A DNA stretch of 64,000 bases, from contig CAVSHJ010000022.1 of assembly GCA_963727725.1 (NCBI GenBank), positions 2,008-66,007 of the forward strand. The letters are read 5' to 3'. The DNA comes from Thermodesulfovibrionales bacterium. GTDB taxonomy: Bacteria > Nitrospirota > Thermodesulfovibrionia > Thermodesulfovibrionales > SM23-35. Below, piece after piece: positions 1 through 64,000 of this stretch. The notes below the pieces were generated by a model, which saw nothing but the letters and a program-made list of their open reading frames with translations, was not told the origin of the DNA and ran no database searches. The translations under genes were made by a program, and so were the position numbers. How positions within the stretch are numbered: the stretch's first letter is position 1; every line of letters begins with the position of its first letter.

Positions 1-1351
1 TCTGGTCAATGATGCCGGTCACCGAGAGGATTCGGCATATCGAAGAATTTGCTGCGCGCGTGCAGGAAAAGAAGAGAGAAATAGTGCATCTGATAATGTG
101 GGAAATCGGTAAGTCCTATCAGGAATCGGAAAAGGAATTCGACAGGGCGATCTGCTATGTGGGAAATACCGTCAATGCGCTGAAGGACCTTGATCTCGTC
201 TCATCGCAGTTTATAGTGGAACAGGGGATAATAGGACAGATAAGGCGGTCGCCGCTGGGTGTGGTCCTCTGCATGGGCCCGTTCAATTATCCCCTGAATG
301 AGACTTTTTCCACCCTGATTCCCGCACTCCTCATGGGTAATACCGTTGTCTTTAAGCCACCGAAGCTCGGGGTACTTCTGCATTATCCACTGTTGGAGAT
401 CTTCCGGAAATCTTTTCCTGCCGGGGTTGTCAATACGGTTTATGGAGACGGCAGGAGGATTATCACTCCCCTCATCACTTCAGGGAAGATCGATGTCCTG
501 GCTTTTATCGGATCGAGCAAGGTTGCGGAGCTGTTAAGAAGTCAACACCCGAAACGCTCACAGGCTCCGTTCCGTCCTCGGTCTTGAGGCGAAGAACTCC
601 GGGATTGTTCTTGCCTGATGCGGATATTGATATCGCAGTACAGGAGTGCGTTGCGGGCAGCCTGTTATTCAACGGCCAGCGGTGTACCGCCCTGAAGATA
701 TTGTTTGTACATCCGCGGGTCATCGGTCCGTTTCTTCAGAAGTTCGTGGATGCGGTTGGCAGGCTGAAAGTAGGGATGCCATGGGAGAGGGATGTCACCA
801 TTACTCCACTGCCCGAGCCGGAGAAGACAGAGTATCTGACGGGACTTCTGGAGGACGCCCGGCGGCACGGCGCCAGAATAATCAACAAAGAGGGAGGGGC
901 GGTCAACAGGACTTTCTTTTATCCTGCTGTGGTCTATCCTGTTAATTCTGAAATGAGATTATATCGTGAAGAGCAGTTCGGTCCTGTGGTACCCATAGTG
1001 CCGTACGACGACATTGAAACGCCGATAAAATATGTTATCGAATCCAGTTACGGGCAACAGGTGAGCATATTCGGAAATGATGCGGGCACGATTGCAAACC
1101 TGGCTGATGTTCTCGTGAACCAGGTGTGCAGGGTCAATATAAACAGCCTCTGCCAGCGGGGCCCCGACATATTCCCGTTTGCCGGCAGAAAGGATTCCGG
1201 AGAGGGAACTCTGTCCGTGTCGGACGCCCTGCGCGTGTTTTCGATCAGGACAATCGTTGCAACAAAGGACGTAGAAGCAAACAGAAAGATACTCAGGAGA
1301 ATTATTGAAGAGAGAAAGTCGAATTTTCTGTCAGCGGATTTTGTGCTTTGA
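1..1351 (+). CDS. gapN: NADP-dependent non-phosphorylating glyceraldehyde-3-phosphate dehydrogenase (ALDH family); 5' end outside window, frameshift near 550-590
   Basis: ORFs 9..587 (PFNYPLNE, FKPP, FIGSS) and 584..1351 (FNGQRCTA catalytic Cys, EEQFGPV, FPFAGRKDSGEG) are consecutive halves of one ALDH. Confidence 0.85.
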
Positions 1352-1352
1352 A

Positions 1353-2630
1353 TTATAATTCACCTGTGGCATATTGCACGCGGATTCTTGCCAGTACTGC
1401 GTCATAGACAGCATTGTAATAATTACTGTGGCTGCGGGTCCGGAGGGTCTCCGCATCGAGGACCTCTGTATTTGTTCCGACGCCTTCACGGTAGCGGTCA
1501 TTTGTTACTCTAAGGTTCTCCTCCGCCTGTGCCAGGGCGTCGTGGGTAACCTGTATGCGCTTGAGGGTTTCATCCAGATCGAGCCACGCCTGACGAACCT
1601 GGAGGGTTATCACAGAGGCGGCATCAGCGCGCAGATCCACCAGGGCGTCCGCTTTCTGGAGCAGGGCATTTGCATTATGTCTGGCTACGCCGCCGTCGAA
1701 GATGTCCCATTTCAATCCCATCACAGCCGACCATAGACCCTGAAAGACCATATATTTGTTCTGCTGGTAGTTGTAGCCGCCTGAAAGCTCAATCTGGGGG
1801 TAGACTGACGAACGCGTGCCCGCAGCCTGGTATTCCAATGCCTTTGCCTGTTCCGACAAGGTGGCCAGTTCAGGACGTTTCTTGAGGGCATCCGACGTCA
1901 GTTCCGGTAAATCTTTCTTGATCGGCTGCGCTGAAATGTCGTCTATCTTTACCTCCTGATCGAGAGGCCTGCGCTAACAGCCGGTTGTACGCCGCCCGCG
2001 CGAGATCAAGGTTATTCTGACGCCTGAAGCAGCCGCTGGCGCGCGTCTGCAAGTGAAACCTGCGATGCGAGAAGGTCGTTCTTCGTGACAACTCCCTGCT
2101 CATAGAAGTTCGCCACATCTTTCTCGTGAGCCGAGAGGCTTGCAACATTACTCTCTGCGACATCGACTAGACGTTTTGACCGCAGCACATCTACATAGGC
2201 TTGAGCCACATTCAATTTCACATCAAGCACTGTCTTTGCTTCGTCATGAGCAGATGCATTCAGTTCAGCGCGTGCGGCATCGATGCCGTTGCTGATGAGC
2301 CCGCTGGTATAAATCGGGAAAGTCGCTGTCGTATTGAAGGAAAAGCTCTTGTCTTCTGCGCTCGGGTATTTCATGGATCGGAAACGCGGAGCCGATAAGG
2401 CGTGCCGCAGGTGAATGGTTCAGGATCGTATAACCACTCCCCATACCGAGGGAAGGAAGGCGCGCGGCCTTTGCCGCGGCAAGCGTCTGTTCATAAGATC
2501 CTGTGGTCTTACGGCTCGCCTGCACGCGGTTATCGACGGAAAGCGCTATTTTCCATGCGTCTTCGAGCGTCTCTGCAAAAACCGGCGAGGATGTGATCAA
2601 GAGGAGGAGAAGAATAAGGAGTGAAATGTT
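1353..2630 (-). CDS. TolC-family outer membrane efflux protein, split by several frameshifts
   Basis: Fragments 2265..2600 (signal peptide, TLEDAWKIAL), 2012..2374 and 1353..1859 (RYREGVGTNTEVLDAE) are in OEP domain order; start approximate. Confidence 0.8.
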
Positions 2631-2801
2631 CTTAAGCGAAACGACGCGCTTTACTCCTGTGCAATATGTGAAAATTCCTGCGGCTCAGGAAATTATGCTC
2701 TCCGAGAAATAGCAATATGTGTCTCCTTTATCCTGTAAAGTCTAAAGAACAATCCGAATCATTGTCAATATTTTCTCGTTCGAATGACCTGTCACCCGAG
2801 A

Positions 2802-4599
2802 TCATCTCAGTTTTCCGAGCCTGGCCGCCAATTGTGTGGTTTCCCGCAATAAAGTTTCGACTTCATCAAGACCCTTTTCCCAGAAGTTTTGGTCCGTGAT
2901 ATCGACTCCCAGTCTGGAAAAAATATTTCTCGGGGAATCCGATAATCCCGCCGACAAAAACTCTTTGACCTTTTCGATAAATCGGGGGTCTTCTTTTACG
3001 GATTTCTGCAGGGACTTTGAGATGAGAAGGCCGCCGGCATAGGAATACACGTAGAAAAAACTCCGGATATGGCTCCAGTGGACCCACCAGTTCTCTGAGC
3101 CGGGAGACTGTTCAACAGAATCCCCCATGTATGCCGACATGTGCTTGCGGAACAACCCGCCGATTTCCTCCTTTGATAAATAACCCTTCTGCCTGAATAG
3201 CGGATGAAGTTCCTGCTCGAACATATAGCATGCCACCTGTCTGAATATTGTCGAGACCTCGTCGTTCAGTTTCATCATCATTAGGGAGAGCCTCAACTCG
3301 TCGTCGGCCTTCTTGAGTATCTCCTGAAGCACAAAATCTTCCATAAAGGTACTCGCGACCTCAGCTGTGGAAACGGGCGTACCGAAATTCACGGCGTTCT
3401 GCTTCTCCCTGATCAATTCGTTGTTTATTCCATGACCCAGCTCGTGTGCCAGGGTCAGGACATCGTTGAGCCTGTTCGTGTGGTTGAGGAGTATATATGT
3501 AGGCTGGGAAATCAGGTGATGCGCACAAAAAGCACCGCTCACTTTTCCTTTTCTCGGATAGACGTCGAACTGACCATTTTTTATAAATGCGTCCAGGATT
3601 TCGACAAACTTGCCGTCAAGATTCTTAAATACCTGAAGGACGAGTTTCAGCGATTCATTATAGCTGAATTTTTTGCTCACATTTCCATATTCCACACTTC
3701 TTTCGTGGTACTTCAACTTCTTAACCTTAAGGAGTCTTGCCTTCAGTCCATAGTACCGGGAAGAGATATCGAATCTCCCGGATACCGCTTTCAGCAGGGT
3801 GTCGACAATCTCAGTGTCTATATCGTCACCGATGTGCCTGGTAAGGTCAGGCCTCGGTATCCGCCGGAGTTCATCATCCACTTTCTTGTTCGACAGCACG
3901 GAATTTATTTCCGTCTCCGCCACATCTGCGTGCATGCTCAGGATATCATTAAAAGCTCTGGCTGCCGAATTCCTCACTCTTCTGTTTCTGCTGTTCATCA
4001 GACTCAGTATCTCCGAAAAAGTCTTCGTCCCTTTTTCGCCGTCCTCGGAGAATAACTTCTCTTTCCTCTTTCGCAAGAAAACCCGAAGTCATCTTTACCC
4101 AGTTGGAATGAGATGTGGGAGTCTTGAGGTTGAGTATTATCTCTTCAGGTTCACTCAACAAATATTTTGACTCCGCAAAGATGCGTTCAAGGTAATGGCT
4201 GTAGTTCCTTAAGGCGTCGTGATCGAGAAACTTCTTCCGTTGTTCTTCAGGTATTTTTGCAATGCGGAGATAGAAGAACTGGATATCATTTTCGATCCTC
4301 TTGCTGAACTGTTCGACCTTGTTGAACTTCGCCTTGAGGTCCGGGTCATTCTGGTCCTGGGTTGTCCGAAGCCAAAAATAATACCCTTCGTCACCGTCAG
4401 TTCCGCAATCTCTCTTCCACGCCTCATATTCGTCCAGGGCTTCTTTGAGGATGAGCGGGTCTTCCAGGTAATCGCTGCGGTCTTTCCATTTATTGATGAA
4501 CGCATAACTTCTCTCCCGGACGGCCTTTCTTCTTTCTTCCATTGCAGGGTCATTGTCGCCGGAAAAGAGTTTTCCGAGATTCCACGTGATATGTTTCAT
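2802..4599 (-). CDS. pepF: M3B oligoendopeptidase F, frameshift near 4050-4075
   Basis: MKHITWNLGKLF start at 4599; RKGKVSGAFC, LAHELGH (HExxH), TAEVASTF, FYVYSYA in ORF 2802..4076. Confidence 0.85.
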
Positions 4600-4766
4600 T
4601 TGACTCCTTTCACCATAAGTTCTTTTTGTGAAGAGTGATGAAGTACATATTTTCCGCAGGGGCAAAGCCGGCAGAACTATATATAATAGCACCGGAGGGT
4701 GGATTAATTCACGACTTCAAGCACTTTTCTGTTACTAAGGAGTTCATAAGTAAGATCACATCACTC

Positions 4767-4859
4767 GTCATTCCCGCGAAGGCGGGAATCCATTTGAGGA
4801 ACCAAATTCCCGTTTTCATGTGAAACCCTGGATGCCCGACTAAGTACCTCGGGCATGAC
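4767..4859. repeat. REP-like palindromic element
   Basis: GTCATTCCCGCGAAGGCGGGAATCCA...TGGATGCCCGACTAAGTACCTCGGGCATGAC: two hairpins with complementary ends; related copy at 34699-34779. Confidence 0.7.
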
Positions 4860-4946
4860 GAATAAAATTTTGTGTTTCTTTACTTATGACCCTATTAGCA
4901 GGTAGCGGACATTGGTCGAGAAACCGTGGCAGACAATTCTCAGTTG

Positions 4947-5405
4947 TTACTCTTTTGCGTAAAGCGCGTCGAGCGAACTCTTCGGAGCGTTCTGCATATT
5001 CCTGAGAACATGTGTATAGATCATCGTGGTTTCAACGTTTTTGTGGCCAAGGAGGTCCTGCACTTCCCTGATATTGACACCAGCTTGCAATAAGTGGGTA
5101 GCAAAACTATGGCGGAGTGTGTGAACAGAGCCGTGTTTGACTATCCCCGCTTTGCGCACAGCTATCTTCACGGCGTTCTGGATCGCAGTATCGCTGATAT
5201 GGTGTCTGGCTATCTTTCCACTGCGCGGATCAACAGATAGCTTTGCCGATGGGAAGACATATTGCCATGCCCACTCCTTTCCGGCCTTTGGATACTTACG
5301 GCTCAGGGCATCCGGCAGGAAAACCTCCCCACGCCCTGCTGCAAGGTCTTTCTCATGGAGGGATTTAACTCCCTTAAGATGTTCCTTTAACCGATCCCTC
5401 CGTAC
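4947..5405 (-). pseudogene. intI: Integron integrase, C-terminal part only (5' end deleted)
   Basis: Open frame 5405->4947 reads [79 protein letters not shown]. It includes the IntI-specific insertion; there is an in-frame TGA at 5408-5406 and no N-terminal half. Confidence 0.9.
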
Positions 5406-5450
5406 TCAGAATGTGCTATCATTTAGCCGTGCGCTAAACAAAAACCAATT

Positions 5451-5472
5451 TGATATAGTAATTGTTCTACGT
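5451..5472 (+). other. Possible attI recombination site
   Basis: TGATATAGTAATTGTTCTACGT, with a GTT triplet at 5464 between divergent intI and the first cassette ORF; imperfect GTTRRRY match. Confidence 0.35.
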
Positions 5473-5500
5473 AATAAATAGAAATTAAGACAACCCAAAG

Positions 5501-6676
5501 ATGATGGATTACACAGCTTTTATAAAGGAATTCTCAGAACACTGCGCCTTTGAGGCGTTTTATGAAAAAGGTATTACGCCAGACGAGATAAGAGCATCCA
5601 TAATTAAGACGTTTGAACCCTATTTTGAAGACCAAGAAAGACTGAAAGAATATGCAATGCTGTGGTTAATCGGTGGTTGGGTTAACTTTTCGAAATATAA
5701 AACGAATCAATGGCACTTTGACAAATTTGAAAAATGCCTGGCTTTTCTGAATCAGGCGAAGAGTCGAAATATTCCATGCTGTAACATCTTTGCGGAGTGG
5801 CTTCCAGAATTCAACCAAGGCCTTTCAAAATTCTGGAGTTTCAGAAAATTGTCACAGGACTTGGAAAAATTAGATGATGAAGAGTTCTTAGAAGAAAGTT
5901 TAAAACTGATCGGTCAGATAACGGAAGGCATAACGAAAGCATATTTGAGATGCCTGCTGCATATAAGCAGGCTTTCAAGGGGGCAGCAGGTTAGCAAACA
6001 GGAAATTACAAATCTCGATTTGGGCATTGTGGTTGACGAATTAATAAGAAATACCAATTTCTCCGAATTATTTTCTCCCCCACCGTGGAATATTAAATTA
6101 AGTCAGTGGCGAAATATCGCATATCACCACAATGCAAGACTCGACAACAATAATTTTCTTTGTTGGTACGGGAAAGAACCGAATATCCGGACATGTACGC
6201 TTAGCCGAGACGAACTACTTTGCGCAGTGCGGTCTATTGTTAATATCTATAACACATTCAAGAACGTTGAATTAATTTTTGTCTTTGACAACTTGCCTGA
6301 ATACCAGGCGGCGCTCAACAAAGCTGGTATGGTGGATACGACGTTGCGAGAAGAAGCGGGTATTCTCGACCTCTTCGCCGGTATAAATTCCCAAGGCTTT
6401 AAAATTGTCGATTTCTCTAAGGACACAAGCGGCTGCAAGTTAACAGTTCAAGATCTGACTGATGATGAGGTTAAGAGACGAGCTATTCACTCCTCCCAAT
6501 TTCTTTATTCTTTGTGGTTCTATACTCAATCGCCTCAAATGAGCGTTGAGTATAGATTAAAAAATGGAAAGCCGTATCTGATTTCTAGCACAAATAAAGA
6601 TGTTTGTGAAAAAATCGGTAATAATGAACGCGGCATAGAATATCTCGCGGAAAAAGTCGAATTTAAGTTCATCTGA
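5501..6676 (+). CDS. Hypothetical integron cassette protein (391 aa) with an RX4H (HEPN-like) motif
   Basis: Long AT-rich ORF divergent from intI and followed by an R''-like box; contains WRNIAYHH. Confidence 0.75.
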   Translation: MMDYTAFIKEFSEHCAFEAFYEKGITPDEIRASIIKTFEPYFEDQERLKEYAMLWLIGGWVNFSKYKTNQWHFDKFEKCLAFLNQAKSRNIPCCNIFAEWLPEFNQGLSKFWSFRKLSQDLEKLDDEEFLEESLKLIGQITEGITKAYLRCLLHISRLSRGQQVSKQEITNLDLGIVVDELIRNTNFSELFSPPPWNIKLSQWRNIAYHHNARLDNNNFLCWYGKEPNIRTCTLSRDELLCAVRSIVNIYNTFKNVELIFVFDNLPEYQAALNKAGMVDTTLREEAGILDLFAGINSQGFKIVDFSKDTSGCKLTVQDLTDDEVKRRAIHSSQFLYSLWFYTQSPQMSVEYRLKNGKPYLISSTNKDVCEKIGNNERGIEYLAEKVEFKFI

Positions 6677-6704
6677 AAATGGCAAAAAACACGATAAACG
6701 TTCA

Positions 6705-7856
6705 ATCGGGTAGCCGGGGGTAGTTAGCCCCCAGCCCCCACACCACCCATCGTACGGGTCCGTAATGGGCGGTTCGCAGAAATCATCGGGCCTTAGCCGG
6801 ATAGTGAATCTGAATCCACAGTGTACGGATAGAAACAAGCCCCTCCTTTTCAAGATACCCATTGGACAACCCACAATTCGTTGACAATGTCTTTGCAAGA
6901 TGCCAGTAGCTTTTCCTGCTCAGCCCCGTCAGTATCGCCTGATACCTTGGAGAACCAAGCTGAATAAGATTACCGATACGTCTTCTTGCCCTGCGCCACT
7001 GTTTCCAGTAGCACATGCGGGTGCGCCTGCGCAGCCAATGATCAAACTCAACCGCGTCGTTGTACTTCATCCCGACCCCGAAATAATTCATCCATCCGTG
7101 GATGTAGAGACGAAGGGATGCATACCGGTATTGCATGGACACACCCCAACTGCGACCAGTAAGGCGACGCAACCGGGTCTTGAATCCATTGACGGCTTTC
7201 TCAGTGACAGTAAGTTTCATCCTTTTGAATGTGAAACCGAGGAAGGCACTGTCCTGAGCACGGACAACTTTACTTTTGTCCCTGTTGACCTTTACCTTGA
7301 GCTTTTCCTCAAGGAATCGGCTGATACTTGCCATCACACGATGACCGGCACGTTCCGACTTTACCAGTATCGTAAGATCATCCGCGTAGCGTGCGAACCG
7401 ATGACCGCGTTTTTCCAACTCCTTATCGAGGTCATCAAGAAGAATATTACTCAACATTGGCGAAAGAGGGCCGCCCTGAGGCACTCCCATTGCAGTGGCG
7501 TTCAGCCTTCCGTCGACGACAACGCCGGCGCGAAGGTATTTCCCGATAAGGCGAAGAAGACCTTTGTCCCTGACGCGGCGGGAAACCCGGCTCATCAGAA
7601 TGTCGTGATCGACCGTATCGAAGAACTTCTCAAGGTCGATGTCCACGGCATAGTGGTATCCTTCACGAATATCCTTCAATACCTTGTTCACCGCCTGATG
7701 CGCCGAACGGTTTGGCCTGAAGCCGAAGCTGCATTCTGAGAAATACGGATCGAATACAGGGGTGAGAACCTGAGAGATCGCCTGTTGAATCACACGATCC
7801 ATGACAATGGGTATCCCGAGTTCACGGGTTCCACCGTTGTCCTTCGGAATCTCTAC
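6705..7856 (-). mobile_element. Group IIC (attC-type) intron, 5'-truncated
   Basis: The minus strand after the RT stop gives DV GAACCGCCCATTACGGACCCGTACGATGGGTGGTGTG (CGC triad) and DVI CTGGGGGCTAACTACCCCCGGCTACCCGAT, ending in AT at 6705. RT similarity stops at ~7856, so domains I-III are missing. Confidence 0.85.
6783..7856 (-). pseudogene. ltrA: Group II intron reverse transcriptase/maturase lacking its N-terminus
   Basis: VEIPK..GTRELGIP, SFGFRPNRSAHQA, DIDLEKFFD, GVPQGGPLSP, RYADD and a maturase X domain; no endonuclease domain; RT0 region absent. Confidence 0.85.
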
Positions 7857-7962
7857 AGTGGATATCAAAGACAAGAGGATTCCCAAATTGATTAACGGTA
7901 GGTATTTTTTGAAGGTCGCTTATCAAGACGCCAATGAGCTCTGGTACAAACTGAAATGAATA

Positions 7963-8023
7963 GCGTACACACTGCAATCAACCCGATTCGGCTTCGCCTC
8001 TCGGGTTATCTAGGAGGTTACAC
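7963..8023 (+). other. attC site (degenerate R'')
   Basis: GCGTACAC..ATCAACCCGA-loop-TCGGGTTAT..GTTACAC: L''/L' arms pair with one extra C, and the site ends in a GTT-initiated R' box. Confidence 0.65.
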
Positions 8024-8037
8024 CGCAAAACAATCAA

Positions 8038-8066
8038 TTGACAGGAACGCAAAACCACGGTATGAT
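8038..8066 (+). promoter_or_regulatory. sigma70 promoter of the toxin-antitoxin cassette
   Basis: TTGACA (8038-8043), 17-bp spacer, TATGAT (8061-8066); GGAGG RBS before ATG 8092. Confidence 0.8.
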
Positions 8067-8091
8067 ATAAAGTAATACCGGAGGTGCTTTT

Positions 8092-8334
8092 ATGGGCAAA
8101 ACAAAAATTGCAATAACATTGGATGAAGAGTACATTGATCAGCTGGACACGTTTGTTAGTAAACATATTTTTCAAAATCGCAGCCAGGCTATTCAGGAGG
8201 CTGTAAAGGAAAAACTTGCACGGATAAAACGCACCCGTCTTTCAAAAGAATGCGCGAAGCTTGATCCGACCTTTGAAAAGGCAATTGCGGATGAAGGATT
8301 AACTGAGGATCTGAGCCAATGGCCCGAATACTAA
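8092..8334 (+). CDS. CopG/ribbon-helix-helix antitoxin
   Basis: KIAITLD..IDQLD..FQNRSQAIQEAV RHH pattern, acidic C-terminus, overlaps the toxin start. Confidence 0.85.
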   Translation: MGKTKIAITLDEEYIDQLDTFVSKHIFQNRSQAIQEAVKEKLARIKRTRLSKECAKLDPTFEKAIADEGLTEDLSQWPEY

Positions 8335-8657
8335 GGGGCGACATTCGATGGGCTGATTTGAATCCTGTGCGGGGCCGCGAGCAAGCGGGCCTACGGCCTG
8401 TTTTGATTTTAAGCCAGGATATTTTTAATGAACGGTCGGGGACGGTTATTGCCGTGGCTCTAACCAGTCAGCCTCAGAAAGCGGGATTTCCTCTTACCCT
8501 TGAATTAAAAACCTCTAATTTACCTAAAGAGTCGTGGATAAAAATAAGCCAGATTCGGACGCTTTCCGTTGAGAGAATTGGAAAAATAATCGGAAGGGCT
8601 TCTCCTGAGGAAATAGAACAGGTCGTTGAAGGACTGAATGAGATAATAGGTCCATAA
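8319..8657 (+). CDS. mazF: PemK/MazF-family endoribonuclease toxin
   Basis: RGDIRWADLNPVRGREQAGLRPVLILS, SQIRTLS..RIGK. Confidence 0.9.
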   Translation: MARILRGDIRWADLNPVRGREQAGLRPVLILSQDIFNERSGTVIAVALTSQPQKAGFPLTLELKTSNLPKESWIKISQIRTLSVERIGKIIGRASPEEIEQVVEGLNEIIGP

Positions 8658-8710
8658 CAAAATCATTCGCGCGGACTTCCTTTTTACTACGCCGCACAAA
8701 TAATGCGAAA
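8652..8710 (+). other. Degenerate attC after mazF
   Basis: CCATAAC overlaps the stop codon, then AAAATCATTCGCGCGG...CCGCACAAAT; the GTT of R' is missing. Confidence 0.4.
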
Positions 8711-8711
8711 T

Positions 8712-8746
8712 AAAAACTCCCCGCTCTGCGAGCGGGGAGTTGATTT
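8712..8746 (-). terminator. Rho-independent terminator (OmpA gene; possibly bidirectional)
   Basis: Perfect 12-bp stem AACTCCCCGCTC-TGC-GAGCGGGGAGTT with a minus-strand T tract. Confidence 0.8.
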
Positions 8747-8774
8747 CAAGTTGTTTAAAGGTTTTTCAAACGCC

Positions 8775-9467
8775 CTAATCAGCCAGGATCAGAATCTCTA
8801 CCCTCCTGTTCATAGCTCTGCCTTCCGGCGTCTTGTTTGATGCGATAGGATTTGATTCACCATACCCGACCGTCGAAATCCTTCTTGCGGCAATGCCGGC
8901 CTCTTTCACAAGATATTTCTTAGTGGCCGCCGCTCTTCTCCTGGAAAGACCAAGGTTATATTTGTTGGTCCCCACAGAATCTGTATAGCCTTCGAGTCTG
9001 ATCTTGGCTTTCGGATATTTCTTAAGAAATTCTATTGCCTTTTTTAACTCTGTCTGGTCCGCCTCCGTTATTTTCGATTTGTTAAAGTCAAAATTAATCG
9101 TCAGGGTGAATCTGTCGATAACTTTGCCGATATGTTTAGGAAGCGCTTTCGGATGTGCGGGACAGAGGGCATCCGCCTTCTTCCTGGCTTCCATCGCGAT
9201 GGCTATCCCTTCTTTTGTCCTGCATGACAGATATGTGTCATATGCCATCCTTTTCAGGTCTTTTGCTGCACGATATTCAACAGGACACCTTTTGTTTTTA
9301 CCTGCCTTATGCGCATGAGCAACAGCCCGGTCTGCCGACACCAATTCTTTAGGATAATACCACACACCTCTCTTAGGTGCGAACTCCATTCCGGCGCAGC
9401 CGACAAGGAACAGGAAAGATAAAAGGGTCAGGGAAACAGAGAGTCTTTTGAAAATCAGCATATGCAT
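8775..9467 (-). CDS. OmpA-family lipoprotein
   Basis: Lipobox LVGC; C-terminal OmpA domain (INFDFNKS, EGYTDSVG, NLGLSRRRA, GYGESNP, NRRVEI). Confidence 0.9.
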   Translation of the reverse strand: MHMLIFKRLSVSLTLLSFLFLVGCAGMEFAPKRGVWYYPKELVSADRAVAHAHKAGKNKRCPVEYRAAKDLKRMAYDTYLSCRTKEGIAIAMEARKKADALCPAHPKALPKHIGKVIDRFTLTINFDFNKSKITEADQTELKKAIEFLKKYPKAKIRLEGYTDSVGTNKYNLGLSRRRAAATKKYLVKEAGIAARRISTVGYGESNPIASNKTPEGRAMNRRVEILILAD

Positions 9468-9679
9468 CTTTACACCTCCTTGTTAAGAAAAGTAGTACTG
9501 GGAACGAAGCAAGAGAAAAATCGGACGACTTTATCCATATACCACCCCCCTTTTGGTAAAAAATACTTTGTTGAACACGTTACGCAAAAGATTATATCAT
9601 ATCTTTCAGGGAAACAAACTTAAATTATTTTTGGTGCAGACAAAGTCCCGTGAAGTTGTGAATATCCTCAGGAGGGAAT

Positions 9680-10114
9680 ATGAATTACCAGATAGGGAAG
9701 ACAGGGCGGGTTGCGGTAGCAAGATTTGAGGACGGCGAGAATATACTTGAGAGTATTGTGGACATAGCAAAAAAAGAGGATATCAGGCGCGCAGTATTTT
9801 ATCTCATCGGCGGGATAAAGCGGGGAAGGGTTGTTGTCGGTCCGGAGGAAGAGAAGTTGCCTCCGGAACCCGTGTGGAAAGACATAGCTGAAAGCCATGA
9901 GATTTTGGGCATAGGCACGCTTTTCCCGGAGGGAGACGAACCTAAGATCCATTTTCACGGGGCATTCGGGAAAAAAGAGATGGTGAAAGTGGGCTGCCTG
10001 AGAGGAGCATCAGAAACCTTTCTCGTCATCGAGGCTATCATTACCGAGATAGTCGGAATTGATGCGAGGAGGGAACTTGATGAGGCATCCGGGTTGTCTC
10101 TCCTGAAGCTGTGA
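9680..10114 (+). CDS. PPC/DUF296 domain protein
   Basis: RFEDGENILESI, HEILGIG, PKIHFHG..G.L. Confidence 0.8.
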   Translation: MNYQIGKTGRVAVARFEDGENILESIVDIAKKEDIRRAVFYLIGGIKRGRVVVGPEEEKLPPEPVWKDIAESHEILGIGTLFPEGDEPKIHFHGAFGKKEMVKVGCLRGASETFLVIEAIITEIVGIDARRELDEASGLSLLKL

Positions 10115-10195
10115 GGACAGTCGGGGTTGAGATAAATACGCCGGGAGATATAAAATATAAAATTAGGAAACAGGAATTAAGGAGGTAATGCCATT

Positions 10196-10717
10196 ATGAT
10201 TACGAGGAGAGATTTCATGAAGGCATGTGTTGCCGCAGCCACTTTATTCCCTTTTAAGGATGTGTTCGCGTCCATGGGCGGAGAGAGGACACTCGACATG
10301 TATAATATCCATACGGGCGAACAGCTGAATATCAGGTATTGTTCATCAGGCGAATATAACCGTGATGCTCTCGATAGAATAAACCATTTCCTAAGGTGTC
10401 ATTATACGAATGAAGTGAAGGAGATAGACGTCGGAGTATTAGATCTCCTGTGTGATATAAGAGAGAGTATCGGTACAAAAAGAGAATTGCAAATAATATC
10501 GGGGTACCGCTCCCCGGAATATAATCAATACCTGGTGAGCCTCGGAAGGCATGTGAGCAGAAACAGCCTTCATCTCCAGGGGCTCGCCATAGACTTCGCA
10601 ATTGACGGGGTCAGCAATGAAAGACTCGCACGGCTTGCCAAGTCGTTTCGCGCAGGCGGTGTGGGGACATACGCGGACTTTGTCCATGTCGACGTCGGAA
10701 GGGTGCGCTACTGGTAG
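10196..10717 (+). CDS. YcbK/DUF882 family (peptidase M15-like) Tat-exported protein
   Basis: TRRDFMK Tat motif; ISGYRS, SLHLQGLAID, FVHVDVG. Confidence 0.9.
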   Translation: MITRRDFMKACVAAATLFPFKDVFASMGGERTLDMYNIHTGEQLNIRYCSSGEYNRDALDRINHFLRCHYTNEVKEIDVGVLDLLCDIRESIGTKRELQIISGYRSPEYNQYLVSLGRHVSRNSLHLQGLAIDFAIDGVSNERLARLAKSFRAGGVGTYADFVHVDVGRVRYW

Positions 10718-10773
10718 TCGTTTCGGACCCGGTTTTGTGTTGAGTCGCAGTCAGTTGAGCGATTTTGAGCGGC

Positions 10774-10905
10774 TTATTTTTTCTTCTTCTTTAACAGGTC
10801 CACTAATTCAGCGTGCATTTGTGTGACGCCTATCTTGCAGACTACGCAGATGCCATCCTCCTGACGGGTCGTGATATCGCATTTTATGCATTTATGAGTT
10901 TTCAC
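10774..10905 (-). CDS. Small 43-aa CxxC...CxxC (zinc-finger-like) protein, absent from the ORF track
   Basis: GTG at 10905 with AGGTGGGA upstream; MKTHKCIKCDITTRQEDGICVVCKIGVTQMHAELVDLLKKKKK*. Confidence 0.6.
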   Translation of the reverse strand: MKTHKCIKCDITTRQEDGICVVCKIGVTQMHAELVDLLKKKKK

Positions 10906-11083
10906 TCTCTTATCCCACCTTTCTGAAAAAGTTTAACTTTTGACTTTTCGAACGACGCGCCTATAACTTCGTTTCTCGCTTTCGTTACCCCTAACATACC
11001 TGAAAAATATTAAGAAATGATGAAGAGATTATGAAAAACCTGTGAAGAGATTTTCCCCTTATTATCGCTTTCTCAGTTACGTA

Positions 11084-12580
11084 TCAGAGGTCGCCCGGGA
11101 CACCTTTTTTTGCATCCCACCAACCGCCGCCGAGGGCAACGAAAAGCGCAACGGTATCCTGAAATCTCCGGGCAAGTGCCTCCAGATAAACGATTTTTGC
11201 CTGATGGAACTGATTGTCCGCAATCAGGACTTGCAGATAGTTGGCAGTGCCTGCTTCGTAATTTGTCTGTATTAAACGCAGTGCCTCATCCGCCGCAGCG
11301 AGCGCCTGTGACTGGGCATGGAGGGCCTCGGCGTCATGCTCCAGTGCGCGCAGATTGTCGGCCACCTGGGCAAAGGAGTTTAGGACCGTCTGCCGATAGT
11401 TGGCAAGAGTCTGATTGTAGCCCTCAATGGCAGATCGCCGCCTGGCCGTCAAAGTACCCCCGTGGAACAACGGCGCAGCGATATCTGCCCCGAGATTCCA
11501 GACGCTGCTCGTATTTTTGATGAGATCTTTGATGTGAGTACTGTTCCAGCCGTATGAACCATTGAGGGTGAAGCTCGGAAATAATGCGGCCGTGGCAACT
11601 CCGATGTCGGCGCTTGCGCCATGAAGCTGTGCTTCGGCCGCAAGTATGTCAGGACGCTGGTGTACAAAATCAGAGGGCAGGCTTAGCGGGAGGTCGGCGG
11701 GAAGGGTAAGGTCGGCCAAATCGACCTGCGGCGCATTCCATTCGGCCGGGAAGCGGTTGACCAGGGTTGCAAGCAGGTGCTCGGTCTGGGTCATCTTCTG
11801 CCTGAGCAATGGGAGCGTTGCTTCATTTGCGGCCAGTTGACTCTGAATACTTAGAACGTTCGAATACGGAACTATGCCCGCCTGCGCCTGTATCTCGGTG
11901 AGCCTGACCTGTTCCTTCTCCAGATTGATAATTTGCTCGGTGGCCTTGATTTCCGCGCCATAAGCGGCACGGGAGATAATAGTGTTCACAAAATTACCCG
12001 TGAGGGCGAGGTAAGTTCCCAGAACAATGTAGTGCTGAAAGTCCACCTGGGCTTTCAGACTCTCTACCTGGCGGCGCTCACCTCCAAAGATATCGAGGGC
12101 ATAGCTCACCGTAGAGGTAAGTGTATAAAGATTAAAGATCTTGCTCGCAGAAGTGCCGCCGAATCGGCTCTGGGAGAATTTCTGGCGTGTGGCATCGAAA
12201 CCCGCATCGATCTGGGGATAGAAGATTCCGTAACCTGCCCGCAGGTCTTCCTGGCTCTGGCGCAGACTTGCCTGCGCCGCCTTCAAATTCTGGTTGTTGG
12301 CGATAGCCTCCTCTATTGCGGCGTCAAGCTTTGCAGATTTGAAAAGGCGCCACCAGTCCGCTGCGATCTTTGCGCCCTGTTCGAATCGCTGGGCCTGGCC
12401 GTCTGCAGAGGTCGTCGCGGCAGGCTCCGGACCGGAAGTATAACGATCTACAGCGGGCGCTTTTGGTCGGACGAAGTCAGGGCCCACGGCGCAACTAATC
12501 AGGCAGAGAAAAGCTGATATACAAAGTCCCGTGAATATCAACCTTTCTGTTTTATTGATAATCTTGCAGTTAATCATCAC
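11084..12580 (-). CDS. NodT/OprM-family outer membrane efflux lipoprotein
   Basis: CAVGPDFVRP lipobox, WWRLF, RPDILAAE, ALGGGW. Confidence 0.9.
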   Translation of the reverse strand: MMINCKIINKTERLIFTGLCISAFLCLISCAVGPDFVRPKAPAVDRYTSGPEPAATTSADGQAQRFEQGAKIAADWWRLFKSAKLDAAIEEAIANNQNLKAAQASLRQSQEDLRAGYGIFYPQIDAGFDATRQKFSQSRFGGTSASKIFNLYTLTSTVSYALDIFGGERRQVESLKAQVDFQHYIVLGTYLALTGNFVNTIISRAAYGAEIKATEQIINLEKEQVRLTEIQAQAGIVPYSNVLSIQSQLAANEATLPLLRQKMTQTEHLLATLVNRFPAEWNAPQVDLADLTLPADLPLSLPSDFVHQRPDILAAEAQLHGASADIGVATAALFPSFTLNGSYGWNSTHIKDLIKNTSSVWNLGADIAAPLFHGGTLTARRRSAIEGYNQTLANYRQTVLNSFAQVADNLRALEHDAEALHAQSQALAAADEALRLIQTNYEAGTANYLQVLIADNQFHQAKIVYLEALARRFQDTVALFVALGGGWWDAKKGVPGDL

Positions 12581-13681
12581 GGTTTCTTTGCCGCCCCGCC
12601 TTCCTCAATATAGACATCTACAAGTTGGCCGGGATAGAGATAGACATCCTTCGGCCTCTGAAACCGGAAAATTACCGGCAAAACCCTTACATCCACTCTT
12701 TCGGTTCTCTGATTGGACAATTCAATCTTGGGGGATACATAGGGCTGTATCCGGACGTATTCCAGACGGAATATTGATTTTCGTGCCCCGAATGAACATC
12801 TGTGCGTGCATCTGTGAGGCATGAGGCAGTCTGTGTATGAGTATTTCATCTATATAACATCTCACCTGAATGTAGGTCTGCGGACTACCCATGACCATAG
12901 CGGGGTTATAGCTTTCCGTATAGGTGCCATATGCCCCTTGCGAAGATATATAACTGCCTACAGCGGACTTTATCGATAAGATTACCCCATCCTGCGGAGC
13001 TCTTATGATGTACTTGGCCAGGAGCGCATTTGAAGATATGAAAGCCTTTGACAGGGCATTATATTGTTTTTCCTGGTTTCTTATATCATAGACCCAGGCC
13101 CCGGCTTTGGTGAGTTCGTACTGCCTGCGAACAACCTCTAGATTTGCTTTTGCCACTTTTACGGCATTCTCGGCGTTATCCAGATCGTTCTTGCTGACCG
13201 ATTTCGGGTTCATTTCATAAGACTTCCTTTGCTTGTCCAGCTGGTCCTGCGCACTTTTGAGGCTTGCACTGGCAAAATCTACCTGGGCCTTTGCAACCTC
13301 CAGATTCTCTTTCCTTGGTTCGGCTTTCAGCTCTTCCAGTAGAGCAAGGGCTGCTTCTGCCTGGGACTTCAACTGCTCGGTAGTCGCCCTTTGAACTGAA
13401 TCGTCCATCATAAGGAGCGGAGTTCCTTCGCGTACGGATTGTCCTTCGGCGACCAGGATCCTTGTGACAACGCCCGATACCTCAGGGTAAATGTTTATAT
13501 TTTCTCCATTCGTCTGATAGCTTTCTACGATGCCGACTGAATAGATGCCCTTTGAATAGGGATTCGAGGCAGGGCTAAAGACGGGAGGCTGCGGCTTTTT
13601 TTGCATGCCGTAGATATACGCGCTGACCAAACCCGCTAAAATACCTATGATCGAAAGAGAAAATAATATTTTATTCCTCAC
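12577..13681 (-). CDS. HlyD-family membrane fusion protein, frameshift near 12770
   Basis: ORF 12722..13681 (lipoyl halves, coiled coil) continues in 12577..12849 (PYVSPK..TERVDVRVLPV..PGQLVDVYI). Confidence 0.85.
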
Positions 13682-14375
13682 CTGGCCCTCCTTTTACGAC
13701 TCCTTTAATCTTTCCGTCCTCCATCTTCATTATTCTGTCGGCGTATTCAAATATCCTGCTGTCATGGGTGACAATCAGGATACATTTCTTTTCGTTCAGT
13801 ATGTTTTTCTTTACAAAATCCACAATTCTCCTTCCCGTATCACCGTCCAGGGAAGCGGTAGGCTCATCGAAGATGAGAATATCGGGACGGCTGGCGATTG
13901 CTCTTGCGATCGCCACCCTTTGCTGCTCTCCGCCGCTTAATTTGACCGGGGTAAGGTGTGCCCTTTCCTTGAGGCCTACTATTTCCAGGTACTCCATGGC
14001 CATGTTCATAGATTCATTCCATTCGACCTTTTTCAGGATCAGGGGGATGGCTACGTTTTCGACAGTGGTCAGTCTTGGGAAAAGATGATAATCCTGAAAT
14101 ACGAAGCCGACTGTGTGCAATCTGAAATCGGCGATCTGGTCGCTCGTCAAGCTCCAGATTTCCTTATCCTCCACCAGTACTGCGCCTTCGTTCGGCCTCA
14201 GTATTCCCGAGATCATACTCAACAATGTCGTCTTGCCGCTCCCTGACGGGCCCTCGATGTAAAGCATCTCCCCGAAGTAGGCTTCAAAGCTTACGCCTCT
14301 CACCGCGTAAGTCTTTGCTTCTCCCGCTCCAAACCATTTGACCAGTTCATTTGCTCTTATCGCCAGATTGGTCAT
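13671..14375 (-). CDS. ABC transporter ATP-binding protein (MacB/LolD/DevA type)
   Basis: [30 protein letters not shown]. Confidence 0.95.
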   Translation of the reverse strand: MTNLAIRANELVKWFGAGEAKTYAVRGVSFEAYFGEMLYIEGPSGSGKTTLLSMISGILRPNEGAVLVEDKEIWSLTSDQIADFRLHTVGFVFQDYHLFPRLTTVENVAIPLILKKVEWNESMNMAMEYLEIVGLKERAHLTPVKLSGGEQQRVAIARAIASRPDILIFDEPTASLDGDTGRRIVDFVKKNILNEKKCILIVTHDSRIFEYADRIMKMEDGKIKGVVKGGPGEE

Positions 14376-14376
14376 A

Positions 14377-15532
14377 TTAGCCTCTGAAAATGTCGAAGGG
14401 CTCTATCTTGATCACTTTTCTAACTCCGATATAACTCGAAATTCCGGCTATTATCAGCACCATGATAAAAGCGAAACCCAGATTCGGATAGGCTATTTTG
14501 GCTGCGTAGCTCGGCAATCTGAGTTTTGCCACGGCTACCAGGAGTGAAGCTAATCCGATACCAAGGCCGTAACCGGTGAGAGCCGTGAAAGTCGCCTGGA
14601 AAAGTATCATGTATACGAGTTCACTTCCCTTGGCTCCGATCGCCTTTAAGGCCCCGAATTTTTCGAGATTCTCCAGAATAAATGTATAGAAAGTCTGCCC
14701 TGAAATAGATAGGCCTACGATAAAACTTATTATGGTCATCAACAGAACATTAGTTCCGACGCCTGTCTGATATTTATAGAAATTGGAAATTCTCTGCTTG
14801 AATTCATCTGCTGTCAATGCCACATACCCAAGCGACGCCACTTGCTGTTTAATGTATTGCACTGCTTCGACTGTTCTTGGGCTCCACGAGAATGTATGAA
14901 ATAGTGAATCTCGTGGAAGGTATGTACTGAATGGCTCTGTTATATGTTGTGTAAAGAGTGGGAATTCCAAATAATCCGCTCGTAGTGACTCTGGCGATGC
15001 CTACAACGACTCCCCGGTGGTCATTTAGCTCGAATTCCGTACCGAGTTTTGGATTATCAAGTTTGGGAAATTCCGAATCCTTAACTACAATAAAAGCGTT
15101 ATCCGCATAGATGTCGGCAATGTTTCCTTCAATGAGTTCGGGTCTGCCGAACAGGCTTGTATCATCCAGCCCCAGGACGGTCACCGATTGATAGACCCCG
15201 CTTGGCAGCTTCACAAGGGCGCCGCCCGAATATAAAGGCACCGCATACTTGACCCCATTGATGCTCCGCACTGCATCTAAAACATAATCAGGCATCGGTA
15301 TGCTATTTTGGACGGTATTTACCGCCGGGTCCATAACCCAAATTTTGGCTCCTATGTTTATTACTGTTGAAGACGATTTGTACAGAATACCTGCAAACAT
15401 CGATGTCATCATGACCATCAAGAAGACCGCAAATGTTATCCCGACAAGCAGCGCGGCAAATTTCCCCTTGTCGTTTACCAGTAATTTATATGCGAGTTTC
15501 AGGATTCCTTTCATAGCTGCTCTCCCTTTCAC
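14377..15532 (-). CDS. ABC transporter permease (FtsX/DevC type), frameshift near 14880
   Basis: ORFs 14849..15532 and 14377..14970 (FGALKAIGA..IEPFDIFRG) join into one permease. Confidence 0.85.
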
Positions 15533-15560
15533 CCTACTACAAATCCATTATAGTCTTCGT

Positions 15561-16790
15561 CTATTCATATCTCAAAGCGTCTATCGGATCAAGGAGAGAG
15601 GCCTTGTAGGCGGGATAGAATCCGAAGAATATCCCTACCATCCCTGAAAAACCGAAGGCGAGCAGAATTGATAAGGGCGATACAACAGTGGTCCAGCCCG
15701 CAAGCGCCGATATCAATTCTGAAGTGGAAACGCCCGCAATGATTCCGGCTACTCCGCCGATTAATGACAATGTGAGTGCCTCAATTATGAACTGCAGCCT
15801 TATGTCCCACGTTTTTGCACCTATGGCCATCCTTATCCCTATCTCTCTTGTTCTCTCGGTAACCGACACGAGCATTATATTCATAATTCCGATACCTCCG
15901 ACAAGGAGGGAAACCGACGCAATGGCTCCGAGTAACAGGGTCATTACCTTTGTTGACTGTTCCGCCGTCTGCATTATCTGGGTAAGATTTCTCACAGTGA
16001 AGTCATTGTCTTGTTTGGGACCGATGTGGTGCCTCTGTCTGAGCAGTTCGTTTATCTGTCTTTCCGCAGGCGCAAGGTCCTCTGTACTCTTGGCCTTTAC
16101 CATCATTATCCTGATCATCCCCGGGAAGGAAGTCCCGAAAAGTTTTTTTTGTGCTGTTGTGACCGGCACATAGATAGTATCGTCCTGGTCCTGTCCCTGC
16201 GCGGACTGTCCTTTCGGTGCAAGGACGCCTATTACTACAAAAGGAACATTCTTAATCCTGATAAATTGTCCCACGGGGTTCATGTCTCCAAAAAGGTTGT
16301 CAACAACAGTCTGCCCCAATAGACAGACCTTTGTTGCACTCTTGACATCCTGGTCGGTAAAGGATCTGCCGGATGCAAGCGGCCAGTCTCTTACAACCAG
16401 CATACTCGGGGTTGTCCCGATAATACCCGTAGACCAGTTCTGGTGTCCATAGACGACCTGGGCAACTCCGTTGAGAACAGGCGCAACATCCGAGACGGAC
16501 GGGCATTCTCTCTTGATAGCGTCGGCATCTCCCATCGTAAGAGTAGGTTGGGTGCCGGCGCCCATTCTCACACCTCCCGCGGTAGTGGAACCCGGAAGAA
16601 CGATAAGAAGGTTGCTCCCCATGCTTGCAATCTGCTCAGAGATTCTCCTGCTTGCTCCTGTACCTACTGCGAGCATTGTGATAACAGCTCCAACGCCGAT
16701 AATAATTCCTAACATCGTCAGGGCTGAACGCATCTTGTTTACCTTTAAGGCCCTGAATGATATCCGAAATGTTGAAGGTATGTTAATCAT
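15561..16790 (-). CDS. MacB-family ABC permease
   Basis: RSALTMLGIIIGV, GGIGIMNIMLVSVTERTREIGIRMAIGA, LDPIDALRYE. Confidence 0.95.
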   Translation of the reverse strand: MINIPSTFRISFRALKVNKMRSALTMLGIIIGVGAVITMLAVGTGASRRISEQIASMGSNLLIVLPGSTTAGGVRMGAGTQPTLTMGDADAIKRECPSVSDVAPVLNGVAQVVYGHQNWSTGIIGTTPSMLVVRDWPLASGRSFTDQDVKSATKVCLLGQTVVDNLFGDMNPVGQFIRIKNVPFVVIGVLAPKGQSAQGQDQDDTIYVPVTTAQKKLFGTSFPGMIRIMMVKAKSTEDLAPAERQINELLRQRHHIGPKQDNDFTVRNLTQIMQTAEQSTKVMTLLLGAIASVSLLVGGIGIMNIMLVSVTERTREIGIRMAIGAKTWDIRLQFIIEALTLSLIGGVAGIIAGVSTSELISALAGWTTVVSPLSILLAFGFSGMVGIFFGFYPAYKASLLDPIDALRYE

Positions 16791-17479
16791 GATTTTACTA
16801 CCTGTTCATCACTGATGATACGTCCGTCCAGGAATTTAATTATCCGTCTGCTGTAGGCGGCTATGTCATTTTCATGAGTTACAAGTATTATCGTAATGTT
16901 TGACTGACTATTTAGTCTGACGAATATCTCCATTATCTCTGCGCTCGTTTTTGTGTCGAGATTTCCGGTCGGTTCATCCGCGAGTATTATCGGCGCGTTG
17001 TTCACCAGTGCCCGTGCTATTGCGACCCTCTGCTGCTGGCCGCCTGAAAGCTGGTTGGGATGATGGTCCCCCCTGCCTTCCAGTCCGACGTCTTTCAGTG
17101 CTTCCAGCGCCTTATCCCTTCTCTCTTTCGCAGGGACGCCATCATAGAGCATCGGAAGTTCGACGTTTTCGACGGCGGATGTCCTGGGAAGAAGATTGAA
17201 TCCCTGGAAAACAAAACCTATTTTTTTGTTCCTTATGGCCGCAAGTTCATCCCTTTCGAGATCACCGATATCAACATTTTCCAGTAAATACTCGCCGCTA
17301 GTCGGCTTATCAAGACATCCCAGTATATTCATAAAAGTCGATTTACCGGAACCGGAAGGACCCATCACCGCGACAAATTCACCTTTTTCTATTGTCAGAG
17401 ATACGCCTCTGAGCGCCTTTAGATCTATGTCGCCGAGCCTGTATATTTTTGAGATGTCCTTTGCTTCAACAATTGGCAT
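16787..17479 (-). CDS. MacB-type ABC ATP-binding protein
   Basis: [32 protein letters not shown]. Confidence 0.95.
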
Positions 17480-17480
17480 A

Positions 17481-18635
17481 CTAGAACATTCTCGGGCCTG
17501 TGCGCGGAGACTCTTTTGACTTCGCGAGAGATTCGACTATGAGTTGCTGTCCTTCGCTCAGTCCCCCGGATACAAGCTCCGTATAACTGCCGTCACTTAT
17601 ACCGGTGGTAATCGGCACACGTCTCGGTTTCCCCTGTTCGAGTATCCAGACTGCAGAACCTTTCTGCTGGGCAGTGGTCTTGCCCTTCTCGGGCGGCCTG
17701 AATCTCAGGGCAGCGTTCGGTATCCTGAGAGCGTCTTTCTTTATCGATATGATTATTGACACATTGGCCGTCATGCCGGGTTTAAGTTTAAGTTCGGGAT
17801 TATTCACCTGAATAACCACATCATAGGTTACAACGTTCTGTACCGTTATCGGCGAATTCCTGACCTGCCACACCTTGCCTTTAAAAGTAATGTCGGGATA
17901 AGCGTCTACGGTAAATTCGACGTCCTCTCCGACTTTCACATTTCCGATGTCCGCCTCTGCCACATTCGTATCGATCTGCATTTTTGTGAGGTCCTGTGCG
18001 ATACTGAACAGCGTCGGCGTCTGGAAGCTGGCGGCGACGGTCTGACCCACATCCACATTTCTCGAAACGACAATCCCGTCTACCGGAGATATTATCTTCG
18101 TATAGAAAAGATTTGTTTCGGCCGAACTGAGGGCCGCCTCGCTCTGCTTAACCTGTGCTTGCGCTGCACTTACCGAAGCTTTTGCAGTCTCATAGTTCGT
18201 TTCTGCCGTATCGAAATCGCTCTGTGCAATGAGGTTCTTCGAGACAAGTTCTTTATTCCTCTCCATTGTCCTTTTTGCATCGACCTCCGATGCATCGGCC
18301 TTTTCGAGATTTGCCTTGGCGGAAAGGAGATTCGCTCTTGCCTGATTTACCTGGGCCTCAAACAGGGCAGGGTCTATCTGTGCTATGAGCTGGCCCTTCT
18401 TTACCGGGGAATTGAAATCCACGTATATATTCTTTATAGTGCCTGATACCTGCGTTCCGACAAGGACGGTGGTCACAGGGTTTACCGTACCTGTGGCAGT
18501 GACCGCCATTTCTATATCGCCTCTCGTAATCTTATCAAACCGGAACTTCGGCTCATTTCCATTACCCCTGAAGATAAGAAAAGCGGCAACAGCAATGACG
18601 ATAACGACTATGCTGCTAATCAATATTTTCTTCAT
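17481..18635 (-). CDS. MacA-family periplasmic adaptor subunit
   Basis: VGTQVSGTI, GQTVAASFQTPTLF, EADIG, LKPGMTANV. Confidence 0.9.
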   Translation of the reverse strand: MKKILISSIVVIVIAVAAFLIFRGNGNEPKFRFDKITRGDIEMAVTATGTVNPVTTVLVGTQVSGTIKNIYVDFNSPVKKGQLIAQIDPALFEAQVNQARANLLSAKANLEKADASEVDAKRTMERNKELVSKNLIAQSDFDTAETNYETAKASVSAAQAQVKQSEAALSSAETNLFYTKIISPVDGIVVSRNVDVGQTVAASFQTPTLFSIAQDLTKMQIDTNVAEADIGNVKVGEDVEFTVDAYPDITFKGKVWQVRNSPITVQNVVTYDVVIQVNNPELKLKPGMTANVSIIISIKKDALRIPNAALRFRPPEKGKTTAQQKGSAVWILEQGKPRRVPITTGISDGSYTELVSGGLSEGQQLIVESLAKSKESPRTGPRMF

Positions 18636-20054
18636 CTCAACCCCATCGCTTTCTCAAGGGCGGCCTGAGCGACCTTGTCGGCATAGAGGGCCTGAATATA
18701 GGAGGTCCTTGAATTCGCAAGACCCACCTCCGCATCTGTCACCTCGATTGGATTCCCTACGCCCGCTTTGTATCTGCCGTTTGCAATGTCCAGGTTCTCC
18801 TGCGACTGCTCTACTCCGAGTTTTGCAGTGGGAATCGCCTCTTCCGCCGCCCTCAGTGTCAGATATGCCTGCTGCACATCCTGGAATATCGTCTGTCTCA
18901 GTGACTCTTCATTTGCCTTTAGGATCTCCAGGTTAGCTTTCGACTCTTCCACCTGGTATTTTGTCAGAAATCCGCTGAACAACGGAAATGTCAGGGCTGC
19001 ACCCACATCCCAGCCATGGTCAAGCGATGAAAGCTTCTCACCGGACCAGCTGTAGGACGCGCTCCCGGTCAAGACAGGATAGTAACCTGTCCTTGCAAGT
19101 TCGATGGACCTCTCAGCTGCCTGCCTCTTTGAAACGATCGACTTCAGATCAGGTCTGTTCTGATATGCCTTTGTCAGTGCGTCCTCCAGGGTTATCTCAT
19201 ATCTGGCAAAAGGCATATTCTCATCAATAGTGTATTCGGGCGCATCCGGAATACCCATGGCGTTATTGAGGTTTACTATCGATATCTTTAAGGCATTTTC
19301 ACTCCTTATCAGGTTGAGCTTTGCGTTGCTTAAGTCGACTTCGGCCTTTATCACGTCGAATTTCGGGTGTGTGCCTACTTCATAAAAGCCCTTTGCCTGG
19401 TCAAGGTGCTGACCGGTCTGCTTCACTGTGTCTTCTGCAACAAGTACATTGTATTTCGCCTGTACCACTCCGTAATAGGCCTGTTTGACTGTAAGGATTA
19501 TCTGATCTGTGGTATTCTGGAGGTCCGAACGGGAGGAATCGAGGTTGAGGTTCTGGATCTTTACCTGTGAAGGTGTTTTCCCAAAATCGTAGATCAGCTG
19601 GCTCAGACCAAAACCGGTGGAGTACTCGTCAAATGAACCGCTTGTCCCGCCGGATGAAATTGTTCCGCCGGATGAACCCGTCGTGCCGGTTGAAGACACA
19701 AAGTTTCTGTTTGATGCAGGATACTCTGTTATAGCTCGAAGACCAGTCTATCTGGGGGTAATAATTAGATTTAGCCTCGCCCACACGGCTCGCATTAACA
19801 CCTACATTGCCGACCGCAGCTGCAATGCTCGGCTGTTTCTTCAGCGCAATCTCTATGCACCTCTCCAGGTTCAGAGATTCCCCTTTCTTGATAATGTCCT
19901 GGGCGATGGCGTGGGTGGGAAGGATGCAGAGGAAAAATGCTGCGAGAAGGGCGATCTGTTGGATAGTGATTTCGCGTAATCTTCGCAGGTTGACATATGT
20001 TGTGTTGAGTTTCACCTTTTTGCAGGGCAATTGTTTGCTTCCTCCTTTGAGCAT
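18632..20054 (-). CDS. TolC-family outer membrane protein, frameshift near 19720
   Basis: N-terminal part in 19629..20054 (signal, LNLERCIEIAL) and C-terminal part in 18632..19699 (RYKAGVGNPIEVTDA); start uncertain. Confidence 0.85.
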
Positions 20055-20258
20055 GACTTTCTCGTACTGAACAAGTGTTCACGTGAACACTATGTTCAGT
20101 ATAAGCCAAGTATTGATTTTATGTCAATAAGAATATGCACTGGAATTGACGCCATAACGCTATATTGCTATAGACGTCTCATTCACGAAACAGGTTACAA
20201 TTATGGCAGACATAGCATTTTCGCTCTCCGTCTTATACGGCCTCGCCCGCTCAATAGC

Positions 20259-20498
20259 TCACCTCACGCGTCTGTGCCATGCATTCGTTCTTTCATCCAG
20301 ATATATTTTGTGAATAAAACCGTCACTGCCCCTGACTTTGAAGAACCTCCGTCTTGTCCTGTCACTCAATCTTTCCTCTATCCATGTGTCGAGTACTTCG
20401 GTTATCTCAATTTTCCTGTCATCCAGGAAAAAAGCTCTCGGCGTCTCTTCGGCCCTACAGCCCGAATAGGACATTACCCTTATTCTCTCGTCAGTCAT
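20259..20498 (-). CDS. Small hypothetical protein
   Basis: 79-aa ORF overlapping the peptidase stop; YSG..AEETPRAF...W.. Confidence 0.6.
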   Translation of the reverse strand: MTDERIRVMSYSGCRAEETPRAFFLDDRKIEITEVLDTWIEERLSDRTRRRFFKVRGSDGFIHKIYLDERTNAWHRRVR

Positions 20499-21462
20499 GG
20501 CTCTTATACATTGCCGTATCCAGTATTGCGGCGATTGTGGCCTTAGTCACGTGGGTAATAAATGCGAAGTCGAGCGTCTCACTCCTGTCATGGTAAGTGT
20601 GGTAGTGAGGGTTTCTGAACATGGCTGTGTCGGTCAGCATTAACGCCGGATATCCATAGTTCCAGAACGAAGCATGATCACTGAACCGCGTTTCAGGGGT
20701 GATGCGACCGGACAGGGGAACGTTATAAGGCACTACACTGAGTTCCGGAACATATCGACCGGCCGTAAAGCAGAAAGAATCCATAATGTCTTTGGATCTC
20801 CGGTTTGCAACAACACCGAGGAAATTGCCTTTTTTCGGCAGCGGGATCCTGACGAAGAAGGGAACGATCTGACTCCCCTCCGAGTCGTCCGTGTATCCGA
20901 CAGATTCAAGGATATAAACAGCTGCGTATTTTCTCTTCAATCTCTTTGCCTGACTTGCAAAAAAATTGCTCCCTATCAGGAAATGAATTGTTTGCGGCTG
21001 GGGCTCTTCAAGGGTGAAAGCGACAAACTGAATGGTCCTGTTCAGTTTTCGACTGCTGAGGATATTTGCCGCTTCGAGCAAGGCAGCTGTTCCGCTGGCA
21101 TTGTCGTCGGCGCCCGGACTTCCCCACGCAGCGTCATAATGGGCGCCGAGAAGTATCCATTCCTTCTCCTTATCCTCACCTTGCATGGTAGCTATGACGT
21201 TATGGTAAGTTCTGCCATGGAAAGACACTTCCTGATTCTCCACTTCAAGATCAAGGGAACGCAGGGTCTCCTCAATAAATCCGCTTCTCTCCTTTAGGGA
21301 ATTGTAATTTTCCCACCCATGGCGCAATCCTTCTATTCGCTTCACATACTCAATGAGCCTTTCTGTCCTTACATCCGAAAGTATATCGCTTATACCGGCT
21401 GACATTCTTACCTCAATGCTTCCATCTCTGTGTCCCTCGCATGGCGGGAACAAATTCCGCAC
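20491..21462 (-). CDS. M28-family metallopeptidase
   Basis: GAHYD, PGADDNASG, LEE, SDHASF, YHT..D. Confidence 0.9.
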   Translation of the reverse strand: MRNLFPPCEGHRDGSIEVRMSAGISDILSDVRTERLIEYVKRIEGLRHGWENYNSLKERSGFIEETLRSLDLEVENQEVSFHGRTYHNVIATMQGEDKEKEWILLGAHYDAAWGSPGADDNASGTAALLEAANILSSRKLNRTIQFVAFTLEEPQPQTIHFLIGSNFFASQAKRLKRKYAAVYILESVGYTDDSEGSQIVPFFVRIPLPKKGNFLGVVANRRSKDIMDSFCFTAGRYVPELSVVPYNVPLSGRITPETRFSDHASFWNYGYPALMLTDTAMFRNPHYHTYHDRSETLDFAFITHVTKATIAAILDTAMYKSHD

Positions 21463-21591
21463 TTACATTAGAATGACACCCTCTTTTTGTCAATCGGGAT
21501 ACAATTCGTCTTCTTTACTTCGATAAAAATATCATCGTATAATACTTATCCGGCTTTGCGAGAATATTCGTAAAATGAAAGGTGATGCGCT

Positions 21592-22374
21592 ATGAATATA
21601 GTTGTATGTATGAAACAGGTTCCGGATACCGCTGAGGTGAAGATCAATCCGGAGACGGGCACCTTGATAAGAGAGGGTGTTCCGGGTATCATTAATCCCT
21701 TTGACATGCATGCGATTGAGGCAGGGATTCAGGTGAGGGAGAAGGTTGGAGGAAAAGTGACCGTTATAACGATGGGACCTCCGCAGGCTGAGGCCGCTCT
21801 GAGAGATGCGATAGCGATGGGCGCCGATGATGCAATCCTTCTTTCCGACAGGGCGTTTGCAGGTTCGGATACGTGGGCGACTTCGTACACTCTGGCTAAA
21901 TCGATAGAGAAACTGGGCGCAGACATTATAATCTGCGGCAAGCAGGCGATAGACGGCGATACTGCGCAGGTAGGACCGGAAACCGCCGAGTTTCTGGATA
22001 TCCCTCATATATCCTATGTGAGAAAGATCGAAGATGTGGGCGAGAATTCAATAAGAGTCCAGAGGATGATGGACGAGGGCTATGATGTTGTCGAATCCGC
22101 GTTCCCCGTGCTTCTTACCGTGGTAAGGGAATTGAACGAGCCCAGGCTGCCCTCATTAAAGGGCAAGATGGCCGCCAAGAAGGCGGTGATCAGGAAATGG
22201 ACGCTATCGGATATCACAGCCGATGAGAATAATCTGGGACTTAAAGGGTCGCCCACGCAGGTAAAAAATATTTTTACGCCTGAAGCGAGGTCCGGAAGAA
22301 GGATGCTGGAAGGCACGCCTGAAGAACAGGTAGATGCCTTAATCCACGAACTTAAGGGGATCAAATGTCTTTAA
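21592..22374 (+). CDS. etfB: Electron transfer flavoprotein beta subunit
   Basis: KQVPDT, INPFD, FAGSDTWAT, GKQAIDGDTAQVG, PRLPS. Confidence 0.95.
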   Translation: MNIVVCMKQVPDTAEVKINPETGTLIREGVPGIINPFDMHAIEAGIQVREKVGGKVTVITMGPPQAEAALRDAIAMGADDAILLSDRAFAGSDTWATSYTLAKSIEKLGADIIICGKQAIDGDTAQVGPETAEFLDIPHISYVRKIEDVGENSIRVQRMMDEGYDVVESAFPVLLTVVRELNEPRLPSLKGKMAAKKAVIRKWTLSDITADENNLGLKGSPTQVKNIFTPEARSGRRMLEGTPEEQVDALIHELKGIKCL

Positions 22375-23558
22375 TTGTCGATACAAGTAAATGCAAGGGA
22401 TGCGAAGAATGTCTTGCTTCGTGTCCGTTTGATGCAATCGTAATGAAGGAAGGCAAGGCGGTCATTAATGAATACTGTCAGGTGTGTATGGCGTGTGTCG
22501 GTGTCTGTCCCGAAGGCGCGATTGTCGAGCTTGAAAGAGAAGCGCCGAAAGGCGCAGATATCGCTGACCATAAGGGAGTGTGGATATTCGCCGAGCAGAG
22601 AAGCGGGAAAGTTGCTTCCGTGGCATATGAACTTCTGGGTATAGGAAGAAAACTCGCCGACACTCTTAATACGGAACTTTCCGCCGTACTCTTCGGGGCT
22701 ACCGGGTCAGAGGCAAAGGAACTCATCAGGTGGGGCGCAGATAAAGTATACGAGTCGGACGATCCTATCTTCGAAAAGTTCAATGACGAGCCTTATGCCC
22801 GGCTACTCACCTCTCTCATTATGGAGCATAAGCCGGAGATTGTCCTTGCGGGAGCTACGCCCCTGGGACGCTCTTTTCTTCCGAGGGTCGCTGCGCGGCT
22901 GAGAACCGGTCTGACGGCTGATTGCACGGGCCTTGCGATTGACGACAATACACGAAACCTCCTCCAGATAAGGCCCGCCTTCGGCGGAAACATCATGGCA
23001 ACAATCCTCTGTCCGAATAACAGGCCGCAGATGGCTACCGTAAGGCCGAGGGTAATGAAACGGGGCAAATACGATGAGGGAAGAAACGGAGAGGTCATAC
23101 CCGTCAAGATGGAGGGTTTGTCTTCCCGCACAAAAGTCATCGAGACGGTGAAGGAAGTCTCTGACTTCACCGTAAACCTGCAGGATGCAGAAATTATCGT
23201 GTCGGGAGGAAGAGGGCTTGGAGACCCGGAAGGCTTCAAGTTGATTGAAGAACTGGCAGGGCTTCTGGGAGGCGCCGTGGGCTCTTCGAGGGCTGCAGTG
23301 GATTCGGGCTGGATACCTTACAGACATCAGGTGGGACAGACAGGAAAGACGGTATGCCCGAAAATATATCTGGCCTGCGGCATATCCGGTGCCGTACAGC
23401 ATCTTGTCGGCATGCAGTCATCTGACATAATAATCGCAATAAACAAGAATCCTGAAGCTCCGATATTCAATGTGGCAACATATGGAGTAGTCGGGGACCT
23501 CTATGAAATCGTGCCGCTGCTCATTAAGAGGATAAAAGATATGAAGGGAATGGCCTGA
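22365..23558 (+). CDS. etfA: Electron transfer flavoprotein alpha subunit with N-terminal 2[4Fe-4S] ferredoxin domain
   Basis: CKGCEECLASCP and CQVCMACVGVCP; GLTADCT, RPAFGGN, VSGGRG, QVGQTG, GISGAVQH. Confidence 0.95.
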   Translation: MSLIVDTSKCKGCEECLASCPFDAIVMKEGKAVINEYCQVCMACVGVCPEGAIVELEREAPKGADIADHKGVWIFAEQRSGKVASVAYELLGIGRKLADTLNTELSAVLFGATGSEAKELIRWGADKVYESDDPIFEKFNDEPYARLLTSLIMEHKPEIVLAGATPLGRSFLPRVAARLRTGLTADCTGLAIDDNTRNLLQIRPAFGGNIMATILCPNNRPQMATVRPRVMKRGKYDEGRNGEVIPVKMEGLSSRTKVIETVKEVSDFTVNLQDAEIIVSGGRGLGDPEGFKLIEELAGLLGGAVGSSRAAVDSGWIPYRHQVGQTGKTVCPKIYLACGISGAVQHLVGMQSSDIIIAINKNPEAPIFNVATYGVVGDLYEIVPLLIKRIKDMKGMA

Positions 23559-23609
23559 GATGTTTCAATTCATTCCGCATGGTGCACCATTAAGGTGCTC
23601 TCTTCTCTC

Positions 23610-24533
23610 ATGAAGATTGCTTTCGTCTTCCCGGGTCAGGGTTCTCAGCACGTAGGTATGGGCAAAGACCTCCATGAACATTTTGCCCGGGCAAGGGAGA
23701 CTTTCAGGGAGGCCTCCGACGCTCTTGGGTTTGATGTTGCCGCCCTGTCGTTTAACGGACCCGAGGAAGAACTTAAAAAGACGTTCAGAACACAACCCTG
23801 CCTTCTCACGGTGAGCATAGCGGCTTACAGGGTACTGAAAGAAAAGGGAATCAAGCCCTCGGTAGTGGCGGGCCACAGCCTCGGTGAATATTCAGCGCTT
23901 GTTACGGCGGAGGCCCTTGCATTGGCGGATGCCGTGAGACTCACGGAGAAAAGAGGGCTGTTTATGCAGCAAGCTGTGCCTGAAGGAAAGGGACTTATGG
24001 CCGCAATCCTCGGCCTTGGAAGAGATAAGGTTGACGAAATATGCAGATCATTGAAAACGGGTTATGCCGTTCCTGCTAATTATAATTGTCCGGGGCAGAT
24101 AGTAATTGCGGGCGAAAAAAGCGCGGTCGAAGAGGCTGTTAACCTTTGCAAAAGTGCGGGCGCGAAGAGGGCCGTATCGCTCGCGGTCAGTGTGCCGTCG
24201 CACTGCAGCTTAATGGAGAGTGCTTCAGTGAAACTCGCTGCGTTGCTTGATATAACCGAATTCAGGAAACCTGTGATCCCGATTGTCAATAACGCCGACG
24301 CCCTGTTTCTGGATGACGTGGAGAGGATAAAGTCGTCGCTGGTGCGGCAGCTCGGCAGCCCGCTGCTATGGGAGGATTCTATGAAAGTTATTGCAGATTC
24401 AGGAGTCAATACATTTATAGAAGTAGGGCCGGGAAAAGTTTTGTCCGGGATGATAAAGAGAATAGTCCCGGATGCAAAGGTCCTTAATGTGGAAGACATG
24501 AAGAGTTTAGAAAAGACATTATCTCTTGTGTAA
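23610..24533 (+). CDS. fabD: Malonyl CoA-ACP transacylase
   Basis: FPGQGSQ, GHSLGEY, ANYNCPGQ, VSVPSH, EVGPG. Confidence 0.95.
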   Translation: MKIAFVFPGQGSQHVGMGKDLHEHFARARETFREASDALGFDVAALSFNGPEEELKKTFRTQPCLLTVSIAAYRVLKEKGIKPSVVAGHSLGEYSALVTAEALALADAVRLTEKRGLFMQQAVPEGKGLMAAILGLGRDKVDEICRSLKTGYAVPANYNCPGQIVIAGEKSAVEEAVNLCKSAGAKRAVSLAVSVPSHCSLMESASVKLAALLDITEFRKPVIPIVNNADALFLDDVERIKSSLVRQLGSPLLWEDSMKVIADSGVNTFIEVGPGKVLSGMIKRIVPDAKVLNVEDMKSLEKTLSLV

Positions 24534-26178
24534 TTTGACGACTTCGGGACAGATAAAGGACGGAAGACCGACCCGCGCGGCAAGGTATTTGTTTCTGGTA
24601 ATCTTCATCTCCGCATTTCTATCCTTCTTCAGACTTGGCTCTGCCACGCTTTTTGATGTCGATGAGGCTGTTTTTGCAGAGGCGACGAAGGAGATGGTTC
24701 AAAGCGGTGACTGGATAACGCCGACCTATAACGGAGAAAACCGCTATGACAAACCTATATTGTTTTACTGGCTTATGGCGGCCTCCTATAAGGTTTTCGG
24801 AATCAATGAATTTGCTGCGAGACTTGTTTCTGCGGTCACGGGAGTTTTGTTAAGTCTCAGTGTTTTTCTTTTCTTAAGACAGTTCCATGACGAGAGAAAG
24901 GCTTTTTATGCGTCTCTTTCGCTGTTCCTGTCCATATTTTTCCTCATCTATTCTCATGCGGCTGTCACCGACATGGCATTGACGCTTTTTATAACCCTCT
25001 CCCTGTTTTCATTTTATCTTTCCCTGAAAAAAGACAGACGCTATATCTACGGTTTCTACTTTTTTTCAGCGCTTGCATTTCTGACAAAGGGACTGATAGG
25101 GGTGGTCTTTCCTTTCGGCATAGGTCTTATCTATCTCTTCATCACGGAGGGATTGAAAGCGGTCAGGAAATTGCTCGTTCCCGGTGCGATTATTCTTTTC
25201 CTGATTGTTTCACTTCCATGGTATGTCGCGGAAATAATGATTAACGGTCAAGAATTTATCCAGAACTTTTTCATAAAACATCACCTTATGAGGTACACGG
25301 GTGTAATATCAGGTCACAGAGGGCCAATCTTCTATTATTTCCCCGTACTGATTGCGGGTCTCTTCCCGTGGATCGCGTTCCTGCCGGCGGGTATCAGAAA
25401 TGTCTTCAGGGAAACCGGTGCTTTCAGAAAATTGAGAAATTACGGCAGTGCTATGGATAATCCCGGTCTGTTTGCCTGCATATGGCTCGCTTTTATCTTC
25501 GTTTTCTTTTCTTTCTCTACAACCAAACTCCCGAACTATATCCTTCCGGCAATACCTGCTGCATCAATACTCATTTCAAGCGGCATGACCGTGTATGGAA
25601 GTTCTGCCGGTGGCAGGAAATTTTCGGGGATATTGTTCGGACAGGAAGCCGCAAACATTATTATCGCGCTTCTGGCGGCAGCGCTGGGCATTGCATTTCT
25701 GGCGTCCGGAAAATATTTCCTGACCATCGGCATTTCTGATACCGCCTGGACCACAATGTTCGGACTGCTTATGTTTGCTATGGCATGTCTGAGTCTGTTT
25801 GCACTGTTCAGAAAAAGAGAACTCTACGTATTTATGTCGGCATGTATGGTCATTTTTCTTTTCCTCATCGCGGTGAAAGTGGTCCCGGCTGCCAGCGATT
25901 ACCTGCAGGGTACTCTCTACAGGTACAGCTTATATGCGAGAGATAAGACGGAGAACGGAGGAGAAATTATTGCCTACAAGATGAATAACCCGAGTATCGT
26001 TTTTTATGCGGGTCATAAAATAATAGATGCAAGAACCAGGGTCAAGTTGTTACCCTATATAAGGGGTGGCGGAAAGTTTGTAGCGATAACAAAGGCCAGA
26101 GATGCAGACGCGATAGAGGGCCTGGGATTTAAACTGCTGGAGAAGGATGGAAGATATGCACTACTTGAAAGAAGGTAG
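24526..26178 (+). CDS. ArnT/PMT-like GT-C glycosyltransferase
   Basis: DVDEAVFAEATKEM, DKPILFYW, LTKG, TKLPNYILP; multipass membrane protein. Confidence 0.85.
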   Translation: MCNLTTSGQIKDGRPTRAARYLFLVIFISAFLSFFRLGSATLFDVDEAVFAEATKEMVQSGDWITPTYNGENRYDKPILFYWLMAASYKVFGINEFAARLVSAVTGVLLSLSVFLFLRQFHDERKAFYASLSLFLSIFFLIYSHAAVTDMALTLFITLSLFSFYLSLKKDRRYIYGFYFFSALAFLTKGLIGVVFPFGIGLIYLFITEGLKAVRKLLVPGAIILFLIVSLPWYVAEIMINGQEFIQNFFIKHHLMRYTGVISGHRGPIFYYFPVLIAGLFPWIAFLPAGIRNVFRETGAFRKLRNYGSAMDNPGLFACIWLAFIFVFFSFSTTKLPNYILPAIPAASILISSGMTVYGSSAGGRKFSGILFGQEAANIIIALLAAALGIAFLASGKYFLTIGISDTAWTTMFGLLMFAMACLSLFALFRKRELYVFMSACMVIFLFLIAVKVVPAASDYLQGTLYRYSLYARDKTENGGEIIAYKMNNPSIVFYAGHKIIDARTRVKLLPYIRGGGKFVAITKARDADAIEGLGFKLLEKDGRYALLERR

Positions 26179-26797
26179 AAAATTATTCTACGTTGCGGGG
26201 GTCCTGCCTGTATTTTTCCTTTACCTTGACAAGACTATAGTATTGTGGATAAAAGGTTTCTATAACGAATTGCAGATTCACAGATTCTTCCAGTCTCTTG
26301 ACCCGATTATCAATGTTGCCGGTAATGGCGCGACGCTCATATTGGGTGCTCTGATGCTCTATGTGGCCGGAAAATTTTTCGGTCAAAAAATGTACATGGT
26401 GGGAAAGTCCCTTTTCATAGGACTCCTGTCGAGCGGTATCGTGGTACAGGTCATGAAGCACCTGGTCGGAAGGGCGAGGCCAAGGTTGACTTCCGACTCT
26501 ATTTTTATAGGTCCTTCATTCAGGAGCGGATACGATTCATTTCCTTCGGGACACACTGCTCTCGTTTTCTGTCTGGGGTATATTCTCTCTCGCTATTTCC
26601 CGAAATACAAAGTTGTCTTTTATATGTTTGCGTCAATTGTGGCATTGGACAGAGTGGAGGATTTTGCTCACTTCCCTTCCGACATTCTGGCAGGAGCAGT
26701 GACCGGCCTCATAGTAGCAAAGATTTTGTACGTGAAGGTCTTTCCTTCAGGGGAGGCGCGCTATGCAGGGAGTACGGCGGAAAGTCAGACGCTGTAA
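26147..26797 (+). CDS. PAP2-family phosphatase
   Basis: KHLVGRARP, SFPSGH, DRV...HFPSD. Confidence 0.9.
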   Translation: MEDMHYLKEGRKLFYVAGVLPVFFLYLDKTIVLWIKGFYNELQIHRFFQSLDPIINVAGNGATLILGALMLYVAGKFFGQKMYMVGKSLFIGLLSSGIVVQVMKHLVGRARPRLTSDSIFIGPSFRSGYDSFPSGHTALVFCLGYILSRYFPKYKVVFYMFASIVALDRVEDFAHFPSDILAGAVTGLIVAKILYVKVFPSGEARYAGSTAESQTL

Positions 26798-26836
26798 GCG
26801 TGGCTGGAGATCGATAATTGCTGAGGGCTGACAATC

Positions 26837-27721
26837 ATGACCTCGTTGGGTGAATGCATAGAGAAATTTATCAGGTATCTCGAAGTCGAAAAGGACGTGT
26901 CGGCCCATACTGTGAGAGCGTACAGGAAAGACCTGAATGAATTCTCCGGATATGTAAAGACGGAACCTGAAAAAATTGACATGTTTGATGTCCGGGGCTT
27001 TATCGCGGCGCAGATTAGCGGAGGACTTAGCAAGGTGACGGTGAGCCGGAGGCTCTCGAGTATACGGTCTTTTTTCAAGTTTCTTTACAGGGAAGGTTAT
27101 ATAAAAGCGAACCCTGCAAAACTTGTCTCTAACCCCAGGGTGCCGAAACTCCTCCCCAGATATCTGTCCGTCGATGACATGTTTTCCCTGATTGGAAAAC
27201 CCGAGGGTATCGGCTTCATACCTGCCAGGGATAGGGCTATCCTGGAACTGCTTTATTCCAGCGGGCTAAGGGTGAGCGAACTTTCAGGACTGAATACGGA
27301 GGATCTCAATATCAGGGAGTCACTTGTAAAGATAAGGGGCAAGGGCAGAAAAGAACGCATTGTACCTGTGGGTTCAAAGGCTATTGACGCGGTCAAGTCG
27401 TATTTGATCGAGAGGATGCTGCTGAAGGGCAAGGACAGGGCGCTTTTCCTTAACAGGGGGAGGACGAGATTGACAGACAGGAGTGTGAGGCGTATAGTAG
27501 TAAAATATGCAAGGGCCTTAGCCATGAACGGAAGGATAGGACCGCACACACTGAGGCACTCCTTTGCGAGCCATCTCCTCCAGGACGGGGCCGACCTCAG
27601 GGTGATACAGGAACTCCTTGGACATTCTTCACTTTCCACGACTCAGAAATATACACATCTTGACATCCGGCATTTAATGGATATATACGATAAGGCCCAC
27701 CCTTTTGCGAAGGACAAGTAA
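26837..27721 (+). CDS. xerC: Tyrosine recombinase XerC
   Basis: [44 protein letters not shown]; directly upstream of hslVU. Confidence 0.9.
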   Translation: MTSLGECIEKFIRYLEVEKDVSAHTVRAYRKDLNEFSGYVKTEPEKIDMFDVRGFIAAQISGGLSKVTVSRRLSSIRSFFKFLYREGYIKANPAKLVSNPRVPKLLPRYLSVDDMFSLIGKPEGIGFIPARDRAILELLYSSGLRVSELSGLNTEDLNIRESLVKIRGKGRKERIVPVGSKAIDAVKSYLIERMLLKGKDRALFLNRGRTRLTDRSVRRIVVKYARALAMNGRIGPHTLRHSFASHLLQDGADLRVIQELLGHSSLSTTQKYTHLDIRHLMDIYDKAHPFAKDK

Positions 27722-27757
27722 AAGTGTGAGCGGCAATACGGAACAGAGGAGTAGCGA

Positions 27758-28291
27758 ATGATCAAGGGAACAACGATACTATGTGTGAGACGCGACGGAA
27801 AAGTCGCAATAGGCGGGGACGGTCAGGTCACCATGGGTAATACTGTGCTGAAGCATAATGCGAGAAAAATCAGGAAGATGTACGGCGAGAAAGTTCTTAC
27901 AGGTTTTTCGGGCGCGACGGCAGATGCGCTTACGCTTTTCGAAAAATTTGAGGGAAAGCTTGAATCCTACAGGGGGAATATCACGAGGGCCGCTGTCGAA
28001 CTTGCAAAGGACTGGCGGACTGACAAGATTCTGAGAAGGCTTGAAGCTCTCTTGATTGTTGCTGACCTGGAGCACACTTTCATCATATCCGGTACAGGTG
28101 ACGTCATCGAACCGGAAGAGGGGGTTGCGGCAATCGGCTCCGGGGGGCCGTTTGCTCAGGCAGCAGCAAAGGCATTATCAGAGAACACGGACCTTGCGGC
28201 GAGAGATATAGTTGAAAAGTCGATGAAGATCGCAGCCGGTATCTGTATATATACGAACGAAAACATAATCATAGAGGATCTCAATGAATGA
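27758..28291 (+). CDS. hslV: ATP-dependent protease peptidase subunit
   Basis: GTTILCV, GDGQVT, AIGSGG, CIYTN. Confidence 0.97.
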
Positions 28292-29624
28292 TCTTACACC
28301 ACGAAAGATAGTTGAAGAACTTGACAAGTACATCATCGGACAGCGTAAGGCGAAGAAAGCTGTTGCCATTGCAATGAGGAACAGGTGGAGAAGGCAGCGC
28401 CTCTCTCCCGAATTAAGGGACGAGGTTCTGCCGAAAAATATCATCATGATCGGCCCTACGGGTGTCGGCAAGACAGAAATAGCAAGGAGATTGTCGAAGC
28501 TGGCGAACGCCCCTTTTGTTAAGGTTGAGGCGTCAAAGTTTACGGAAGTCGGTTACGTGGGGCGCGATGTGGAATCGATGATACGTGATCTCACGGAAAT
28601 CTCCATAAGCATGGTGAAAACGGAGCACATGGAGAAGGTGCAGGAAAAGGCGAGGACCCTTGCTGAGGACCGCCTTCTCGACCTGCTGCTTCCTCCCCTG
28701 AGGAGCGCAAGGGGAGTAGTCCCGGAAGAAGAAGAAAAGGAGAAACACAAGGAGACACGCGAAAGGCTCAGGCAGCAGCTGCGCGATGGAAAACTGGATA
28801 ACAGGTATGTGGATATAGAGGTGAAAGAGAAGATCATACCCTTCGGTGTAGTTTCGAACGTGGGGCTCGAAGATCTTGAGATAAACCTCAAGGAGATGCT
28901 GGGTAATTTTTTGCCTGAAAAGGCGAAAAGAAAGAAGGTGAAGGTTCCGGAGGCGCTGCTCATAATACAGCAGGAAGAGGCTAACAAGCTTATCGATATG
29001 GACAAAGTGACCAAGGAAGCGGTCGACAGAGTCGAACAGTCAGGCATTGTATTCGTCGACGAGATAGACAAGATTGCGAGCAGGGGACACGCCCATGGCC
29101 CCGATGTCTCACGGGAAGGCGTGCAGAGAGACCTGCTGCCTATCGTCGAAGGTACAACGGTAACCACCAAGTATGGCCCCGTAAAGACTGAACATATACT
29201 CTTTATAGCTGCCGGCGCTTTTCATATGAGTAAGCCGTCAGACCTCATACCCGAGCTTCAGGGCAGATTCCCGATCAGGGTTGAACTGGATGCGCTCGGC
29301 AAGGATGAGTTCATAAGGATACTGACGGAGCCCTATAACGCACTGACAAAACAGTACAAGGCGCTCCTTGCTACAGAGGATGTGATGATAGAATTCACAG
29401 AAAATTCCGTGGATGAGATCGCCGACATTGCAGCTCATGTTAATGAAAAAACAGAGAATATCGGTGCGAGGAGGTTGCACACCGTACTCGAAAAACTGCT
29501 CGAGGACATCTCTTTCGAGGCTCCCGAGAAGAAGAACGGGGAGCTCGTGATAGACAAGAAATATGTGAGGGAAAAGTTGAGCGAAATTGTGAAGGATGAG
29601 GACTTGAGCAGATATATCCTTTAA
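28284..29624 (+). CDS. hslU: ATP-dependent protease ATPase subunit
   Basis: [32 protein letters not shown]. Confidence 0.97.
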
Positions 29625-29642
29625 GACAGGTGTGAGCGCGGA

Positions 29643-30374
29643 TTGACAGGGCGACACGACAATAGGGTGAGAAGCACAAATCTCCACTTTGCATGTTCTC
29701 CTTGTCTCCGGATCATCTGTTTTCTCATCACGGGCATATTCCTTGCGTCATGCGCCACTTATGAGAGGCACCGGGAGCCGGGTGTTTCTGTTGCGTCATG
29801 GTATGGGCCCGAGTTTAATGGAAGGCCAACATCTTCGGGAGAGATTTTCGACATGTATGCTTTCACCTGTGCGCACAAGGAATATCCCTTCGGTACACAA
29901 TTGAAGGTCACGAACATTTCAAATAATAAGACGACAAGGTGCGTCGTGAATGACAGGGGTCCATTTGTTGATGGGAGAGACCTGGATTTATCTTACGCCG
30001 CTGCAAAGGAGATAGACCTCGTAGGACCGGGTACTTGCAGAGTGAAAGTTGAATACCTGGGAAGGGATACTTCCTACGTGAAAGAAGTGGGATATTTCGC
30101 AGGCAAGGGACCGTTCACTGTGCAGGTCGGCTCTTTCAGGGAGATTTCGAATGCCTTACGGCTCAAGACGGCACTCGAATTGAAATACCGCAATGTTTAT
30201 GTGATAGAGGCCGATATCAACGGGGCGAGATTTTACCGGGTGAGGATCGGCAGCTTCGGCGTGAGAGAAGAAGTGTATGGCTTTGCGAAAATTCTGGCGG
30301 ATGAAGGGTATAGTGTTTTCATCGCCGGCTGTGAAGATACCATAGAGGGTATGAAAGAAGGTCATGCGGAGTGA
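29643..30374 (+). CDS. rlpA: Septal ring lytic transglycosylase RlpA with SPOR domain
   Basis: LASC lipobox; ASWYG, AHK..PFGT, VNDRGPF, DLSYAAA; C-terminal VQVGSF..YRVRIG. Confidence 0.9.
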   Translation: MTGRHDNRVRSTNLHFACSPCLRIICFLITGIFLASCATYERHREPGVSVASWYGPEFNGRPTSSGEIFDMYAFTCAHKEYPFGTQLKVTNISNNKTTRCVVNDRGPFVDGRDLDLSYAAAKEIDLVGPGTCRVKVEYLGRDTSYVKEVGYFAGKGPFTVQVGSFREISNALRLKTALELKYRNVYVIEADINGARFYRVRIGSFGVREEVYGFAKILADEGYSVFIAGCEDTIEGMKEGHAE

Positions 30375-31195
30375 AGATTACGGGAAAGACAAAAGTCACC
30401 GGAATTTTCGGGTATCCCGTCGAACATACCTTGTCCCCCGCAATGCACAATGCCGCCTTTGAAGCGCTGGGGCTCGATTATTGCTATATCCCGTTTACGG
30501 TGCATCCGGATATGCTGTCGGCGGCGGTAGGGGCAGTCCGGGCATTGAATTTGCGGGGAGTGAATATTACGGTTCCGCACAAGGAAAAAGTGATGCCAAT
30601 GCTCGATACAATCGATGATGAGGCGTCCTTCATCGGCGCGGTGAATACGATTGTAAGTTCGGACGGACAACTCAAAGGCTATAACACTGACGGAAGAGGC
30701 TTTATGGAGTCCCTTTCGGAGAGCGGCATAAGCGTCAAAGGCAGGAATGTTCTGATCATCGGCGCGGGCGGCGCGGCGCGGGCCATAGGGTATTATCTCG
30801 CGCAGGATGCGAAGGCGCTTTATATTTACGGTCGCACGCCGGGAAGGGCGAAAAGACTTGCATCAGATCTGAAGAAGGTCGCGGAGAGTGTTTCATCTAT
30901 TCCGGATATTTCTCCAATAGACGGGTTCCACGTGATAATCAATGCGACGCCTCTGGGACTGAAAGAGGATGATCCTCTGCCGCTCGATGCGAGCCTTTTT
31001 TGCAAAGGACAGATAGTCTGTGATCTCATATACAGGAACACGCGATTTCTCAGAGAGGCATCAAAAAACGGCTGTATCACCCTGAACGGTCTCGGCATGC
31101 TCTTGTGGCAGGGCGTGCTCGCATTTGAGTTGTGGACCGGCAGGAAACCGGACGTCACGATAATGCGGAAAGCCCTGATGAATGCCTTTTCCTGA
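30371..31195 (+). CDS. aroE: Shikimate dehydrogenase
   Basis: HTLSPAMHN, NITVPHK, AVNT, YNTD, GAGGAAR. Confidence 0.95.
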   Translation: MKITGKTKVTGIFGYPVEHTLSPAMHNAAFEALGLDYCYIPFTVHPDMLSAAVGAVRALNLRGVNITVPHKEKVMPMLDTIDDEASFIGAVNTIVSSDGQLKGYNTDGRGFMESLSESGISVKGRNVLIIGAGGAARAIGYYLAQDAKALYIYGRTPGRAKRLASDLKKVAESVSSIPDISPIDGFHVIINATPLGLKEDDPLPLDASLFCKGQIVCDLIYRNTRFLREASKNGCITLNGLGMLLWQGVLAFELWTGRKPDVTIMRKALMNAFS

Positions 31196-31273
31196 TTGTT
31201 TTCAGCACATATGCCGCAATGGCGTGGCATATTGCCCTGCAGAAATAATCCCCGATCTTTAAACTATCAATAA

Positions 31274-31307
31274 AATCAGTGTGTTGCGTAATGGCATTGT
31301 TCTTGCT
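31274..31307 (+). promoter_or_regulatory. sigma54 promoter with adjacent IHF-like site upstream of the hydrogenase operon
   Basis: TGGCAT-TGTTC-TTGCT at 31292-31307 (correct -24/-12 spacing); AATCAGTGTGTTG (WATCARNNNNTTR) at 31274-31286. Confidence 0.7.
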
Positions 31308-31519
31308 TTTATTATTAAGATTTACTTAAAAACCGGAACTAAATTTAATTGACAAGCAATAGCTTATTTGATATTTGTTTATGTAGCACATATGAGGAAG
31401 GTTTTACAAACCTGATAATTGTAAAGGTCTAAGGAATCTCCCGGAATTGAGAAGGAGGTGATACGACAAAATTGGAGACCGTTTCACACGGCAACAAAAA
31501 TCTGTAAGGAGGTGAATTT

Positions 31520-32536
31520 ATGAAGGAAGATATTGCTGTTGAAAAACTTCTGAACGTTGTTGAATTACACGGGATAGACAGAAGAGATTTCCTGAAGTAT
31601 TGCGCCGCAACAGCGGCACTGTTCGGCCTTTCAGAATTTGAGTTCACGACAAAAGTCGCCCATGCGGTGGAATCGGCGTCCAGGAAACCTGCGGTAGTAT
31701 GGATCGAAGGACAGGCATGTGCCGGATGCACCATTTCACTCACACAGAGTCTTTATCCGCCCGCCGCTTCTATTGTTCTTGACAAAATATCCCTGAGATA
31801 CCACGGCACTGTAATGGCAGCTGCAGGGTACCTCGCAGAAGAGGCCTTGGACGCCACCATAAAGCAGGGCGGATATATCCTGATTGTCGAGGGCGCCATC
31901 CCTTCCGCCGATGACCGTTTCTGGATGGACGCGGGGAAACCCGGCAGGGAACTTTTCGAGGCGGCAGCCAGGAAGGCAAAGGCGATACTTGCGGTGGGCG
32001 CATGCGGCTCCTTCGGTGGCATACCGAGGGGCACGCCGACAAGGGGGATACCGGTCAGTCAGGCCCTCAAGAATGCGAATATCGAGAAACCCGTTGTGAA
32101 TATTTCCACCTGTCCGGTGCATCCCGATCATCTGGTAGGCACAGTTCTATACGTCCTGGTTACAGGAAAGATACCCGAGCTTGATTCTAAAGGACGGCCC
32201 GCAATGTATTTTGGTGAAGTGACGATGCACGATAACTGCAGGCGGCGTGCACATTTTGACGCAGGCGAATTCCTGAAGGACTGGAATGACCCGAAACAGA
32301 AGAACTGGTGCATGCTCGAGAAGGGCTGCAAAGGCCCATCTTCTTACATTGACTGTACAGTGCGCAGATGGAACGACGGTATAAGCTTCTGTCTTGATTG
32401 TTCCGGCGTGTGTCAGGCATGTGGCGAACCGATTTTCTATGACAAGGTGACGCCCCTCTACATGGCAGAAGATGAGACATCAAAAAGGCTTTTGGCAATG
32501 AAAAAATCGAATCCGTCCGCTGAAGAAAAGAGCTAA
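31520..32536 (+). CDS. [NiFe] hydrogenase small subunit (group 1, Tat-exported)
   Basis: RRDFLK Tat motif; CAGC, GACGSFGG, CP, HDNC, CKGP..C..WN..FC..CQAC Fe-S ligands. Confidence 0.95.
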   Translation: MKEDIAVEKLLNVVELHGIDRRDFLKYCAATAALFGLSEFEFTTKVAHAVESASRKPAVVWIEGQACAGCTISLTQSLYPPAASIVLDKISLRYHGTVMAAAGYLAEEALDATIKQGGYILIVEGAIPSADDRFWMDAGKPGRELFEAAARKAKAILAVGACGSFGGIPRGTPTRGIPVSQALKNANIEKPVVNISTCPVHPDHLVGTVLYVLVTGKIPELDSKGRPAMYFGEVTMHDNCRRRAHFDAGEFLKDWNDPKQKNWCMLEKGCKGPSSYIDCTVRRWNDGISFCLDCSGVCQACGEPIFYDKVTPLYMAEDETSKRLLAMKKSNPSAEEKS

Positions 32537-32551
32537 AGGAGGTGAGAGCAA

Positions 32552-34115
32552 ATGGCAAAGAGACTCGTTGTTGATCCGGTAACAAGAATCGAAGGACATC
32601 TGAAGATCGAAGTGGAGATCGAGAATGACAAGGTAGTGGATGCATGGAGCAGCGGCACCATGGCACGTGGCTTTGAGGCGTTGCTGACGGGAAAAGACCC
32701 GAGGGATGCCCCATATGTGACCAGCCGTTTCTGTGGCGTTTGCTATAGCGTTCACCAGCTCGCTTCCTCGCGCGCACTCGATGCGGCATTCGGTGCGAGA
32801 GTCCCCTGGGGAGGTAATCTCATCAGGAATCTCGTGATGGGAGCGGAGTATATTTATGACCATGTGCTTCACTTTTACCAGTTGAGCGCACTCGACTACA
32901 TCGATATTATGGCTGTGGCAAATTATACGGGCAAAGACGAGGGACTGCTTGCGGTCAAGGACAAAATTGTCGGGCTGGTAAAGGAAAAAGATACTTATCC
33001 CTTTACACCGCGATATGAGCCTGATGAGTTCAGCGTCAAAGATCCCGAAATGGTGACAACGGCCGTCAAACATTATATCGACGCGCTGAAAATGCATGCT
33101 AAAGCGAGAGATATGGGAGCTATATGGGGAGGCAGAACGCCTCATTATCAGAACATAATTGTTGGCGGGGTTACCTCATACCCGGATATAAACCAGGTCT
33201 TCCGGTTCCGCACCATGCTCGATGAACAGAAGAAATTTGTTGAGGAGGTTTATATCCCTGATGTTCTTGCCTTTGGCACCGGACCTTTGTGGCCATTAGC
33301 TGAGATGGGGCTGGGCGGCGGACATTACAACTACCTCTCTTACGGTGACTTCCAGCTTGACCCGGGAGGGGAAGAAGATGGTATTCCCGGCCGGCGTCAT
33401 AACAGGGTTGAATCCTGCGGATATCGAAATCGCCCGTGTTGACCCCGAGAAGATTACGGAATCTGTGAAGTACGCCTGGTACAAGGAAGAGGCTGCTGTG
33501 CACCCGTATAACGGCGAGCAGGTCTTTGACCTGGACAAAAAGGATGCGTATTCATTTATAAAGGCGCCGCGCTATGAGGGTACGCCGATGGAGGTCGGAC
33601 CACTGGCGAGGATGATCGTCGCGAAGAACCCGGATATCCTCGGATTGGTAAAGAAAGGGGCTAAGCCGGGTGCAGTCGCCAGGCATGCAGCCAGGGCCAT
33701 AGAGACCAAGCTAGTTGTAGACGCCTGCTACACGTGGCTGGATCAGTTATTGAGTGAGATGACCCGGCCCGGCTTCAAGATCCAGGACTCCGATCATTGG
33801 GATCCTCCGGACAGTGGAATGGGCGCAGGCTTTTCCGAGCCGCCCAGAGGCGCCCTGGGACACTGGATAAAGGTAAAGGACAAGAAAATTGAGAATTACC
33901 AGGCGATAGTCCCGTCGACATGGAATGCATCTCCGCGTGACGAAAAGGGTGTCAGGGGGCAGTATGAAGAATCGTTAATCGGCACACCAGTGCCTGATCC
34001 AAAGAACCCCAACAACATAGTGAGGGTGATCCGTTCCTTCGACCCGTGCCTGGCCTGTGCAGTCCATATCATCGATCCGAATACGAACGAGGTCAGGAAA
34101 TTCATCATAGAGTGA
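32552..34115 (+). CDS. [NiFe] hydrogenase large subunit, frameshift near 33365
   Basis: DPVTRIEGH, L1 RFCGVC, L2 FDPCLACAVH plus cleavable tail; one extra G in CCCGGGAGGGG joins ORFs 32552..33442 and 33345..34115. Confidence 0.93.
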
Positions 34116-34627
34116 GCCAGGTAAAACCGGATCCTGTGACGAAATCGGAGGGGGGAGAGGGAGTCTCCCCCCAAAAGATTGTCATTCTGGGCGTCGGAAA
34201 TCTCCTGCTGTCTGATGAAGGCGTCGGGGTGCACGTGGCACATGAGCTCATGAAGCTGGACCTGCCTCCTGAAGTGTCGGTCGTCGAGGGGGGTACGGAC
34301 GGCTTCCGCCTTTTGAATGTCATCACGGGGGCGGACCGGGTAATAGTAGTCGATGCGGTGCGGAGCGGCGCAGAACCCGGTTCTATTTACAGGTTTGATG
34401 TGAAGGACGTCAGGAACGTTCCGCCGGGCTTCATGACGTCAGTCCACCAGGTCGGCATACTCGAAGTTATCGAATTGTCGGAGTTAATTGGAAAGACACC
34501 ACGCACGACAGTTATCGGAGTTGAACCCAAGTCTCTTGAGATGAGTATGGAACTTTCTCCTGAAGTGAAAGAGAAGATTCCCAGGATAATTGAGCTGGTG
34601 CTTGATGAGATAAAACGTCCTTTCTGA
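34112..34627 (+). CDS. Hydrogenase maturation protease (HyaD/HybD family)
   Basis: LGVGNLLLSDEGVGV, GGTDG, VDAV, SVHQ. Confidence 0.93.
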   Translation: MSQVKPDPVTKSEGGEGVSPQKIVILGVGNLLLSDEGVGVHVAHELMKLDLPPEVSVVEGGTDGFRLLNVITGADRVIVVDAVRSGAEPGSIYRFDVKDVRNVPPGFMTSVHQVGILEVIELSELIGKTPRTTVIGVEPKSLEMSMELSPEVKEKIPRIIELVLDEIKRPF

Positions 34628-34698
34628 GCGTCTCATTTTTCTCCGTCTCCGTCCGTAAATCCTACGGCCTATTGACCCGAAAATAGGCTCCAAAATAC

Positions 34699-34779
34699 GT
34701 CATTCCCGTGGTCTGAGGCGGTCCGCCTCAGGCGGAACATTCAAAACACATGGATGCCCGATTAAAACCTCGGGCATGA
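34699..34779. repeat. Second REP-like element
   Basis: GTCATTCCCG...TGGATGCCCGATTAAAACCTCGGGCATGA matches 4767-4859; carries an internal CTGAGGCGG-T-CCGCCTCAG hairpin. Confidence 0.6.
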
Positions 34780-34878
34780 ACGAAAAAACGCCCATTTTCA
34801 TTCTCCTTTGTGAGCGATAGCTCATGTCGATTCCTTTGCAGTGATTACATCGGCTCTGACAGGATGGGTTATAATTAA

Positions 34879-36681
34879 TTGATGAAGTCGGGAAAACTGG
34901 TTATAGCCCTCATTGCCTTTTCGATACTGATAGGCGCACTCGGAGGGTTCGTATACTGGACAATTTCGGACCTGCCGAATACAAAGCTGCTTGAAGAATA
35001 CGCCCCTCTCGAATCATCGAGAGTCTTTTCATCGGACGGAAAGGTAATTGCAGAACTCTACATTGAGCGCAGGACGTTTGTCCCTTCCTACCAGATCCCT
35101 GACCGTGTGAAGAAAGCCTTCATCTCCATCGAAGATATAAGATTCTACAACCATCCGGGTATCGATTTCATCGGCATAGTGAGGGCTCTGGGACGTGATA
35201 TCGAGGCAGGCGGGTTTGTTCAGGGGGCGAGTACGATCACTCAGCAACTTGCGAGGATGCTCTTCCTCAAACCGGACAAGAGTATAAAGAGAAAGATTAA
35301 GGAGGCGGCGCTCTCCATTATGATAGAACAGCGATATACGAAGGATGAGATACTCGGCATGTATCTCAACCAGGCGTATTTCGGCACAAGGGCATACGGT
35401 ATAGAAGCCGCTGCCCAGACATATTTCGGAAAGACGACAAAGGATCTGAATATTGCGGAGGCGGCCCTTCTCGCGTCAATGCCCAAGGCGCCGTCGGCAT
35501 ATTCTCCTTTCAGGTATCCGGAAAAGGCAAAGGAAAGAAGATCAACAGTCTTGAAACAGATGCTGGAACATGGATTCATAACGGAAGCGCAATACCGGGA
35601 AGCCGAAAATACACCTCTTCCGACAAACCCCAATTTCAGGAAATATGATGCTCCGTATTTTGTAGAAATCCTGAGACATGAACTCGAGTCAAAATATGGT
35701 AATGGAATATATACATCGGGTTACCGGATATATTCTACTCTTGATTCGGGGATGCAGAAGGCCGCTGAAGACGCTGTGAGGAACGGCATTTCCTCAATAG
35801 AAAAGAGGGTGAGACCGGGGGTTCAGGCCGCTCTTGTCGCGATAGACCTGAGAACAGGATATGTCAGGGCGATGGTAGGCGGGTCTGATTTCTGGAAGAA
35901 CCAGTTCAACAGGGCAACGCAGGCTCTGCGGCAGCCGGGGTCTGCATTCAAGCCATTCGTATATATGGCTGCGATCGAGGACGGGATGTCCGCCGAGGAA
36001 AGAATTAACGATTCGCCGGTTTCTTTTGGCGGAGCAAGACCGGGGCAGAGATGGAGTCCGCATAACTATGATGGAAAATACTATGGGAGTATTCCACTCA
36101 GGACCGCACTTGCGAAGTCACTCAATTGCGCCACAGTAAGGCTGGCGGCGAACCTGGGAGTTGACAATATTATCGAAATGGCAACACGGCTCGGGATCAG
36201 AAGCCGCCTCCAGCCCTATCTGCCGTTGGCTCTCGGAGCATCGGACGTGACACTGATGGACATGGTTTCCGCTTATTCGGCATTCGCCTCGGGATTCAGA
36301 CCAAAGCCGCTGTTTTATGAAAGGACACTCAATAGAGACGGAATAGTTATCGAGGAGAATGAACCCATTCTGACAGAACTCTTATCAGAAGACGATGTCG
36401 ATCAGATGAAGGTTCTTCTGAAAGCTGTCGTTCAAGAGGGCACTGCTATGAGGGCAAGAGAGTTAAAAAGGACCGTCTATGGCAAGACGGGCACGACGAA
36501 TGATTACACCGATGCATGGTTCATCGGGTTCGACGACGGGCTTGCCGTGGGTGTGTGGGTCGGCAGGGACGACCACACACCTATCGGAGCGAGGGAGACA
36601 GGCGCAAGGGCGGCGCTGCCGATATGGATTGATTTTATGAAAAAAGCGCTTCCACAAACTCTCTCGGATCAAAATCCCTGA
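34879..36681 (+). CDS. Penicillin-binding protein 1A family
   Basis: EDIRFY.HPGID, GASTITQQ; SAFK, SLN, KTG motifs. Confidence 0.95.
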   Translation: MMKSGKLVIALIAFSILIGALGGFVYWTISDLPNTKLLEEYAPLESSRVFSSDGKVIAELYIERRTFVPSYQIPDRVKKAFISIEDIRFYNHPGIDFIGIVRALGRDIEAGGFVQGASTITQQLARMLFLKPDKSIKRKIKEAALSIMIEQRYTKDEILGMYLNQAYFGTRAYGIEAAAQTYFGKTTKDLNIAEAALLASMPKAPSAYSPFRYPEKAKERRSTVLKQMLEHGFITEAQYREAENTPLPTNPNFRKYDAPYFVEILRHELESKYGNGIYTSGYRIYSTLDSGMQKAAEDAVRNGISSIEKRVRPGVQAALVAIDLRTGYVRAMVGGSDFWKNQFNRATQALRQPGSAFKPFVYMAAIEDGMSAEERINDSPVSFGGARPGQRWSPHNYDGKYYGSIPLRTALAKSLNCATVRLAANLGVDNIIEMATRLGIRSRLQPYLPLALGASDVTLMDMVSAYSAFASGFRPKPLFYERTLNRDGIVIEENEPILTELLSEDDVDQMKVLLKAVVQEGTAMRARELKRTVYGKTGTTNDYTDAWFIGFDDGLAVGVWVGRDDHTPIGARETGARAALPIWIDFMKKALPQTLSDQNP

Positions 36682-37543
36682 GATCATCAATTCCTTCGCC
36701 GACGCCTATCAGCCTGACAGGGATTCCAAGTCCCCGCCTTATGGCAAAGACGATACCCCCTTTTGCGGTACCATCGAGTTTTGTCAGTGCGATACCGGTT
36801 ATACCGACAGCCTGATTGAAAAGCTCTGCCTGCCTCAGCGCGTTCTGGCCTGTCGTTGAGTCCACTACAAGCAGGATCTCCTGAGGTGCTCCAGGCATCG
36901 CCTTATCGACGCTCCTTTTGACCTTTTTCAGTTCCTCCATAAGATTACTCTTGGTGTGGAGCCGTCCTGCGGTGTCTATGATTACGGCGTCTACACCTCT
37001 GCTCCGTGCAGCCACGACGGCATCATAGGCCACCGCCGCAGGGTCAGACCCACTCTGGTGCTTCACAAAATGAGTATCCGCCCTCTTTGCCCATATCTCG
37101 AGTTGCTCGATTGCTGCCGCCCTGAAGGTATCACCTGCCGCGAGTAACACCGAAAGACCCTGCGAGCGCAAGCGGCTTGCGAGTTTTCCTATTGTGGTTG
37201 TCTTGCCGACGCCGTTCACTCCTACTACGAGGATCACAAAAGGTTTGCTCCCAAAGATAACGATGGGCTGGGAATCACCGAGAATTGTCACCATTTCTCT
37301 TTTTAGAAGTTCTTTTACCGAATCTATATTTGTTGCTTCACCCTTTCGAGCCTTTTCCCTGATGACCGTCATTATCTCGGCAGCCGCCCGGGTACCGACG
37401 TCAGATGCGATTAAAATCTCCTCAAGTTCTTCCAGCGCCTCATCGTCAATGGCGCGACCCGTAAGAATGGACTCTACTTTTCCCATAAATGTCTTTCTCG
37501 TCTTTGTAAGGCTCTCTTTCAGCCGGTCAAAAAAACCCATCAT
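36635..37543 (-). CDS. ftsY: SRP receptor FtsY
   Basis: GFFDRLK, GVNGVGKTT, DTFRAAA, DTAGR, TKLDGTAKGG. Confidence 0.97.
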   Translation of the reverse strand: MMGFFDRLKESLTKTRKTFMGKVESILTGRAIDDEALEELEEILIASDVGTRAAAEIMTVIREKARKGEATNIDSVKELLKREMVTILGDSQPIVIFGSKPFVILVVGVNGVGKTTTIGKLASRLRSQGLSVLLAAGDTFRAAAIEQLEIWAKRADTHFVKHQSGSDPAAVAYDAVVAARSRGVDAVIIDTAGRLHTKSNLMEELKKVKRSVDKAMPGAPQEILLVVDSTTGQNALRQAELFNQAVGITGIALTKLDGTAKGGIVFAIRRGLGIPVRLIGVGEGIDDLRDFDPREFVEALFS

Positions 37544-37697
37544 TCCTCCTTCGGAGATAATTGGTAATTGTAATTTTTTTAAAGAGCATTTATCAATAAC
37601 CAGAATGAGAAACTGTCCCTGAACACCTTGAGTTAAATGAGGAAAACTGATAATATTTATAAATTAGATTAAAATTACGGATGGGACTGAAAATATT

Positions 37698-38171
37698 ATG
37701 GATAAACCTATGCGATTCAGAATCAACAGCCCGAAAGTCATCCACGAAACTATTGACGGGGAGACGGTAATTGTCAATCTTGACAGCGGCAATTATTATA
37801 GTCTCGATAACGTGGGAGCCGGTGTCTGGGCTTTGATCGGAGGCGGTTTGCCGGTGCACGAAATTATCCGGGATATAGCCCGCCGCTATATCGGTGAACG
37901 AGAGGAGATGGATCAGGCTATTCATCAATTCGTCGGTCAATTGCAGGAGGAAGGACTGATTGTTACTGATGAATCTCATGTGAACAGCAGTGAACCGGGA
38001 TCGGGGACCCAGGACACAACACGAGCAATGGAAGGACATCCGGTCTTTGAGACTCCTGCCCTCCATAAATACAGCGATATGCAGGATTTACTCCTGCTGG
38101 ACCCCATACATGAGGTTGATGATACAGGTTGGCCGAGTCCTAAAAATGACGTTCCGGTGAGCGATGCATGA
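37698..38171 (+). CDS. PqqD/RRE-domain protein with a C-terminal lasso-leader-like and core-like peptide
   Basis: First ~90 aa (ETIDGETVIVNLDSGNYYSLDNVGAGVWALI..FVGQLQEEGLI) fit the PqqD fold; then a low-complexity linker and FETPALHKYSDMQDLLLLDPIHEVDDTGWP. Confidence 0.85.
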   Translation: MDKPMRFRINSPKVIHETIDGETVIVNLDSGNYYSLDNVGAGVWALIGGGLPVHEIIRDIARRYIGEREEMDQAIHQFVGQLQEEGLIVTDESHVNSSEPGSGTQDTTRAMEGHPVFETPALHKYSDMQDLLLLDPIHEVDDTGWPSPKNDVPVSDA

Positions 38172-38208
38172 GACTATATTGAAGCAGCCTTGAAGTCGAC
38201 AGAATATC

Positions 38209-40020
38209 ATGGATACGATCGAGTCATTGGAAGAACAGGAAGCTTTTTTCCGGGGTGTACATGATCGATTTTTAAAAGCGGTGGCTTCTGTCGGTGCGGT
38301 AAATTCTTACTACAGAATCTGTGACACCTCAGTCTGCCTCTCTTTTGCAGGCGAAGAACTAGTCCCGCATATAACACCTGCCCTGAGTCATCTCGCGATA
38401 CCTGAAGTCGAAAAGCCTGATCTCACAGTGTGTTTATGGGATAGTGTTTCAACCGAGACGGGTATGGTGCCGCCGCCGTGGAAACGCGACCGATATACAT
38501 ACAGGGGAGATATCTGGGGATATAACAGTGTCAGGATAAGAACCGCATTCCACTGGATTGAATTCTCCCTGAACATGCTGGACTTTGAAACGAATACAGG
38601 ACTGTTTTGGGTTGAACATACCCGGAGCCTGCCTTTTTGGGTGCATGCCTCTCCTCTCAGGACATTACTCCACTGGTGGATGGAAAAGAACGGGTGTCAG
38701 CTTGTTCATGCTGCGGCCGTTGGTACGGAAAGCGGGGCAGTCCTCCTGACGGGTAAAGGCGGGATCGGAAAATCAACCGCGGCCCTCTCCTGTTTGAAAT
38801 CAGGTTTTTTTTATCTCGGCGACGACTACGTCGTCACACGGGTGAGTCCGGAGCCATACGTATACACTCTATACAACACCGCGAAATTGGACGCAGATCA
38901 CGTAAAGAACTTTCCTGAGATCTCCCGCTTGATTTCGAATGCCGAAAACCTGAAAGATGAGAAAGCTGTCATATTTCTTTATCCGGAATTCGGCGCGCAG
39001 CTTGTCGGGACGATGCCGCTGAAAGCTGTCGTTGTCCCGCATGTCACAGATCACAGGGAATCGGGTGTTACAAGAATATCTTCCGAAAACGTTCTTCGGG
39101 CAGCATCCTTCACGACCATGACTCAATTGCCGGGTGCAGGTATCAAGACATATGAGTTTCTCAATGAATTATCGGCAAGACTTCCTTGCTTCAGCCTCGA
39201 ATCAGGCCGTGATCTTTCTCATATCCCTGTTGCTGTTTCCGGCTTATTGCAGACCCTTTCGGATGGAAAGATTGCCGATACTCTCAGGAAATCCACCGGA
39301 GAACAACGCCTGGCTCCCAAAGCGTGGCCGGTTGTGAGCATCATATTGCCGGTATTCAACGGAGAGCGATTTATCAGAGAAGCAGTGGAGAGCATCGTGT
39401 CTCAGGGCTATCCTTCCTTAGAGATAATTATCATAGATGATGGTTCCACTGATAAGACAAAGGATATTATTGAAGAAGTGCCGGTTGAGGTACGGTATTT
39501 CAGGCAGGACAACCGCGGCCCCGCAGCTGCCAGGAACAAAGGCGTCAGAGAAGCGACGGGAGATTTTGTTGCCTTTATTGATGTAGATGACCTGTGGCCG
39601 AAAAACAACCTCCATATGCTGGCAGAAGAGCTGCTGGAGGATAAGGACGTTGACGTGGTACATGGGTATGCCCAGCTTGCCCGCTATAACGATGTTACTC
39701 ACGAATGTGAGTATGCCGGAAATCCGGCAGAATCATTTCCCTATTACATCGGAGCTGCGCTGTACCGGAGATCGGTATTTACAAAGGTGGGCCTGTTTGA
39801 TCCGACACTGTTATATGGTGAAGATACTGACTGGTTTAAGCGGGCAGAGGAGTTGAAAGTAAATATCAGGAGACTGGAAGATGTGACCTTGATCGTCCGA
39901 AGACACGGAAAGAATATGACCTCTGCCAAAGACATGGTTGAATTGAATCACCTTCGTGTATTCAAGAAGAGTCTGGATAGAATGCGGGCACGCAGACAGG
40001 CAGACCATGTTCTTCCCTGA
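38209..40020 (+). CDS. HPr-kinase-like P-loop protein fused to a GT2 glycosyltransferase
   Basis: VHAAAV..LLTGKGGIGKST..YLGDD in the N-terminal part; VSIILPVFN, IDDGSTD, FIDVDD, GEDTDW in the C-terminal part. Confidence 0.85.
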   Translation: MDTIESLEEQEAFFRGVHDRFLKAVASVGAVNSYYRICDTSVCLSFAGEELVPHITPALSHLAIPEVEKPDLTVCLWDSVSTETGMVPPPWKRDRYTYRGDIWGYNSVRIRTAFHWIEFSLNMLDFETNTGLFWVEHTRSLPFWVHASPLRTLLHWWMEKNGCQLVHAAAVGTESGAVLLTGKGGIGKSTAALSCLKSGFFYLGDDYVVTRVSPEPYVYTLYNTAKLDADHVKNFPEISRLISNAENLKDEKAVIFLYPEFGAQLVGTMPLKAVVVPHVTDHRESGVTRISSENVLRAASFTTMTQLPGAGIKTYEFLNELSARLPCFSLESGRDLSHIPVAVSGLLQTLSDGKIADTLRKSTGEQRLAPKAWPVVSIILPVFNGERFIREAVESIVSQGYPSLEIIIIDDGSTDKTKDIIEEVPVEVRYFRQDNRGPAAARNKGVREATGDFVAFIDVDDLWPKNNLHMLAEELLEDKDVDVVHGYAQLARYNDVTHECEYAGNPAESFPYYIGAALYRRSVFTKVGLFDPTLLYGEDTDWFKRAEELKVNIRRLEDVTLIVRRHGKNMTSAKDMVELNHLRVFKKSLDRMRARRQADHVLP

Positions 40021-40107
40021 ACGGTTCTCATTTGCTCAAAGTAAACAATTTTTTATGCCTTTTGAAGTTTATGAAATTCCATGCGGCATTTCTGAGCAGG
40101 GTGGAAA

Positions 40108-41409
40108 ATGATGAATCAACTTCTATTGGGGCACCGGGCCGTTTATCGGTTGATTAACGCCGATGAGGCGTTCGATCCGCAAAAACAGGTTCATATCTTC
40201 TGGGAAGGTACCCAGTTTGCAACAACTTCTTTTTCTCTCATAAACCGGGAACTGTGTTCAGGCATTATCGATTCCGGAATTGCAGAACTTACTATAGTGC
40301 CATATGAGCCGGCTCAGTTTGCTGTAGAAGGCAATCCGCGATTTGAAAGACTCGCTGCTCATGATATCCGCATTAAGGGGCTCTCCATTCGTGATCGCGC
40401 AAAGCGGCCGCATGTGTGGGTGCGTCATCAATGGCCTCCCCGGCCAAATCCGCCCGGCAAAGCTAAATGGATTATCATGCACCCATGGGAATATTCAGCA
40501 ATTCCCGGATTTTATGCCGATACCTTTTCCCTTGCCGAAGAAATCTGGACGCCGACAAATTTTTCACGCGATGCCTTTGTATCATCGGGAATTGACCCAT
40601 CGAAAGTCCATGTTGTGCCTAACGGTGTTGACCCTGAGATTTTCTCTCCGGCAGGGGAACCCTTGAGGCTTCCGACAACGAAGCGCTTCAAGTTCCTCTT
40701 TGTCGGGGGGACTATTTACCGTAAAGGGGTGGACATCCTGCTTGAGAGTTACTCACACGCTTTCACCTCTAAGGACGATGTCTGCCTGATTATCAAGGAT
40801 CTTGGAGTGAACACCCTTTACAAGGGGCAAACGGCACAGGATCTTATCAAGAGCTTCCGGAATGAGGAGGGCACGCCGGAGATCCTTTACATTGAGGATG
40901 AATTCAGTCGGGAGCAAATGGCTGGACTTTATCGGGCCTGCGATGTTTTTGTTTCATCCTACCGGGGCGAAGGTTTTTCGCTGCCTGCCCTTGAGGCGAT
41001 GTCAAGTGGTCTCCCGGTCATCGTAACCCGCGGCGGGGCCACAGATGATTTTGTTGATGAAGAAGTAGGCTGGTGTATCGACTCCGCAAGACGTCGTGTC
41101 AGGAAGGTCTATGGCCATGAAGTCGACGGAGAAGGTTTCCTGCTCGAACCGAGCAGGAGGCATCTTGAGGAAATCCTGCGAGAAGCATATAATTCGCCCT
41201 CGGAGATCATGAAGAAATCGATCGAAGGCGCATTGCGGGCGCGAAACCACTGGACATGGAAACATTCTCTACGTCGCCTTCTTTTAAGGATTGATTCACT
41301 GTGCGGGACGAGTATGGGGGTTGATGCACAAAAGGGTTTCAGAGATGCCGACGGAGATACCGCTTTCATAAGGAAGGCGATCACGCAAAAACATAGAGGA
41401 CATGGATAG
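40108..41409 (+). CDS. GT4-family glycosyltransferase
   Basis: VVPNGVD, RKGVDILL, YRGEGFSLPALEAM. Confidence 0.9.
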   Translation: MMNQLLLGHRAVYRLINADEAFDPQKQVHIFWEGTQFATTSFSLINRELCSGIIDSGIAELTIVPYEPAQFAVEGNPRFERLAAHDIRIKGLSIRDRAKRPHVWVRHQWPPRPNPPGKAKWIIMHPWEYSAIPGFYADTFSLAEEIWTPTNFSRDAFVSSGIDPSKVHVVPNGVDPEIFSPAGEPLRLPTTKRFKFLFVGGTIYRKGVDILLESYSHAFTSKDDVCLIIKDLGVNTLYKGQTAQDLIKSFRNEEGTPEILYIEDEFSREQMAGLYRACDVFVSSYRGEGFSLPALEAMSSGLPVIVTRGGATDDFVDEEVGWCIDSARRRVRKVYGHEVDGEGFLLEPSRRHLEEILREAYNSPSEIMKKSIEGALRARNHWTWKHSLRRLLLRIDSLCGTSMGVDAQKGFRDADGDTAFIRKAITQKHRGHG

Positions 41410-42106
41410 ACCTCTGGTAAGTGTCATAGTTGCAGTTTCCGATGGTGAACGCTACATAGGTTCTGCCCTTCACAGTATCTTCAGGCAGAACTATTACCCT
41501 TTTGATATTATTGTTGTTGATGGACAGTCGGTTGACCGTACCGCTGCGATAGCACAATCGTTCAAATCAGTCAAATACATCTATCAAGCGGGACACGGTC
41601 TGGCAAATGGCCGTAATAGGGGAATAGAAGCGGCTCAGGGAGAGTTTATCGCTTTTCTTGACTCTGATGACCTTTGGACACCGGACAAGCTTGGTATCCA
41701 GATTGATTATCTCCTGCGAAACCCTGAACTTCAGTATGTGAATGCATGGGTTCAGTTGTTTGTCGACTGGGGATACAGTCTGAGGTCCAGGTATACGAAG
41801 AAGTTTCTGGAGCAGGCACACGTAGGTCGTACGCCGGGCACGCTGGTAGCTCGAAAGTCTGTCTTTGATCTTGTCGGCCTGTTTAGTCCGGATTTCAACA
41901 TCGCATGTGATGCCGAATGGTTTGTGCGGGCCAATGGCTGCAGGATTCCCATGTTCATTGTCCCCGAGGTTCTGCTTTATAAACGAATTCACGATAATAA
42001 TCTTTCATCCAATGTGAGCATAAACAGGAAGGAGTTAATGGAGGTAATAAGACAATCAATTATGCGGCAACGACAACAGGAACATATAATTCTCTATGGC
42101 AAATGA
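41402..42106 (+). CDS. GT2-family glycosyltransferase
   Basis: LVSVIV, VVDGQS.D, FLDSDD, RIHDNNL. Confidence 0.9.
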   Translation: MDRPLVSVIVAVSDGERYIGSALHSIFRQNYYPFDIIVVDGQSVDRTAAIAQSFKSVKYIYQAGHGLANGRNRGIEAAQGEFIAFLDSDDLWTPDKLGIQIDYLLRNPELQYVNAWVQLFVDWGYSLRSRYTKKFLEQAHVGRTPGTLVARKSVFDLVGLFSPDFNIACDAEWFVRANGCRIPMFIVPEVLLYKRIHDNNLSSNVSINRKELMEVIRQSIMRQRQQEHIILYGK

Positions 42107-42875
42107 AAAGCTGGTGAGCGTGGTCATACCCGTTTATAATGGTGAACGGTATCTTGGCGGAGCAATCGAGAACGTACTGGCTCAGGACTATCGGCCAATT
42201 GAGATAATTGTGATAGATGACGGATCCACCGATAATACGGAACCCGTTGCTCGGAGTTACGGGAGAGATATCGTCTATGCCCACCAGGAAAACCGAGGAC
42301 CGGCAGCAGCCCGTAATAAAGGGCTGCAAATAGCCTCCGGGGACATTGTAGGTTTCCTTGATGTTGATGACCTTTGGAGCGAGAATAAACTCCCGGTTCA
42401 GTTTGCCCGTCTGGCGGACGACCCTTCAGTGGAAATTGTTCTGGGGCTCACTCAGCTTATGAAGTTGCAGGTGGACGAAGAGGGCAGACCTAAATTCGAA
42501 AAATGGCATGATCCTTTCTGCGCGTTTCTGCTCGGCGCGGCACTCTTTAGAAAATCGGTGTTTGAGAAACTGGGATTTTTCGATGAGACGCTTTATCACA
42601 GTGAAGACACTGACTGGTTTCTGCGGATCAGGGAGATGCAGGTCTGTACGACCCTTATAGATGAGGTGAGTCTTTTTTATCGCTGGCACGAGTCCAATAT
42701 GACCCTTGATTCGGCTGGATGTAACAGATATCTTATAAAAGCCCTAAAAAAATCACTTGACAGACGGAGGCGGCAAAACCGCAATCAGGCTGAGTCTCTG
42801 CCCGGACTCTCTTGTATTGCAGAAAAATCCGCCGGAAGACTTCCCGATTCAGGAAAATCACGGGCAAAGGACTGA
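42096..42875 (+). CDS. GT2-family glycosyltransferase
   Basis: VIPVYN, IDDGSTD, FLDVDD, SEDTDW. Confidence 0.9.
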   Translation: MANEKLVSVVIPVYNGERYLGGAIENVLAQDYRPIEIIVIDDGSTDNTEPVARSYGRDIVYAHQENRGPAAARNKGLQIASGDIVGFLDVDDLWSENKLPVQFARLADDPSVEIVLGLTQLMKLQVDEEGRPKFEKWHDPFCAFLLGAALFRKSVFEKLGFFDETLYHSEDTDWFLRIREMQVCTTLIDEVSLFYRWHESNMTLDSAGCNRYLIKALKKSLDRRRRQNRNQAESLPGLSCIAEKSAGRLPDSGKSRAKD

Positions 42876-42879
42876 TCGG

Positions 42880-44103
42880 ATGGCAAAAACTGTGACACCA
42901 AAGCAGATCTGGGAACGCGCCCTCGCGGGCACCAGGTGGCTTGTGCAGCATCAGAATCAGGACGGAAGTTGGGTGGGACTGAAGGATCAGAAAGTGGGTG
43001 CCTTTTATAAGGCGAGCTGGGCATTTTCGGAGACCGGGCAATCTGCTGCAGCCCACCGTGCCCTCAACTATGTCCATCGTCACTTTTTCACTGAAGCAGG
43101 TGACTTCTTATACAGTCAGCCGGCTGAGGTCGGTTCTTTGCTCGGTAGTTATCCTTACGTCAACTCTTATATTATCATAGGCAGCATGCGTGCCGGACGT
43201 TACGATATCGCGCTGCCTGCGGTCTCTTTTTTGCTTGCACGGCAAGCTGCGGATCATGGGGGATTCTATTCGCGCTTGACTCAACAGGGAGTGAAGACCA
43301 TGGCCGATACCATATCTTCAGCTACAGCGGGCATCGCGTGTCTGGCCGCCGGGGAACTTGAAGCAGCCCGACGCGTTGCCGACTACCTGGGCCGTATGGT
43401 CCGTCTTCAGCCCCGGCCGGATGATCGCTTTTTCACTACCATTGACGCAGAGGGACATCTATACACTAACGTCAAGGATGACGACGACGCGTTTCTGCGT
43501 ACCATCGACACCGGGAAAGCAGATCAGTGCTGGTACGCTGTTGGACTACCGCTGGCTTTCCTCGTTCTGCTGGAAAGTGCGACGAGTGATACCAGGTACC
43601 GGGAGCTGGCACAATGGTACTTCGATTTTCAAGAGCGCTGTGTTAATCCCTGGGATGGCTACTCAAGCGGTAAAGCCGGATGGGGGTGTGCGATGCTCTA
43701 TCGCGTTACGGGGGAGTTGCGCTACCGGGACATTGCGTTGCACGTTGCGCAAAGCATTATGGACAGGCAGAGAAGAGACGGCAGCTGGCTGTCCGGCAAG
43801 AGCAAGCAAGGGGAACTCACTGACCCCGACTTTGATTTGACAGGCGAATTCACCCTGTGGCTGTCACTGATTTCCTCCAATGTGCTTGCGCGGGATTCAT
43901 GCTGCATCCCTCTCGCAGTCAATGAGACAAGAATTCCAAAACCGAAGCGTACACAAAGTCTGAGAGAAACATTGCGCCGGACTGCCGCAGCGCATTACCG
44001 AATATTGAGAAACGAGGGTCTTGGGAAGTACTTGATGCGCTCTTATCATTACAGAAAGGGGCAGGTCTTAAGGTGGATCAGGAAAGAGTCCCACGCAAAC
44101 TAG
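42880..44103 (+). CDS. Alpha/alpha-barrel protein with QW (prenyltransferase/squalene cyclase-like) repeats, function unknown
   Basis: WLVQHQNQDGSW, FLLARQ..HGGF, MDRQRRDGSW, LYRVTGELRYRD; likely start ATG 42880. Confidence 0.6.
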   Translation: MAKTVTPKQIWERALAGTRWLVQHQNQDGSWVGLKDQKVGAFYKASWAFSETGQSAAAHRALNYVHRHFFTEAGDFLYSQPAEVGSLLGSYPYVNSYIIIGSMRAGRYDIALPAVSFLLARQAADHGGFYSRLTQQGVKTMADTISSATAGIACLAAGELEAARRVADYLGRMVRLQPRPDDRFFTTIDAEGHLYTNVKDDDDAFLRTIDTGKADQCWYAVGLPLAFLVLLESATSDTRYRELAQWYFDFQERCVNPWDGYSSGKAGWGCAMLYRVTGELRYRDIALHVAQSIMDRQRRDGSWLSGKSKQGELTDPDFDLTGEFTLWLSLISSNVLARDSCCIPLAVNETRIPKPKRTQSLRETLRRTAAAHYRILRNEGLGKYLMRSYHYRKGQVLRWIRKESHAN

Positions 44104-45122
44104 CAAAGGCGGAACGTAACTCCGTAAAACTTGTACGACGGCTGGGACGAACGGGGTTTGAAGTGAATGTTCTCGGAGTGGGAGGACACACTTATCCGGT
44201 CGGCGACAGCCCTGATTGTTTCATGACCCCGGACGCTCGCGCTAAGCTTATTAGTCGTCTCGTATCTTCCGGCGTAAATTATTTTGATACGACTGACATG
44301 TGTGAAGTGGAACTGTTAGCTGATTCTTTCAAACGTGCGGATATAAGGGAGAATGTGGTCGTTTCTCTTCATGGAGGGCGCATCTCGGACCCACAATGGT
44401 TTGAAAAGCTTCGCCCGGGAATTGAATCAAGACTCGATATTTTGGGGTATGAGCGTGCACCTTTATTCATCACGAGTGTCGGGGATGGCGACGCCTCTTA
44501 TGCTGACTTAGTTGCAGCCTGCCAAGCGATGACAAAACTTAAGGAGGAAAACCTCGTTCAGAACATCGGTCTCAGTTGCCACACGACAAGTCTGTTCCCC
44601 GCGGTCAGCCGTGTCATCCGTGAAACCGATATGATTGATTATGTCATGGTGCGGTTTAATTGGAAAGACCGGCGGGCTGACGAGGAGCTTTTTCCGGCAG
44701 CTGAGGATCACGATGTCGGCATCGTGCTGATGAAAATTTTTTGTTGGGATTGTTACCCATCACAGTGGGAGAGAAGGATCAGTGTCTTCGAGCCCCTGAG
44801 TTGCGAAAGCTGCGTTGAGGACAATTCATCTCTGACACCGGCCCAACGAAATATATTGTGGTGCATTCAAAATTCAGCTTGCGACGTTATCGTACCCTCA
44901 ATGAATACCATGCATGAGGTCGAAGAGAATATTCGGGCCCTCAAGTCGATAGATGCGGATGTTGTCACGGAGGACTTTGAGAAGTACAGCGGCAGACTCT
45001 GGGACAAGAAGGAGATCAAAACTCTGGCTCTATATGCGGAAAGCAAAATAATACGTGAGAGGGCCGAGTTTTTGTTGAACCCAAAGCGAACGGCGCCGGC
45101 ACATTTTAATGCGGACTATTAA
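44073..45122 (+). CDS. Aldo/keto reductase family protein (3' end possibly frameshifted)
   Basis: RRLGRTGFEVNVLGVG, GVNYFDT, IGLSCH, DVGIVLMK, PSMNT..EVEENI. Confidence 0.8.
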   Translation: MDQERVPRKLAKAERNSVKLVRRLGRTGFEVNVLGVGGHTYPVGDSPDCFMTPDARAKLISRLVSSGVNYFDTTDMCEVELLADSFKRADIRENVVVSLHGGRISDPQWFEKLRPGIESRLDILGYERAPLFITSVGDGDASYADLVAACQAMTKLKEENLVQNIGLSCHTTSLFPAVSRVIRETDMIDYVMVRFNWKDRRADEELFPAAEDHDVGIVLMKIFCWDCYPSQWERRISVFEPLSCESCVEDNSSLTPAQRNILWCIQNSACDVIVPSMNTMHEVEENIRALKSIDADVVTEDFEKYSGRLWDKKEIKTLALYAESKIIRERAEFLLNPKRTAPAHFNADY

Positions 45123-45972
45123 AGCGCATTACAGGATATTGAAGAACGAAGGTCTCAAGAAGTACCTTCAGCACTCTTATCATTATAGAAAGGGGCAACT
45201 TTTCAACTGGCATCAGAAAGATCCGGACCTGATGTTATTACGTCAGAATGCACGGGGTGTCATGAGAGAGAAACGTCCTTTGGTAAGTGTTGTCATAACG
45301 GTATTTAACGGTGAAGAATATCTGCGGGAAGCCATCGAAAGCGTGCTCGGCCAGACCTACCGGTCGTTTGAACTCATTGTGGTAGACGACGGCTCGACAG
45401 ACAATAGCGGTGCGATAGCGAAGAGCTTTGCTTCACAACTGCGATACTTCTACCAGGATAACAGCGGTCAGGGAGCCGCTCTCAACAGGGGCATAGAGTT
45501 ATCCGGAGGATGCTTTCTCTCCTTCCTCGATGCCGATGATCTCTGGACGGAAGATAAATTAATGCATCAGGTGGCGGCCTTTGATAATAATCCTGATGTG
45601 GATATGGTATTCGGACAGGTGGAACAGTTTTACAGTTCCGAGCTTGATGAGAATCAGAGGAAAAGGATCAGGATTCCTGCCAAGATTATGCGGGGATTTT
45701 TTAAGGGCAGCATGCTTATTAAGCGGGATTCCTTTTTTCGAGTCGGGACATTTGACACAAGGTGGAAGTTGGGAGACTTTATTGACTGGTATTTGAGGGC
45801 GATGGAAAAGGGCCTTAGGAGCGTTATGCTGAATGAAGTCGTTATGTTGAGGAGGATCCATGCGGACAATATGGGCATTCGTGAGCGCAAGTTGCGCCCC
45901 GAGTTTGTAAGAATTCTCAAGGCCTCTCTTGATCGGCGCCGCAAGATTCATAATGCTGAGACAGACATATAG
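45109..45972 (+). CDS. GT2-family glycosyltransferase (domain starts ~45262; upstream part may belong to the AKR)
   Basis: LVSVVITVFN, VDDGSTD, FLDADD, RRIHADN. Confidence 0.9.
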   Translation: MRTIKAHYRILKNEGLKKYLQHSYHYRKGQLFNWHQKDPDLMLLRQNARGVMREKRPLVSVVITVFNGEEYLREAIESVLGQTYRSFELIVVDDGSTDNSGAIAKSFASQLRYFYQDNSGQGAALNRGIELSGGCFLSFLDADDLWTEDKLMHQVAAFDNNPDVDMVFGQVEQFYSSELDENQRKRIRIPAKIMRGFFKGSMLIKRDSFFRVGTFDTRWKLGDFIDWYLRAMEKGLRSVMLNEVVMLRRIHADNMGIRERKLRPEFVRILKASLDRRRKIHNAETDI

Positions 45973-45975
45973 TTC

Positions 45976-46755
45976 ATGGTAAAACGGACGATTAGAGAAA
46001 CCATGCCTCTTGTGAGTGTTATCATACCGGCATATAACTGTGAAAGGTTCATCGCAGAAGCGGTGAAGAGCGTAAGGTTACAAAACTATGAACCGCTCGA
46101 GATTATTATAATCGATGACGGTTCAACAGACGGGACCCAAGCATGTGTAAAAAGCCTTGGTGAGGACATCCGCTATGTGTATCAGTCGAACAGGGGCCCG
46201 GCGGCAGCCCGCAACACAGGTATCGCAATGGCCAGGGGCGAAATGATCGCATTTCTCGATGCCGACGATTACTGGCCTGCAAACAAATTGAAAGTTCAAA
46301 TGGCGCGTATGAACAGAGATCCGGAAATGGAAGTCGTTTTAGGTCGCATCCGGTGTACCGGGGTATTGACGGAAGCAGACAGAAAAATCCGTTTTGAGGG
46401 TCCGGACAATACCATGATAAGCATTTGCCTGGGCAGTGGTGTTTTCAGAAAATCCGTTTTTGACAAGGTGGGCCTCTTCGATGAATCCTTACGCCATTAT
46501 GAAGATCATGACTGGTTCCTGCGTGCCAGGGAGAAGGACATTTCGATAATAATACTGAAAGATATTACGCTTCATAATCGCCGGAATGAATACAGCATGA
46601 GCCGCAGAAAGAATAAGAATGATCCAAGCATGATCCGGATACTCAAGAAATCGTTAGACCGTCGCCGTCAGCAGAAAAAGGGTCCCGTTGAGTTATCCCC
46701 CGATTTTTTTGACTTTGACGAGGGGAAGACATCACAGAGGAATATAAAGCCGTGA
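45976..46755 (+). CDS. GT2-family glycosyltransferase
   Basis: VSVIIPAYN, IDDGSTD, FLDADD, YEDHDW. Confidence 0.9.
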   Translation: MVKRTIRETMPLVSVIIPAYNCERFIAEAVKSVRLQNYEPLEIIIIDDGSTDGTQACVKSLGEDIRYVYQSNRGPAAARNTGIAMARGEMIAFLDADDYWPANKLKVQMARMNRDPEMEVVLGRIRCTGVLTEADRKIRFEGPDNTMISICLGSGVFRKSVFDKVGLFDESLRHYEDHDWFLRAREKDISIIILKDITLHNRRNEYSMSRRKNKNDPSMIRILKKSLDRRRQQKKGPVELSPDFFDFDEGKTSQRNIKP

Positions 46756-48608
46756 ACAGAAAGATAAAAATATTATTTTGGACTCCGTTTTTTCTCCCGG
46801 ACATAGGCGGCATTGAAACATTAAGCGCCAAATTGCTGCCTGCGCTGCAAGAGCAGGGTTATGATATCACGGTACTTACTTCCCACGGGAAATATGACGT
46901 CGCCGATAAAACAGAGTTTAATGGTATACCGGTTTTCCGTTTTCATACGCGAAATGCCATAGGAAAGCGCGACCTGTCCCGGATATTCGAGATCCGCGCA
47001 CAGGTGGCCAGGCTCAAACAGTCCTTCAAGCCGGACCTTATACACATACACATGAGCGACCCGAGCGTCTATTTTCATCTGAGTACCGCTGCTGCCTGTC
47101 CCGCACCGACAATAGTGAGCATACACCAGGACATTGAGTATTATGGTTTTCAGGGCGGCGAGGATACATTGCTTGGGAATGCGCTTCATATGGCCGATTG
47201 GGTTACTGCCGTTTCCAGTGCGACATTATCCGATCTGCTCCGTATTGCACCGGAGATAAGGAATTGCTCTTCTGTAATTTATAATGGGGTTGACCCGCCG
47301 GATATTGTCCCCGACCCTATTTCTTTCGATCCGCCCCGGATTTTGTGTCTGGGAAGACTTATACATGCTAAAGGCGTTGATCTGGCAATTGCAGCTTTTG
47401 CCTCACTCTTGAATCGCTGGCCGAGGGCACGCCTGACAATTGTTGGCGAGGGACCACAGCGAAATCAATTGGAAAAACAGGCCGCCGGGCTTGGTCTCGC
47501 GGACTCGGTGAAGTTTACAGGAATGGTCAGGCCTGAAGACGTTCCCGCACTTATGAATCAGGCTACAATCGTCGTCATGCCCTCACGGGTCGAGGGTTTC
47601 CCGATGCGGGTGCTTGAAGTAGCGCAAATGGCAAGACCGGTGGTGGCAACTCCGGCAGGTGGTTTGCCGGAGGCGATTGTTCATCAACAGACCGGATTAA
47701 TAGTGGAGCACGAAAATAGTCCGGCTATCGCCGATGCAGTTGGCTTTTTCCTTGACCATCAGGAGACAGCTTCCAGAATGGGTGAGGCTGCGCGTTCGCG
47801 GGTGCTCAAAATGTTCAGTCTGAAGAGTTGCGTGGACTCCTATAGCAGACTCTACCGCAGGATCGTCGGCGAATACCCGATGCTCGCTTATGACGGAGCG
47901 ACAGTGACGGGTATTCCACCTCTGATAAGCATCATTGTGCCGGTTTACAACGGTGAAGAATATTTGTCCGAGGCAATTGACAGCGTTTTAACTCAAACCT
48001 ATCGCACTACCGAAATCATTCTGGTCGACGATGGTTCAACCGACGGGAGCCCAAAAATCGCGGAGCTTTTTTCGCCTGTCCTGAAGTACTGCTATCAAGA
48101 GAATGCCGGTACCGGCGCGGCACGAAATAGAGGGGTAGAACTGGCGCAGGGCAGTTTCTTTGCGTTCCTGGATGCTGATGATGTCTGGCTGCGGGACAAA
48201 CTCCTGATTCAGATGGCAGCGTTTTACGATGATCCTGAAATTGATATTGTATTCGGTCATGTTAAGCAGTTCTACAGCCCGGAATTGGACGGGTTGCAAG
48301 GAGCAGACTGCGTCTGTACGGATGAAGCGATGCCGGGATTCCTGCCCTGTACGATGTTAATAAAACGGGAAGCATTCTTTCAGGTGGGTCTGTTTGAGAC
48401 CAATTGGCGGCTGGGGCAGGACGTGAGCTGGATAATGCGGGCCCGAGAGCGCGGTCTCCGTGAGGTGATGGTGCCTGACGTTATATATATGCGACGACTT
48501 CACAAGAACAATAAAGGTATCACCCATCGACAATTCGGCAGGGACCGCATCAGAATACTGAAAGCGTCACTCGATCGGCGGCGCGGGCTGCGGGGACAGC
48601 AAGGGTAA
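46752..48608 (+). CDS. GT4-GT2 fusion glycosyltransferase
   Basis: GT4 (IYNGVD, GRL..AKG, PSRVEGFP..LE) followed by GT2 (IIVPVYN, VDDGSTD, FLDADD). Confidence 0.9.
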   Translation: MNRKIKILFWTPFFLPDIGGIETLSAKLLPALQEQGYDITVLTSHGKYDVADKTEFNGIPVFRFHTRNAIGKRDLSRIFEIRAQVARLKQSFKPDLIHIHMSDPSVYFHLSTAAACPAPTIVSIHQDIEYYGFQGGEDTLLGNALHMADWVTAVSSATLSDLLRIAPEIRNCSSVIYNGVDPPDIVPDPISFDPPRILCLGRLIHAKGVDLAIAAFASLLNRWPRARLTIVGEGPQRNQLEKQAAGLGLADSVKFTGMVRPEDVPALMNQATIVVMPSRVEGFPMRVLEVAQMARPVVATPAGGLPEAIVHQQTGLIVEHENSPAIADAVGFFLDHQETASRMGEAARSRVLKMFSLKSCVDSYSRLYRRIVGEYPMLAYDGATVTGIPPLISIIVPVYNGEEYLSEAIDSVLTQTYRTTEIILVDDGSTDGSPKIAELFSPVLKYCYQENAGTGAARNRGVELAQGSFFAFLDADDVWLRDKLLIQMAAFYDDPEIDIVFGHVKQFYSPELDGLQGADCVCTDEAMPGFLPCTMLIKREAFFQVGLFETNWRLGQDVSWIMRARERGLREVMVPDVIYMRRLHKNNKGITHRQFGRDRIRILKASLDRRRGLRGQQG

Positions 48609-48647
48609 TATATTTTTCGGTGCGTTTCCGAAAACGTGAATGAGTAA

Positions 48648-49665
48648 ATGTATTCTATTTGTACCATGAAGAAATTAATAGATTTCATATACGGCAGTGC
48701 ATGGGGTTTGGTGAGAAGGTTCAGATTTTACTTTAGCCGTCAAGGATTATGCTATTTTTCTGATTATAGAAACAGAAAGACTATTAAAATGACGGGCATC
48801 GGAAATTGTGAAAGCAGGGTCCGCTTTTATCCTTCGGTCCATCATTTTATTCATAATATGCCCTGTCTTTTTCCCAGGCGGAATTATGATTATCTGGTTG
48901 CCCAGAATTTTCTTTACGAAGAATTTTTATCGTGCCGAAAGCCAAAAGTATTTTTTACGCTGGAACCCCCTCCAACCATGACTCAGGAGACCAGGAGAAA
49001 TTTGCAGCGTGAAGCATTGAAGCCGTTCCTCTATCTGTATGATGAACCCGATATTAACAAGCGAATGTTTTATCCGTCCCTCGCTGACCACAGAGAAGAA
49101 ATTATCAGGCACCTTGAAGAAACACTTGAGGAAAAACGCCCGCGGCTTTGCTGTATCATTAACCGATATTCGGAACATCCGGAACTGGATCTTGTTCGCC
49201 AAAGAATTCTGTTTGTCAAGACGATGGGAAGCGATATCGACATTTACGGGGCAGAGCCATGGGGTGTGTCGAACAAATGGAGAACATTTCCCTAATTATT
49301 ACGGCATGGCGGAAAACAAACAGGAAATACTGAAAAAATATAATTTTGTACTGGCATTTGAGAACAGCAATTTCCCGGGATATATCACTGAAAAGATCAT
49401 CGACGCCTTTAAAGCCGGCACGGTTCCGCTCTACTGGGGCGGAGGAAAGTTACTGCAGGAGATTTTTCCCTCAGATTGTTACATAAACTGCAGTAATCAG
49501 GACCCTGCGAGAATCCACCGGATGATAAAGGATATGCCGCAGAAGGACATTGTTTCATTCAGAAGGGCAGCCATAGAATTTCTGAAATCCGATATGGCTG
49601 ATCGATTTATGGGCAGTTATTTGAAGCAGGAAATTGTAAAGAGGCTGGAAGGCGCACATATATGA
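48648..49665 (+). CDS. GT10 (alpha-1,3-fucosyltransferase-like) protein, frameshift near 49290
   Basis: KYNFVLAFENSNFPGYITEKIIDAFKAGTVPLYWG in 49039..49665; N-terminal part in 48648..49295. Confidence 0.8.
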
Positions 49666-49668
49666 TGA

Positions 49669-50829
49669 ATGAAGAGATTGTTTGTGAATACAAGGAAGTA
49701 TAGCCGCCACTGCCTGCCTTCGTCAGAGCAGGAATTGCTCTTGCGGGCTGCTCTCTTAAAGGGGACAGACTCCGTTGAGGCGTGGAAAGAATGGAAGTCA
49801 TCTGTTGACGTAGAACAGGTCGATGCGGCTTCCCATCGAATGTTGCCGCTGCTTTATCGCAACCTGCGGGCCCTTGGAATCAAAGACCCTTCGATGGGTA
49901 AATATAAAGGCGTTTACCGTCACACATGGTACAAGAACCAGATATTGTTCCATGCCATCGCTTCTCTTCTCCGTTCTTTTGAAGGTGCAAATATACAGAC
50001 CATGATACTCAAGGGAGCTGCCCTGACCCTGCTTTACCATAGAGATTATGGTCTGCGCCCGATGAACGATTTCGACGTTCTCATTCGACCGGACAAGGTC
50101 CTTCCTGCAATCAGGTTATTAGAGACGCTGGGATGGTCGCCGATAGATTTCGTGCCGACGGAGGAATATATCTCCGTGAGTTATTCACACGGATTTAAAA
50201 ACAGCGCCGGTCAGGAATTCGATCTTCATTGGCATCTTTTGTCACAGTCCCGCGGGATGAATGCCGACGATGATTTCTGGAATGGAGCGGTAACGGCCGA
50301 CATTAATGATGTTGCTGCATATACCCTGAATCCGGCCGATCAATTGTTGCATGTCTGCATTCACGGGGCGAGATGGAATTTCATACCGCCATTCCGCTGG
50401 GTGGCCGATGCAATGACCGTTCTTGATACCTCACAAGCCGGGATTGACTGGAACAGACTTATCGGGCAGGCTGAAAAGCGACATTTGGTCTTACCGCTGC
50501 TTGATACACTGAGCTATTTGAAAGAGATATTTGGCGCTCCTATTGCACCGGAAATTTTCAGAAGCCTTGAAGATATACCTGTACCGAATATTGAACGCAT
50601 AGAATATAAAATCGCCGTCATCCCTCCCACACAGTGGACAGCCGTGTTAGACCTCTGGTGCCAGCATTGCCGTCTGGCGGAAGATTCGGGTTTGGCGCGC
50701 AAGATTGCGGGATTCCCGAAATTTCTGCAGAATATATGGGGAATACCTCCGTGGAGATTGCCTCTCTACGGTCTGCTAAAAACAATGACATGGCATACAA
50801 ACCGTCTGTCGAAGAAACCTCCGAAATAG
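49669..50829 (+). CDS. Nucleotidyltransferase family protein (NTP_transf_5-like)
   Basis: ILKGAAL..Y..GLRPMNDFDVL, FDLHW, HVCIHG, RWVAD. Confidence 0.8.
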   Translation: MKRLFVNTRKYSRHCLPSSEQELLLRAALLKGTDSVEAWKEWKSSVDVEQVDAASHRMLPLLYRNLRALGIKDPSMGKYKGVYRHTWYKNQILFHAIASLLRSFEGANIQTMILKGAALTLLYHRDYGLRPMNDFDVLIRPDKVLPAIRLLETLGWSPIDFVPTEEYISVSYSHGFKNSAGQEFDLHWHLLSQSRGMNADDDFWNGAVTADINDVAAYTLNPADQLLHVCIHGARWNFIPPFRWVADAMTVLDTSQAGIDWNRLIGQAEKRHLVLPLLDTLSYLKEIFGAPIAPEIFRSLEDIPVPNIERIEYKIAVIPPTQWTAVLDLWCQHCRLAEDSGLARKIAGFPKFLQNIWGIPPWRLPLYGLLKTMTWHTNRLSKKPPK

Positions 50830-50853
50830 TCTCGGGAATAGATCGTGGCAACT

Positions 50854-53136
50854 CTATCTTCTTGCCGGGGTTCCTGTCGTCTTCCCCGGGTTCTTCATCT
50901 GATAAGCTCTGGCAAGATTATCCCGAAAAGTTGGATTTTTGGGATCCAATGCCGCCGCAACCTTAAGTTGTTCGATAGCCTTGTCTGTTAAGCCTTTTTC
51001 AGCATAGGCGATACCCAGGTTTTCGCGGGCTTCTGCATGCCGGGGATTTGACTTTATCACGGTCCGATATTCTTCTATCGCTTTATCCTTGAGACCTTTG
51101 CGCCAGAACGCGACACCCAAATTGTAATGTGCAACAATGAAGTCCGGTTTCAATCTTAGAGCTAATTGATAGTGTTCAATCGCCTGGTCCAGACTCCCGT
51201 TTTTGAAAAAGGTGTTTCCCAGCCGGTAATGAAGGTCCGCGCTATCCATGTTCCGGTTTACTTCACTCCGGTATTGTTTTTTCGCACCGTCAGACCGGCG
51301 TTGAGACCCATATGCGTTGTCCAGATTATTGTGTGCCTCAGCATAATCGGGTTTGAGATCTAACGCCGTCCGGTATTGCTCTATTGCCTTGTCGTGCAGA
51401 CCCTGAGACAGATATGCGTTGCCCAGATTATTGTGCGCCTCGGCGTAAGCAGGCTTAAGGTCTAATGCGATCCGGTATTGCTCTATTGCCTTGTCTGACA
51501 GGCCCTGAGACAGATATGCGTTACCCAGATTATTATGTGCCTCGACATAATCCGGCTTGAGGTCTAACGCGATCCGGTACTGTTCCATTGCCTTATCGTG
51601 CAGACCTTTAGACCAATATGCATTCCCCATATCATTATATGCCTTCGCGTAATTTGGCTTCAGATTTAACGCGATCTGGTATTGTTGTATTGCCTCATCA
51701 GACATGCCCTTCGACTTGTACGCAAGGCCCAGATCAAGATGTGCTCTGGCGTTATCAGGACTCTTCTCCACCACGTCTTCCCATAGGAGCGTTCCTTCTT
51801 TCCAGACACCGTTCCTCACCAAAGTCAGGACAAATAAAAGGAGCGCGACGACGGCGAAGATTACCTCTTTCTTTATCCTGACACCCGGCCTGTCCGTATA
51901 TATAAGCAGGGAAGACAGAGCGAGAAAAAGCCCGTAACCCGGCAGATAGTTTCTGTGTTCAAAATACGGGTCCAGTCCGACAGCTATAAAGCTCTCGAGA
52001 GAAATGGTTATCAGATACCATATTATCCCAAAAGAAATGAGCGGCAATTTCTTGATATACCGCAGTGAAAAGAAGACCATCGAGGCGATAAAAAAAAGAG
52101 AAAACAGTGTTGTGATCGGATGAAACAGATCCCTTGATACGGGATAGGCACTGGAATAGTCAAATACCATATATGAAGGAAGGGGAACGAAGACAAGAAA
52201 TATGTACCGGGAGATCACTCTCAGCTCTGTCAGGATATACTCGACCGGCGTCCAGCGGATATCAATGCCCGTCCATCCGTAACTTCCCATGGGCTTATGA
52301 GGGCTTGAGAAGAGCGTAATAATCTTTACAATAAACCCGCCTGCATGGAAATAGTAAGCCACAGCCGTACCCAGGATTATCCCAATGCCGGCGATAGGTA
52401 TGAATCTTTTCCTGAATTCACTCCATCGGAACGAAGATATAAAGACAAAGTCATAAACCATCAGCGCAGGCAGAACCATCACCGCATTTTCCTTCGAAAA
52501 TATGGCCAGGATAAAAAACAGAGCAGAACCGGCATAATACAAAATAGACTTCTTACCCGGATTCACGGCACCCCTTCACGTACGAGATTATTCCTGCAAA
52601 GGAAAACATACCGGCCATTATGGCCATCCTTTGAGTGATATAATTCACCGCGAAGTTTGTATGGGGTGGAGCAAGAAAAGCGTTGCCGCAAAGAGTGCGA
52701 TATAAAAGGCTGTTCTGCTGTGCTCCGGCTTTCCGTATTTGTCTCTCATGGACGGAAGGTTCAATGTCATATAGGTAAGATAAAAGACGAGGAGACCCGA
52801 GAAAATATGAAAGAGTATGTTCGTTATCCTGAATGCAGCAAGGTTCATGCCTGACAGGTAATAGTTCAGCGCAAAAGAGAGTTTGGCAATAGAGCGCGCG
52901 GACAAAGACAGGGAACCTGCAATATCCTTCAGCTTCGAAGAAGTTATATAGGTGGGGTCGTCCAAAACCAAAGGTCCATGGAGAGATCGAGCATATGCGA
53001 AAAATGTGAGGAGCACCACTGAGAAGAGGAGACCGGCGGGCAAATAATTCGTCTTGCCTCTTTTCCCCGTCGGTTCTTCCTCTTGCTTTGGAGGAGTGGG
53101 TTTCTTACCTGTTTTAAGGGAGCTCTTCCTGCTCAT
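50854..53136 (-). CDS. TMTC-like multipass membrane protein with C-terminal TPRs, frameshifted near 52570-52650
   Basis: LVLDD, LHPIQT, SKENA, FEHRNYLP, then TPRs; ORFs 52645..53136 and 50854..52566. Confidence 0.8.
51310..51710 (-). repeat. About four tandem 102-bp TPR-coding repeats
   Basis: Repeated ATATGCGTT(G/A)CCCAGATTATT...CGGTATTGCTCTATTGCCTTGTC units encoding AEAHNNLGNAY.SQGL.DKAIEQYR.ALDLKP. Confidence 0.85.
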
Positions 53137-53160
53137 AACCGCTTTCGGTCTTCAGTCTCT

Positions 53161-54276
53161 TCATAGTCTATTCACAGCGTATTTTAATACCCCTTCGAAT
53201 TGAACCGCAATATCGTCCCACAGGAATTGAGCGGCAAATTCCCGGCCCTTTTTTCCCAAGGCGTCCCTTTTCCCGGCGTCTGCAAGTAATAGCCTCATCT
53301 TTTCTGACAGCGCATCTGCCGAACCGGAGAGGAAACTGAGACCGAATCCCTCCTTCGAGACAAAAGCAAGTTCGGGGATATCGCTTGCGATGACCGGTTT
53401 TCCGCACGCGGCAGCCTCAAGAATACTTATCGGCGAAGATTCATGACGGGACGGCAGGACTAATATTCGGGCCCCTGAGAGAAGCCTCACTTTTTCAATG
53501 CCTGTCACAAAACCTGCATAGTCGATTCTCTCCCTGAGGAAAGACGGACTCCCCGATATGAGCTTACGGAAGCTGTCAAATTCATACCCCGCAAGGATTA
53601 ACCGCAGATTCGGATATTCGGGACTTATCCTCTCAAACGCGTTTATCAGGAGGTCGAGCCCCTTTGTATAAATGTCTATCCGGCTGAGAAAAAGGATATA
53701 ATCCATGTCTTCAGAGCGGGATTCAAGAAGTTCCCTGTTTATGCCGTTAGGAATGACATGACACATTCTTGCCTCTTTTCTGCGACGGACCATCACCTTA
53801 TCCCGTGTTATGTCAGAGACAAAAATAAAAGCGTCATAAAGGTTGGGATAGAATCCTTCAACAAGATAAATAGGGACGTAATAGAAGGGGGTGAACTTTC
53901 TGAACGAATGTTTTTCCATTATGCCCTGAACCTGAAGTACTACAGGTGTCCTGGTAAAATACTTCGCAAAAAAAGGTGTTGTAGGCAGAAAGTTTTCAAC
54001 TATGATGTCAAAATCGTTGCCGTGTCGTCTCACGAAGTCCGTTGCACGGACTATATATGCCAGGACGCTCTTTGTAAGATTCCTGTTTTCGGCTCCTACA
54101 AAGATATGTTTCAGACCCTCAATCTCGCGGTTTTCAGCAAGCGGATATTTCATGCAGAGAAGCGTGATATCATGAGTGTCCTTTAATCTCCTGTAAATCT
54201 CATAGGCCCTTACACCGGCCCCGCCGAATCCAAAGGGGCTACCGAAGCTTTCATAAATGAGTTGAAGAATCTTCAT
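53161..54276 (-). CDS. GT4-family glycosyltransferase
   Basis: IPNGIN, SRIDIYTKG, PSRHESSPISILEA. Confidence 0.9.
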   Translation of the reverse strand: MKILQLIYESFGSPFGFGGAGVRAYEIYRRLKDTHDITLLCMKYPLAENREIEGLKHIFVGAENRNLTKSVLAYIVRATDFVRRHGNDFDIIVENFLPTTPFFAKYFTRTPVVLQVQGIMEKHSFRKFTPFYYVPIYLVEGFYPNLYDAFIFVSDITRDKVMVRRRKEARMCHVIPNGINRELLESRSEDMDYILFLSRIDIYTKGLDLLINAFERISPEYPNLRLILAGYEFDSFRKLISGSPSFLRERIDYAGFVTGIEKVRLLSGARILVLPSRHESSPISILEAAACGKPVIASDIPELAFVSKEGFGLSFLSGSADALSEKMRLLLADAGKRDALGKKGREFAAQFLWDDIAVQFEGVLKYAVNRL

Positions 54277-54289
54277 TGTCTGAGTTCCA

Positions 54290-55406
54290 TCATTTCATCT
54301 CCCGTCCCAGCACCTGAAGGAGAAAAAGCTCAAACCTGAGCGCTATTTTGTCCCATGTGTAGTCCTTTACCCACTCTCTTCCCCTTTGCCCCATAACTTC
54401 CCGCTTGTCACTGAGTGTCAAATCCGTCAGAGACCGGGCAAGAGACAGAGCGTCTCCCGTCCGGAAGGATATACCCGCCCCGCGTTCTGTTACAAAATCA
54501 AATTCCGGGATGTCGCTCACAATGACCGGCTTTCCGGATGCCAGGGCTTCGAGCGCCACTATAGACTGACACTCATGCCTTGAGGGAATGACGACAAATA
54601 AAGCCTTACTTAACAGGTCCTTTTTTTTGTCTCCAGAAATCCAGCCCGGCATCTCAATATTGTTTCTCATATCCCTCAGGAAATTTTGCGGAGGTTAGCT
54701 TTGAACCTCTCCCTGTCCCTCCCATTCCCTGCGATAACCAATTTTATCTCCGGAAATGATGCAAAAAATCTCTTGTATGCGTCTATGAGTATGTCGAGGC
54801 CCTTTCCGTAAATATCAATCCTGCCGAGATAGAGGATATATTTCTCCTCACGAGGAGGTATATCGAGCAATTCGGGTGATATGCCGTTTGAAATGACTGC
54901 AATACGCTTTCCCTCTCTCAATGAAAAATTCTTGATCGTTTCGGAGTTTACGAAGATAAAATTATCATAAAACCGTGGTCTCAGTAGCTCCATGACAGAA
55001 AGTATCAGGGCATAAAGAGGATTATATTTTCTGAAATAGAACTTTCCCGTATACCCCTGTACCTGCAGAATTACCGGTTTCTTTGTGAAAGCATGAAGAA
55101 AAGTCGGAATTGCAGGAGAAAAATCCTCAACTATAATATCATATTCGTCACCATGTCTTTTAACAAATCGTGAAGCATGATAAGCATATGACAACAGGGT
55201 TTTCGTAAGGCTCTCGCTCTCGGCGCCCTCAAAGATGTGTCTCAGTCCCTCAATCTTTCCGTCATTAGCGCCCGGATACTTTTTGCATAAAAGAGTTATA
55301 TCATGGCGTTCTTTTATTCTTTATAAATTTGGTATGCACGAATCCCAACCCCTCCGATACCAAAGAGATCACCCTTACTCTCATAAAGGAGGTGAAGTAT
55401 CTTCAT
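54290..55406 (-). CDS. GT4-family glycosyltransferase, paralog of 53161..54276, several frameshifts
   Basis: [10 protein letters not shown] start at 55406; fragments 54676..55194 (GRIDIYGKG) and 54290..54670 (PSRHECQSIVALEA). Confidence 0.8.
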
Positions 55407-56506
55407 CGCTTTTCATGTACAGCGCGTTCGCACGACTTAAGAATATTCTCTGCTGTCCTCGCCCATGAAAATTTCTTCACCCGGCTGAATCCCTTGTCAA
55501 CAAGCGCTTTCCGAAACGTTTGATCATTGATGACCGCTATGATTAACCTGCTCAGTTCATTGCGGTCCCGGGGATCAAAGAAAATCCCGGCGTCTCCCAC
55601 CACTTCAGGCAATGAACCGCCATTGGAGGAAATGACAGGTGTGCCACATGCCATTGCCTCTAATGGCGTGATGCCAAATCCTTCGCTCAGTGAGGGATGC
55701 ACAAATATGTCGGCATAGGCATAAAAGAGGGGAAGGTCTGCAGCAGGCACATAATCCGTATAGATAATCCTTTTATCGGCGACAGGGGGCTCCGCCGCGA
55801 ACTCTTTGCTACCCACGATCACAAGAGAATGGGGTATCTGGTTCTTTATCTGCGAGAACGCCTCCACGAGGGTCTTCAAATTCTTGTAGGGGAAGAGGCT
55901 GCCGACAAACAGGATGTAATTCTCCGGGAGTGAATACTTTCTCACGAATTCACTCTTCTTCTCTATCGACATGGGCCTGAACACCTTATCATTACACGCA
56001 AGGGGGACGACATCAATAATACCTTCCCTGATATTTGTAGACCTGAGCAGTTCCCCCTTAACGAATTCAGAAGGAACTATTACCCTTTTTGCAGTTCGAC
56101 CTACCAGCTGCAAGCTAAATTTCATGCGGGGCGCCGCCAGCCCGAATTCCGAGGGGAAATAAATAAAATGCAGATCATGTATATGAACTACAAGGGGTAA
56201 GAGAGGCACGAAGGGGAACTCCATAATAGGGCAGTAAAGGACATCCACTCGTTTAAGCCTGCAAAGCAAGGGGAGCATGGTATTGAGATGAAGAAACCGG
56301 TAAAGGTTGTTCGAAAATTTCCGGGAACCTTTCATACCATCAGGTACTTTCACGACGCAGTCCGATGGTATGTCATTGAGCACAACGGAAGAGAATAGAA
56401 TCATCTCTTTATGTGTCCGGGAAAAAACCTTTGCGATTTCCTTTGTAAAGGTTGCCGCCCCCGTCGGCTTTTCATTGAAGCAGGTGGCATTGATAGCTAT
56501 CTTCAT
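55403..56506 (-). CDS. GT4-family glycosyltransferase
   Basis: [28 protein letters not shown]. Confidence 0.9.
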
Positions 56507-57633
56507 CTATCCAGCGCCTTTGCATATGACTGAATGGTCATTGCTGCCGCCTTCTCCCAGGAGTATTGACTTGCTTTCTTGAGGCCCTTCTCCACCAGTT
56601 CCGATCTCAGCGTTTCCGAAGACAAAACCCTGTTCATTTTATCTGCGAGTTCTTCGTGGTCTTTTGGATTAAAGCTCATTACTGCGTCTCCTGACACCTC
56701 GATGAGTGGCGGTATGTTCGAAACAATAACCGGCACACGGCATACCATCGCTTCAAGCGGCGGCAGACCAAACCCTTCGTAGAGCGAGGGATAGACAAAT
56801 ACCGATGCATGATTGTACAAATAGTGAAGTGTCTTCTCATCAACATAGTGTGTAAAGATCACGTCCGCTTTTATGCCTAATTCCTCCGGATACGAAATTA
56901 CATCATCGTAGAGCCAGCCGAGCCTCCCGGCAATGATCAGTGAAAGGTCATAATTTCTTCTAATATCCCTGAACGCTCTTATCAGTGTCTTCAGGTTCTT
57001 TCTGGGCTCTACTGTCCCGACATATAATACATAATCCTTTTCGGTGAATCTTCGTACACATTCAGAACTCTGCAAAGACTCATCCGGCCTGTAATAAAGA
57101 GAGGCCGGCGCCAACGGAATAATATCTATCTTCTCTTCCGGTATCTTCAGGAAATGCATTGCCTCATTTTTTATAAACTCCGTATTTACCATTACCCTCT
57201 CAGCTTTCAGAACATTCTCAGTTACATTTGCTTTCATGAGATTCCTGAAATTTTCCAATATAGAGTCAGGACAACTTACGAATGAAAGATCATAAAGGTT
57301 ACAGACGCGGGTAATACGCATTTCAGGCAAAAGATCGAAACTCGTCTCGTGGTATATATCAAAGACAGCCTTGCTCTCTTCCCGGCGAGAAAGATAGCTG
57401 ATGAAAGAATCTCCGATTTTGCTCACAAAGGAAGGATACCGCTTTCCCACAAAGCTTCTCAGACGGGATGAGACTTCACTCAGGGAGTTTACCACAGTCT
57501 GGGATCTACTATCGATTGTGGGAACGACATCTATTCCGGCCTTCTTAAGTGCTTTGTAAAGGTTAAGAATATGGTAACCGACGCCTGTCTTATTGGCTAA
57601 GAGGGAGGGTTTTGTATTAAGAAGGACGCGCAT
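56503..57633 (-). CDS. GT4-family glycosyltransferase
   Basis: GTVEPRKNL, PSLYEGFGLPPLEAM. Confidence 0.9.
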   Translation of the reverse strand: MRVLLNTKPSLLANKTGVGYHILNLYKALKKAGIDVVPTIDSRSQTVVNSLSEVSSRLRSFVGKRYPSFVSKIGDSFISYLSRREESKAVFDIYHETSFDLLPEMRITRVCNLYDLSFVSCPDSILENFRNLMKANVTENVLKAERVMVNTEFIKNEAMHFLKIPEEKIDIIPLAPASLYYRPDESLQSSECVRRFTEKDYVLYVGTVEPRKNLKTLIRAFRDIRRNYDLSLIIAGRLGWLYDDVISYPEELGIKADVIFTHYVDEKTLHYLYNHASVFVYPSLYEGFGLPPLEAMVCRVPVIVSNIPPLIEVSGDAVMSFNPKDHEELADKMNRVLSSETLRSELVEKGLKKASQYSWEKAAAMTIQSYAKALDR

Positions 57634-57676
57634 GGCTAAGGCGAATCGTCTGGCCCCACATCGAAGTCATCATATC

Positions 57677-58699
57677 TCACGATGATTCCCTCACTCTCTT
57701 CATGTCCCGATCGACCATAATACTTATCATCTCCTCAAATTTTGTAAGCGGCTGCCAGCCAAGCCTCTCCTTTGCCTTTGAATAATCTCCTACAAGAATA
57801 TCCACATCAGCAGGCCTCATAAATTCGGTAGAAACTTCGACGAGGATCTTGCCGCTCTGCCTGTCTCTTCCCTTTTCTTCGATGCCCTTTCCCTCCCACA
57901 GTGTATCGAATCCCGCATGCCGAAAGGCAATTTCGATAAACTCTCTCACTGAGTGTGTTTCACCTGTTGCAATCACGTAATCATCGGGGCTGCGCTGTTG
58001 GAGCATACGCCATATGGCTTCCACATATTCGGGGGCATACCCCCGGTCCCTCTTCGCGGCGAGGTTGCCCACTACGATCTTATCCTGCAGACCATATTTT
58101 ATCCTCGCGATGCCGTTGGTTAATTTACGCGCGATGAACTCAGGGCTTCTTAAAGGGGATTCATGATTAAAGAGGATTCCCGAACAGGCAAACATGTTAT
58201 AAGATTCCCTGCTGTTCACGGTAATCCAGTGTCCGAATAATTTGGAAACAGCATAGGGACTTCTCGGAGAAAAGGATGTTTTTTCATTTTGTGGCGTTGT
58301 GCGAACTTCACCAAACATTTCAGAGCTGGATGCCTGATAAAACTTGGTGTCCGGCTTTACGGCTTTTATCGCCTCGAGGAGTCTCAAAACTCCCATGGCA
58401 TTAGTGTCTGATGTCAGAAGAGGCTGCTCAAAGGAAAACTGAACAGAACTTTGGGCTGCGAGGTTGTAGACCTCATCCGGCTTTATCCTCTCGATTCCAC
58501 GCATGATATTGGTCACTTCAAGGAGATCCATATAGCAGACCCTGACATCTCTTTCAATCCCCAATTCCTTCAATCGCCACGAGTTTGATTGCCCGCTCCT
58601 TCTGTCCCCGCCGTACACCTCGTATCCTTTCTCTAAGAGAAGCTTGGCTAAATATGCCCCGTCTTGTCCTCTAATGCCTGTAACAAGCGCTTTTTTCAC
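57677..58699 (-). CDS. gmd: GDP-mannose 4,6-dehydratase
   Basis: TGIRGQDGAYL, YQASSSE, PRSPYAVSK, ILFNHESP. Confidence 0.95.
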   Translation of the reverse strand: MKKALVTGIRGQDGAYLAKLLLEKGYEVYGGDRRSGQSNSWRLKELGIERDVRVCYMDLLEVTNIMRGIERIKPDEVYNLAAQSSVQFSFEQPLLTSDTNAMGVLRLLEAIKAVKPDTKFYQASSSEMFGEVRTTPQNEKTSFSPRSPYAVSKLFGHWITVNSRESYNMFACSGILFNHESPLRSPEFIARKLTNGIARIKYGLQDKIVVGNLAAKRDRGYAPEYVEAIWRMLQQRSPDDYVIATGETHSVREFIEIAFRHAGFDTLWEGKGIEEKGRDRQSGKILVEVSTEFMRPADVDILVGDYSKAKERLGWQPLTKFEEMISIMVDRDMKRVRESS

Positions 58700-58916
58700 A
58701 ATCTCTCCGTGCGTTAATATCTAACATCGTATCCACATTTCATTTCACATCAGTTGGCTTAATTCAGAAATACTTTAGCAGACACAGCAGAAAATTTCTG
58801 TACCCGAATTTCAACGACTGAAATGCTTTATTCTTAAAAGAGTTGTCTTTTCAATTTTGTTATGCTATTTTTTCTTCAAGAAACGATGATATGTATGATT
58901 GTCGCTCGGTCGGTAA

Positions 58917-59699
58917 TTGACCAAAGGCTCAATAGAGATGCAGACACATTTCTCTAAAGAACAGTTTGATTCCAACTATCCGGACGGAATAGAAAACCAT
59001 TTCTGGATCTCGGCACGAAACAGGATAATTGCACAAGAGATCCGGAAGATCGCAAAGCTTGATTCTGTTGTCCTGGATGTAGGTTGCGGACGCGGAGTGG
59101 CGGTAAAGTATCTGAGGAATGACGGAATAGATTGCGTCGGAGTTGAGCCTGCAAAAGTGCGACCACTTGCCGGTGTCGGCGAACACATTCACTTCGGAAA
59201 GAACGCGACGGAACTGTCAGGTGCCGAAAGGGCCCGTTATGACATTATTCTCCTGCTTGATGTCATTGAACATATTCGTGAGCCAATTCCTCTCTTAAGA
59301 GACTTGATGAAATCATTTCCCAATTTGGCATATGTGATCGTTACTGTTCCCGCTCATCTGGAATTATGGTCGAACTATGATGAATTTTACGGTCATTACA
59401 GGCGCTATACGATTGAAATGATCGAAAGCCTTTGCAAGCAGCTCGGCGTGGAACTTGCTTGGAAAGGCTACTTCTTCCGTTCTTTATATCTCCCGATGAG
59501 AATGTTAACTAGAATCGGAATCCGAAGATCTATCAGGGTTAGACCACCCCATGGGATAATCAAGTGGATGCATAAATTATTTTCCCTCATTTTAGTCTGC
59601 GAGCATCATGTATTTCCAAGAAGCGTACCCGGAGCTTCGATTATCGCTTGCTTGTCCTCGGGTAAATGCAGTTCTCGGCAAGCTGGGGTAGGCGCCTGA
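58917..59699 (+). CDS. Class I SAM-dependent methyltransferase
   Basis: VLDVGCGRG, LLDVIEH, VTVPA..LWS.YD...GHYRRY. Confidence 0.85.
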   Translation: MTKGSIEMQTHFSKEQFDSNYPDGIENHFWISARNRIIAQEIRKIAKLDSVVLDVGCGRGVAVKYLRNDGIDCVGVEPAKVRPLAGVGEHIHFGKNATELSGAERARYDIILLLDVIEHIREPIPLLRDLMKSFPNLAYVIVTVPAHLELWSNYDEFYGHYRRYTIEMIESLCKQLGVELAWKGYFFRSLYLPMRMLTRIGIRRSIRVRPPHGIIKWMHKLFSLILVCEHHVFPRSVPGASIIACLSSGKCSSRQAGVGA

Positions 59700-59774
59700 T
59701 CGCTGCTCCTCGTTCCTCACCATGAAATGCAAAAATACCGTCGTCGACCCCTGCATGTCACCATATTGCCCATA

Positions 59775-60722
59775 TCATCTTTTCTGTATAACAAAAGTGT
59801 TTGACCTTTCGCCATTTCTCAAACCGGTACACCCATCTTCAAGAATTTCAACTAACTTGCACTGTTCTTTGCTAACAATGTCAAATATCTCATTCTGTGG
59901 AAATACGTGCATTTCGATCTCGCCTCTTGCAGCTTCACCGGTCAGATACTCCTTCAAGGAGAATTTGTATTCCAAGCGATATGTGGGCACTTGAAAATAA
60001 GCGATACCACCAGAATTCAAAGCCCTAATCAACTCTTGAATGATTAGACCAATGATTGGTGGAGGATTATGCTGAAGAACGATTATCGAATACACCACAT
60101 CCACTTTACGGAAGTCCCCGATCTCATGAAGTTTGCTGATATGGCGCAATGACACATTCCGGATACCTGCTTCGTCCAAGGTACTGCTTGGCAAGCCGCA
60201 AGTGTGACCTCGATATGTCGTAGCCTATTACGCTGTTTCAAATCGCTTCGCCAACCAACGGGTTACACGGCCAAGTCCACATCCGTACTCCAAACATGTC
60301 TTAAAAGAGGTATGATCTATGTCGTTTCTCTCTAATGTTTTGAAGAGTGTTGCAACATCACTAAGGCCTGAACCATAAAATTCATCCCGAGTGTCCTTTG
60401 AAATGCAGAGGATCTAAATCGATCCAAAGTTCATACCGACCAATAGGGCTCGGTTTCGCCAAGATGTTCCCATACATTCTGAATGTGAAAAAACAATTGT
60501 TGTAAATCAGAATCTCTCTCGATGAACATCGGTGGCTCGTGTCCCCATAGAGGATAAAGAACGGAAGCCCGCATTCTTTTGCTTGAACTCGTCCGAACTT
60601 ACGAATTCCTGTCGGATATCCTGATGCTCGTACGTCTTTCTAACTTGTCAGCAACCACTAACTGGACTCTCTGGTTCTCTGTCTAAAAACAAACGATAGG
60701 CCCATATGATTGCCTCTGACAT
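59775..60722 (-). CDS. Class I SAM-dependent methyltransferase, several frameshifts (or pseudogene)
   Basis: Minus-strand fragments MSEAIIWAYRLFLDREPES, TCLEYGCGLGRVT (~60260-60300) and YSIIVLQHNPPP..EIEMH. Confidence 0.6.
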
Positions 60723-61127
60723 ATGATGCGGAGAACCAAAGAGTTTGCCATACAGTTTTAGGCAGATATTCTGTATTTTTCCAGGCATTTTGATCCTCTT
60801 ACGTAAAATGTGCTGCCCAACCAGTTGTTAGATGGTTTCTTTGATATCTCCGAAAATTTCGATTCTACACAATCTGCCATAGACATCACTCTCAACGTAA
60901 CTACTTGATTTATTGTACTATCATGATTGGCTAATATTACCCCGGTGGTGTTATCGAGTTTTCTGTCTAACATGCAACTTCGCCTCGGCAAGTTTTGTTA
61001 TACCCTGCCAGAGGTCTCTGGGTCAAGAGGAAAGCTGAGTGGAAAAAGCGTTGATTTCTTATTATAAGCTATGGCCTATGACAAGTTTAAGAAGAGCAAG
61101 ATTACGGGAACTGTCTTCATTCTCCGG

Positions 61128-61915
61128 TTAGGCAGGATCTCCATTTGTTCGCAGTATGCGCTTCTTCCACCGGCAAATGACGACACAGGATAATCTTCTG
61201 CCCTGCATTTTCCTGATGGCGGATTCCATGCATATCAGAACTTCCGAGTAGAGCCGTTTCATCCAAAGAGGAACTCGAAACACCATTGAGTTCCACACCA
61301 ATAGATAAGCTACGTTGCCTCCGTATTCCTCTTTCAGAAATTCGAATTGGGAAGAGAACATTTGTTTCAAATCACCCAAATCTATAGCAGCCTCATTTGC
61401 TGCAAACAACCTATCCCGCTTATACCAGAATTGCCGCGCCAAATCGGGAAGAGAGCCTTTATGTGGCTCATAGAAGCAGAAGAGCCCGCCGGGTTTCAGT
61501 ACCCTGTAAATTTCATTGATGGCCGCGGAGGAATTAGGATGGAGATGATGCAACCCCCCTACCGCTACAACTACGTCAAAAGAGTCACTTGGAAACTCGG
61601 TGGAGAGAATGGAGCCGCAATAAGCCTTACACTCCGGGAAGCGTTCTTGAAAACGGCACATTTGTTCTTGTGATATATCGATGCCTGTAACGCGTGCACC
61701 TCTTTGCCGCAGATATTCTGTTGTTTCACCACTTCCACACATGGCATCGAGGACGTCCAAGCCACGGAGGTCCACATCGCCCAGCATCGGCTCATTGATA
61801 TATTGCCGACGATAGTGGGCGATCTCCATTTGTCGCCGTAGTTTACTGAATACTCCGACGAAATGGAGTCATAGTGCAACTTCTGAAGTCTCTCTGGATC
61901 TGAGTACCCTTTCAT
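61128..61915 (-). CDS. Class I SAM-dependent methyltransferase, frameshift near 61830
   Basis: VLDAMCGSG, GIDIS, GGLHHL, RVLKPGG; N-terminus in ORF 61571..61915. Confidence 0.8.
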
Positions 61916-62286
61916 ATCTCATTTACGCGACTAACATTCATTTTTAAGCCTATTCTATATTTGCTTGATAGATTATTACCTCTCAAGTTGATTGTCAATG
62001 AATTTTGCCAAAAAACGCTTATTGCAGGCTTAAAAATCTATATGGTCATTTTTTTATTAATATATATAATTGTTCTTGACATTTTTTCGGATTCCGTGAT
62101 TTACTCAGCACAATCATTCCAATTTTAAGCTGCTGGCACACTTCCAAAATGAATTCGGCGTACATCTTATGGCGGACGACATATCCTCCGTTCCTCCCGC
62201 TCAATTTTCTAATTTGTCATGATTGTGCTAATATTTTATTGCTTTTTATAGATAGATATTCTAGCGGGTTCCGAGGCGAGATAAGG

Positions 62287-63261
62287 GTGAAACAGTCTCG
62301 ATTGAACAAACTTGTCGGCGGTTCTATCGTTGTAACGGGGGGGGCAGGCTTTATCGGTTCCCATCTCACGGAGAGGCTTTTAGGCCTTAACGCGCAGAAA
62401 GTAACAGTGATAGACAGTCTGGATTACGGAAGCATGCGAAACATTGTTTCAGATGACAGGATCGTATTTCTCAGATTCAAGATCGGCTCCGACCCGATAG
62501 AGAACCTCAAAGACCATCTGCAGAATTCCGACTGTTTATTTCACCTTGCTGCCGAGAAACACAGTCAGGCCGCTGGCGATCCCCGCCCAATGTACAAAAC
62601 GAATATTATCGGCACATCCGATCTGTTTGATCTGGCCGGCAAGTGTAACGTCAAAAAAATAGTGTTTTCCTCATCTCTTTACGTCTACGGGCGAATGGAC
62701 TTGCCTGCCATGAAAGAGACCGATACCCCGAAGCCCATTACCATTTATGGGATATCGAAGCTGTGCGGGGAACACATGCTCTCATTCTACGCAAGAAAAT
62801 ACGGCTTCGATTTCACCATCTTGCGCTATTTTTTTACTTATGGCCCGCGGCAGTTCTCGGGGTATGGATATAAGTCCGTTATTTTAAAAAATTTTCTCCG
62901 GATGCTGCATGGAGATCCCGCCATTGTCACTGGTGACGGTCAACAGTCGATGGATTACGTTTATATCGATGACCTCATAGATGCAACCATTCAAAGTATG
63001 GCATCCAATTCTTCGGGCGAAATATTCAATGTAGGTTCATCGGTAGGGATTACGATAAATGAGCTTATGGATCATATGATTCAGACATTCGGGAAATCAG
63101 TCACCATTCGTCGCGACCCGCCTGACTGGACGGTTCGCAGTCACCGTATTGCAGACATTCATAAAATTGAGGCGATGTTGTCTTGGAAACCGCATACTAC
63201 AATTAAGCAAGGACTTCAGAAGACGCTTGATTGGATGAAAAGAGAATACGTTGAAAATTGA
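62287..63261 (+). CDS. NAD-dependent epimerase/dehydratase
   Basis: VTGGAGFIGSH, FHLAA, SSS, YGISK, YGPRQ; likely GTG start at 62287. Confidence 0.9.
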   Translation: MKQSRLNKLVGGSIVVTGGAGFIGSHLTERLLGLNAQKVTVIDSLDYGSMRNIVSDDRIVFLRFKIGSDPIENLKDHLQNSDCLFHLAAEKHSQAAGDPRPMYKTNIIGTSDLFDLAGKCNVKKIVFSSSLYVYGRMDLPAMKETDTPKPITIYGISKLCGEHMLSFYARKYGFDFTILRYFFTYGPRQFSGYGYKSVILKNFLRMLHGDPAIVTGDGQQSMDYVYIDDLIDATIQSMASNSSGEIFNVGSSVGITINELMDHMIQTFGKSVTIRRDPPDWTVRSHRIADIHKIEAMLSWKPHTTIKQGLQKTLDWMKREYVEN

Positions 63262-64000
63262 ATTGTCAGTAGTTGCACCGTGCTTCAATGAGGAGAAAAA
63301 CATTCCTGAACTCGTAGAAAGACTGTTAAAGACATTCTCGAAAAAAAATATTAATGGAGAAATAATACTCGTCGACGACGGCAGCCGTGATGCGACCGGC
63401 GAGGTGATCGATGGTTTTGCCCAACAGTCTTCCGCCATAAGGGCTGTCGCACCACCCTAAAAACCGGGGAATCTATGAGGCATGGAAAACCGGCCTCAGC
63501 GTTGCTCAGGGCGAATTTGCATGTTTTATCGATGCGGATATTCAATACCTTCCCGAGGACGTATGGAGGCTCCATAGGGAAATAAGGAGTTACCGTCACG
63601 ATCTTGTGCAGGGTTTCAGAAGCTCGGTAGGAAGGCTCAGGGATTCAAGATATGTGTTAAGTAAGTCCTTGAATTTTCTTTTGAATTCACTCTTCAATAT
63701 GCGTCTGCGCGATAATAAATCGGGTTTTGTCATTGCACGCAGGGAGATTTTGGAAGAAATACTGAGGGTTCGTTATAAGTATTACTATCCCCAGACTTTC
63801 ATCGCTGTAGCGGCCCATTCCAGGGGATACACGATCCGCGAGGTAGAAAGCCTTTTTCAAAGCCGGCTTCTGGGTGAATCCTTCATTGCGGGGGATACGC
63901 TCAAAGTTGTCGTATTGAGTCTTCTGGACCTGTGCAAAGCTTTCCTTGAATTTAGGTTGCTTCTGAGTAAGGAAAATTTGATCCGCGATTTCCTGAAAGA
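63251..64000 (+). CDS. GT2 glycosyltransferase (polyprenol-phosphate GT-like), frameshifted near 63455, runs off the window
   Basis: VVAPCFNEEKNI, VDDGSRD, then CFIDADIQYLPED in another frame. Confidence 0.8.

Follow-up and report, generated by a model that had tools for sequence, protein, structure and literature searches.

A glycosyltransferase-rich operon in a Thermodesulfovibrionales bacterium as a predicted member of a cross-phylum module akin to the pathways of phosphorylated lasso peptides and linear polyphosphorylated peptides

Introduction

What is made by an operon in which a run of glycosyltransferase (GT) genes is headed by a protein with a peptide recognition domain (RRE)? The operon lies in a stretch of 64,000 nucleotides, here called the window. 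An earlier note on this DNA had proposed that a kinase and a nucleotidyltransferase (NTase) prime a residue on an RRE-fused peptide, and that nine GT domains then build a glycan on it. Here, the operon was compared with its relatives and with known systems.

Results

Layout of the operon and its surroundings

The ORF coordinates confirmed the proposed plus-strand run of 12 genes as a tight operon (37698-50829), with gaps or overlaps of at most 87 nt (Table 1). The Pfam results likewise yielded the nine GT domains that had been counted. The convergent genes comprise a TPR protein, a 163-aa unknown, four GT4 genes, one of which is split at 54290-55194, and a GDP-mannose 4,6-dehydratase.

Table 1. 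Genes of the operon and its convergent neighbours (positions in the window)
Feature	Position	Strand	Basis
RRE-tail protein, 157 aa	37698..38171	+	Pfam PqqD 54.9 bits, residues 22-88
HPrK-like P-loop domain (~1-355) fused to GT2 (GT-A) domain (~375-600)	38209..40020	+	Pfam, full-length homologues
GT4 glycosyltransferase, lineage-specific accessory gene	40108..41409	+	Pfam Glycos_transf_1 61.5 bits
GT2 glycosyltransferase	41402..42106	+	Pfam 99.7 bits
GT2 glycosyltransferase	42096..42875	+	Pfam 118.7 bits
AprG-like (alpha/alpha)6-barrel protein, putative sugar transaldolase	42757..44103	+	PDB AprG profile match
Aldo/keto reductase (AKR)	44073..45122	+	Pfam Aldo_ket_red 47 bits
GT2 glycosyltransferase	45109..45972	+	Pfam 119.4 bits
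GT2 glycosyltransferase	45976..46755	+	Pfam 131.4 bits
GT4-GT2 two-domain glycosyltransferase	46752..48608	+	Pfam Glycos_transf_1 140 bits and Glycos_transf_2 113.4 bits
GT10-type (fucosyl)transferase, two frames in assembly	48648..49665	+	Pfam Glyco_transf_10 54.9 bits
NTP_transf_5 (Pol-beta-type) nucleotidyltransferase	49669..50829	+	Pfam 142.6 bits
Convergent glycan genes, context outside core	50854..58699	-	Pfam

The genome examined comprises 2.33 Mb and is 85% complete. It contained no match to Transglut_core3 (B2 peptidase), and no lasso cyclase was found in it. Two strong Asn_synthase matches were rejected as lasso-type cyclases because they retain glutamine-amidotransferase domains and are neighboured by GT or Mur-ligase genes. 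A third match, on contig C25, was weak (33.7 bits). No priming GT, Wzx or Wzy was present among the 40 window ORFs scanned, a set that leaves aside about 20 smaller ORFs. Within these bounds, the reported lack of a cyclase, a leader peptidase, a priming GT and Wzx/Wzy holds.

The accessory genes required two corrections. The product of 42757-44103, whose likely true start is an ATG near 42880, had been labelled a QW-repeat barrel. It gave no Pfam or NCBIfam match, but residues 48-378 matched AprG (PDB 9lfi/9c95) with E 5.2e-40. By this comparison it is a clear homologue of AprG, an octose-forming transaldolase according to the available text of a review (PMC13707489). The GT10 gene was recognised correctly as to family. 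In the assembly, however, an additional base at about 49287 divides it into two overlapping ORFs (48648-49295 and 49039-49665). With the intact orthologue of L012 as query, tblastn placed the frame switch at 49288-49292. Since the base is missing from contigs of the public runs X1 and X9 (two studies), and the orthologues of L012, L039 and L041 are intact (334-341 aa), the break is an assembly error or strain-specific. Outside this operon, GT4, GT10, the AprG-like gene and AKR occur only in its nearest relatives (L012, L013, L039 and L041); orthologues of the GT4 gene were found only in L012 and L013, which also carry the AKR.

The RRE protein carries a leader-like peptide

The 157-aa protein consists of a PqqD/RRE domain (residues ~10-92), a variable linker (~93-116), a leader-like motif F117xxP120xL122 and a conserved tail, Y125-S-D127-M-Q-D-LLLL-D135-P-I-H138-E-V-D-D-T-G-W145-P146. 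The closest PDB relatives of the RRE domain were the lasso B1 proteins TbiB1, PbaB1 and TfuB1, together with LppB. The profile search placed it nearer to TbiB1 (7.5e-19) and PbaB1 (4.3e-15) than to LppB (3.9e-8), and Foldseek gave a TM of 0.89-0.91 against TbiB1.

Across the family, the tail reads [FY]xxPxL, followed by a nearly invariant DMQDLLLLDPIH[DE]VDxxGWP. Judged from sequence, the opening motif is the leader motif of lasso peptides and linear polyphosphorylated peptides (LPP). P120 and L122 are at least 90% conserved in the alignment, and F and L of the motif occur in 116/116 close relatives, a set preselected by its match to the pattern. The AlphaFold2 model has a strand at 122-125 between disordered stretches, with pLDDT 83-87 over residues 111-130 and below 50 in the flanking linker. 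In 17 multi-RRE relatives, [FYW]xxPx[LVIFAM] follows 29 of the 41 RRE units, 27 times at +15 to +22 residues. The motif, the strand and the multi-RRE proteins thus bear out the reading as an RRE-peptide fusion.

The invariant tail residues in the alignment are D127, D135, P136 and W145. No Ser, Thr or Tyr of the tail is invariant, either there or among 133 diverse motif-carrying representatives. In the latter, Y (97), F (33) or H (3) occupies the aromatic position, followed by T (83), S (20), D/E (15) or another residue (15). Such a pattern would suit a substrate no better than a motif for binding or structure. Priming of the fused peptide by the kinase and the NTase therefore has a problem.

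Natural Rosetta-stone fusions of 781-849 aa join three RRE units to an HPrK-like domain. The first unit bears the full tail, which is thus internal and not C-terminal. Therefore, C-terminal Ser chemistry of the paeninodin type cannot be general. Downstream of such a gene in L050 lie two GT2 genes, NTP_transf_5 and an ABC-2 permease.

The tail was also searched for in proteins of 30-85 aa. Six matches lacked the RRE, and all were apparently truncated ORFs retaining the end of the RRE helix. No small ORF conserved across phyla was detected in 36 loci. Neither search revealed a separate LppA-like precursor.

Kinase-like, GT2 and nucleotidyltransferase enzymes

Residues 377-486 of the fusion protein matched Glycos_transf_2 with 122.3 bits, and this domain has GT-A fold neighbours. 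The N-terminal domain is less clear. HPrK/P provided the top five PDB profile matches (E 1.6e-5 to 4e-3) and aligns with the domain at its P-loop GKGGIGKST, His167 and Asp205-Asp206. However, the similarity is local (~50 residues) and Hpr_kinase_C scored 23.5 bits (residues 166-211) against a cut-off of 33.3, so the kinase assignment is weak. Among homologues, H167, G182-x-G184-x-x-G187-K188-S189 and D205-D206 are invariant in the kinase-like domain, as is D458-x-D460-D461 in the GT2.

In the NTP_transf_5 enzyme, G116, R130 and D136 are present in 31/31 sequences and D134 in 97%. A PDB relative was not found by sequence. A further member of this Pfam family lies on contig C20 of the same genome, where it belongs to an ordinary sugar cluster. 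That cluster includes a Bac_transf priming enzyme, and the ten ORFs scanned around the gene contained neither an RRE nor a kinase. PsmN and LppN are called uncharacterised NTP transferases in the available text of their papers (PMC6993621, PMC13381572). The kinase-like domain, the GT2 and the NTase all have conserved catalytic residues, and the corresponding activities are predicted.

The core genes recur across phyla

Full-length homologues of HPrK::GT2 (42-74% identity) were found in 38 loci from Nitrospirota, Dadabacteria, Smithella, Bacteroidota, Lentisphaerota, Rokubacteria, Eisenbacteria, Alphaproteobacteria, Verrucomicrobiota, Bacillota and a Mycobacterium isolate. Co-occurrence was counted in 36 loci with the N-domain, 29 of which had at least 4.5 kb of upstream flank. 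In these 29, an RRE-tail protein was always encoded beside HPrK::GT2 (29/29). The NTase was present in 27 (28 counting a 27%-identity gene of L036) and an ABC exporter in 17, plus a split one in L014. ORF clustering returned only RRE-tail, HPrK::GT2, NTase, ABC exporter and GT2 as families in more than 5 loci. The GTs of the core amount to the GT2 fused to the kinase plus at least one other GT2; the remaining GTs are lineage-specific.

Neither an Asn-synthase or peptidase family nor a priming phosphoglycosyltransferase, Wzx or Wzy recurred among the clustered ORFs or the 25 commonest families of the 146 non-core ORFs lying closest. The test suggested in the earlier note, whether the 157-aa protein recurs beside kinase, GT2 and NTase but no cyclase, thus gave a strongly positive result. 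Because it recurs across phyla, the arrangement is more than chance. Within the same phylum, the module occurred in only 3/301 sampled genomes. The exporter is missing from the studied operon and its two closest relatives, and no orthologue of it was found in the genome (best match 42% identity, nucleotide-binding domain only).

A second RiPP-like cluster was found on contig C9. It encodes an RRE, a radical SAM enzyme, an HPrK-like protein, an archaeal-type signal peptidase (TIGR02228, 55.5 bits; cut-off 51.85) and a 60-66-aa ORF with the leader-like motif YEKPRL.

Discussion

Relation to known systems

Based on these comparisons, we assign the operon to a large module that has no name as yet, spans several phyla and is allied to the pathways of phosphorylated lasso peptides and LPP. 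The statement that no characterised example is known is outdated. In the available text of Popov et al. (Nat Commun 2026, May 2026; PMC13381572), LPP clusters of Bacillota contain an RRE, an HprK-like kinase (LppK), an NTP transferase (LppN) and an MsbA-like exporter but no cyclase, and lie within GT-rich capsule loci. LppK polyphosphorylates Ser3 of LppA. Heterologous expression revealed no activity of LppN, and which final product the LPP clusters make is given as not established. The distribution is described as patchy, with many inferred gains and losses, and as restricted to Bacillota.

As far as that text describes them, both families share the core of RRE, HprK-like kinase, NTP transferase and exporter, the lack of a macrolactam cyclase, the RRE-binding motif [Y/W/F]xxPx[L/V], the embedding in GT-rich polysaccharide loci and the patchy distribution. 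In contrast to LPP, where precursors are separate, the operon family has its leader-like motif and a conserved 25-30-aa segment within the RRE protein. Its kinase is fused to a GT2, a second GT2 belongs to the core, no SpI-like peptidase recurs, the tail has no invariant Ser, and the hosts span many Gram-negative phyla.

Paeninodin and pseudomycoidin clusters likewise combine a lasso-B1-type RRE, an HPrK-like kinase, a PsmN-type NTP transferase, an ABC exporter and YxxPxL leader logic. They offer a precedent for phosphate and then hexose on a peptide: according to the available text of PMC6993621, PsmK phosphorylates the C-terminal Ser and PsmN is needed for +162/+324 Da on that phosphate. Unlike them, the operon family lacks the Thr at -2 and the Gly1/Asp-Glu7-9 core, and has its peptide tethered to the RRE and a GT2 fused to the kinase. 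Neither the studied genome nor the related loci yielded a macrolactam synthetase or a B2 peptidase.

Borosins are self-fused RiPP precursors in which the modifying enzyme itself ends in the core peptide. Similarly, the modified segment here would extend a pathway protein at its C-terminus, with no small gene of its own. However, the borosin carrier is the modifying enzyme, whereas here it would be a recognition domain with no release peptidase evident. In systems of the Wzm/Wzt and TagGH type, glycans are assembled on undecaprenyl phosphate and depend on an ABC transporter. They resemble the operon family in several cytoplasmic GTs and an ABC exporter, including the ABC-2 permease of the L050 variant. 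In contrast, the operon core has no priming phosphoglycosyltransferase, and RRE-tail, kinase and NTase stand where the lipid-priming step would be expected.

Proposed pathway and alternatives

We tentatively favour, with a probability of roughly 0.45, a reading of the operon as the GT-enriched form, in Nitrospirota, of a widespread five-part, cyclase-less and peptidase-less relative of phosphorylated lasso/LPP pathways, with the product on its own RRE protein. From the conserved gene content, the predicted parts are the RRE with tethered peptide, the HPrK-like kinase::GT2, at least one more GT2, the NTP_transf_5 transferase and usually an ABC exporter. The lasso-B1-type RRE would bind its own C-terminal [FY]xxPxL strand in cis, in a docking geometry that we infer. 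The motif, its fixed spacing and the AlphaFold2 strand are observed features. By analogy with PadeK, PsmK and LppK, the adjoining acidic, nearly invariant segment (Y-[ST]-D-M-Q-D-LLLL-D-P-I-H-[DE]-V-D-x-x-G-W-P) would be presented to the HPrK-like domain and phosphorylated, the commonest candidate acceptor being the S/T after the aromatic residue. The NTP_transf_5 enzyme would then put a first sugar-type unit on the phosphate, as in PsmN-dependent hexosylation. Obligatory fusion and co-occurrence suggest that the kinase-fused GT2 and its partner GT2 would extend the chain. The extra GT2, GT4, GT10, AprG-like transaldolase and AKR of this lineage may elaborate the glycan, with fucose possibly supplied through the neighbouring GDP-mannose dehydratase. 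That all nine GT domains build a glycan on the RRE-peptide goes beyond the evidence, as only the kinase-fused GT2 and a further GT2 travel with the core. Since no peptidase is conserved, the product is probably not released from the ~150-aa protein, which would then be a small phosphoglycoprotein and in most lineages pass to the ABC exporter. For this pathway speak the conserved gene set, the lasso-B1-type RRE with its tethered leader-like tail, the natural RRE::HPrK fusions, the conserved catalytic residues and the precedents of LppK, PsmK and PsmN. Against it count the lack of an invariant hydroxyl residue in the tail, the internal tail of the 3xRRE::HPrK fusions, the weak kinase assignment, the inactivity of LppN, the NTP_transf_5 enzyme in an ordinary sugar cluster and the missing exporter.

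The RRE-tail protein could instead be a scaffold or regulator and not a substrate, a reading we regard as rather unlikely but serious. A self-capped RRE and the acidic DPxH...GWP motif would recruit or gate enzymes and exporter, and the product would be conventional and non-peptide, for example a lipid-linked or free glycan or phosphoglycan. Tail invariants of D, D-P and W without Ser/Thr/Tyr fit an interaction motif, the module always occurs with GT2s and is sited in glycan islands, and multi-RRE proteins bear one tail but several RRE units with a leader-like motif. The NTP_transf_5 enzyme of the plain sugar cluster on C20 also fits, as does the L050 permease; ABC-2 (Wzm/TagG-type) permeases are a class typical of glycan export. 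However, binding of a peptide for its modification is the only experimentally known role of lasso-B1-type RREs, to which the operon RRE is closest, and priming phosphoglycosyltransferase, Wzx and Wzy do not recur with the core. In addition, the three characterised kinases of the HPrK-like kind act on peptides, according to the available text of PMC13381572 and PMC6993621.

A classical RiPP pathway with its precursor, and possibly a peptidase, encoded elsewhere appears improbable. The tethered motif would then be an autoinhibitory pseudo-substrate displaced by the true precursor, and processing in trans might use the signal peptidase on C9. The C9 cluster and the separate LPP precursor genes (in the available text of PMC13381572) speak for it. 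Against it stand the 36 loci without a small ORF conserved across phyla, the compact core with no space for a precursor gene in most loci, the lack of a peptidase among the 25 commonest neighbouring families, and a tail that is more conserved than the RRE and occurs RRE-less only in the six short ORFs. The dominance of GTs and the flanking GT4, GDP-mannose dehydratase and methyltransferase genes would also suit an ordinary O-antigen or exopolysaccharide operon in which the PqqD-like gene, P-loop domain and nucleotidyltransferase met by chance. This we consider very improbable. Such a chance assembly is contradicted by the conserved neighbourhood, as the trio of RRE-tail, HPrK::GT2 and NTase persists in 27-29 of 29 loci from more than 10 phyla while other GTs vary, and by the existence of natural RRE::HPrK fusions.

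With an adaptor that brings along its own leader-like peptide and a kinase joined to a sugar transferase, the module may form its glycan on a small protein and not on a lipid.

Composition and surroundings of the operon

The operon was annotated with Pfam and NCBIfam, and the features discussed in this section and the following ones are collected in the table below. The earlier note had described a tight run of twelve plus-strand genes together with their domains. The run was confirmed, with gaps or overlaps of at most 87 nt, and Pfam agrees with the domain list. None of the core proteins gave an NCBIfam match above cut-off.

Coordinates and annotation of the operon, its surroundings and related loci (C, other contigs of the same genome; L, related or own-genome loci)
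Feature	Location	Strand	Annotation
Operon	window 37698-50829	+	
RRE-tail protein, 157 aa	window 37698-38171	+	Pfam PqqD, 54.9 bits
HPrK::GT2, 603 aa	window 38209-40020	+	Pfam: weak Hpr_kinase_C, 23.5 bits (cut-off 33.3), then strong GT2
AprG-like gene	window 42757-44103	+	no Pfam match; AprG homology, E 5e-40
Further operon genes		+	Pfam: GT4; four single-domain GT2; aldo/keto reductase; GT4-GT2 fusion; GT10
Extra base in GT10	near window 49287		
Nucleotidyltransferase (NTase)	window 49669-50829	+	last operon gene; Pfam NTP_transf_5 (PF14907), 142.6 bits
Convergent flank			TPR protein, four more GT4, GDP-mannose 4,6-dehydratase, methyltransferases, epimerase
Upstream of operon			PBP1, FtsY, hydrogenase genes, MacAB-TolC-like pump, PMT_2 GT-C enzyme
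PMT_2 gene	window 24526-26178		ArnT/PMT-like GT-C
Split NiFeSe hydrogenase large subunit	window 32552-34115		
Split GT4	window 54290-55194		
Stretch on metagenome contigs	window 37600-50900		whole operon
Split AsnB	C5:80412-82323		
Second RiPP-like cluster	C9:9738-13940 (L008 6739-10941)		Peptidase_C25, 106-aa PqqD/RRE, radical SAM enzyme
Small ORF of this cluster	C9:12273-12473		60-66 aa; YEKPRL leader-type motif, Cys-rich C-terminus
Second NTP_transf_5	C20:12616-13791 (L009 7617-8792)		215 bits
AprG homolog	L013 14527-15894		
PMT_2 gene, Smithella	L016 12520-14148		directly downstream of HPrK::GT2::GT2 gene
Divergent second sets	L017 2683-5308; L025 18-2507; L047 4459-7695		NTase (24-26% identity), RRE (26-31%); L047 also HPrK-like gene
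RRE::HPrK fusion gene	L050 66-2456		followed by GT2, GT2, NTP_transf_5, ABC-2 permease

According to a review, AprG is an atypical transaldolase of the apramycin pathway that builds the octose of apramycin, an eight-carbon sugar (PMC13707489). A homolog was also found in the closely related locus L013, and the window copy adjoins the aldo/keto reductase within the glycan operon. Judged from homology, this arrangement may point to a product with a higher-carbon sugar. The PMT_2 gene lies 12 kb upstream, and another was observed in a Smithella locus. Such a neighbor may contribute a periplasmic transfer step.

The GT10 gene is read in two frames owing to one extra base. A genuine lineage feature was rejected, because orthologs are intact and the base is missing in contigs of two public runs from two studies. 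Since three other genes of the MAG (hydrogenase large subunit, GT4 and AsnB) are split likewise, the breaks were read as probable assembly indels, and the MAG probably carries indel errors. The whole operon was also found at approximately 96-98% identity on contigs of peat and wetland metagenome runs from several studies. Thus operon-bearing relatives of the organism occur in such habitats. None of the listed public sequencing runs carrying the operon was an RNA run.

The neighborhood is conserved across phyla

Species-representative genomes were scanned with HPrK::GT2 as query. The scan returned 38 loci, mostly with full-length matches (42-74% identity), in Nitrospirota, Dadabacteria, Smithella, Bacteroidota, Lentisphaerota, Rokubacteria, Eisenbacteria, Alphaproteobacteria, Verrucomicrobiota, Bacillota and one Mycobacterium isolate. 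The HPrK-like N-domain is held by 36 of the 38. As counting set, the 29 loci with at least 4.5 kb of upstream flank were used; seven anchors lacking an RRE gene were uninformative because their upstream sequence extends over only 0-1.9 kb. All 29 loci encode a homolog of the 157-aa protein, and in each the alignment extends across the C-terminal tail. The NTase was present in 27 (28 when a gene of 27% identity in L036 is counted; L030 has none). An ABC exporter of 560-580 aa with fused transmembrane and nucleotide-binding domains (NBD) was encoded in 17, and a split copy in L014 comes in addition. Its PDB neighbors are generic ABCB-type exporters (Sav1866, PCAT1, MsbA, BmrA), and these neighbors fit peptide as well as lipid cargo.

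Clustering of ORFs of at least 90 aa gave only five families in more than five loci, namely NTase, GT2, HPrK::GT2, RRE-tail protein and ABC exporter. Usually the genes follow one another as RRE-tail, (GT2), NTase, ABC, HPrK::GT2, GT2. A rearranged form is seen in the window and in L012 and L013, the loci most closely related to it: the RRE-tail gene is followed by HPrK::GT2 and many GTs, the NTase comes last and the exporter is missing. From 321 candidates, the 146 non-core ORFs nearest to the core, none farther from it than 2.9 kb, were also scanned. Radical_SAM (radical SAM/SPASM genes) led the Pfam families with 6 ORFs, followed by GlcNAc_2-epim (4) and Epimerase (4). The 25 commonest families, a list that excludes single-member families, comprised neither a peptidase nor an Asn-synthase. 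Within the phylum of the window the N-domain was detected in 3 of 301 sampled genomes, its own included, and the distribution is therefore patchy. Identity of approximately 57% between phyla suggests horizontal transfer. In three loci (L017, L025 and L047) a second, divergent set was observed beside the main module.

The RRE carries a tethered leader-like tail

RREs are known as adaptors for leader peptides that are encoded by separate genes. The RRE of the 157-aa protein is of the lasso B1 type. Profile comparison with the PDB gave TbiB1 (7.5e-19), PbaB1 (4.3e-15), LppB (3.9e-8) and TfuB1 (1.5e-7), and the AF2 model superimposed on TbiB1 with a TM score of 0.89-0.91 in Foldseek. The NCBIfam model lasso_PqqD_Bac scored 54 bits, under its cut-off of 80. 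The RRE is followed by a variable linker, an [FY]xxPxL motif and a nearly invariant segment. Among 34 diverse sequences D127, D135, P136 and W145 are invariant, and conservation reaches at least 90% at P120, L122, Y125, M128, L131-L134, H138, V140, G144 and P146. In the paper on linear polyphosphorylated peptides (LPPs), [Y/W]xxPx[L/V/I/F/A] is given as the RRE-binding motif of lasso and LPP leaders (PMC13381572).

In the AF2 model the RRE has a pLDDT above 94; the value falls below 50 in the linker (residues 97-111), rises to 83-87 at residues 111-130 and is approximately 55 beyond. A beta-strand was modeled at residues 122-125. Because an isolated strand of such confidence implies pairing, the tail strand was read as pairing with the RRE sheet, and from the model we infer a cis-docking geometry of this strand on the RRE.

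The motif also recurs in multi-RRE proteins. In 17 such proteins with 41 RRE units, the strict motif follows 29 units, at a spacing of +15 to +22 in 27 of them. This recurrence is independent support for a tethered leader-like motif. The DPxH...GWP segment occurs at most once in each of the 17 proteins. Of 133 diverse motif-bearing members, 97 have Y at the aromatic position, 33 have F and 3 have H; the position after this one is T/S in 103, D/E in 15 and another residue in 15. No hydroxyl residue of the tail is invariant in these members. That D/E at the S/T site is phosphomimetic would be speculation.

Family size and fusions to the kinase-like domain

An exhaustive profile search returned 25,583 proteins at E ≤ 1e-3, general RREs included, and 1,312 (clusters at 50% identity) at E ≤ 1e-30. 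A word-index search returned 2,182 clusters at 90% identity. The source names of 120 listed relatives are generic ('PqqD family protein', 'hypothetical protein') or unrelated automatic labels, and the ESM Atlas holds only generic 'PqqD family' clusters. The word-index search for longer proteins gave no fused forms. This was a false negative, because the exhaustive HMM search found, among 148 newly listed matches, 17 proteins longer than 220 aa, RRE::HPrK fusions included. Its top matches include proteins of 781-849 aa in which three RRE units, the first with a full tail, are fused to an HPrK-like domain, so that the tail is internal; P0131, P0134, P0136, P0160 and P0190 have this 3xRRE::HPrK-like architecture. 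Others (P0129, P0130, P0133 and P0135) consist of two or three tandem RRE units, most with their own leader-like motif. Multi-RRE proteins of this kind are not known to have been described.

The fusions are Rosetta-stone evidence for joint action of the RRE-tail protein and the kinase-like domain. The fusion locus L050 shows that two GT2s, NTase and exporter persist under a changed architecture. Adaptor and leader-like peptide are one polypeptide, which is a repeated unit in tandem-RRE proteins and is fused to the kinase in some lineages.

The kinase-like domain, GT2 and nucleotidyltransferase

In 17 HPrK::GT2 proteins H167, the P-loop residues G182, G184, G187, K188 and S189, and D205-D206 are invariant, and their counterparts in the alignment with HPrK/P are its His, P-loop and Asp-Asp. 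The five best PDB matches of the N-domain profile were HPrK/P. The HprK similarity covers approximately 50 residues below cut-off and is not that of a full-length TIGR00679/PF07475 HPr kinase/phosphorylase; the NCBIfam model HprK_rel_B scored 30.2 bits against a cut-off of 200. Invariant GT2 residues in the same 17 proteins are D411, D458, D460, D461, E538, D539 and D541. The 50 best Foldseek matches of the whole model were GT-A neighbors only. Complex prediction of HPrK::GT2 with the RRE-tail protein, run without controls, scored 0.21 and 0.19 against a mark of 0.32.

All of 31 NTases keep G116, R130 and D136, and 97% keep D134. This DxD matches the one that the authors of the pseudomycoidin study mutated in PsmN (PMC6993621). 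Sequence comparison gave no PDB relative of the NTase. The genome has a second NTP_transf_5 gene on contig C20. It belongs to an ordinary sugar cluster that also encodes Bac_transf, two DegT aminotransferases, Polysacc_synt_2 and GT2s, and neither an RRE nor a kinase was found among the ten ORFs scanned there. The NTP_transf_5 family may thus not be tied to peptides.

Search for lasso, peptidase and polysaccharide machinery

The genome (2.33 Mb, 36 contigs, 85% complete) was searched for the missing parts. Transglut_core3 (PF13471), the B2 leader peptidase, had no match in it and was not among the recurring families of the related loci. Asn_synthase was matched at three places, the third weakly (C25, 33.7 bits). 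The two strong AsnB homologs were rejected as lasso cyclases, since they keep their GATase domains and sit on other contigs in GT or Mur-ligase contexts. No Asn-synthetase-like macrolactam synthetase recurs in the 38 related loci. The earlier note's statement that lasso cyclase and leader peptidase are missing from the window agrees with these results for the genome, the weak C25 match left aside, and the co-occurrence with kinase, GT2 and NTase without a cyclase that it had proposed as a check was positive (29 of 29 loci for the RRE-tail protein, 27 of 29 for the NTase).

As published, LPP clusters encode an SpI-like peptidase and a discrete RRE along with LppK (HprK-like kinase), LppN (NTP transferase) and an exporter resembling MsbA; the precursor has a gene of its own, a cyclase is missing, the clusters lie within capsule loci rich in GTs, and the authors regard them as restricted to Bacillota (PMC13381572). 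LppK attaches several phosphates to Ser3 in the core peptide, no activity of LppN was seen on heterologous expression, and the final LPP product is described as unknown (PMC13381572). In pseudomycoidin, PsmK phosphorylates the C-terminal Ser, and the addition of one or two hexoses to this phosphate depends on PsmN (PMC6993621).

The window operon shares with these systems an NTP transferase, LppN and PsmN being putative members of PF14907 to judge from their published descriptions. The putative HprK-like kinase of the operon, with its sub-cut-off matches and aligned HPrK/P motifs, may be a counterpart of LppK. In contrast to LPP clusters, the operon lacks the MsbA-like exporter found in the majority of related loci, and the genome holds no ortholog (best 42% identity, NBD only). 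No archaeal-type SpI leader peptidase of the LppS type was found in the window; the single TIGR02228 match above cut-off belongs to a different cluster on contig C9. The LppA pattern YxxPxVLxHQxIxFETxxS is matched only at its first six positions ([FY]xxPxL), the invariant D135 stands where LppA has its phospho-Ser, and the peptide is fused to the RRE. A PqqD-type RRE (B1) is common to lasso clusters and the operon. In contrast to lasso clusters, whose separate precursor has a YxxPxL leader, Thr at -2 and a ring-forming Asp/Glu at core position 7-9, no macrolactam synthetase or B2 peptidase was found, [FY]xxPxL is fused to the RRE, no Thr stands at the expected spacing, and no conserved small ORF was found. 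Wzx/Wzy- or ABC-dependent polysaccharide loci differ in a further respect: neither a priming phosphoglycosyltransferase nor a flippase/polymerase nor Wzm/Wzt was found among 40 scanned window ORFs, Bac_transf was located on contig C20 and every ABC2_membrane match lies on other contigs. Our literature search, which covered sources other than subscription journals and supplements, returned the LPP and pseudomycoidin papers but no publication on an RRE with a tethered tail or on a kinase-GT2 fusion.

As a separate observation, the second RiPP-like cluster on contig C9 of this Nitrospirota MAG combines a radical SAM enzyme with SpI, RRE and HprK, the LPP core.

Interpretation

Sequence comparison favors reading the module as kin to LPP and phospho-lasso systems, with a peptide that is attached to its own RRE and stays protein-bound. 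Kinase, NTase and GT2s would install a phospho-glycan on the tethered peptide, and in the Nitrospirota lineage this glycan would be elaborated by the extra GTs, the AprG-like enzyme and the aldo/keto reductase. The earlier note had likewise proposed that kinase and NTase prime a residue of the RRE-fused peptide for glycosylation. Its interpretation as a whole is partly supported, by the conserved neighborhood of RRE-tail protein, kinase, GT2 and NTase, and the lack of an invariant hydroxyl in the tail is a problem for the proposed priming step. The acceptor is indeed the main weakness of a substrate tail, which in addition is internal in the large fusions. Therefore substantial weight is kept by the alternative that the RRE-tail protein is a scaffold or regulator rather than a substrate. 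The plain-glycan context of the second NTP_transf_5 and the ABC-2 exporter variant in L050 are also in favor of a scaffold.

A precursor encoded in trans is less likely. The tail was searched alone in proteins of 30-85 aa, with six matches from 7 candidates. These look like truncated ORFs, because all begin inside the last RRE helix. A leader-like motif was seen in 29 small ORFs, none of them conserved. Among 1,032 small ORFs of the loci none was conserved across phyla, and the only families were those common to three near-identical Smithella loci. Chance adjacency of the operon genes is excluded. Returning to the tethered, protein-bound peptide, the module could represent a protein-primed glycan assembly line, an idea we regard as rather improbable. 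In this case a carrier of approximately 150 aa would use its RRE-held, phospho-glycosylated tail to prime a GT2 (here also GT4/GT10) glycan for ABC export, a peptide alternative to undecaprenyl-phosphate priming that would have spread horizontally across more than 10 phyla.

The module is large, cross-phylum and uncharacterized. The family reaches many uncultured Gram-negative phyla, and its characterized cousins, LPPs and paeninodins, are reported to be confined to Bacillota. If the tail is a substrate, phospho-glycosyl RiPP chemistry would be extended to a protein-bound form and the obligatory kinase-GT2 fusion would have a function; the silence of LppN without partner enzymes might be explained as well. 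If the tail is a scaffold motif, the RRE would have been co-opted for glycan assembly.

Follow-up and report, generated by a model that had tools for sequence, protein, structure and literature searches.

The first gene of an operon in a 64,000-nt stretch of DNA from a Thermodesulfovibrionales bacterium (referred to below, at its full length, as the window) encodes a lasso-B1-like RRE with a C-terminal tail on a tether, an architecture that is confirmed by the present analysis. Conservation of the tail, its obligate fusion to the RRE, synteny of the surrounding genes, and covariation between the leader cleft and the tail were all observed in this study. Our preferred reading, to which we assign a probability of about 0.6, is that the RRE-tail protein is a lasso-B1-type RRE permanently loaded with its own leader and acts as an adaptor or carrier of a machine built from a kinase and glycosyltransferases.

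According to this reading, a tether of approximately 22 to 29 residues would let the motif F117-xx-P120-x-L122 reach the canonical RRE leader cleft, where F117 would occupy the first aromatic pocket beside residue 74 and L122 the second pocket, while residues 123-125 would add a strand to the RRE sheet. Docking most likely takes place within one molecule, and this choice of cis rather than trans is one that we infer. The invariant block that follows, DMQDLLLLDPIHxVDxxGWP, would stay unpacked on the RRE and be displayed to enzymes encoded by the neighboring genes. These partners would be an HPrK/PEPCK-fold kinase (here fused to a GT2 domain) and a PF14907 nucleotidyltransferase, both of which may bind the block and perhaps act on it chemically. 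For them the displayed block could serve as a docking handle and possibly as an acceptor. As the cassette holds no leader peptidase, the tail would stay attached, and the loaded RRE would be a fixed adaptor or carrier subunit of the kinase-plus-glycosyltransferase machine.

The gene, its upstream neighbor, and the parts of the encoded protein are as follows.

36635..37543, opposite strand: ftsY, upstream of the RRE-tail gene
37698..38171, + strand: gene of the RRE-tail protein, 157 aa, first gene of the operon (open reading frame list)
37713..37967, + strand: PqqD/RRE winged-helix domain, residues ~6-90 (Pfam PF05402, AF2, Foldseek)
37968..38045, + strand: flexible tether, residues 91-116 (column entropies, AF2 pLDDT, length statistics)
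38046..38075, + strand: putative built-in RRE-binding motif F117-x-x-P120-x-L122 followed by H-K-Y-S, residues 117-126 (conservation, AF2, DCA)
38076..38135, + strand: invariant block D127-M-Q-D-L-L-L-L-D-P-I-H-E-V-D-D-T-G-W-P146 (conservation)
38136..38171, + strand: variable C-terminal stub, residues 147-157, plus stop codon

An earlier note on this DNA had placed the tail at 38046-38171, behind a PqqD fold and a linker, and the open reading frame, the codon positions, and the match to PF05402 bear this out. The codon of F117 occupies 38046-38048 and the TGA stop ends at 38171, so that the interval 38046-38171 covers FETPALHKYSDMQDLLLLDPIHEVDDTGWPSPKNDVPVSDA exactly. The PqqD profile PF05402 matched residues 22-88 with 54.9 bits against a cut-off of 23.4, and AF2 modeled RRE residues 11-90 with pLDDT above 90. 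The profile, the winged-helix fold (a three-stranded sheet and three helices), and a hydrophobic leader-binding cleft lying between helix 3 and the last strand of the sheet, which together define PqqD membership, are all present. Two NCBIfam models of lasso RREs scored below their cut-offs (lasso_PqqD_Bac, 54 against 80; lasso_PqqD_Strm, 28.4 against 70).

The RRE resembles structurally characterized leader-binding proteins in profile, fold, and cleft. A profile built from 120 homologs matched the solved structures of TbiB1 (E 7e-16), PbaB1 (4e-13), LppB (2e-6), and TfuB1 (8e-4), and a Foldseek search with the AF2 model of the RRE returned target-normalized TM scores of 0.86-0.90 for TbiB1 (5v1u/5v1v) and 0.87 for TfuB1 (6jx3_B). 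The hydrophobic leader cleft is intact in the window protein (Y33, Y34, S35, L36, V43, W44, I60, Y64, M71, F78, L82, and L87) and is conserved in a set of 448 sequences, where Y34 was found in 414, L36 in 324, I or V at position 43 in 422, Y or F at position 64 in 434, F or L at position 78 in 432, L82 in 407, and L87 in 431. The leader-pocket residues of LppB and PbaB1 were taken from the structural-basis section of PMC13381572; in alignments, LppB T30, L32, N33, V35, C39, I56, Y60, V63, V67, D70, F74, M78, and L83 each correspond to window residue n+4. According to that section, LppB D70 makes a hydrogen bond to the hydroxyl group of the leader Tyr, PbaB1 Gln79 binds the leader Trp, residues E-9 to L-7 of PbaA, the three that follow the motif Leu, extend the RRE sheet of PbaB1 in the crystal, and LppB is insoluble without its leader (PMC13381572). 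Residue 74 of the window protein aligns with LppB D70, with an Asp in TbiB1, and with PbaB1 Q79.

A match of a single sequence to [FYW]xxPxL would be weak when taken alone, and the case for the tail is built on conservation. Of 2208 candidates (86-275 aa) in the homolog search, 2182 proteins reached E ≤ 0.001, and the best 120 of these, which share 49-85% identity with the window protein at 91-100% query coverage, were aligned. F117, P120, L122, D127, M128, Q129, L132, L133, D135, P136, I137, H138, G144, W145, and P146 are invariant in this alignment, and Y125, L131, L134, V140, and D141 are conserved in at least 90% of it. The linker columns 94-116 have entropies of approximately 2.5-3.6 bits. 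In a wider set of 364 sequences, F117 was present in 356 and replaced by Tyr in 7, P120 was present in 363, and D127, P136, H138, and GWP were each present in all 364. The tail is thus far better conserved than the linker. The objection that the earlier note had itself raised, namely that the tail might not be conserved among homologs, clearly fails, because 15 tail positions are invariant in 120 sequences while columns 94-116 vary. The same note had called the linker Ser/Gly/Thr-rich, a description that fits loosely; across the family, linkers are rich in E, A, S, G, and P. The stretch from L87 to F117 has a median length of 28 residues (5th percentile 22, 95th percentile 29, minimum 13, maximum 34; n = 448), and the C-terminal stub after GWP has a median of 9 residues and a range of 3-27 (n = 448).

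The family is large and widely scattered. Of 7767 candidates in a profile search, 6510 proteins (clusters at 90% identity) matched at E ≤ 1e-5. In species genomes, 581 of 598 pattern-matched stretches contained a relative, and members occur in Nitrospirota, Desulfobacterota, Acidobacteriota, Chloroflexota, Cyanobacteria, and other phyla. Its distribution is patchy; of 201 genomes sampled from the phylum, 2 carry the tail, one of them being the genome from which the window derives.

The fusion of RRE and tail is obligate in the loci that were inspected. These comprised 80 genome loci, obtained by whole-protein alignment, and 80 metagenome loci, obtained with tail-only queries, and the two parts were located by tblastn with separate queries, since a strict regular expression for the tail had missed 34 of the 160. 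An RRE lies upstream of the tail and in the same frame in 158 of the 160 loci, and the other 2 have less than 330 nt of upstream sequence at contig ends. When residues 108-157 were searched against proteins of 30-85 aa, 6 matches were obtained among 7 candidates; we read these as truncated fragments, three of which retain part of the last helix of the RRE. A phmmer search with the tail alone returned 1910 cluster representatives at E ≤ 0.001. The best 150 of the 1910 are mostly 140-165 aa long with the tail at the C-terminus, and each of ten short matches comes from a single contig, two of them clustering at 90% with full-length proteins. Four short matches of 46-56 aa (P0184, P0192, P0257, and P0213) have no identical metagenome locus, the best reaching 87%. 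Taken together, the short-protein search, the exhaustive phmmer search, and the 160 loci yielded no convincing natural stand-alone tail; a rare split form of RRE and tail may exist.

Several observations point to docking of the tail in the leader cleft, and this part of the proposal, in cis or in trans, we consider very probable. It is deduced from AF2 confidence, strand register, covariation, the conserved cleft, and the narrow range of linker lengths, the interface itself not being seen directly. In the AF2 model (120 sequences), pLDDT is 82-86 for residues 111-130 and below 50 for linker residues 96-110. DSSP assigned a strand to residues 123-125 of the model, straight after the motif Leu, and the register of this predicted strand is that of PbaA on PbaB1 in the crystal. 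The earlier note had suggested an AlphaFold model as a check on its claim that the leader folds back into its own RRE cleft. The model agrees with docking, as do cleft conservation and covariation of positions 74 and 117, while "its own" goes further than these data, which do not tell cis from trans. Its alignment of the tail with the lasso leader pattern fared similarly. FxxPxL behaves as an RRE-binding motif of the lasso/LPP type, and the extension of the match to G(-8) and T(-2) finds no support, position 126 being T, S, N, or Y.

Covariation was analyzed by mean-field DCA over residues 6-90 and 116-149, for which sequences with more than 5% gaps were dropped and 356 were left. The pair A74-F117 ranked 4th of 6565 pairs. 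The top 45 pairs included 14 between RRE and tail, compared with a share of 44% among all pairs, so that there is no overall enrichment. Three other pairs, D59-E118, E85-K124, and L46-H123, were set aside, as their cross-tabulation was uninformative or possibly phylogenetic. The pairing of positions 74 and 117 was followed further. Tyr117 was found in 7 sequences of the first set, which are mutually 32-48% identical and of which 5 have D74. The set of 448 sequences was deliberately enriched for Tyr117 by a Tyr-type profile search seeded with these 7, and in it D74 accompanies Tyr117 in 31 of 38 members (S in 6, E in 1), against 10 of 409 members with Phe117, in which residue 74 is mostly A, S, G, or T. 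A naive Fisher test of the association, which ignores kinship, gave p 2e-32. Many of the 38 Tyr117 members are close kin that fall into approximately 8 motif groups, and in about 6 of about 8 lineage groups Y117 comes together with D74, compared with a background of 2.4%. The tree, built with FastTree, requires no fewer than 8 F/Y changes. A sign test of Y117/D74 on it was not significant (median p 0.5), because its well-supported branches carry just 2 independent F/Y pairs.

The invariant block behaves differently from the docked segment. AF2 gave pLDDT of approximately 57-58 for residues 131-150, and the block is therefore not confidently packed on the RRE. D127, D135, H138, and W145 are its universal side chains, and no Ser or Thr in the tail is universal. 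Among 120 homologs, position 126 is T in 64, S in 45, N in 9, and Y in 2; position 143 is T in 85, A in 24, and S in 8; and position 147 is N in 56 and S in 49. In the set of 448, Ser occurs after GWP in 254 sequences, Ser or Thr in 331, and neither in 117. The tail had been described in the earlier note as presenting an uncleaved core with His, Thr, Ser, or Asp as possible acceptors. A core with Ser/Thr acceptors is not supported: of 120 homologs, 24 carry Ala in place of Thr143 and 56 carry Asn in place of Ser147, the segment behind GWP lacks both Ser and Thr in 117 of 448 members, and there is no peptidase among the 10 recurring neighbor families annotated. Only His138, Asp127, and Asp135 of the proposed acceptors are universal, and a His or Asp of the block may be a candidate acceptor. 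An uncleaved core may still be present, with Ser and Thr disfavored as acceptors. The remark in that note about a cleavage-critical Thr replaced by Leu loses its relevance, because the operon frames scanned encode neither a lasso B2 protease nor a cyclase, and a search of the genome gave no match to PF13471. Invariance of this degree is more easily reconciled with a protein-protein interface than with a RiPP core. In a complex prediction, tail residues 108-157 were combined with RRE residues 1-95 and the kinase-like domain; a control with chain 1 replaced scored equally high, so that the score speaks neither for nor against binding.

The genes downstream of the RRE-tail gene provide the setting in which the loaded RRE would act.

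38209..40020, + strand: 603-aa kinase-GT2 fusion (Pfam, NCBIfam)
38209-39258, + strand: HPrK/PEPCK-fold P-loop kinase-like domain, residues 1-~350 of the 603-aa fusion
+ strand, within the same fusion: GT2 glycosyltransferase domain, residues ~377-553 (Pfam/NCBIfam)
40108..48608, + strand: run of glycosyltransferases (GT4, four GT2, a GT4-GT2 fusion), plus an aldo/keto-reductase-like gene and an open reading frame with no hit (Pfam, NCBIfam)
49669..50829, + strand: PF14907 (NTP_transf_5) nucleotidyltransferase, Pfam 142.6 bits, last + strand gene of the operon

After the kinase-GT2 gene the operon order is GT4, GT2, GT2, the open reading frame with no hit, the aldo/keto-reductase-like gene, GT2, GT2, GT4-GT2, a GT10-like gene, and PF14907. 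Beyond the operon, on the other strand, lie further GT4 genes, a GDP-mannose dehydratase, epimerases, and methyltransferases. More than 10 GT domains are encoded at the window locus; no lipid-carrier priming transferase, flippase, or polymerase, and no peptidase, was found among the open reading frames scanned there, and the scanned operon frames included no lasso B2 protease or lactam synthetase. The failure to find PF13471 applies to an own genome that is 85% complete. The kinase-like domain keeps the Walker A P-loop and the acidic pair behind it; in 42 sequences, G182, G185, G187, K188, and D205 are invariant and D206 is conserved in at least 90%. Its AF2 model has a mean pLDDT of 95.2, and its best Foldseek matches are PEP carboxykinases (E ~1e-11); the HPrK and PEPCK folds are kin. 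The Pfam model Hpr_kinase_C scored 23.5 against a cut-off of 33.3, which makes the domain a distant HPr-kinase-like member.

This association recurs across the family. A kinase homolog lies downstream in 69 of the 80 genome loci; of the 11 loci where none was found, 10 extend no more than 2.6 kb downstream. A PF14907 homolog was found in 57 of the 80, nearly always on the same strand and just downstream. The usual order is RRE-kinase or RRE-nucleotidyltransferase-kinase on one strand, with PF14907 often directly between the other two, and a GT2-like segment follows the kinase within 500 nt, fused or adjacent, in 40 of 69 loci. Recurring neighbors in the 80 loci are GT2 (55), an MsbA-like ABC exporter (24), GT4 (12), an epimerase (9), a sulfotransferase (6), and a radical SAM/SPASM protein (5). 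No peptidase was present among the 10 recurring neighbor families annotated. A search of the 80 loci for small open reading frames (25-89 aa) showed no conservation wider than a group of 4 closely related loci; it would overlook hypervariable peptides that have just a short motif in common. One locus, in a Bryobacterales MAG (L054), has 8 kb of downstream sequence and is the sole such locus without a kinase or PF14907 by tblastn; its arrangement may differ.

Some further features of the window and of its genome were recorded. The open reading frame with no Pfam or NCBIfam match (42757..44103, + strand), of ~410-448 aa, lies in the glycosyltransferase operon and has homologs in 2 of the 80 loci. 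The GT10-like region (48648..49665, + strand) consists of two overlapping frames, 48648..49295 and 49039..49665, and the match to the GT10 fucosyltransferase C-terminal domain is confined to the second; the pair may represent a single gene that has a frameshift or was given a wrong start. At 54290..55194 on the - strand, adjacent frames of 126 and 172 aa correspond to the C- and N-terminal halves of a GT4, apparently a single gene interrupted by a frameshift or stop. At 32552..34115 on the + strand, two frames overlap in different reading frames (32552..33442 and 33345..34115), with an end motif of the DPCLACAVH type. We take them to be two pieces, N-terminal and C-terminal, of the large subunit of a [NiFe] hydrogenase whose gene may carry a frameshift, and a hydrogenase maturation-protease-like frame follows the pair. 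Elsewhere in the same genome, contig C20 (12922-13677, - strand) carries a second PF14907 nucleotidyltransferase (216 bits), and contig C9 (L163:6739-10409; G000:C9:3000-20000) carries a second PqqD protein, of 106 aa and tail-less. The tail-less gene lies amid genes for a Peptidase_C25, a radical SAM protein, and a 297-aa HPr-kinase-like protein, which form a different RiPP-like cassette.

The loaded-adaptor reading has to be weighed against several alternatives, two of which concern the fate of the displayed block. One holds that the tail is the true substrate, the protein being its own precursor: the residue phosphorylated by the kinase would lie within the invariant block or behind it, and a phosphate-linked glycan would be built on the uncleaved protein by the nucleotidyltransferase and the glycosyltransferases. 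We regard this as possible though less than probable. It would account for the lack of a separate conserved precursor frame and of a peptidase among the 10 annotated neighbor families, for the GT2-like segment within 500 nt behind the kinase in 40 of 69 loci, and for a window locus with more than 10 GT domains and without priming transferase, flippase, or polymerase. Related enzymes also provide precedent, since LppK and PsmK are described as phosphorylating precursors and PsmN as adding a hexose to phosphoserine (PMC13381572, PMC9266682). However, the tail offers no universal Ser or Thr (position 126 is mixed, 24 of 120 homologs have Ala at position 143, and 117 of 448 have neither residue after GWP), and LppK is reported to reject Thr or Tyr in place of Ser (PMC13381572). 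Moreover, variability is the rule in RiPP cores, and the invariance of this block is more in keeping with an interface. A related and rather doubtful proposal is that the RRE-tail protein is a self-priming protein carrier, in which the kinase would phosphorylate the displayed tail at His138, an Asp, or Ser/Thr126, and the GT2 domain, PF14907, and the glycosyltransferases would assemble a glycan on the protein. If true, a glycan pathway primed by a protein and independent of a lipid carrier would have arisen from RiPP machinery and reached many phyla.

The other alternatives concern where the tail binds. Docking in trans, with the tail of one copy filling the cleft of another and dimers or head-to-tail chains scaffolding the enzymes, is equally compatible with all of the evidence for cleft docking, and the linker is long and disordered; yet the linker measures 22-29 residues in 90% of 448 members, which is easier to understand as a fixed intramolecular reach, and AF2 docks the segment in a monomer, so that we find this arrangement unlikely. 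It is very unlikely that the tail is an autoinhibitory pseudo-leader that a true precursor from another part of the genome would displace. The cleft is intact, and a Phe in place of the hydrogen-bonding Tyr or Trp of known leaders might bind more weakly, but no conserved small frame appears in the 80 loci, the 20 invariant residues after the motif would be needless for a simple plug, and the only other PqqD gene of the genome sits in a different cassette. Least probable in our judgment is that the tail is an independent short linear motif or mini-domain outside the cleft and that its likeness to FxxPxL is coincidental. [FYW]xxPxL is indeed short and the tree-corrected covariation test was not significant; against coincidence stand the invariance of F, P, and L at exact spacing, the AF2 strand in crystal register, and the tracking of Y117 by D74 in about 6 of about 8 lineage groups over a 2.4% background.

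The closest known system is the machinery of LPP and paeninodin. The linear polyphosphorylated peptide (LPP) clusters of Bacillota, to which LPP is reported to be restricted, have the order lppA-K-B-S-D-N (Popov et al., Nat Commun 2026, PMC13381572). As described there, an LppB-type RRE reads a [Y/W]xxPx[L/V] motif in its hydrophobic cleft; the precursors are separate proteins of 35-200 aa with the N-terminal leader YxxPxVLxHQxIxFETxxS; an SpI-like leader peptidase, LppS, is present; and the acceptor is phospho-Ser3, LppK phosphorylating Ser only and leaving S3T and S3Y variants unmodified (PMC13381572). Similar to the LPP clusters as described, the RRE-tail loci combine an RRE, an HprK-like kinase, and an NTP transferase as a core amid glycosyltransferases (kinase in 69 of 80 and NTP transferase in 57 of 80 loci), and 24 of 80 include an MsbA-like ABC exporter. 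Unlike in LPP, the motif here is C-terminal, fused to the RRE, and Phe-initial, and a different invariant block follows PxL; there is no peptidase among the window frames scanned or the 10 annotated neighbor families (the test for LppS was negative), no universal Ser, and no separate LppA-like precursor; and the family crosses phyla rather than being confined to Bacillota.

Paeninodin and pseudomycoidin clusters are described as having a B1-type RRE, an HPr-kinase-like kinase that acts on the precursor, and PsmN, which adds a hexose to phosphoserine (PMC9266682). The B1-type RRE, the HPr-kinase-like kinase, and a nucleotidyltransferase homolog are shared with the RRE-tail cassette, whereas their B2 protease, C cyclase, separate precursor, and C-terminal Ser acceptor are all missing from it. 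The complexes TbiB1-TbiA, TfuB1-leader, PbaB1-PbaA, and LppB-LppA (5v1u/5v1v, 6jx3, 9x90, 9x8z) agree with the RRE-tail protein in fold, pocket residues, and motif spacing; in those complexes the leader is a separate chain, and here it belongs to the same polypeptide. Compared to lasso B1 proteins, the NCBIfam models fall below cut-off, no B2 or C is found among the operon frames scanned, the motif is in cis, and the T(-2) equivalent is Leu. By the defining tests of lasso B1 and of LPP, the RRE-tail family belongs to neither, but it plainly follows the same recognition logic.

No description of a natural RRE-leader fusion was found in the literature searched, including the passages of PMC13381572 consulted, although the supplements of that paper might list such RREs.

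In engineered leader-enzyme fusions of RiPP synthetases, which are laboratory constructs, a tethered leader keeps the recognition site occupied. To our knowledge, a tethered leader has so far been described only from protein engineering, and the RRE-tail protein would be the first natural example; compared to those constructs it would be a natural, ancient, and widespread case. RRE-kinase-nucleotidyltransferase cassettes without a visible precursor are a common puzzle in genome mining, and a recognition motif built into the RRE itself, if this is correct, would solve it for the RRE-tail family. Since three adjacent genes define both the substrate or adaptor and its enzymes, the cassette also provides a handle on what the PF14907 enzymes and the HPrK-like kinases of the LPP/paeninodin world build.
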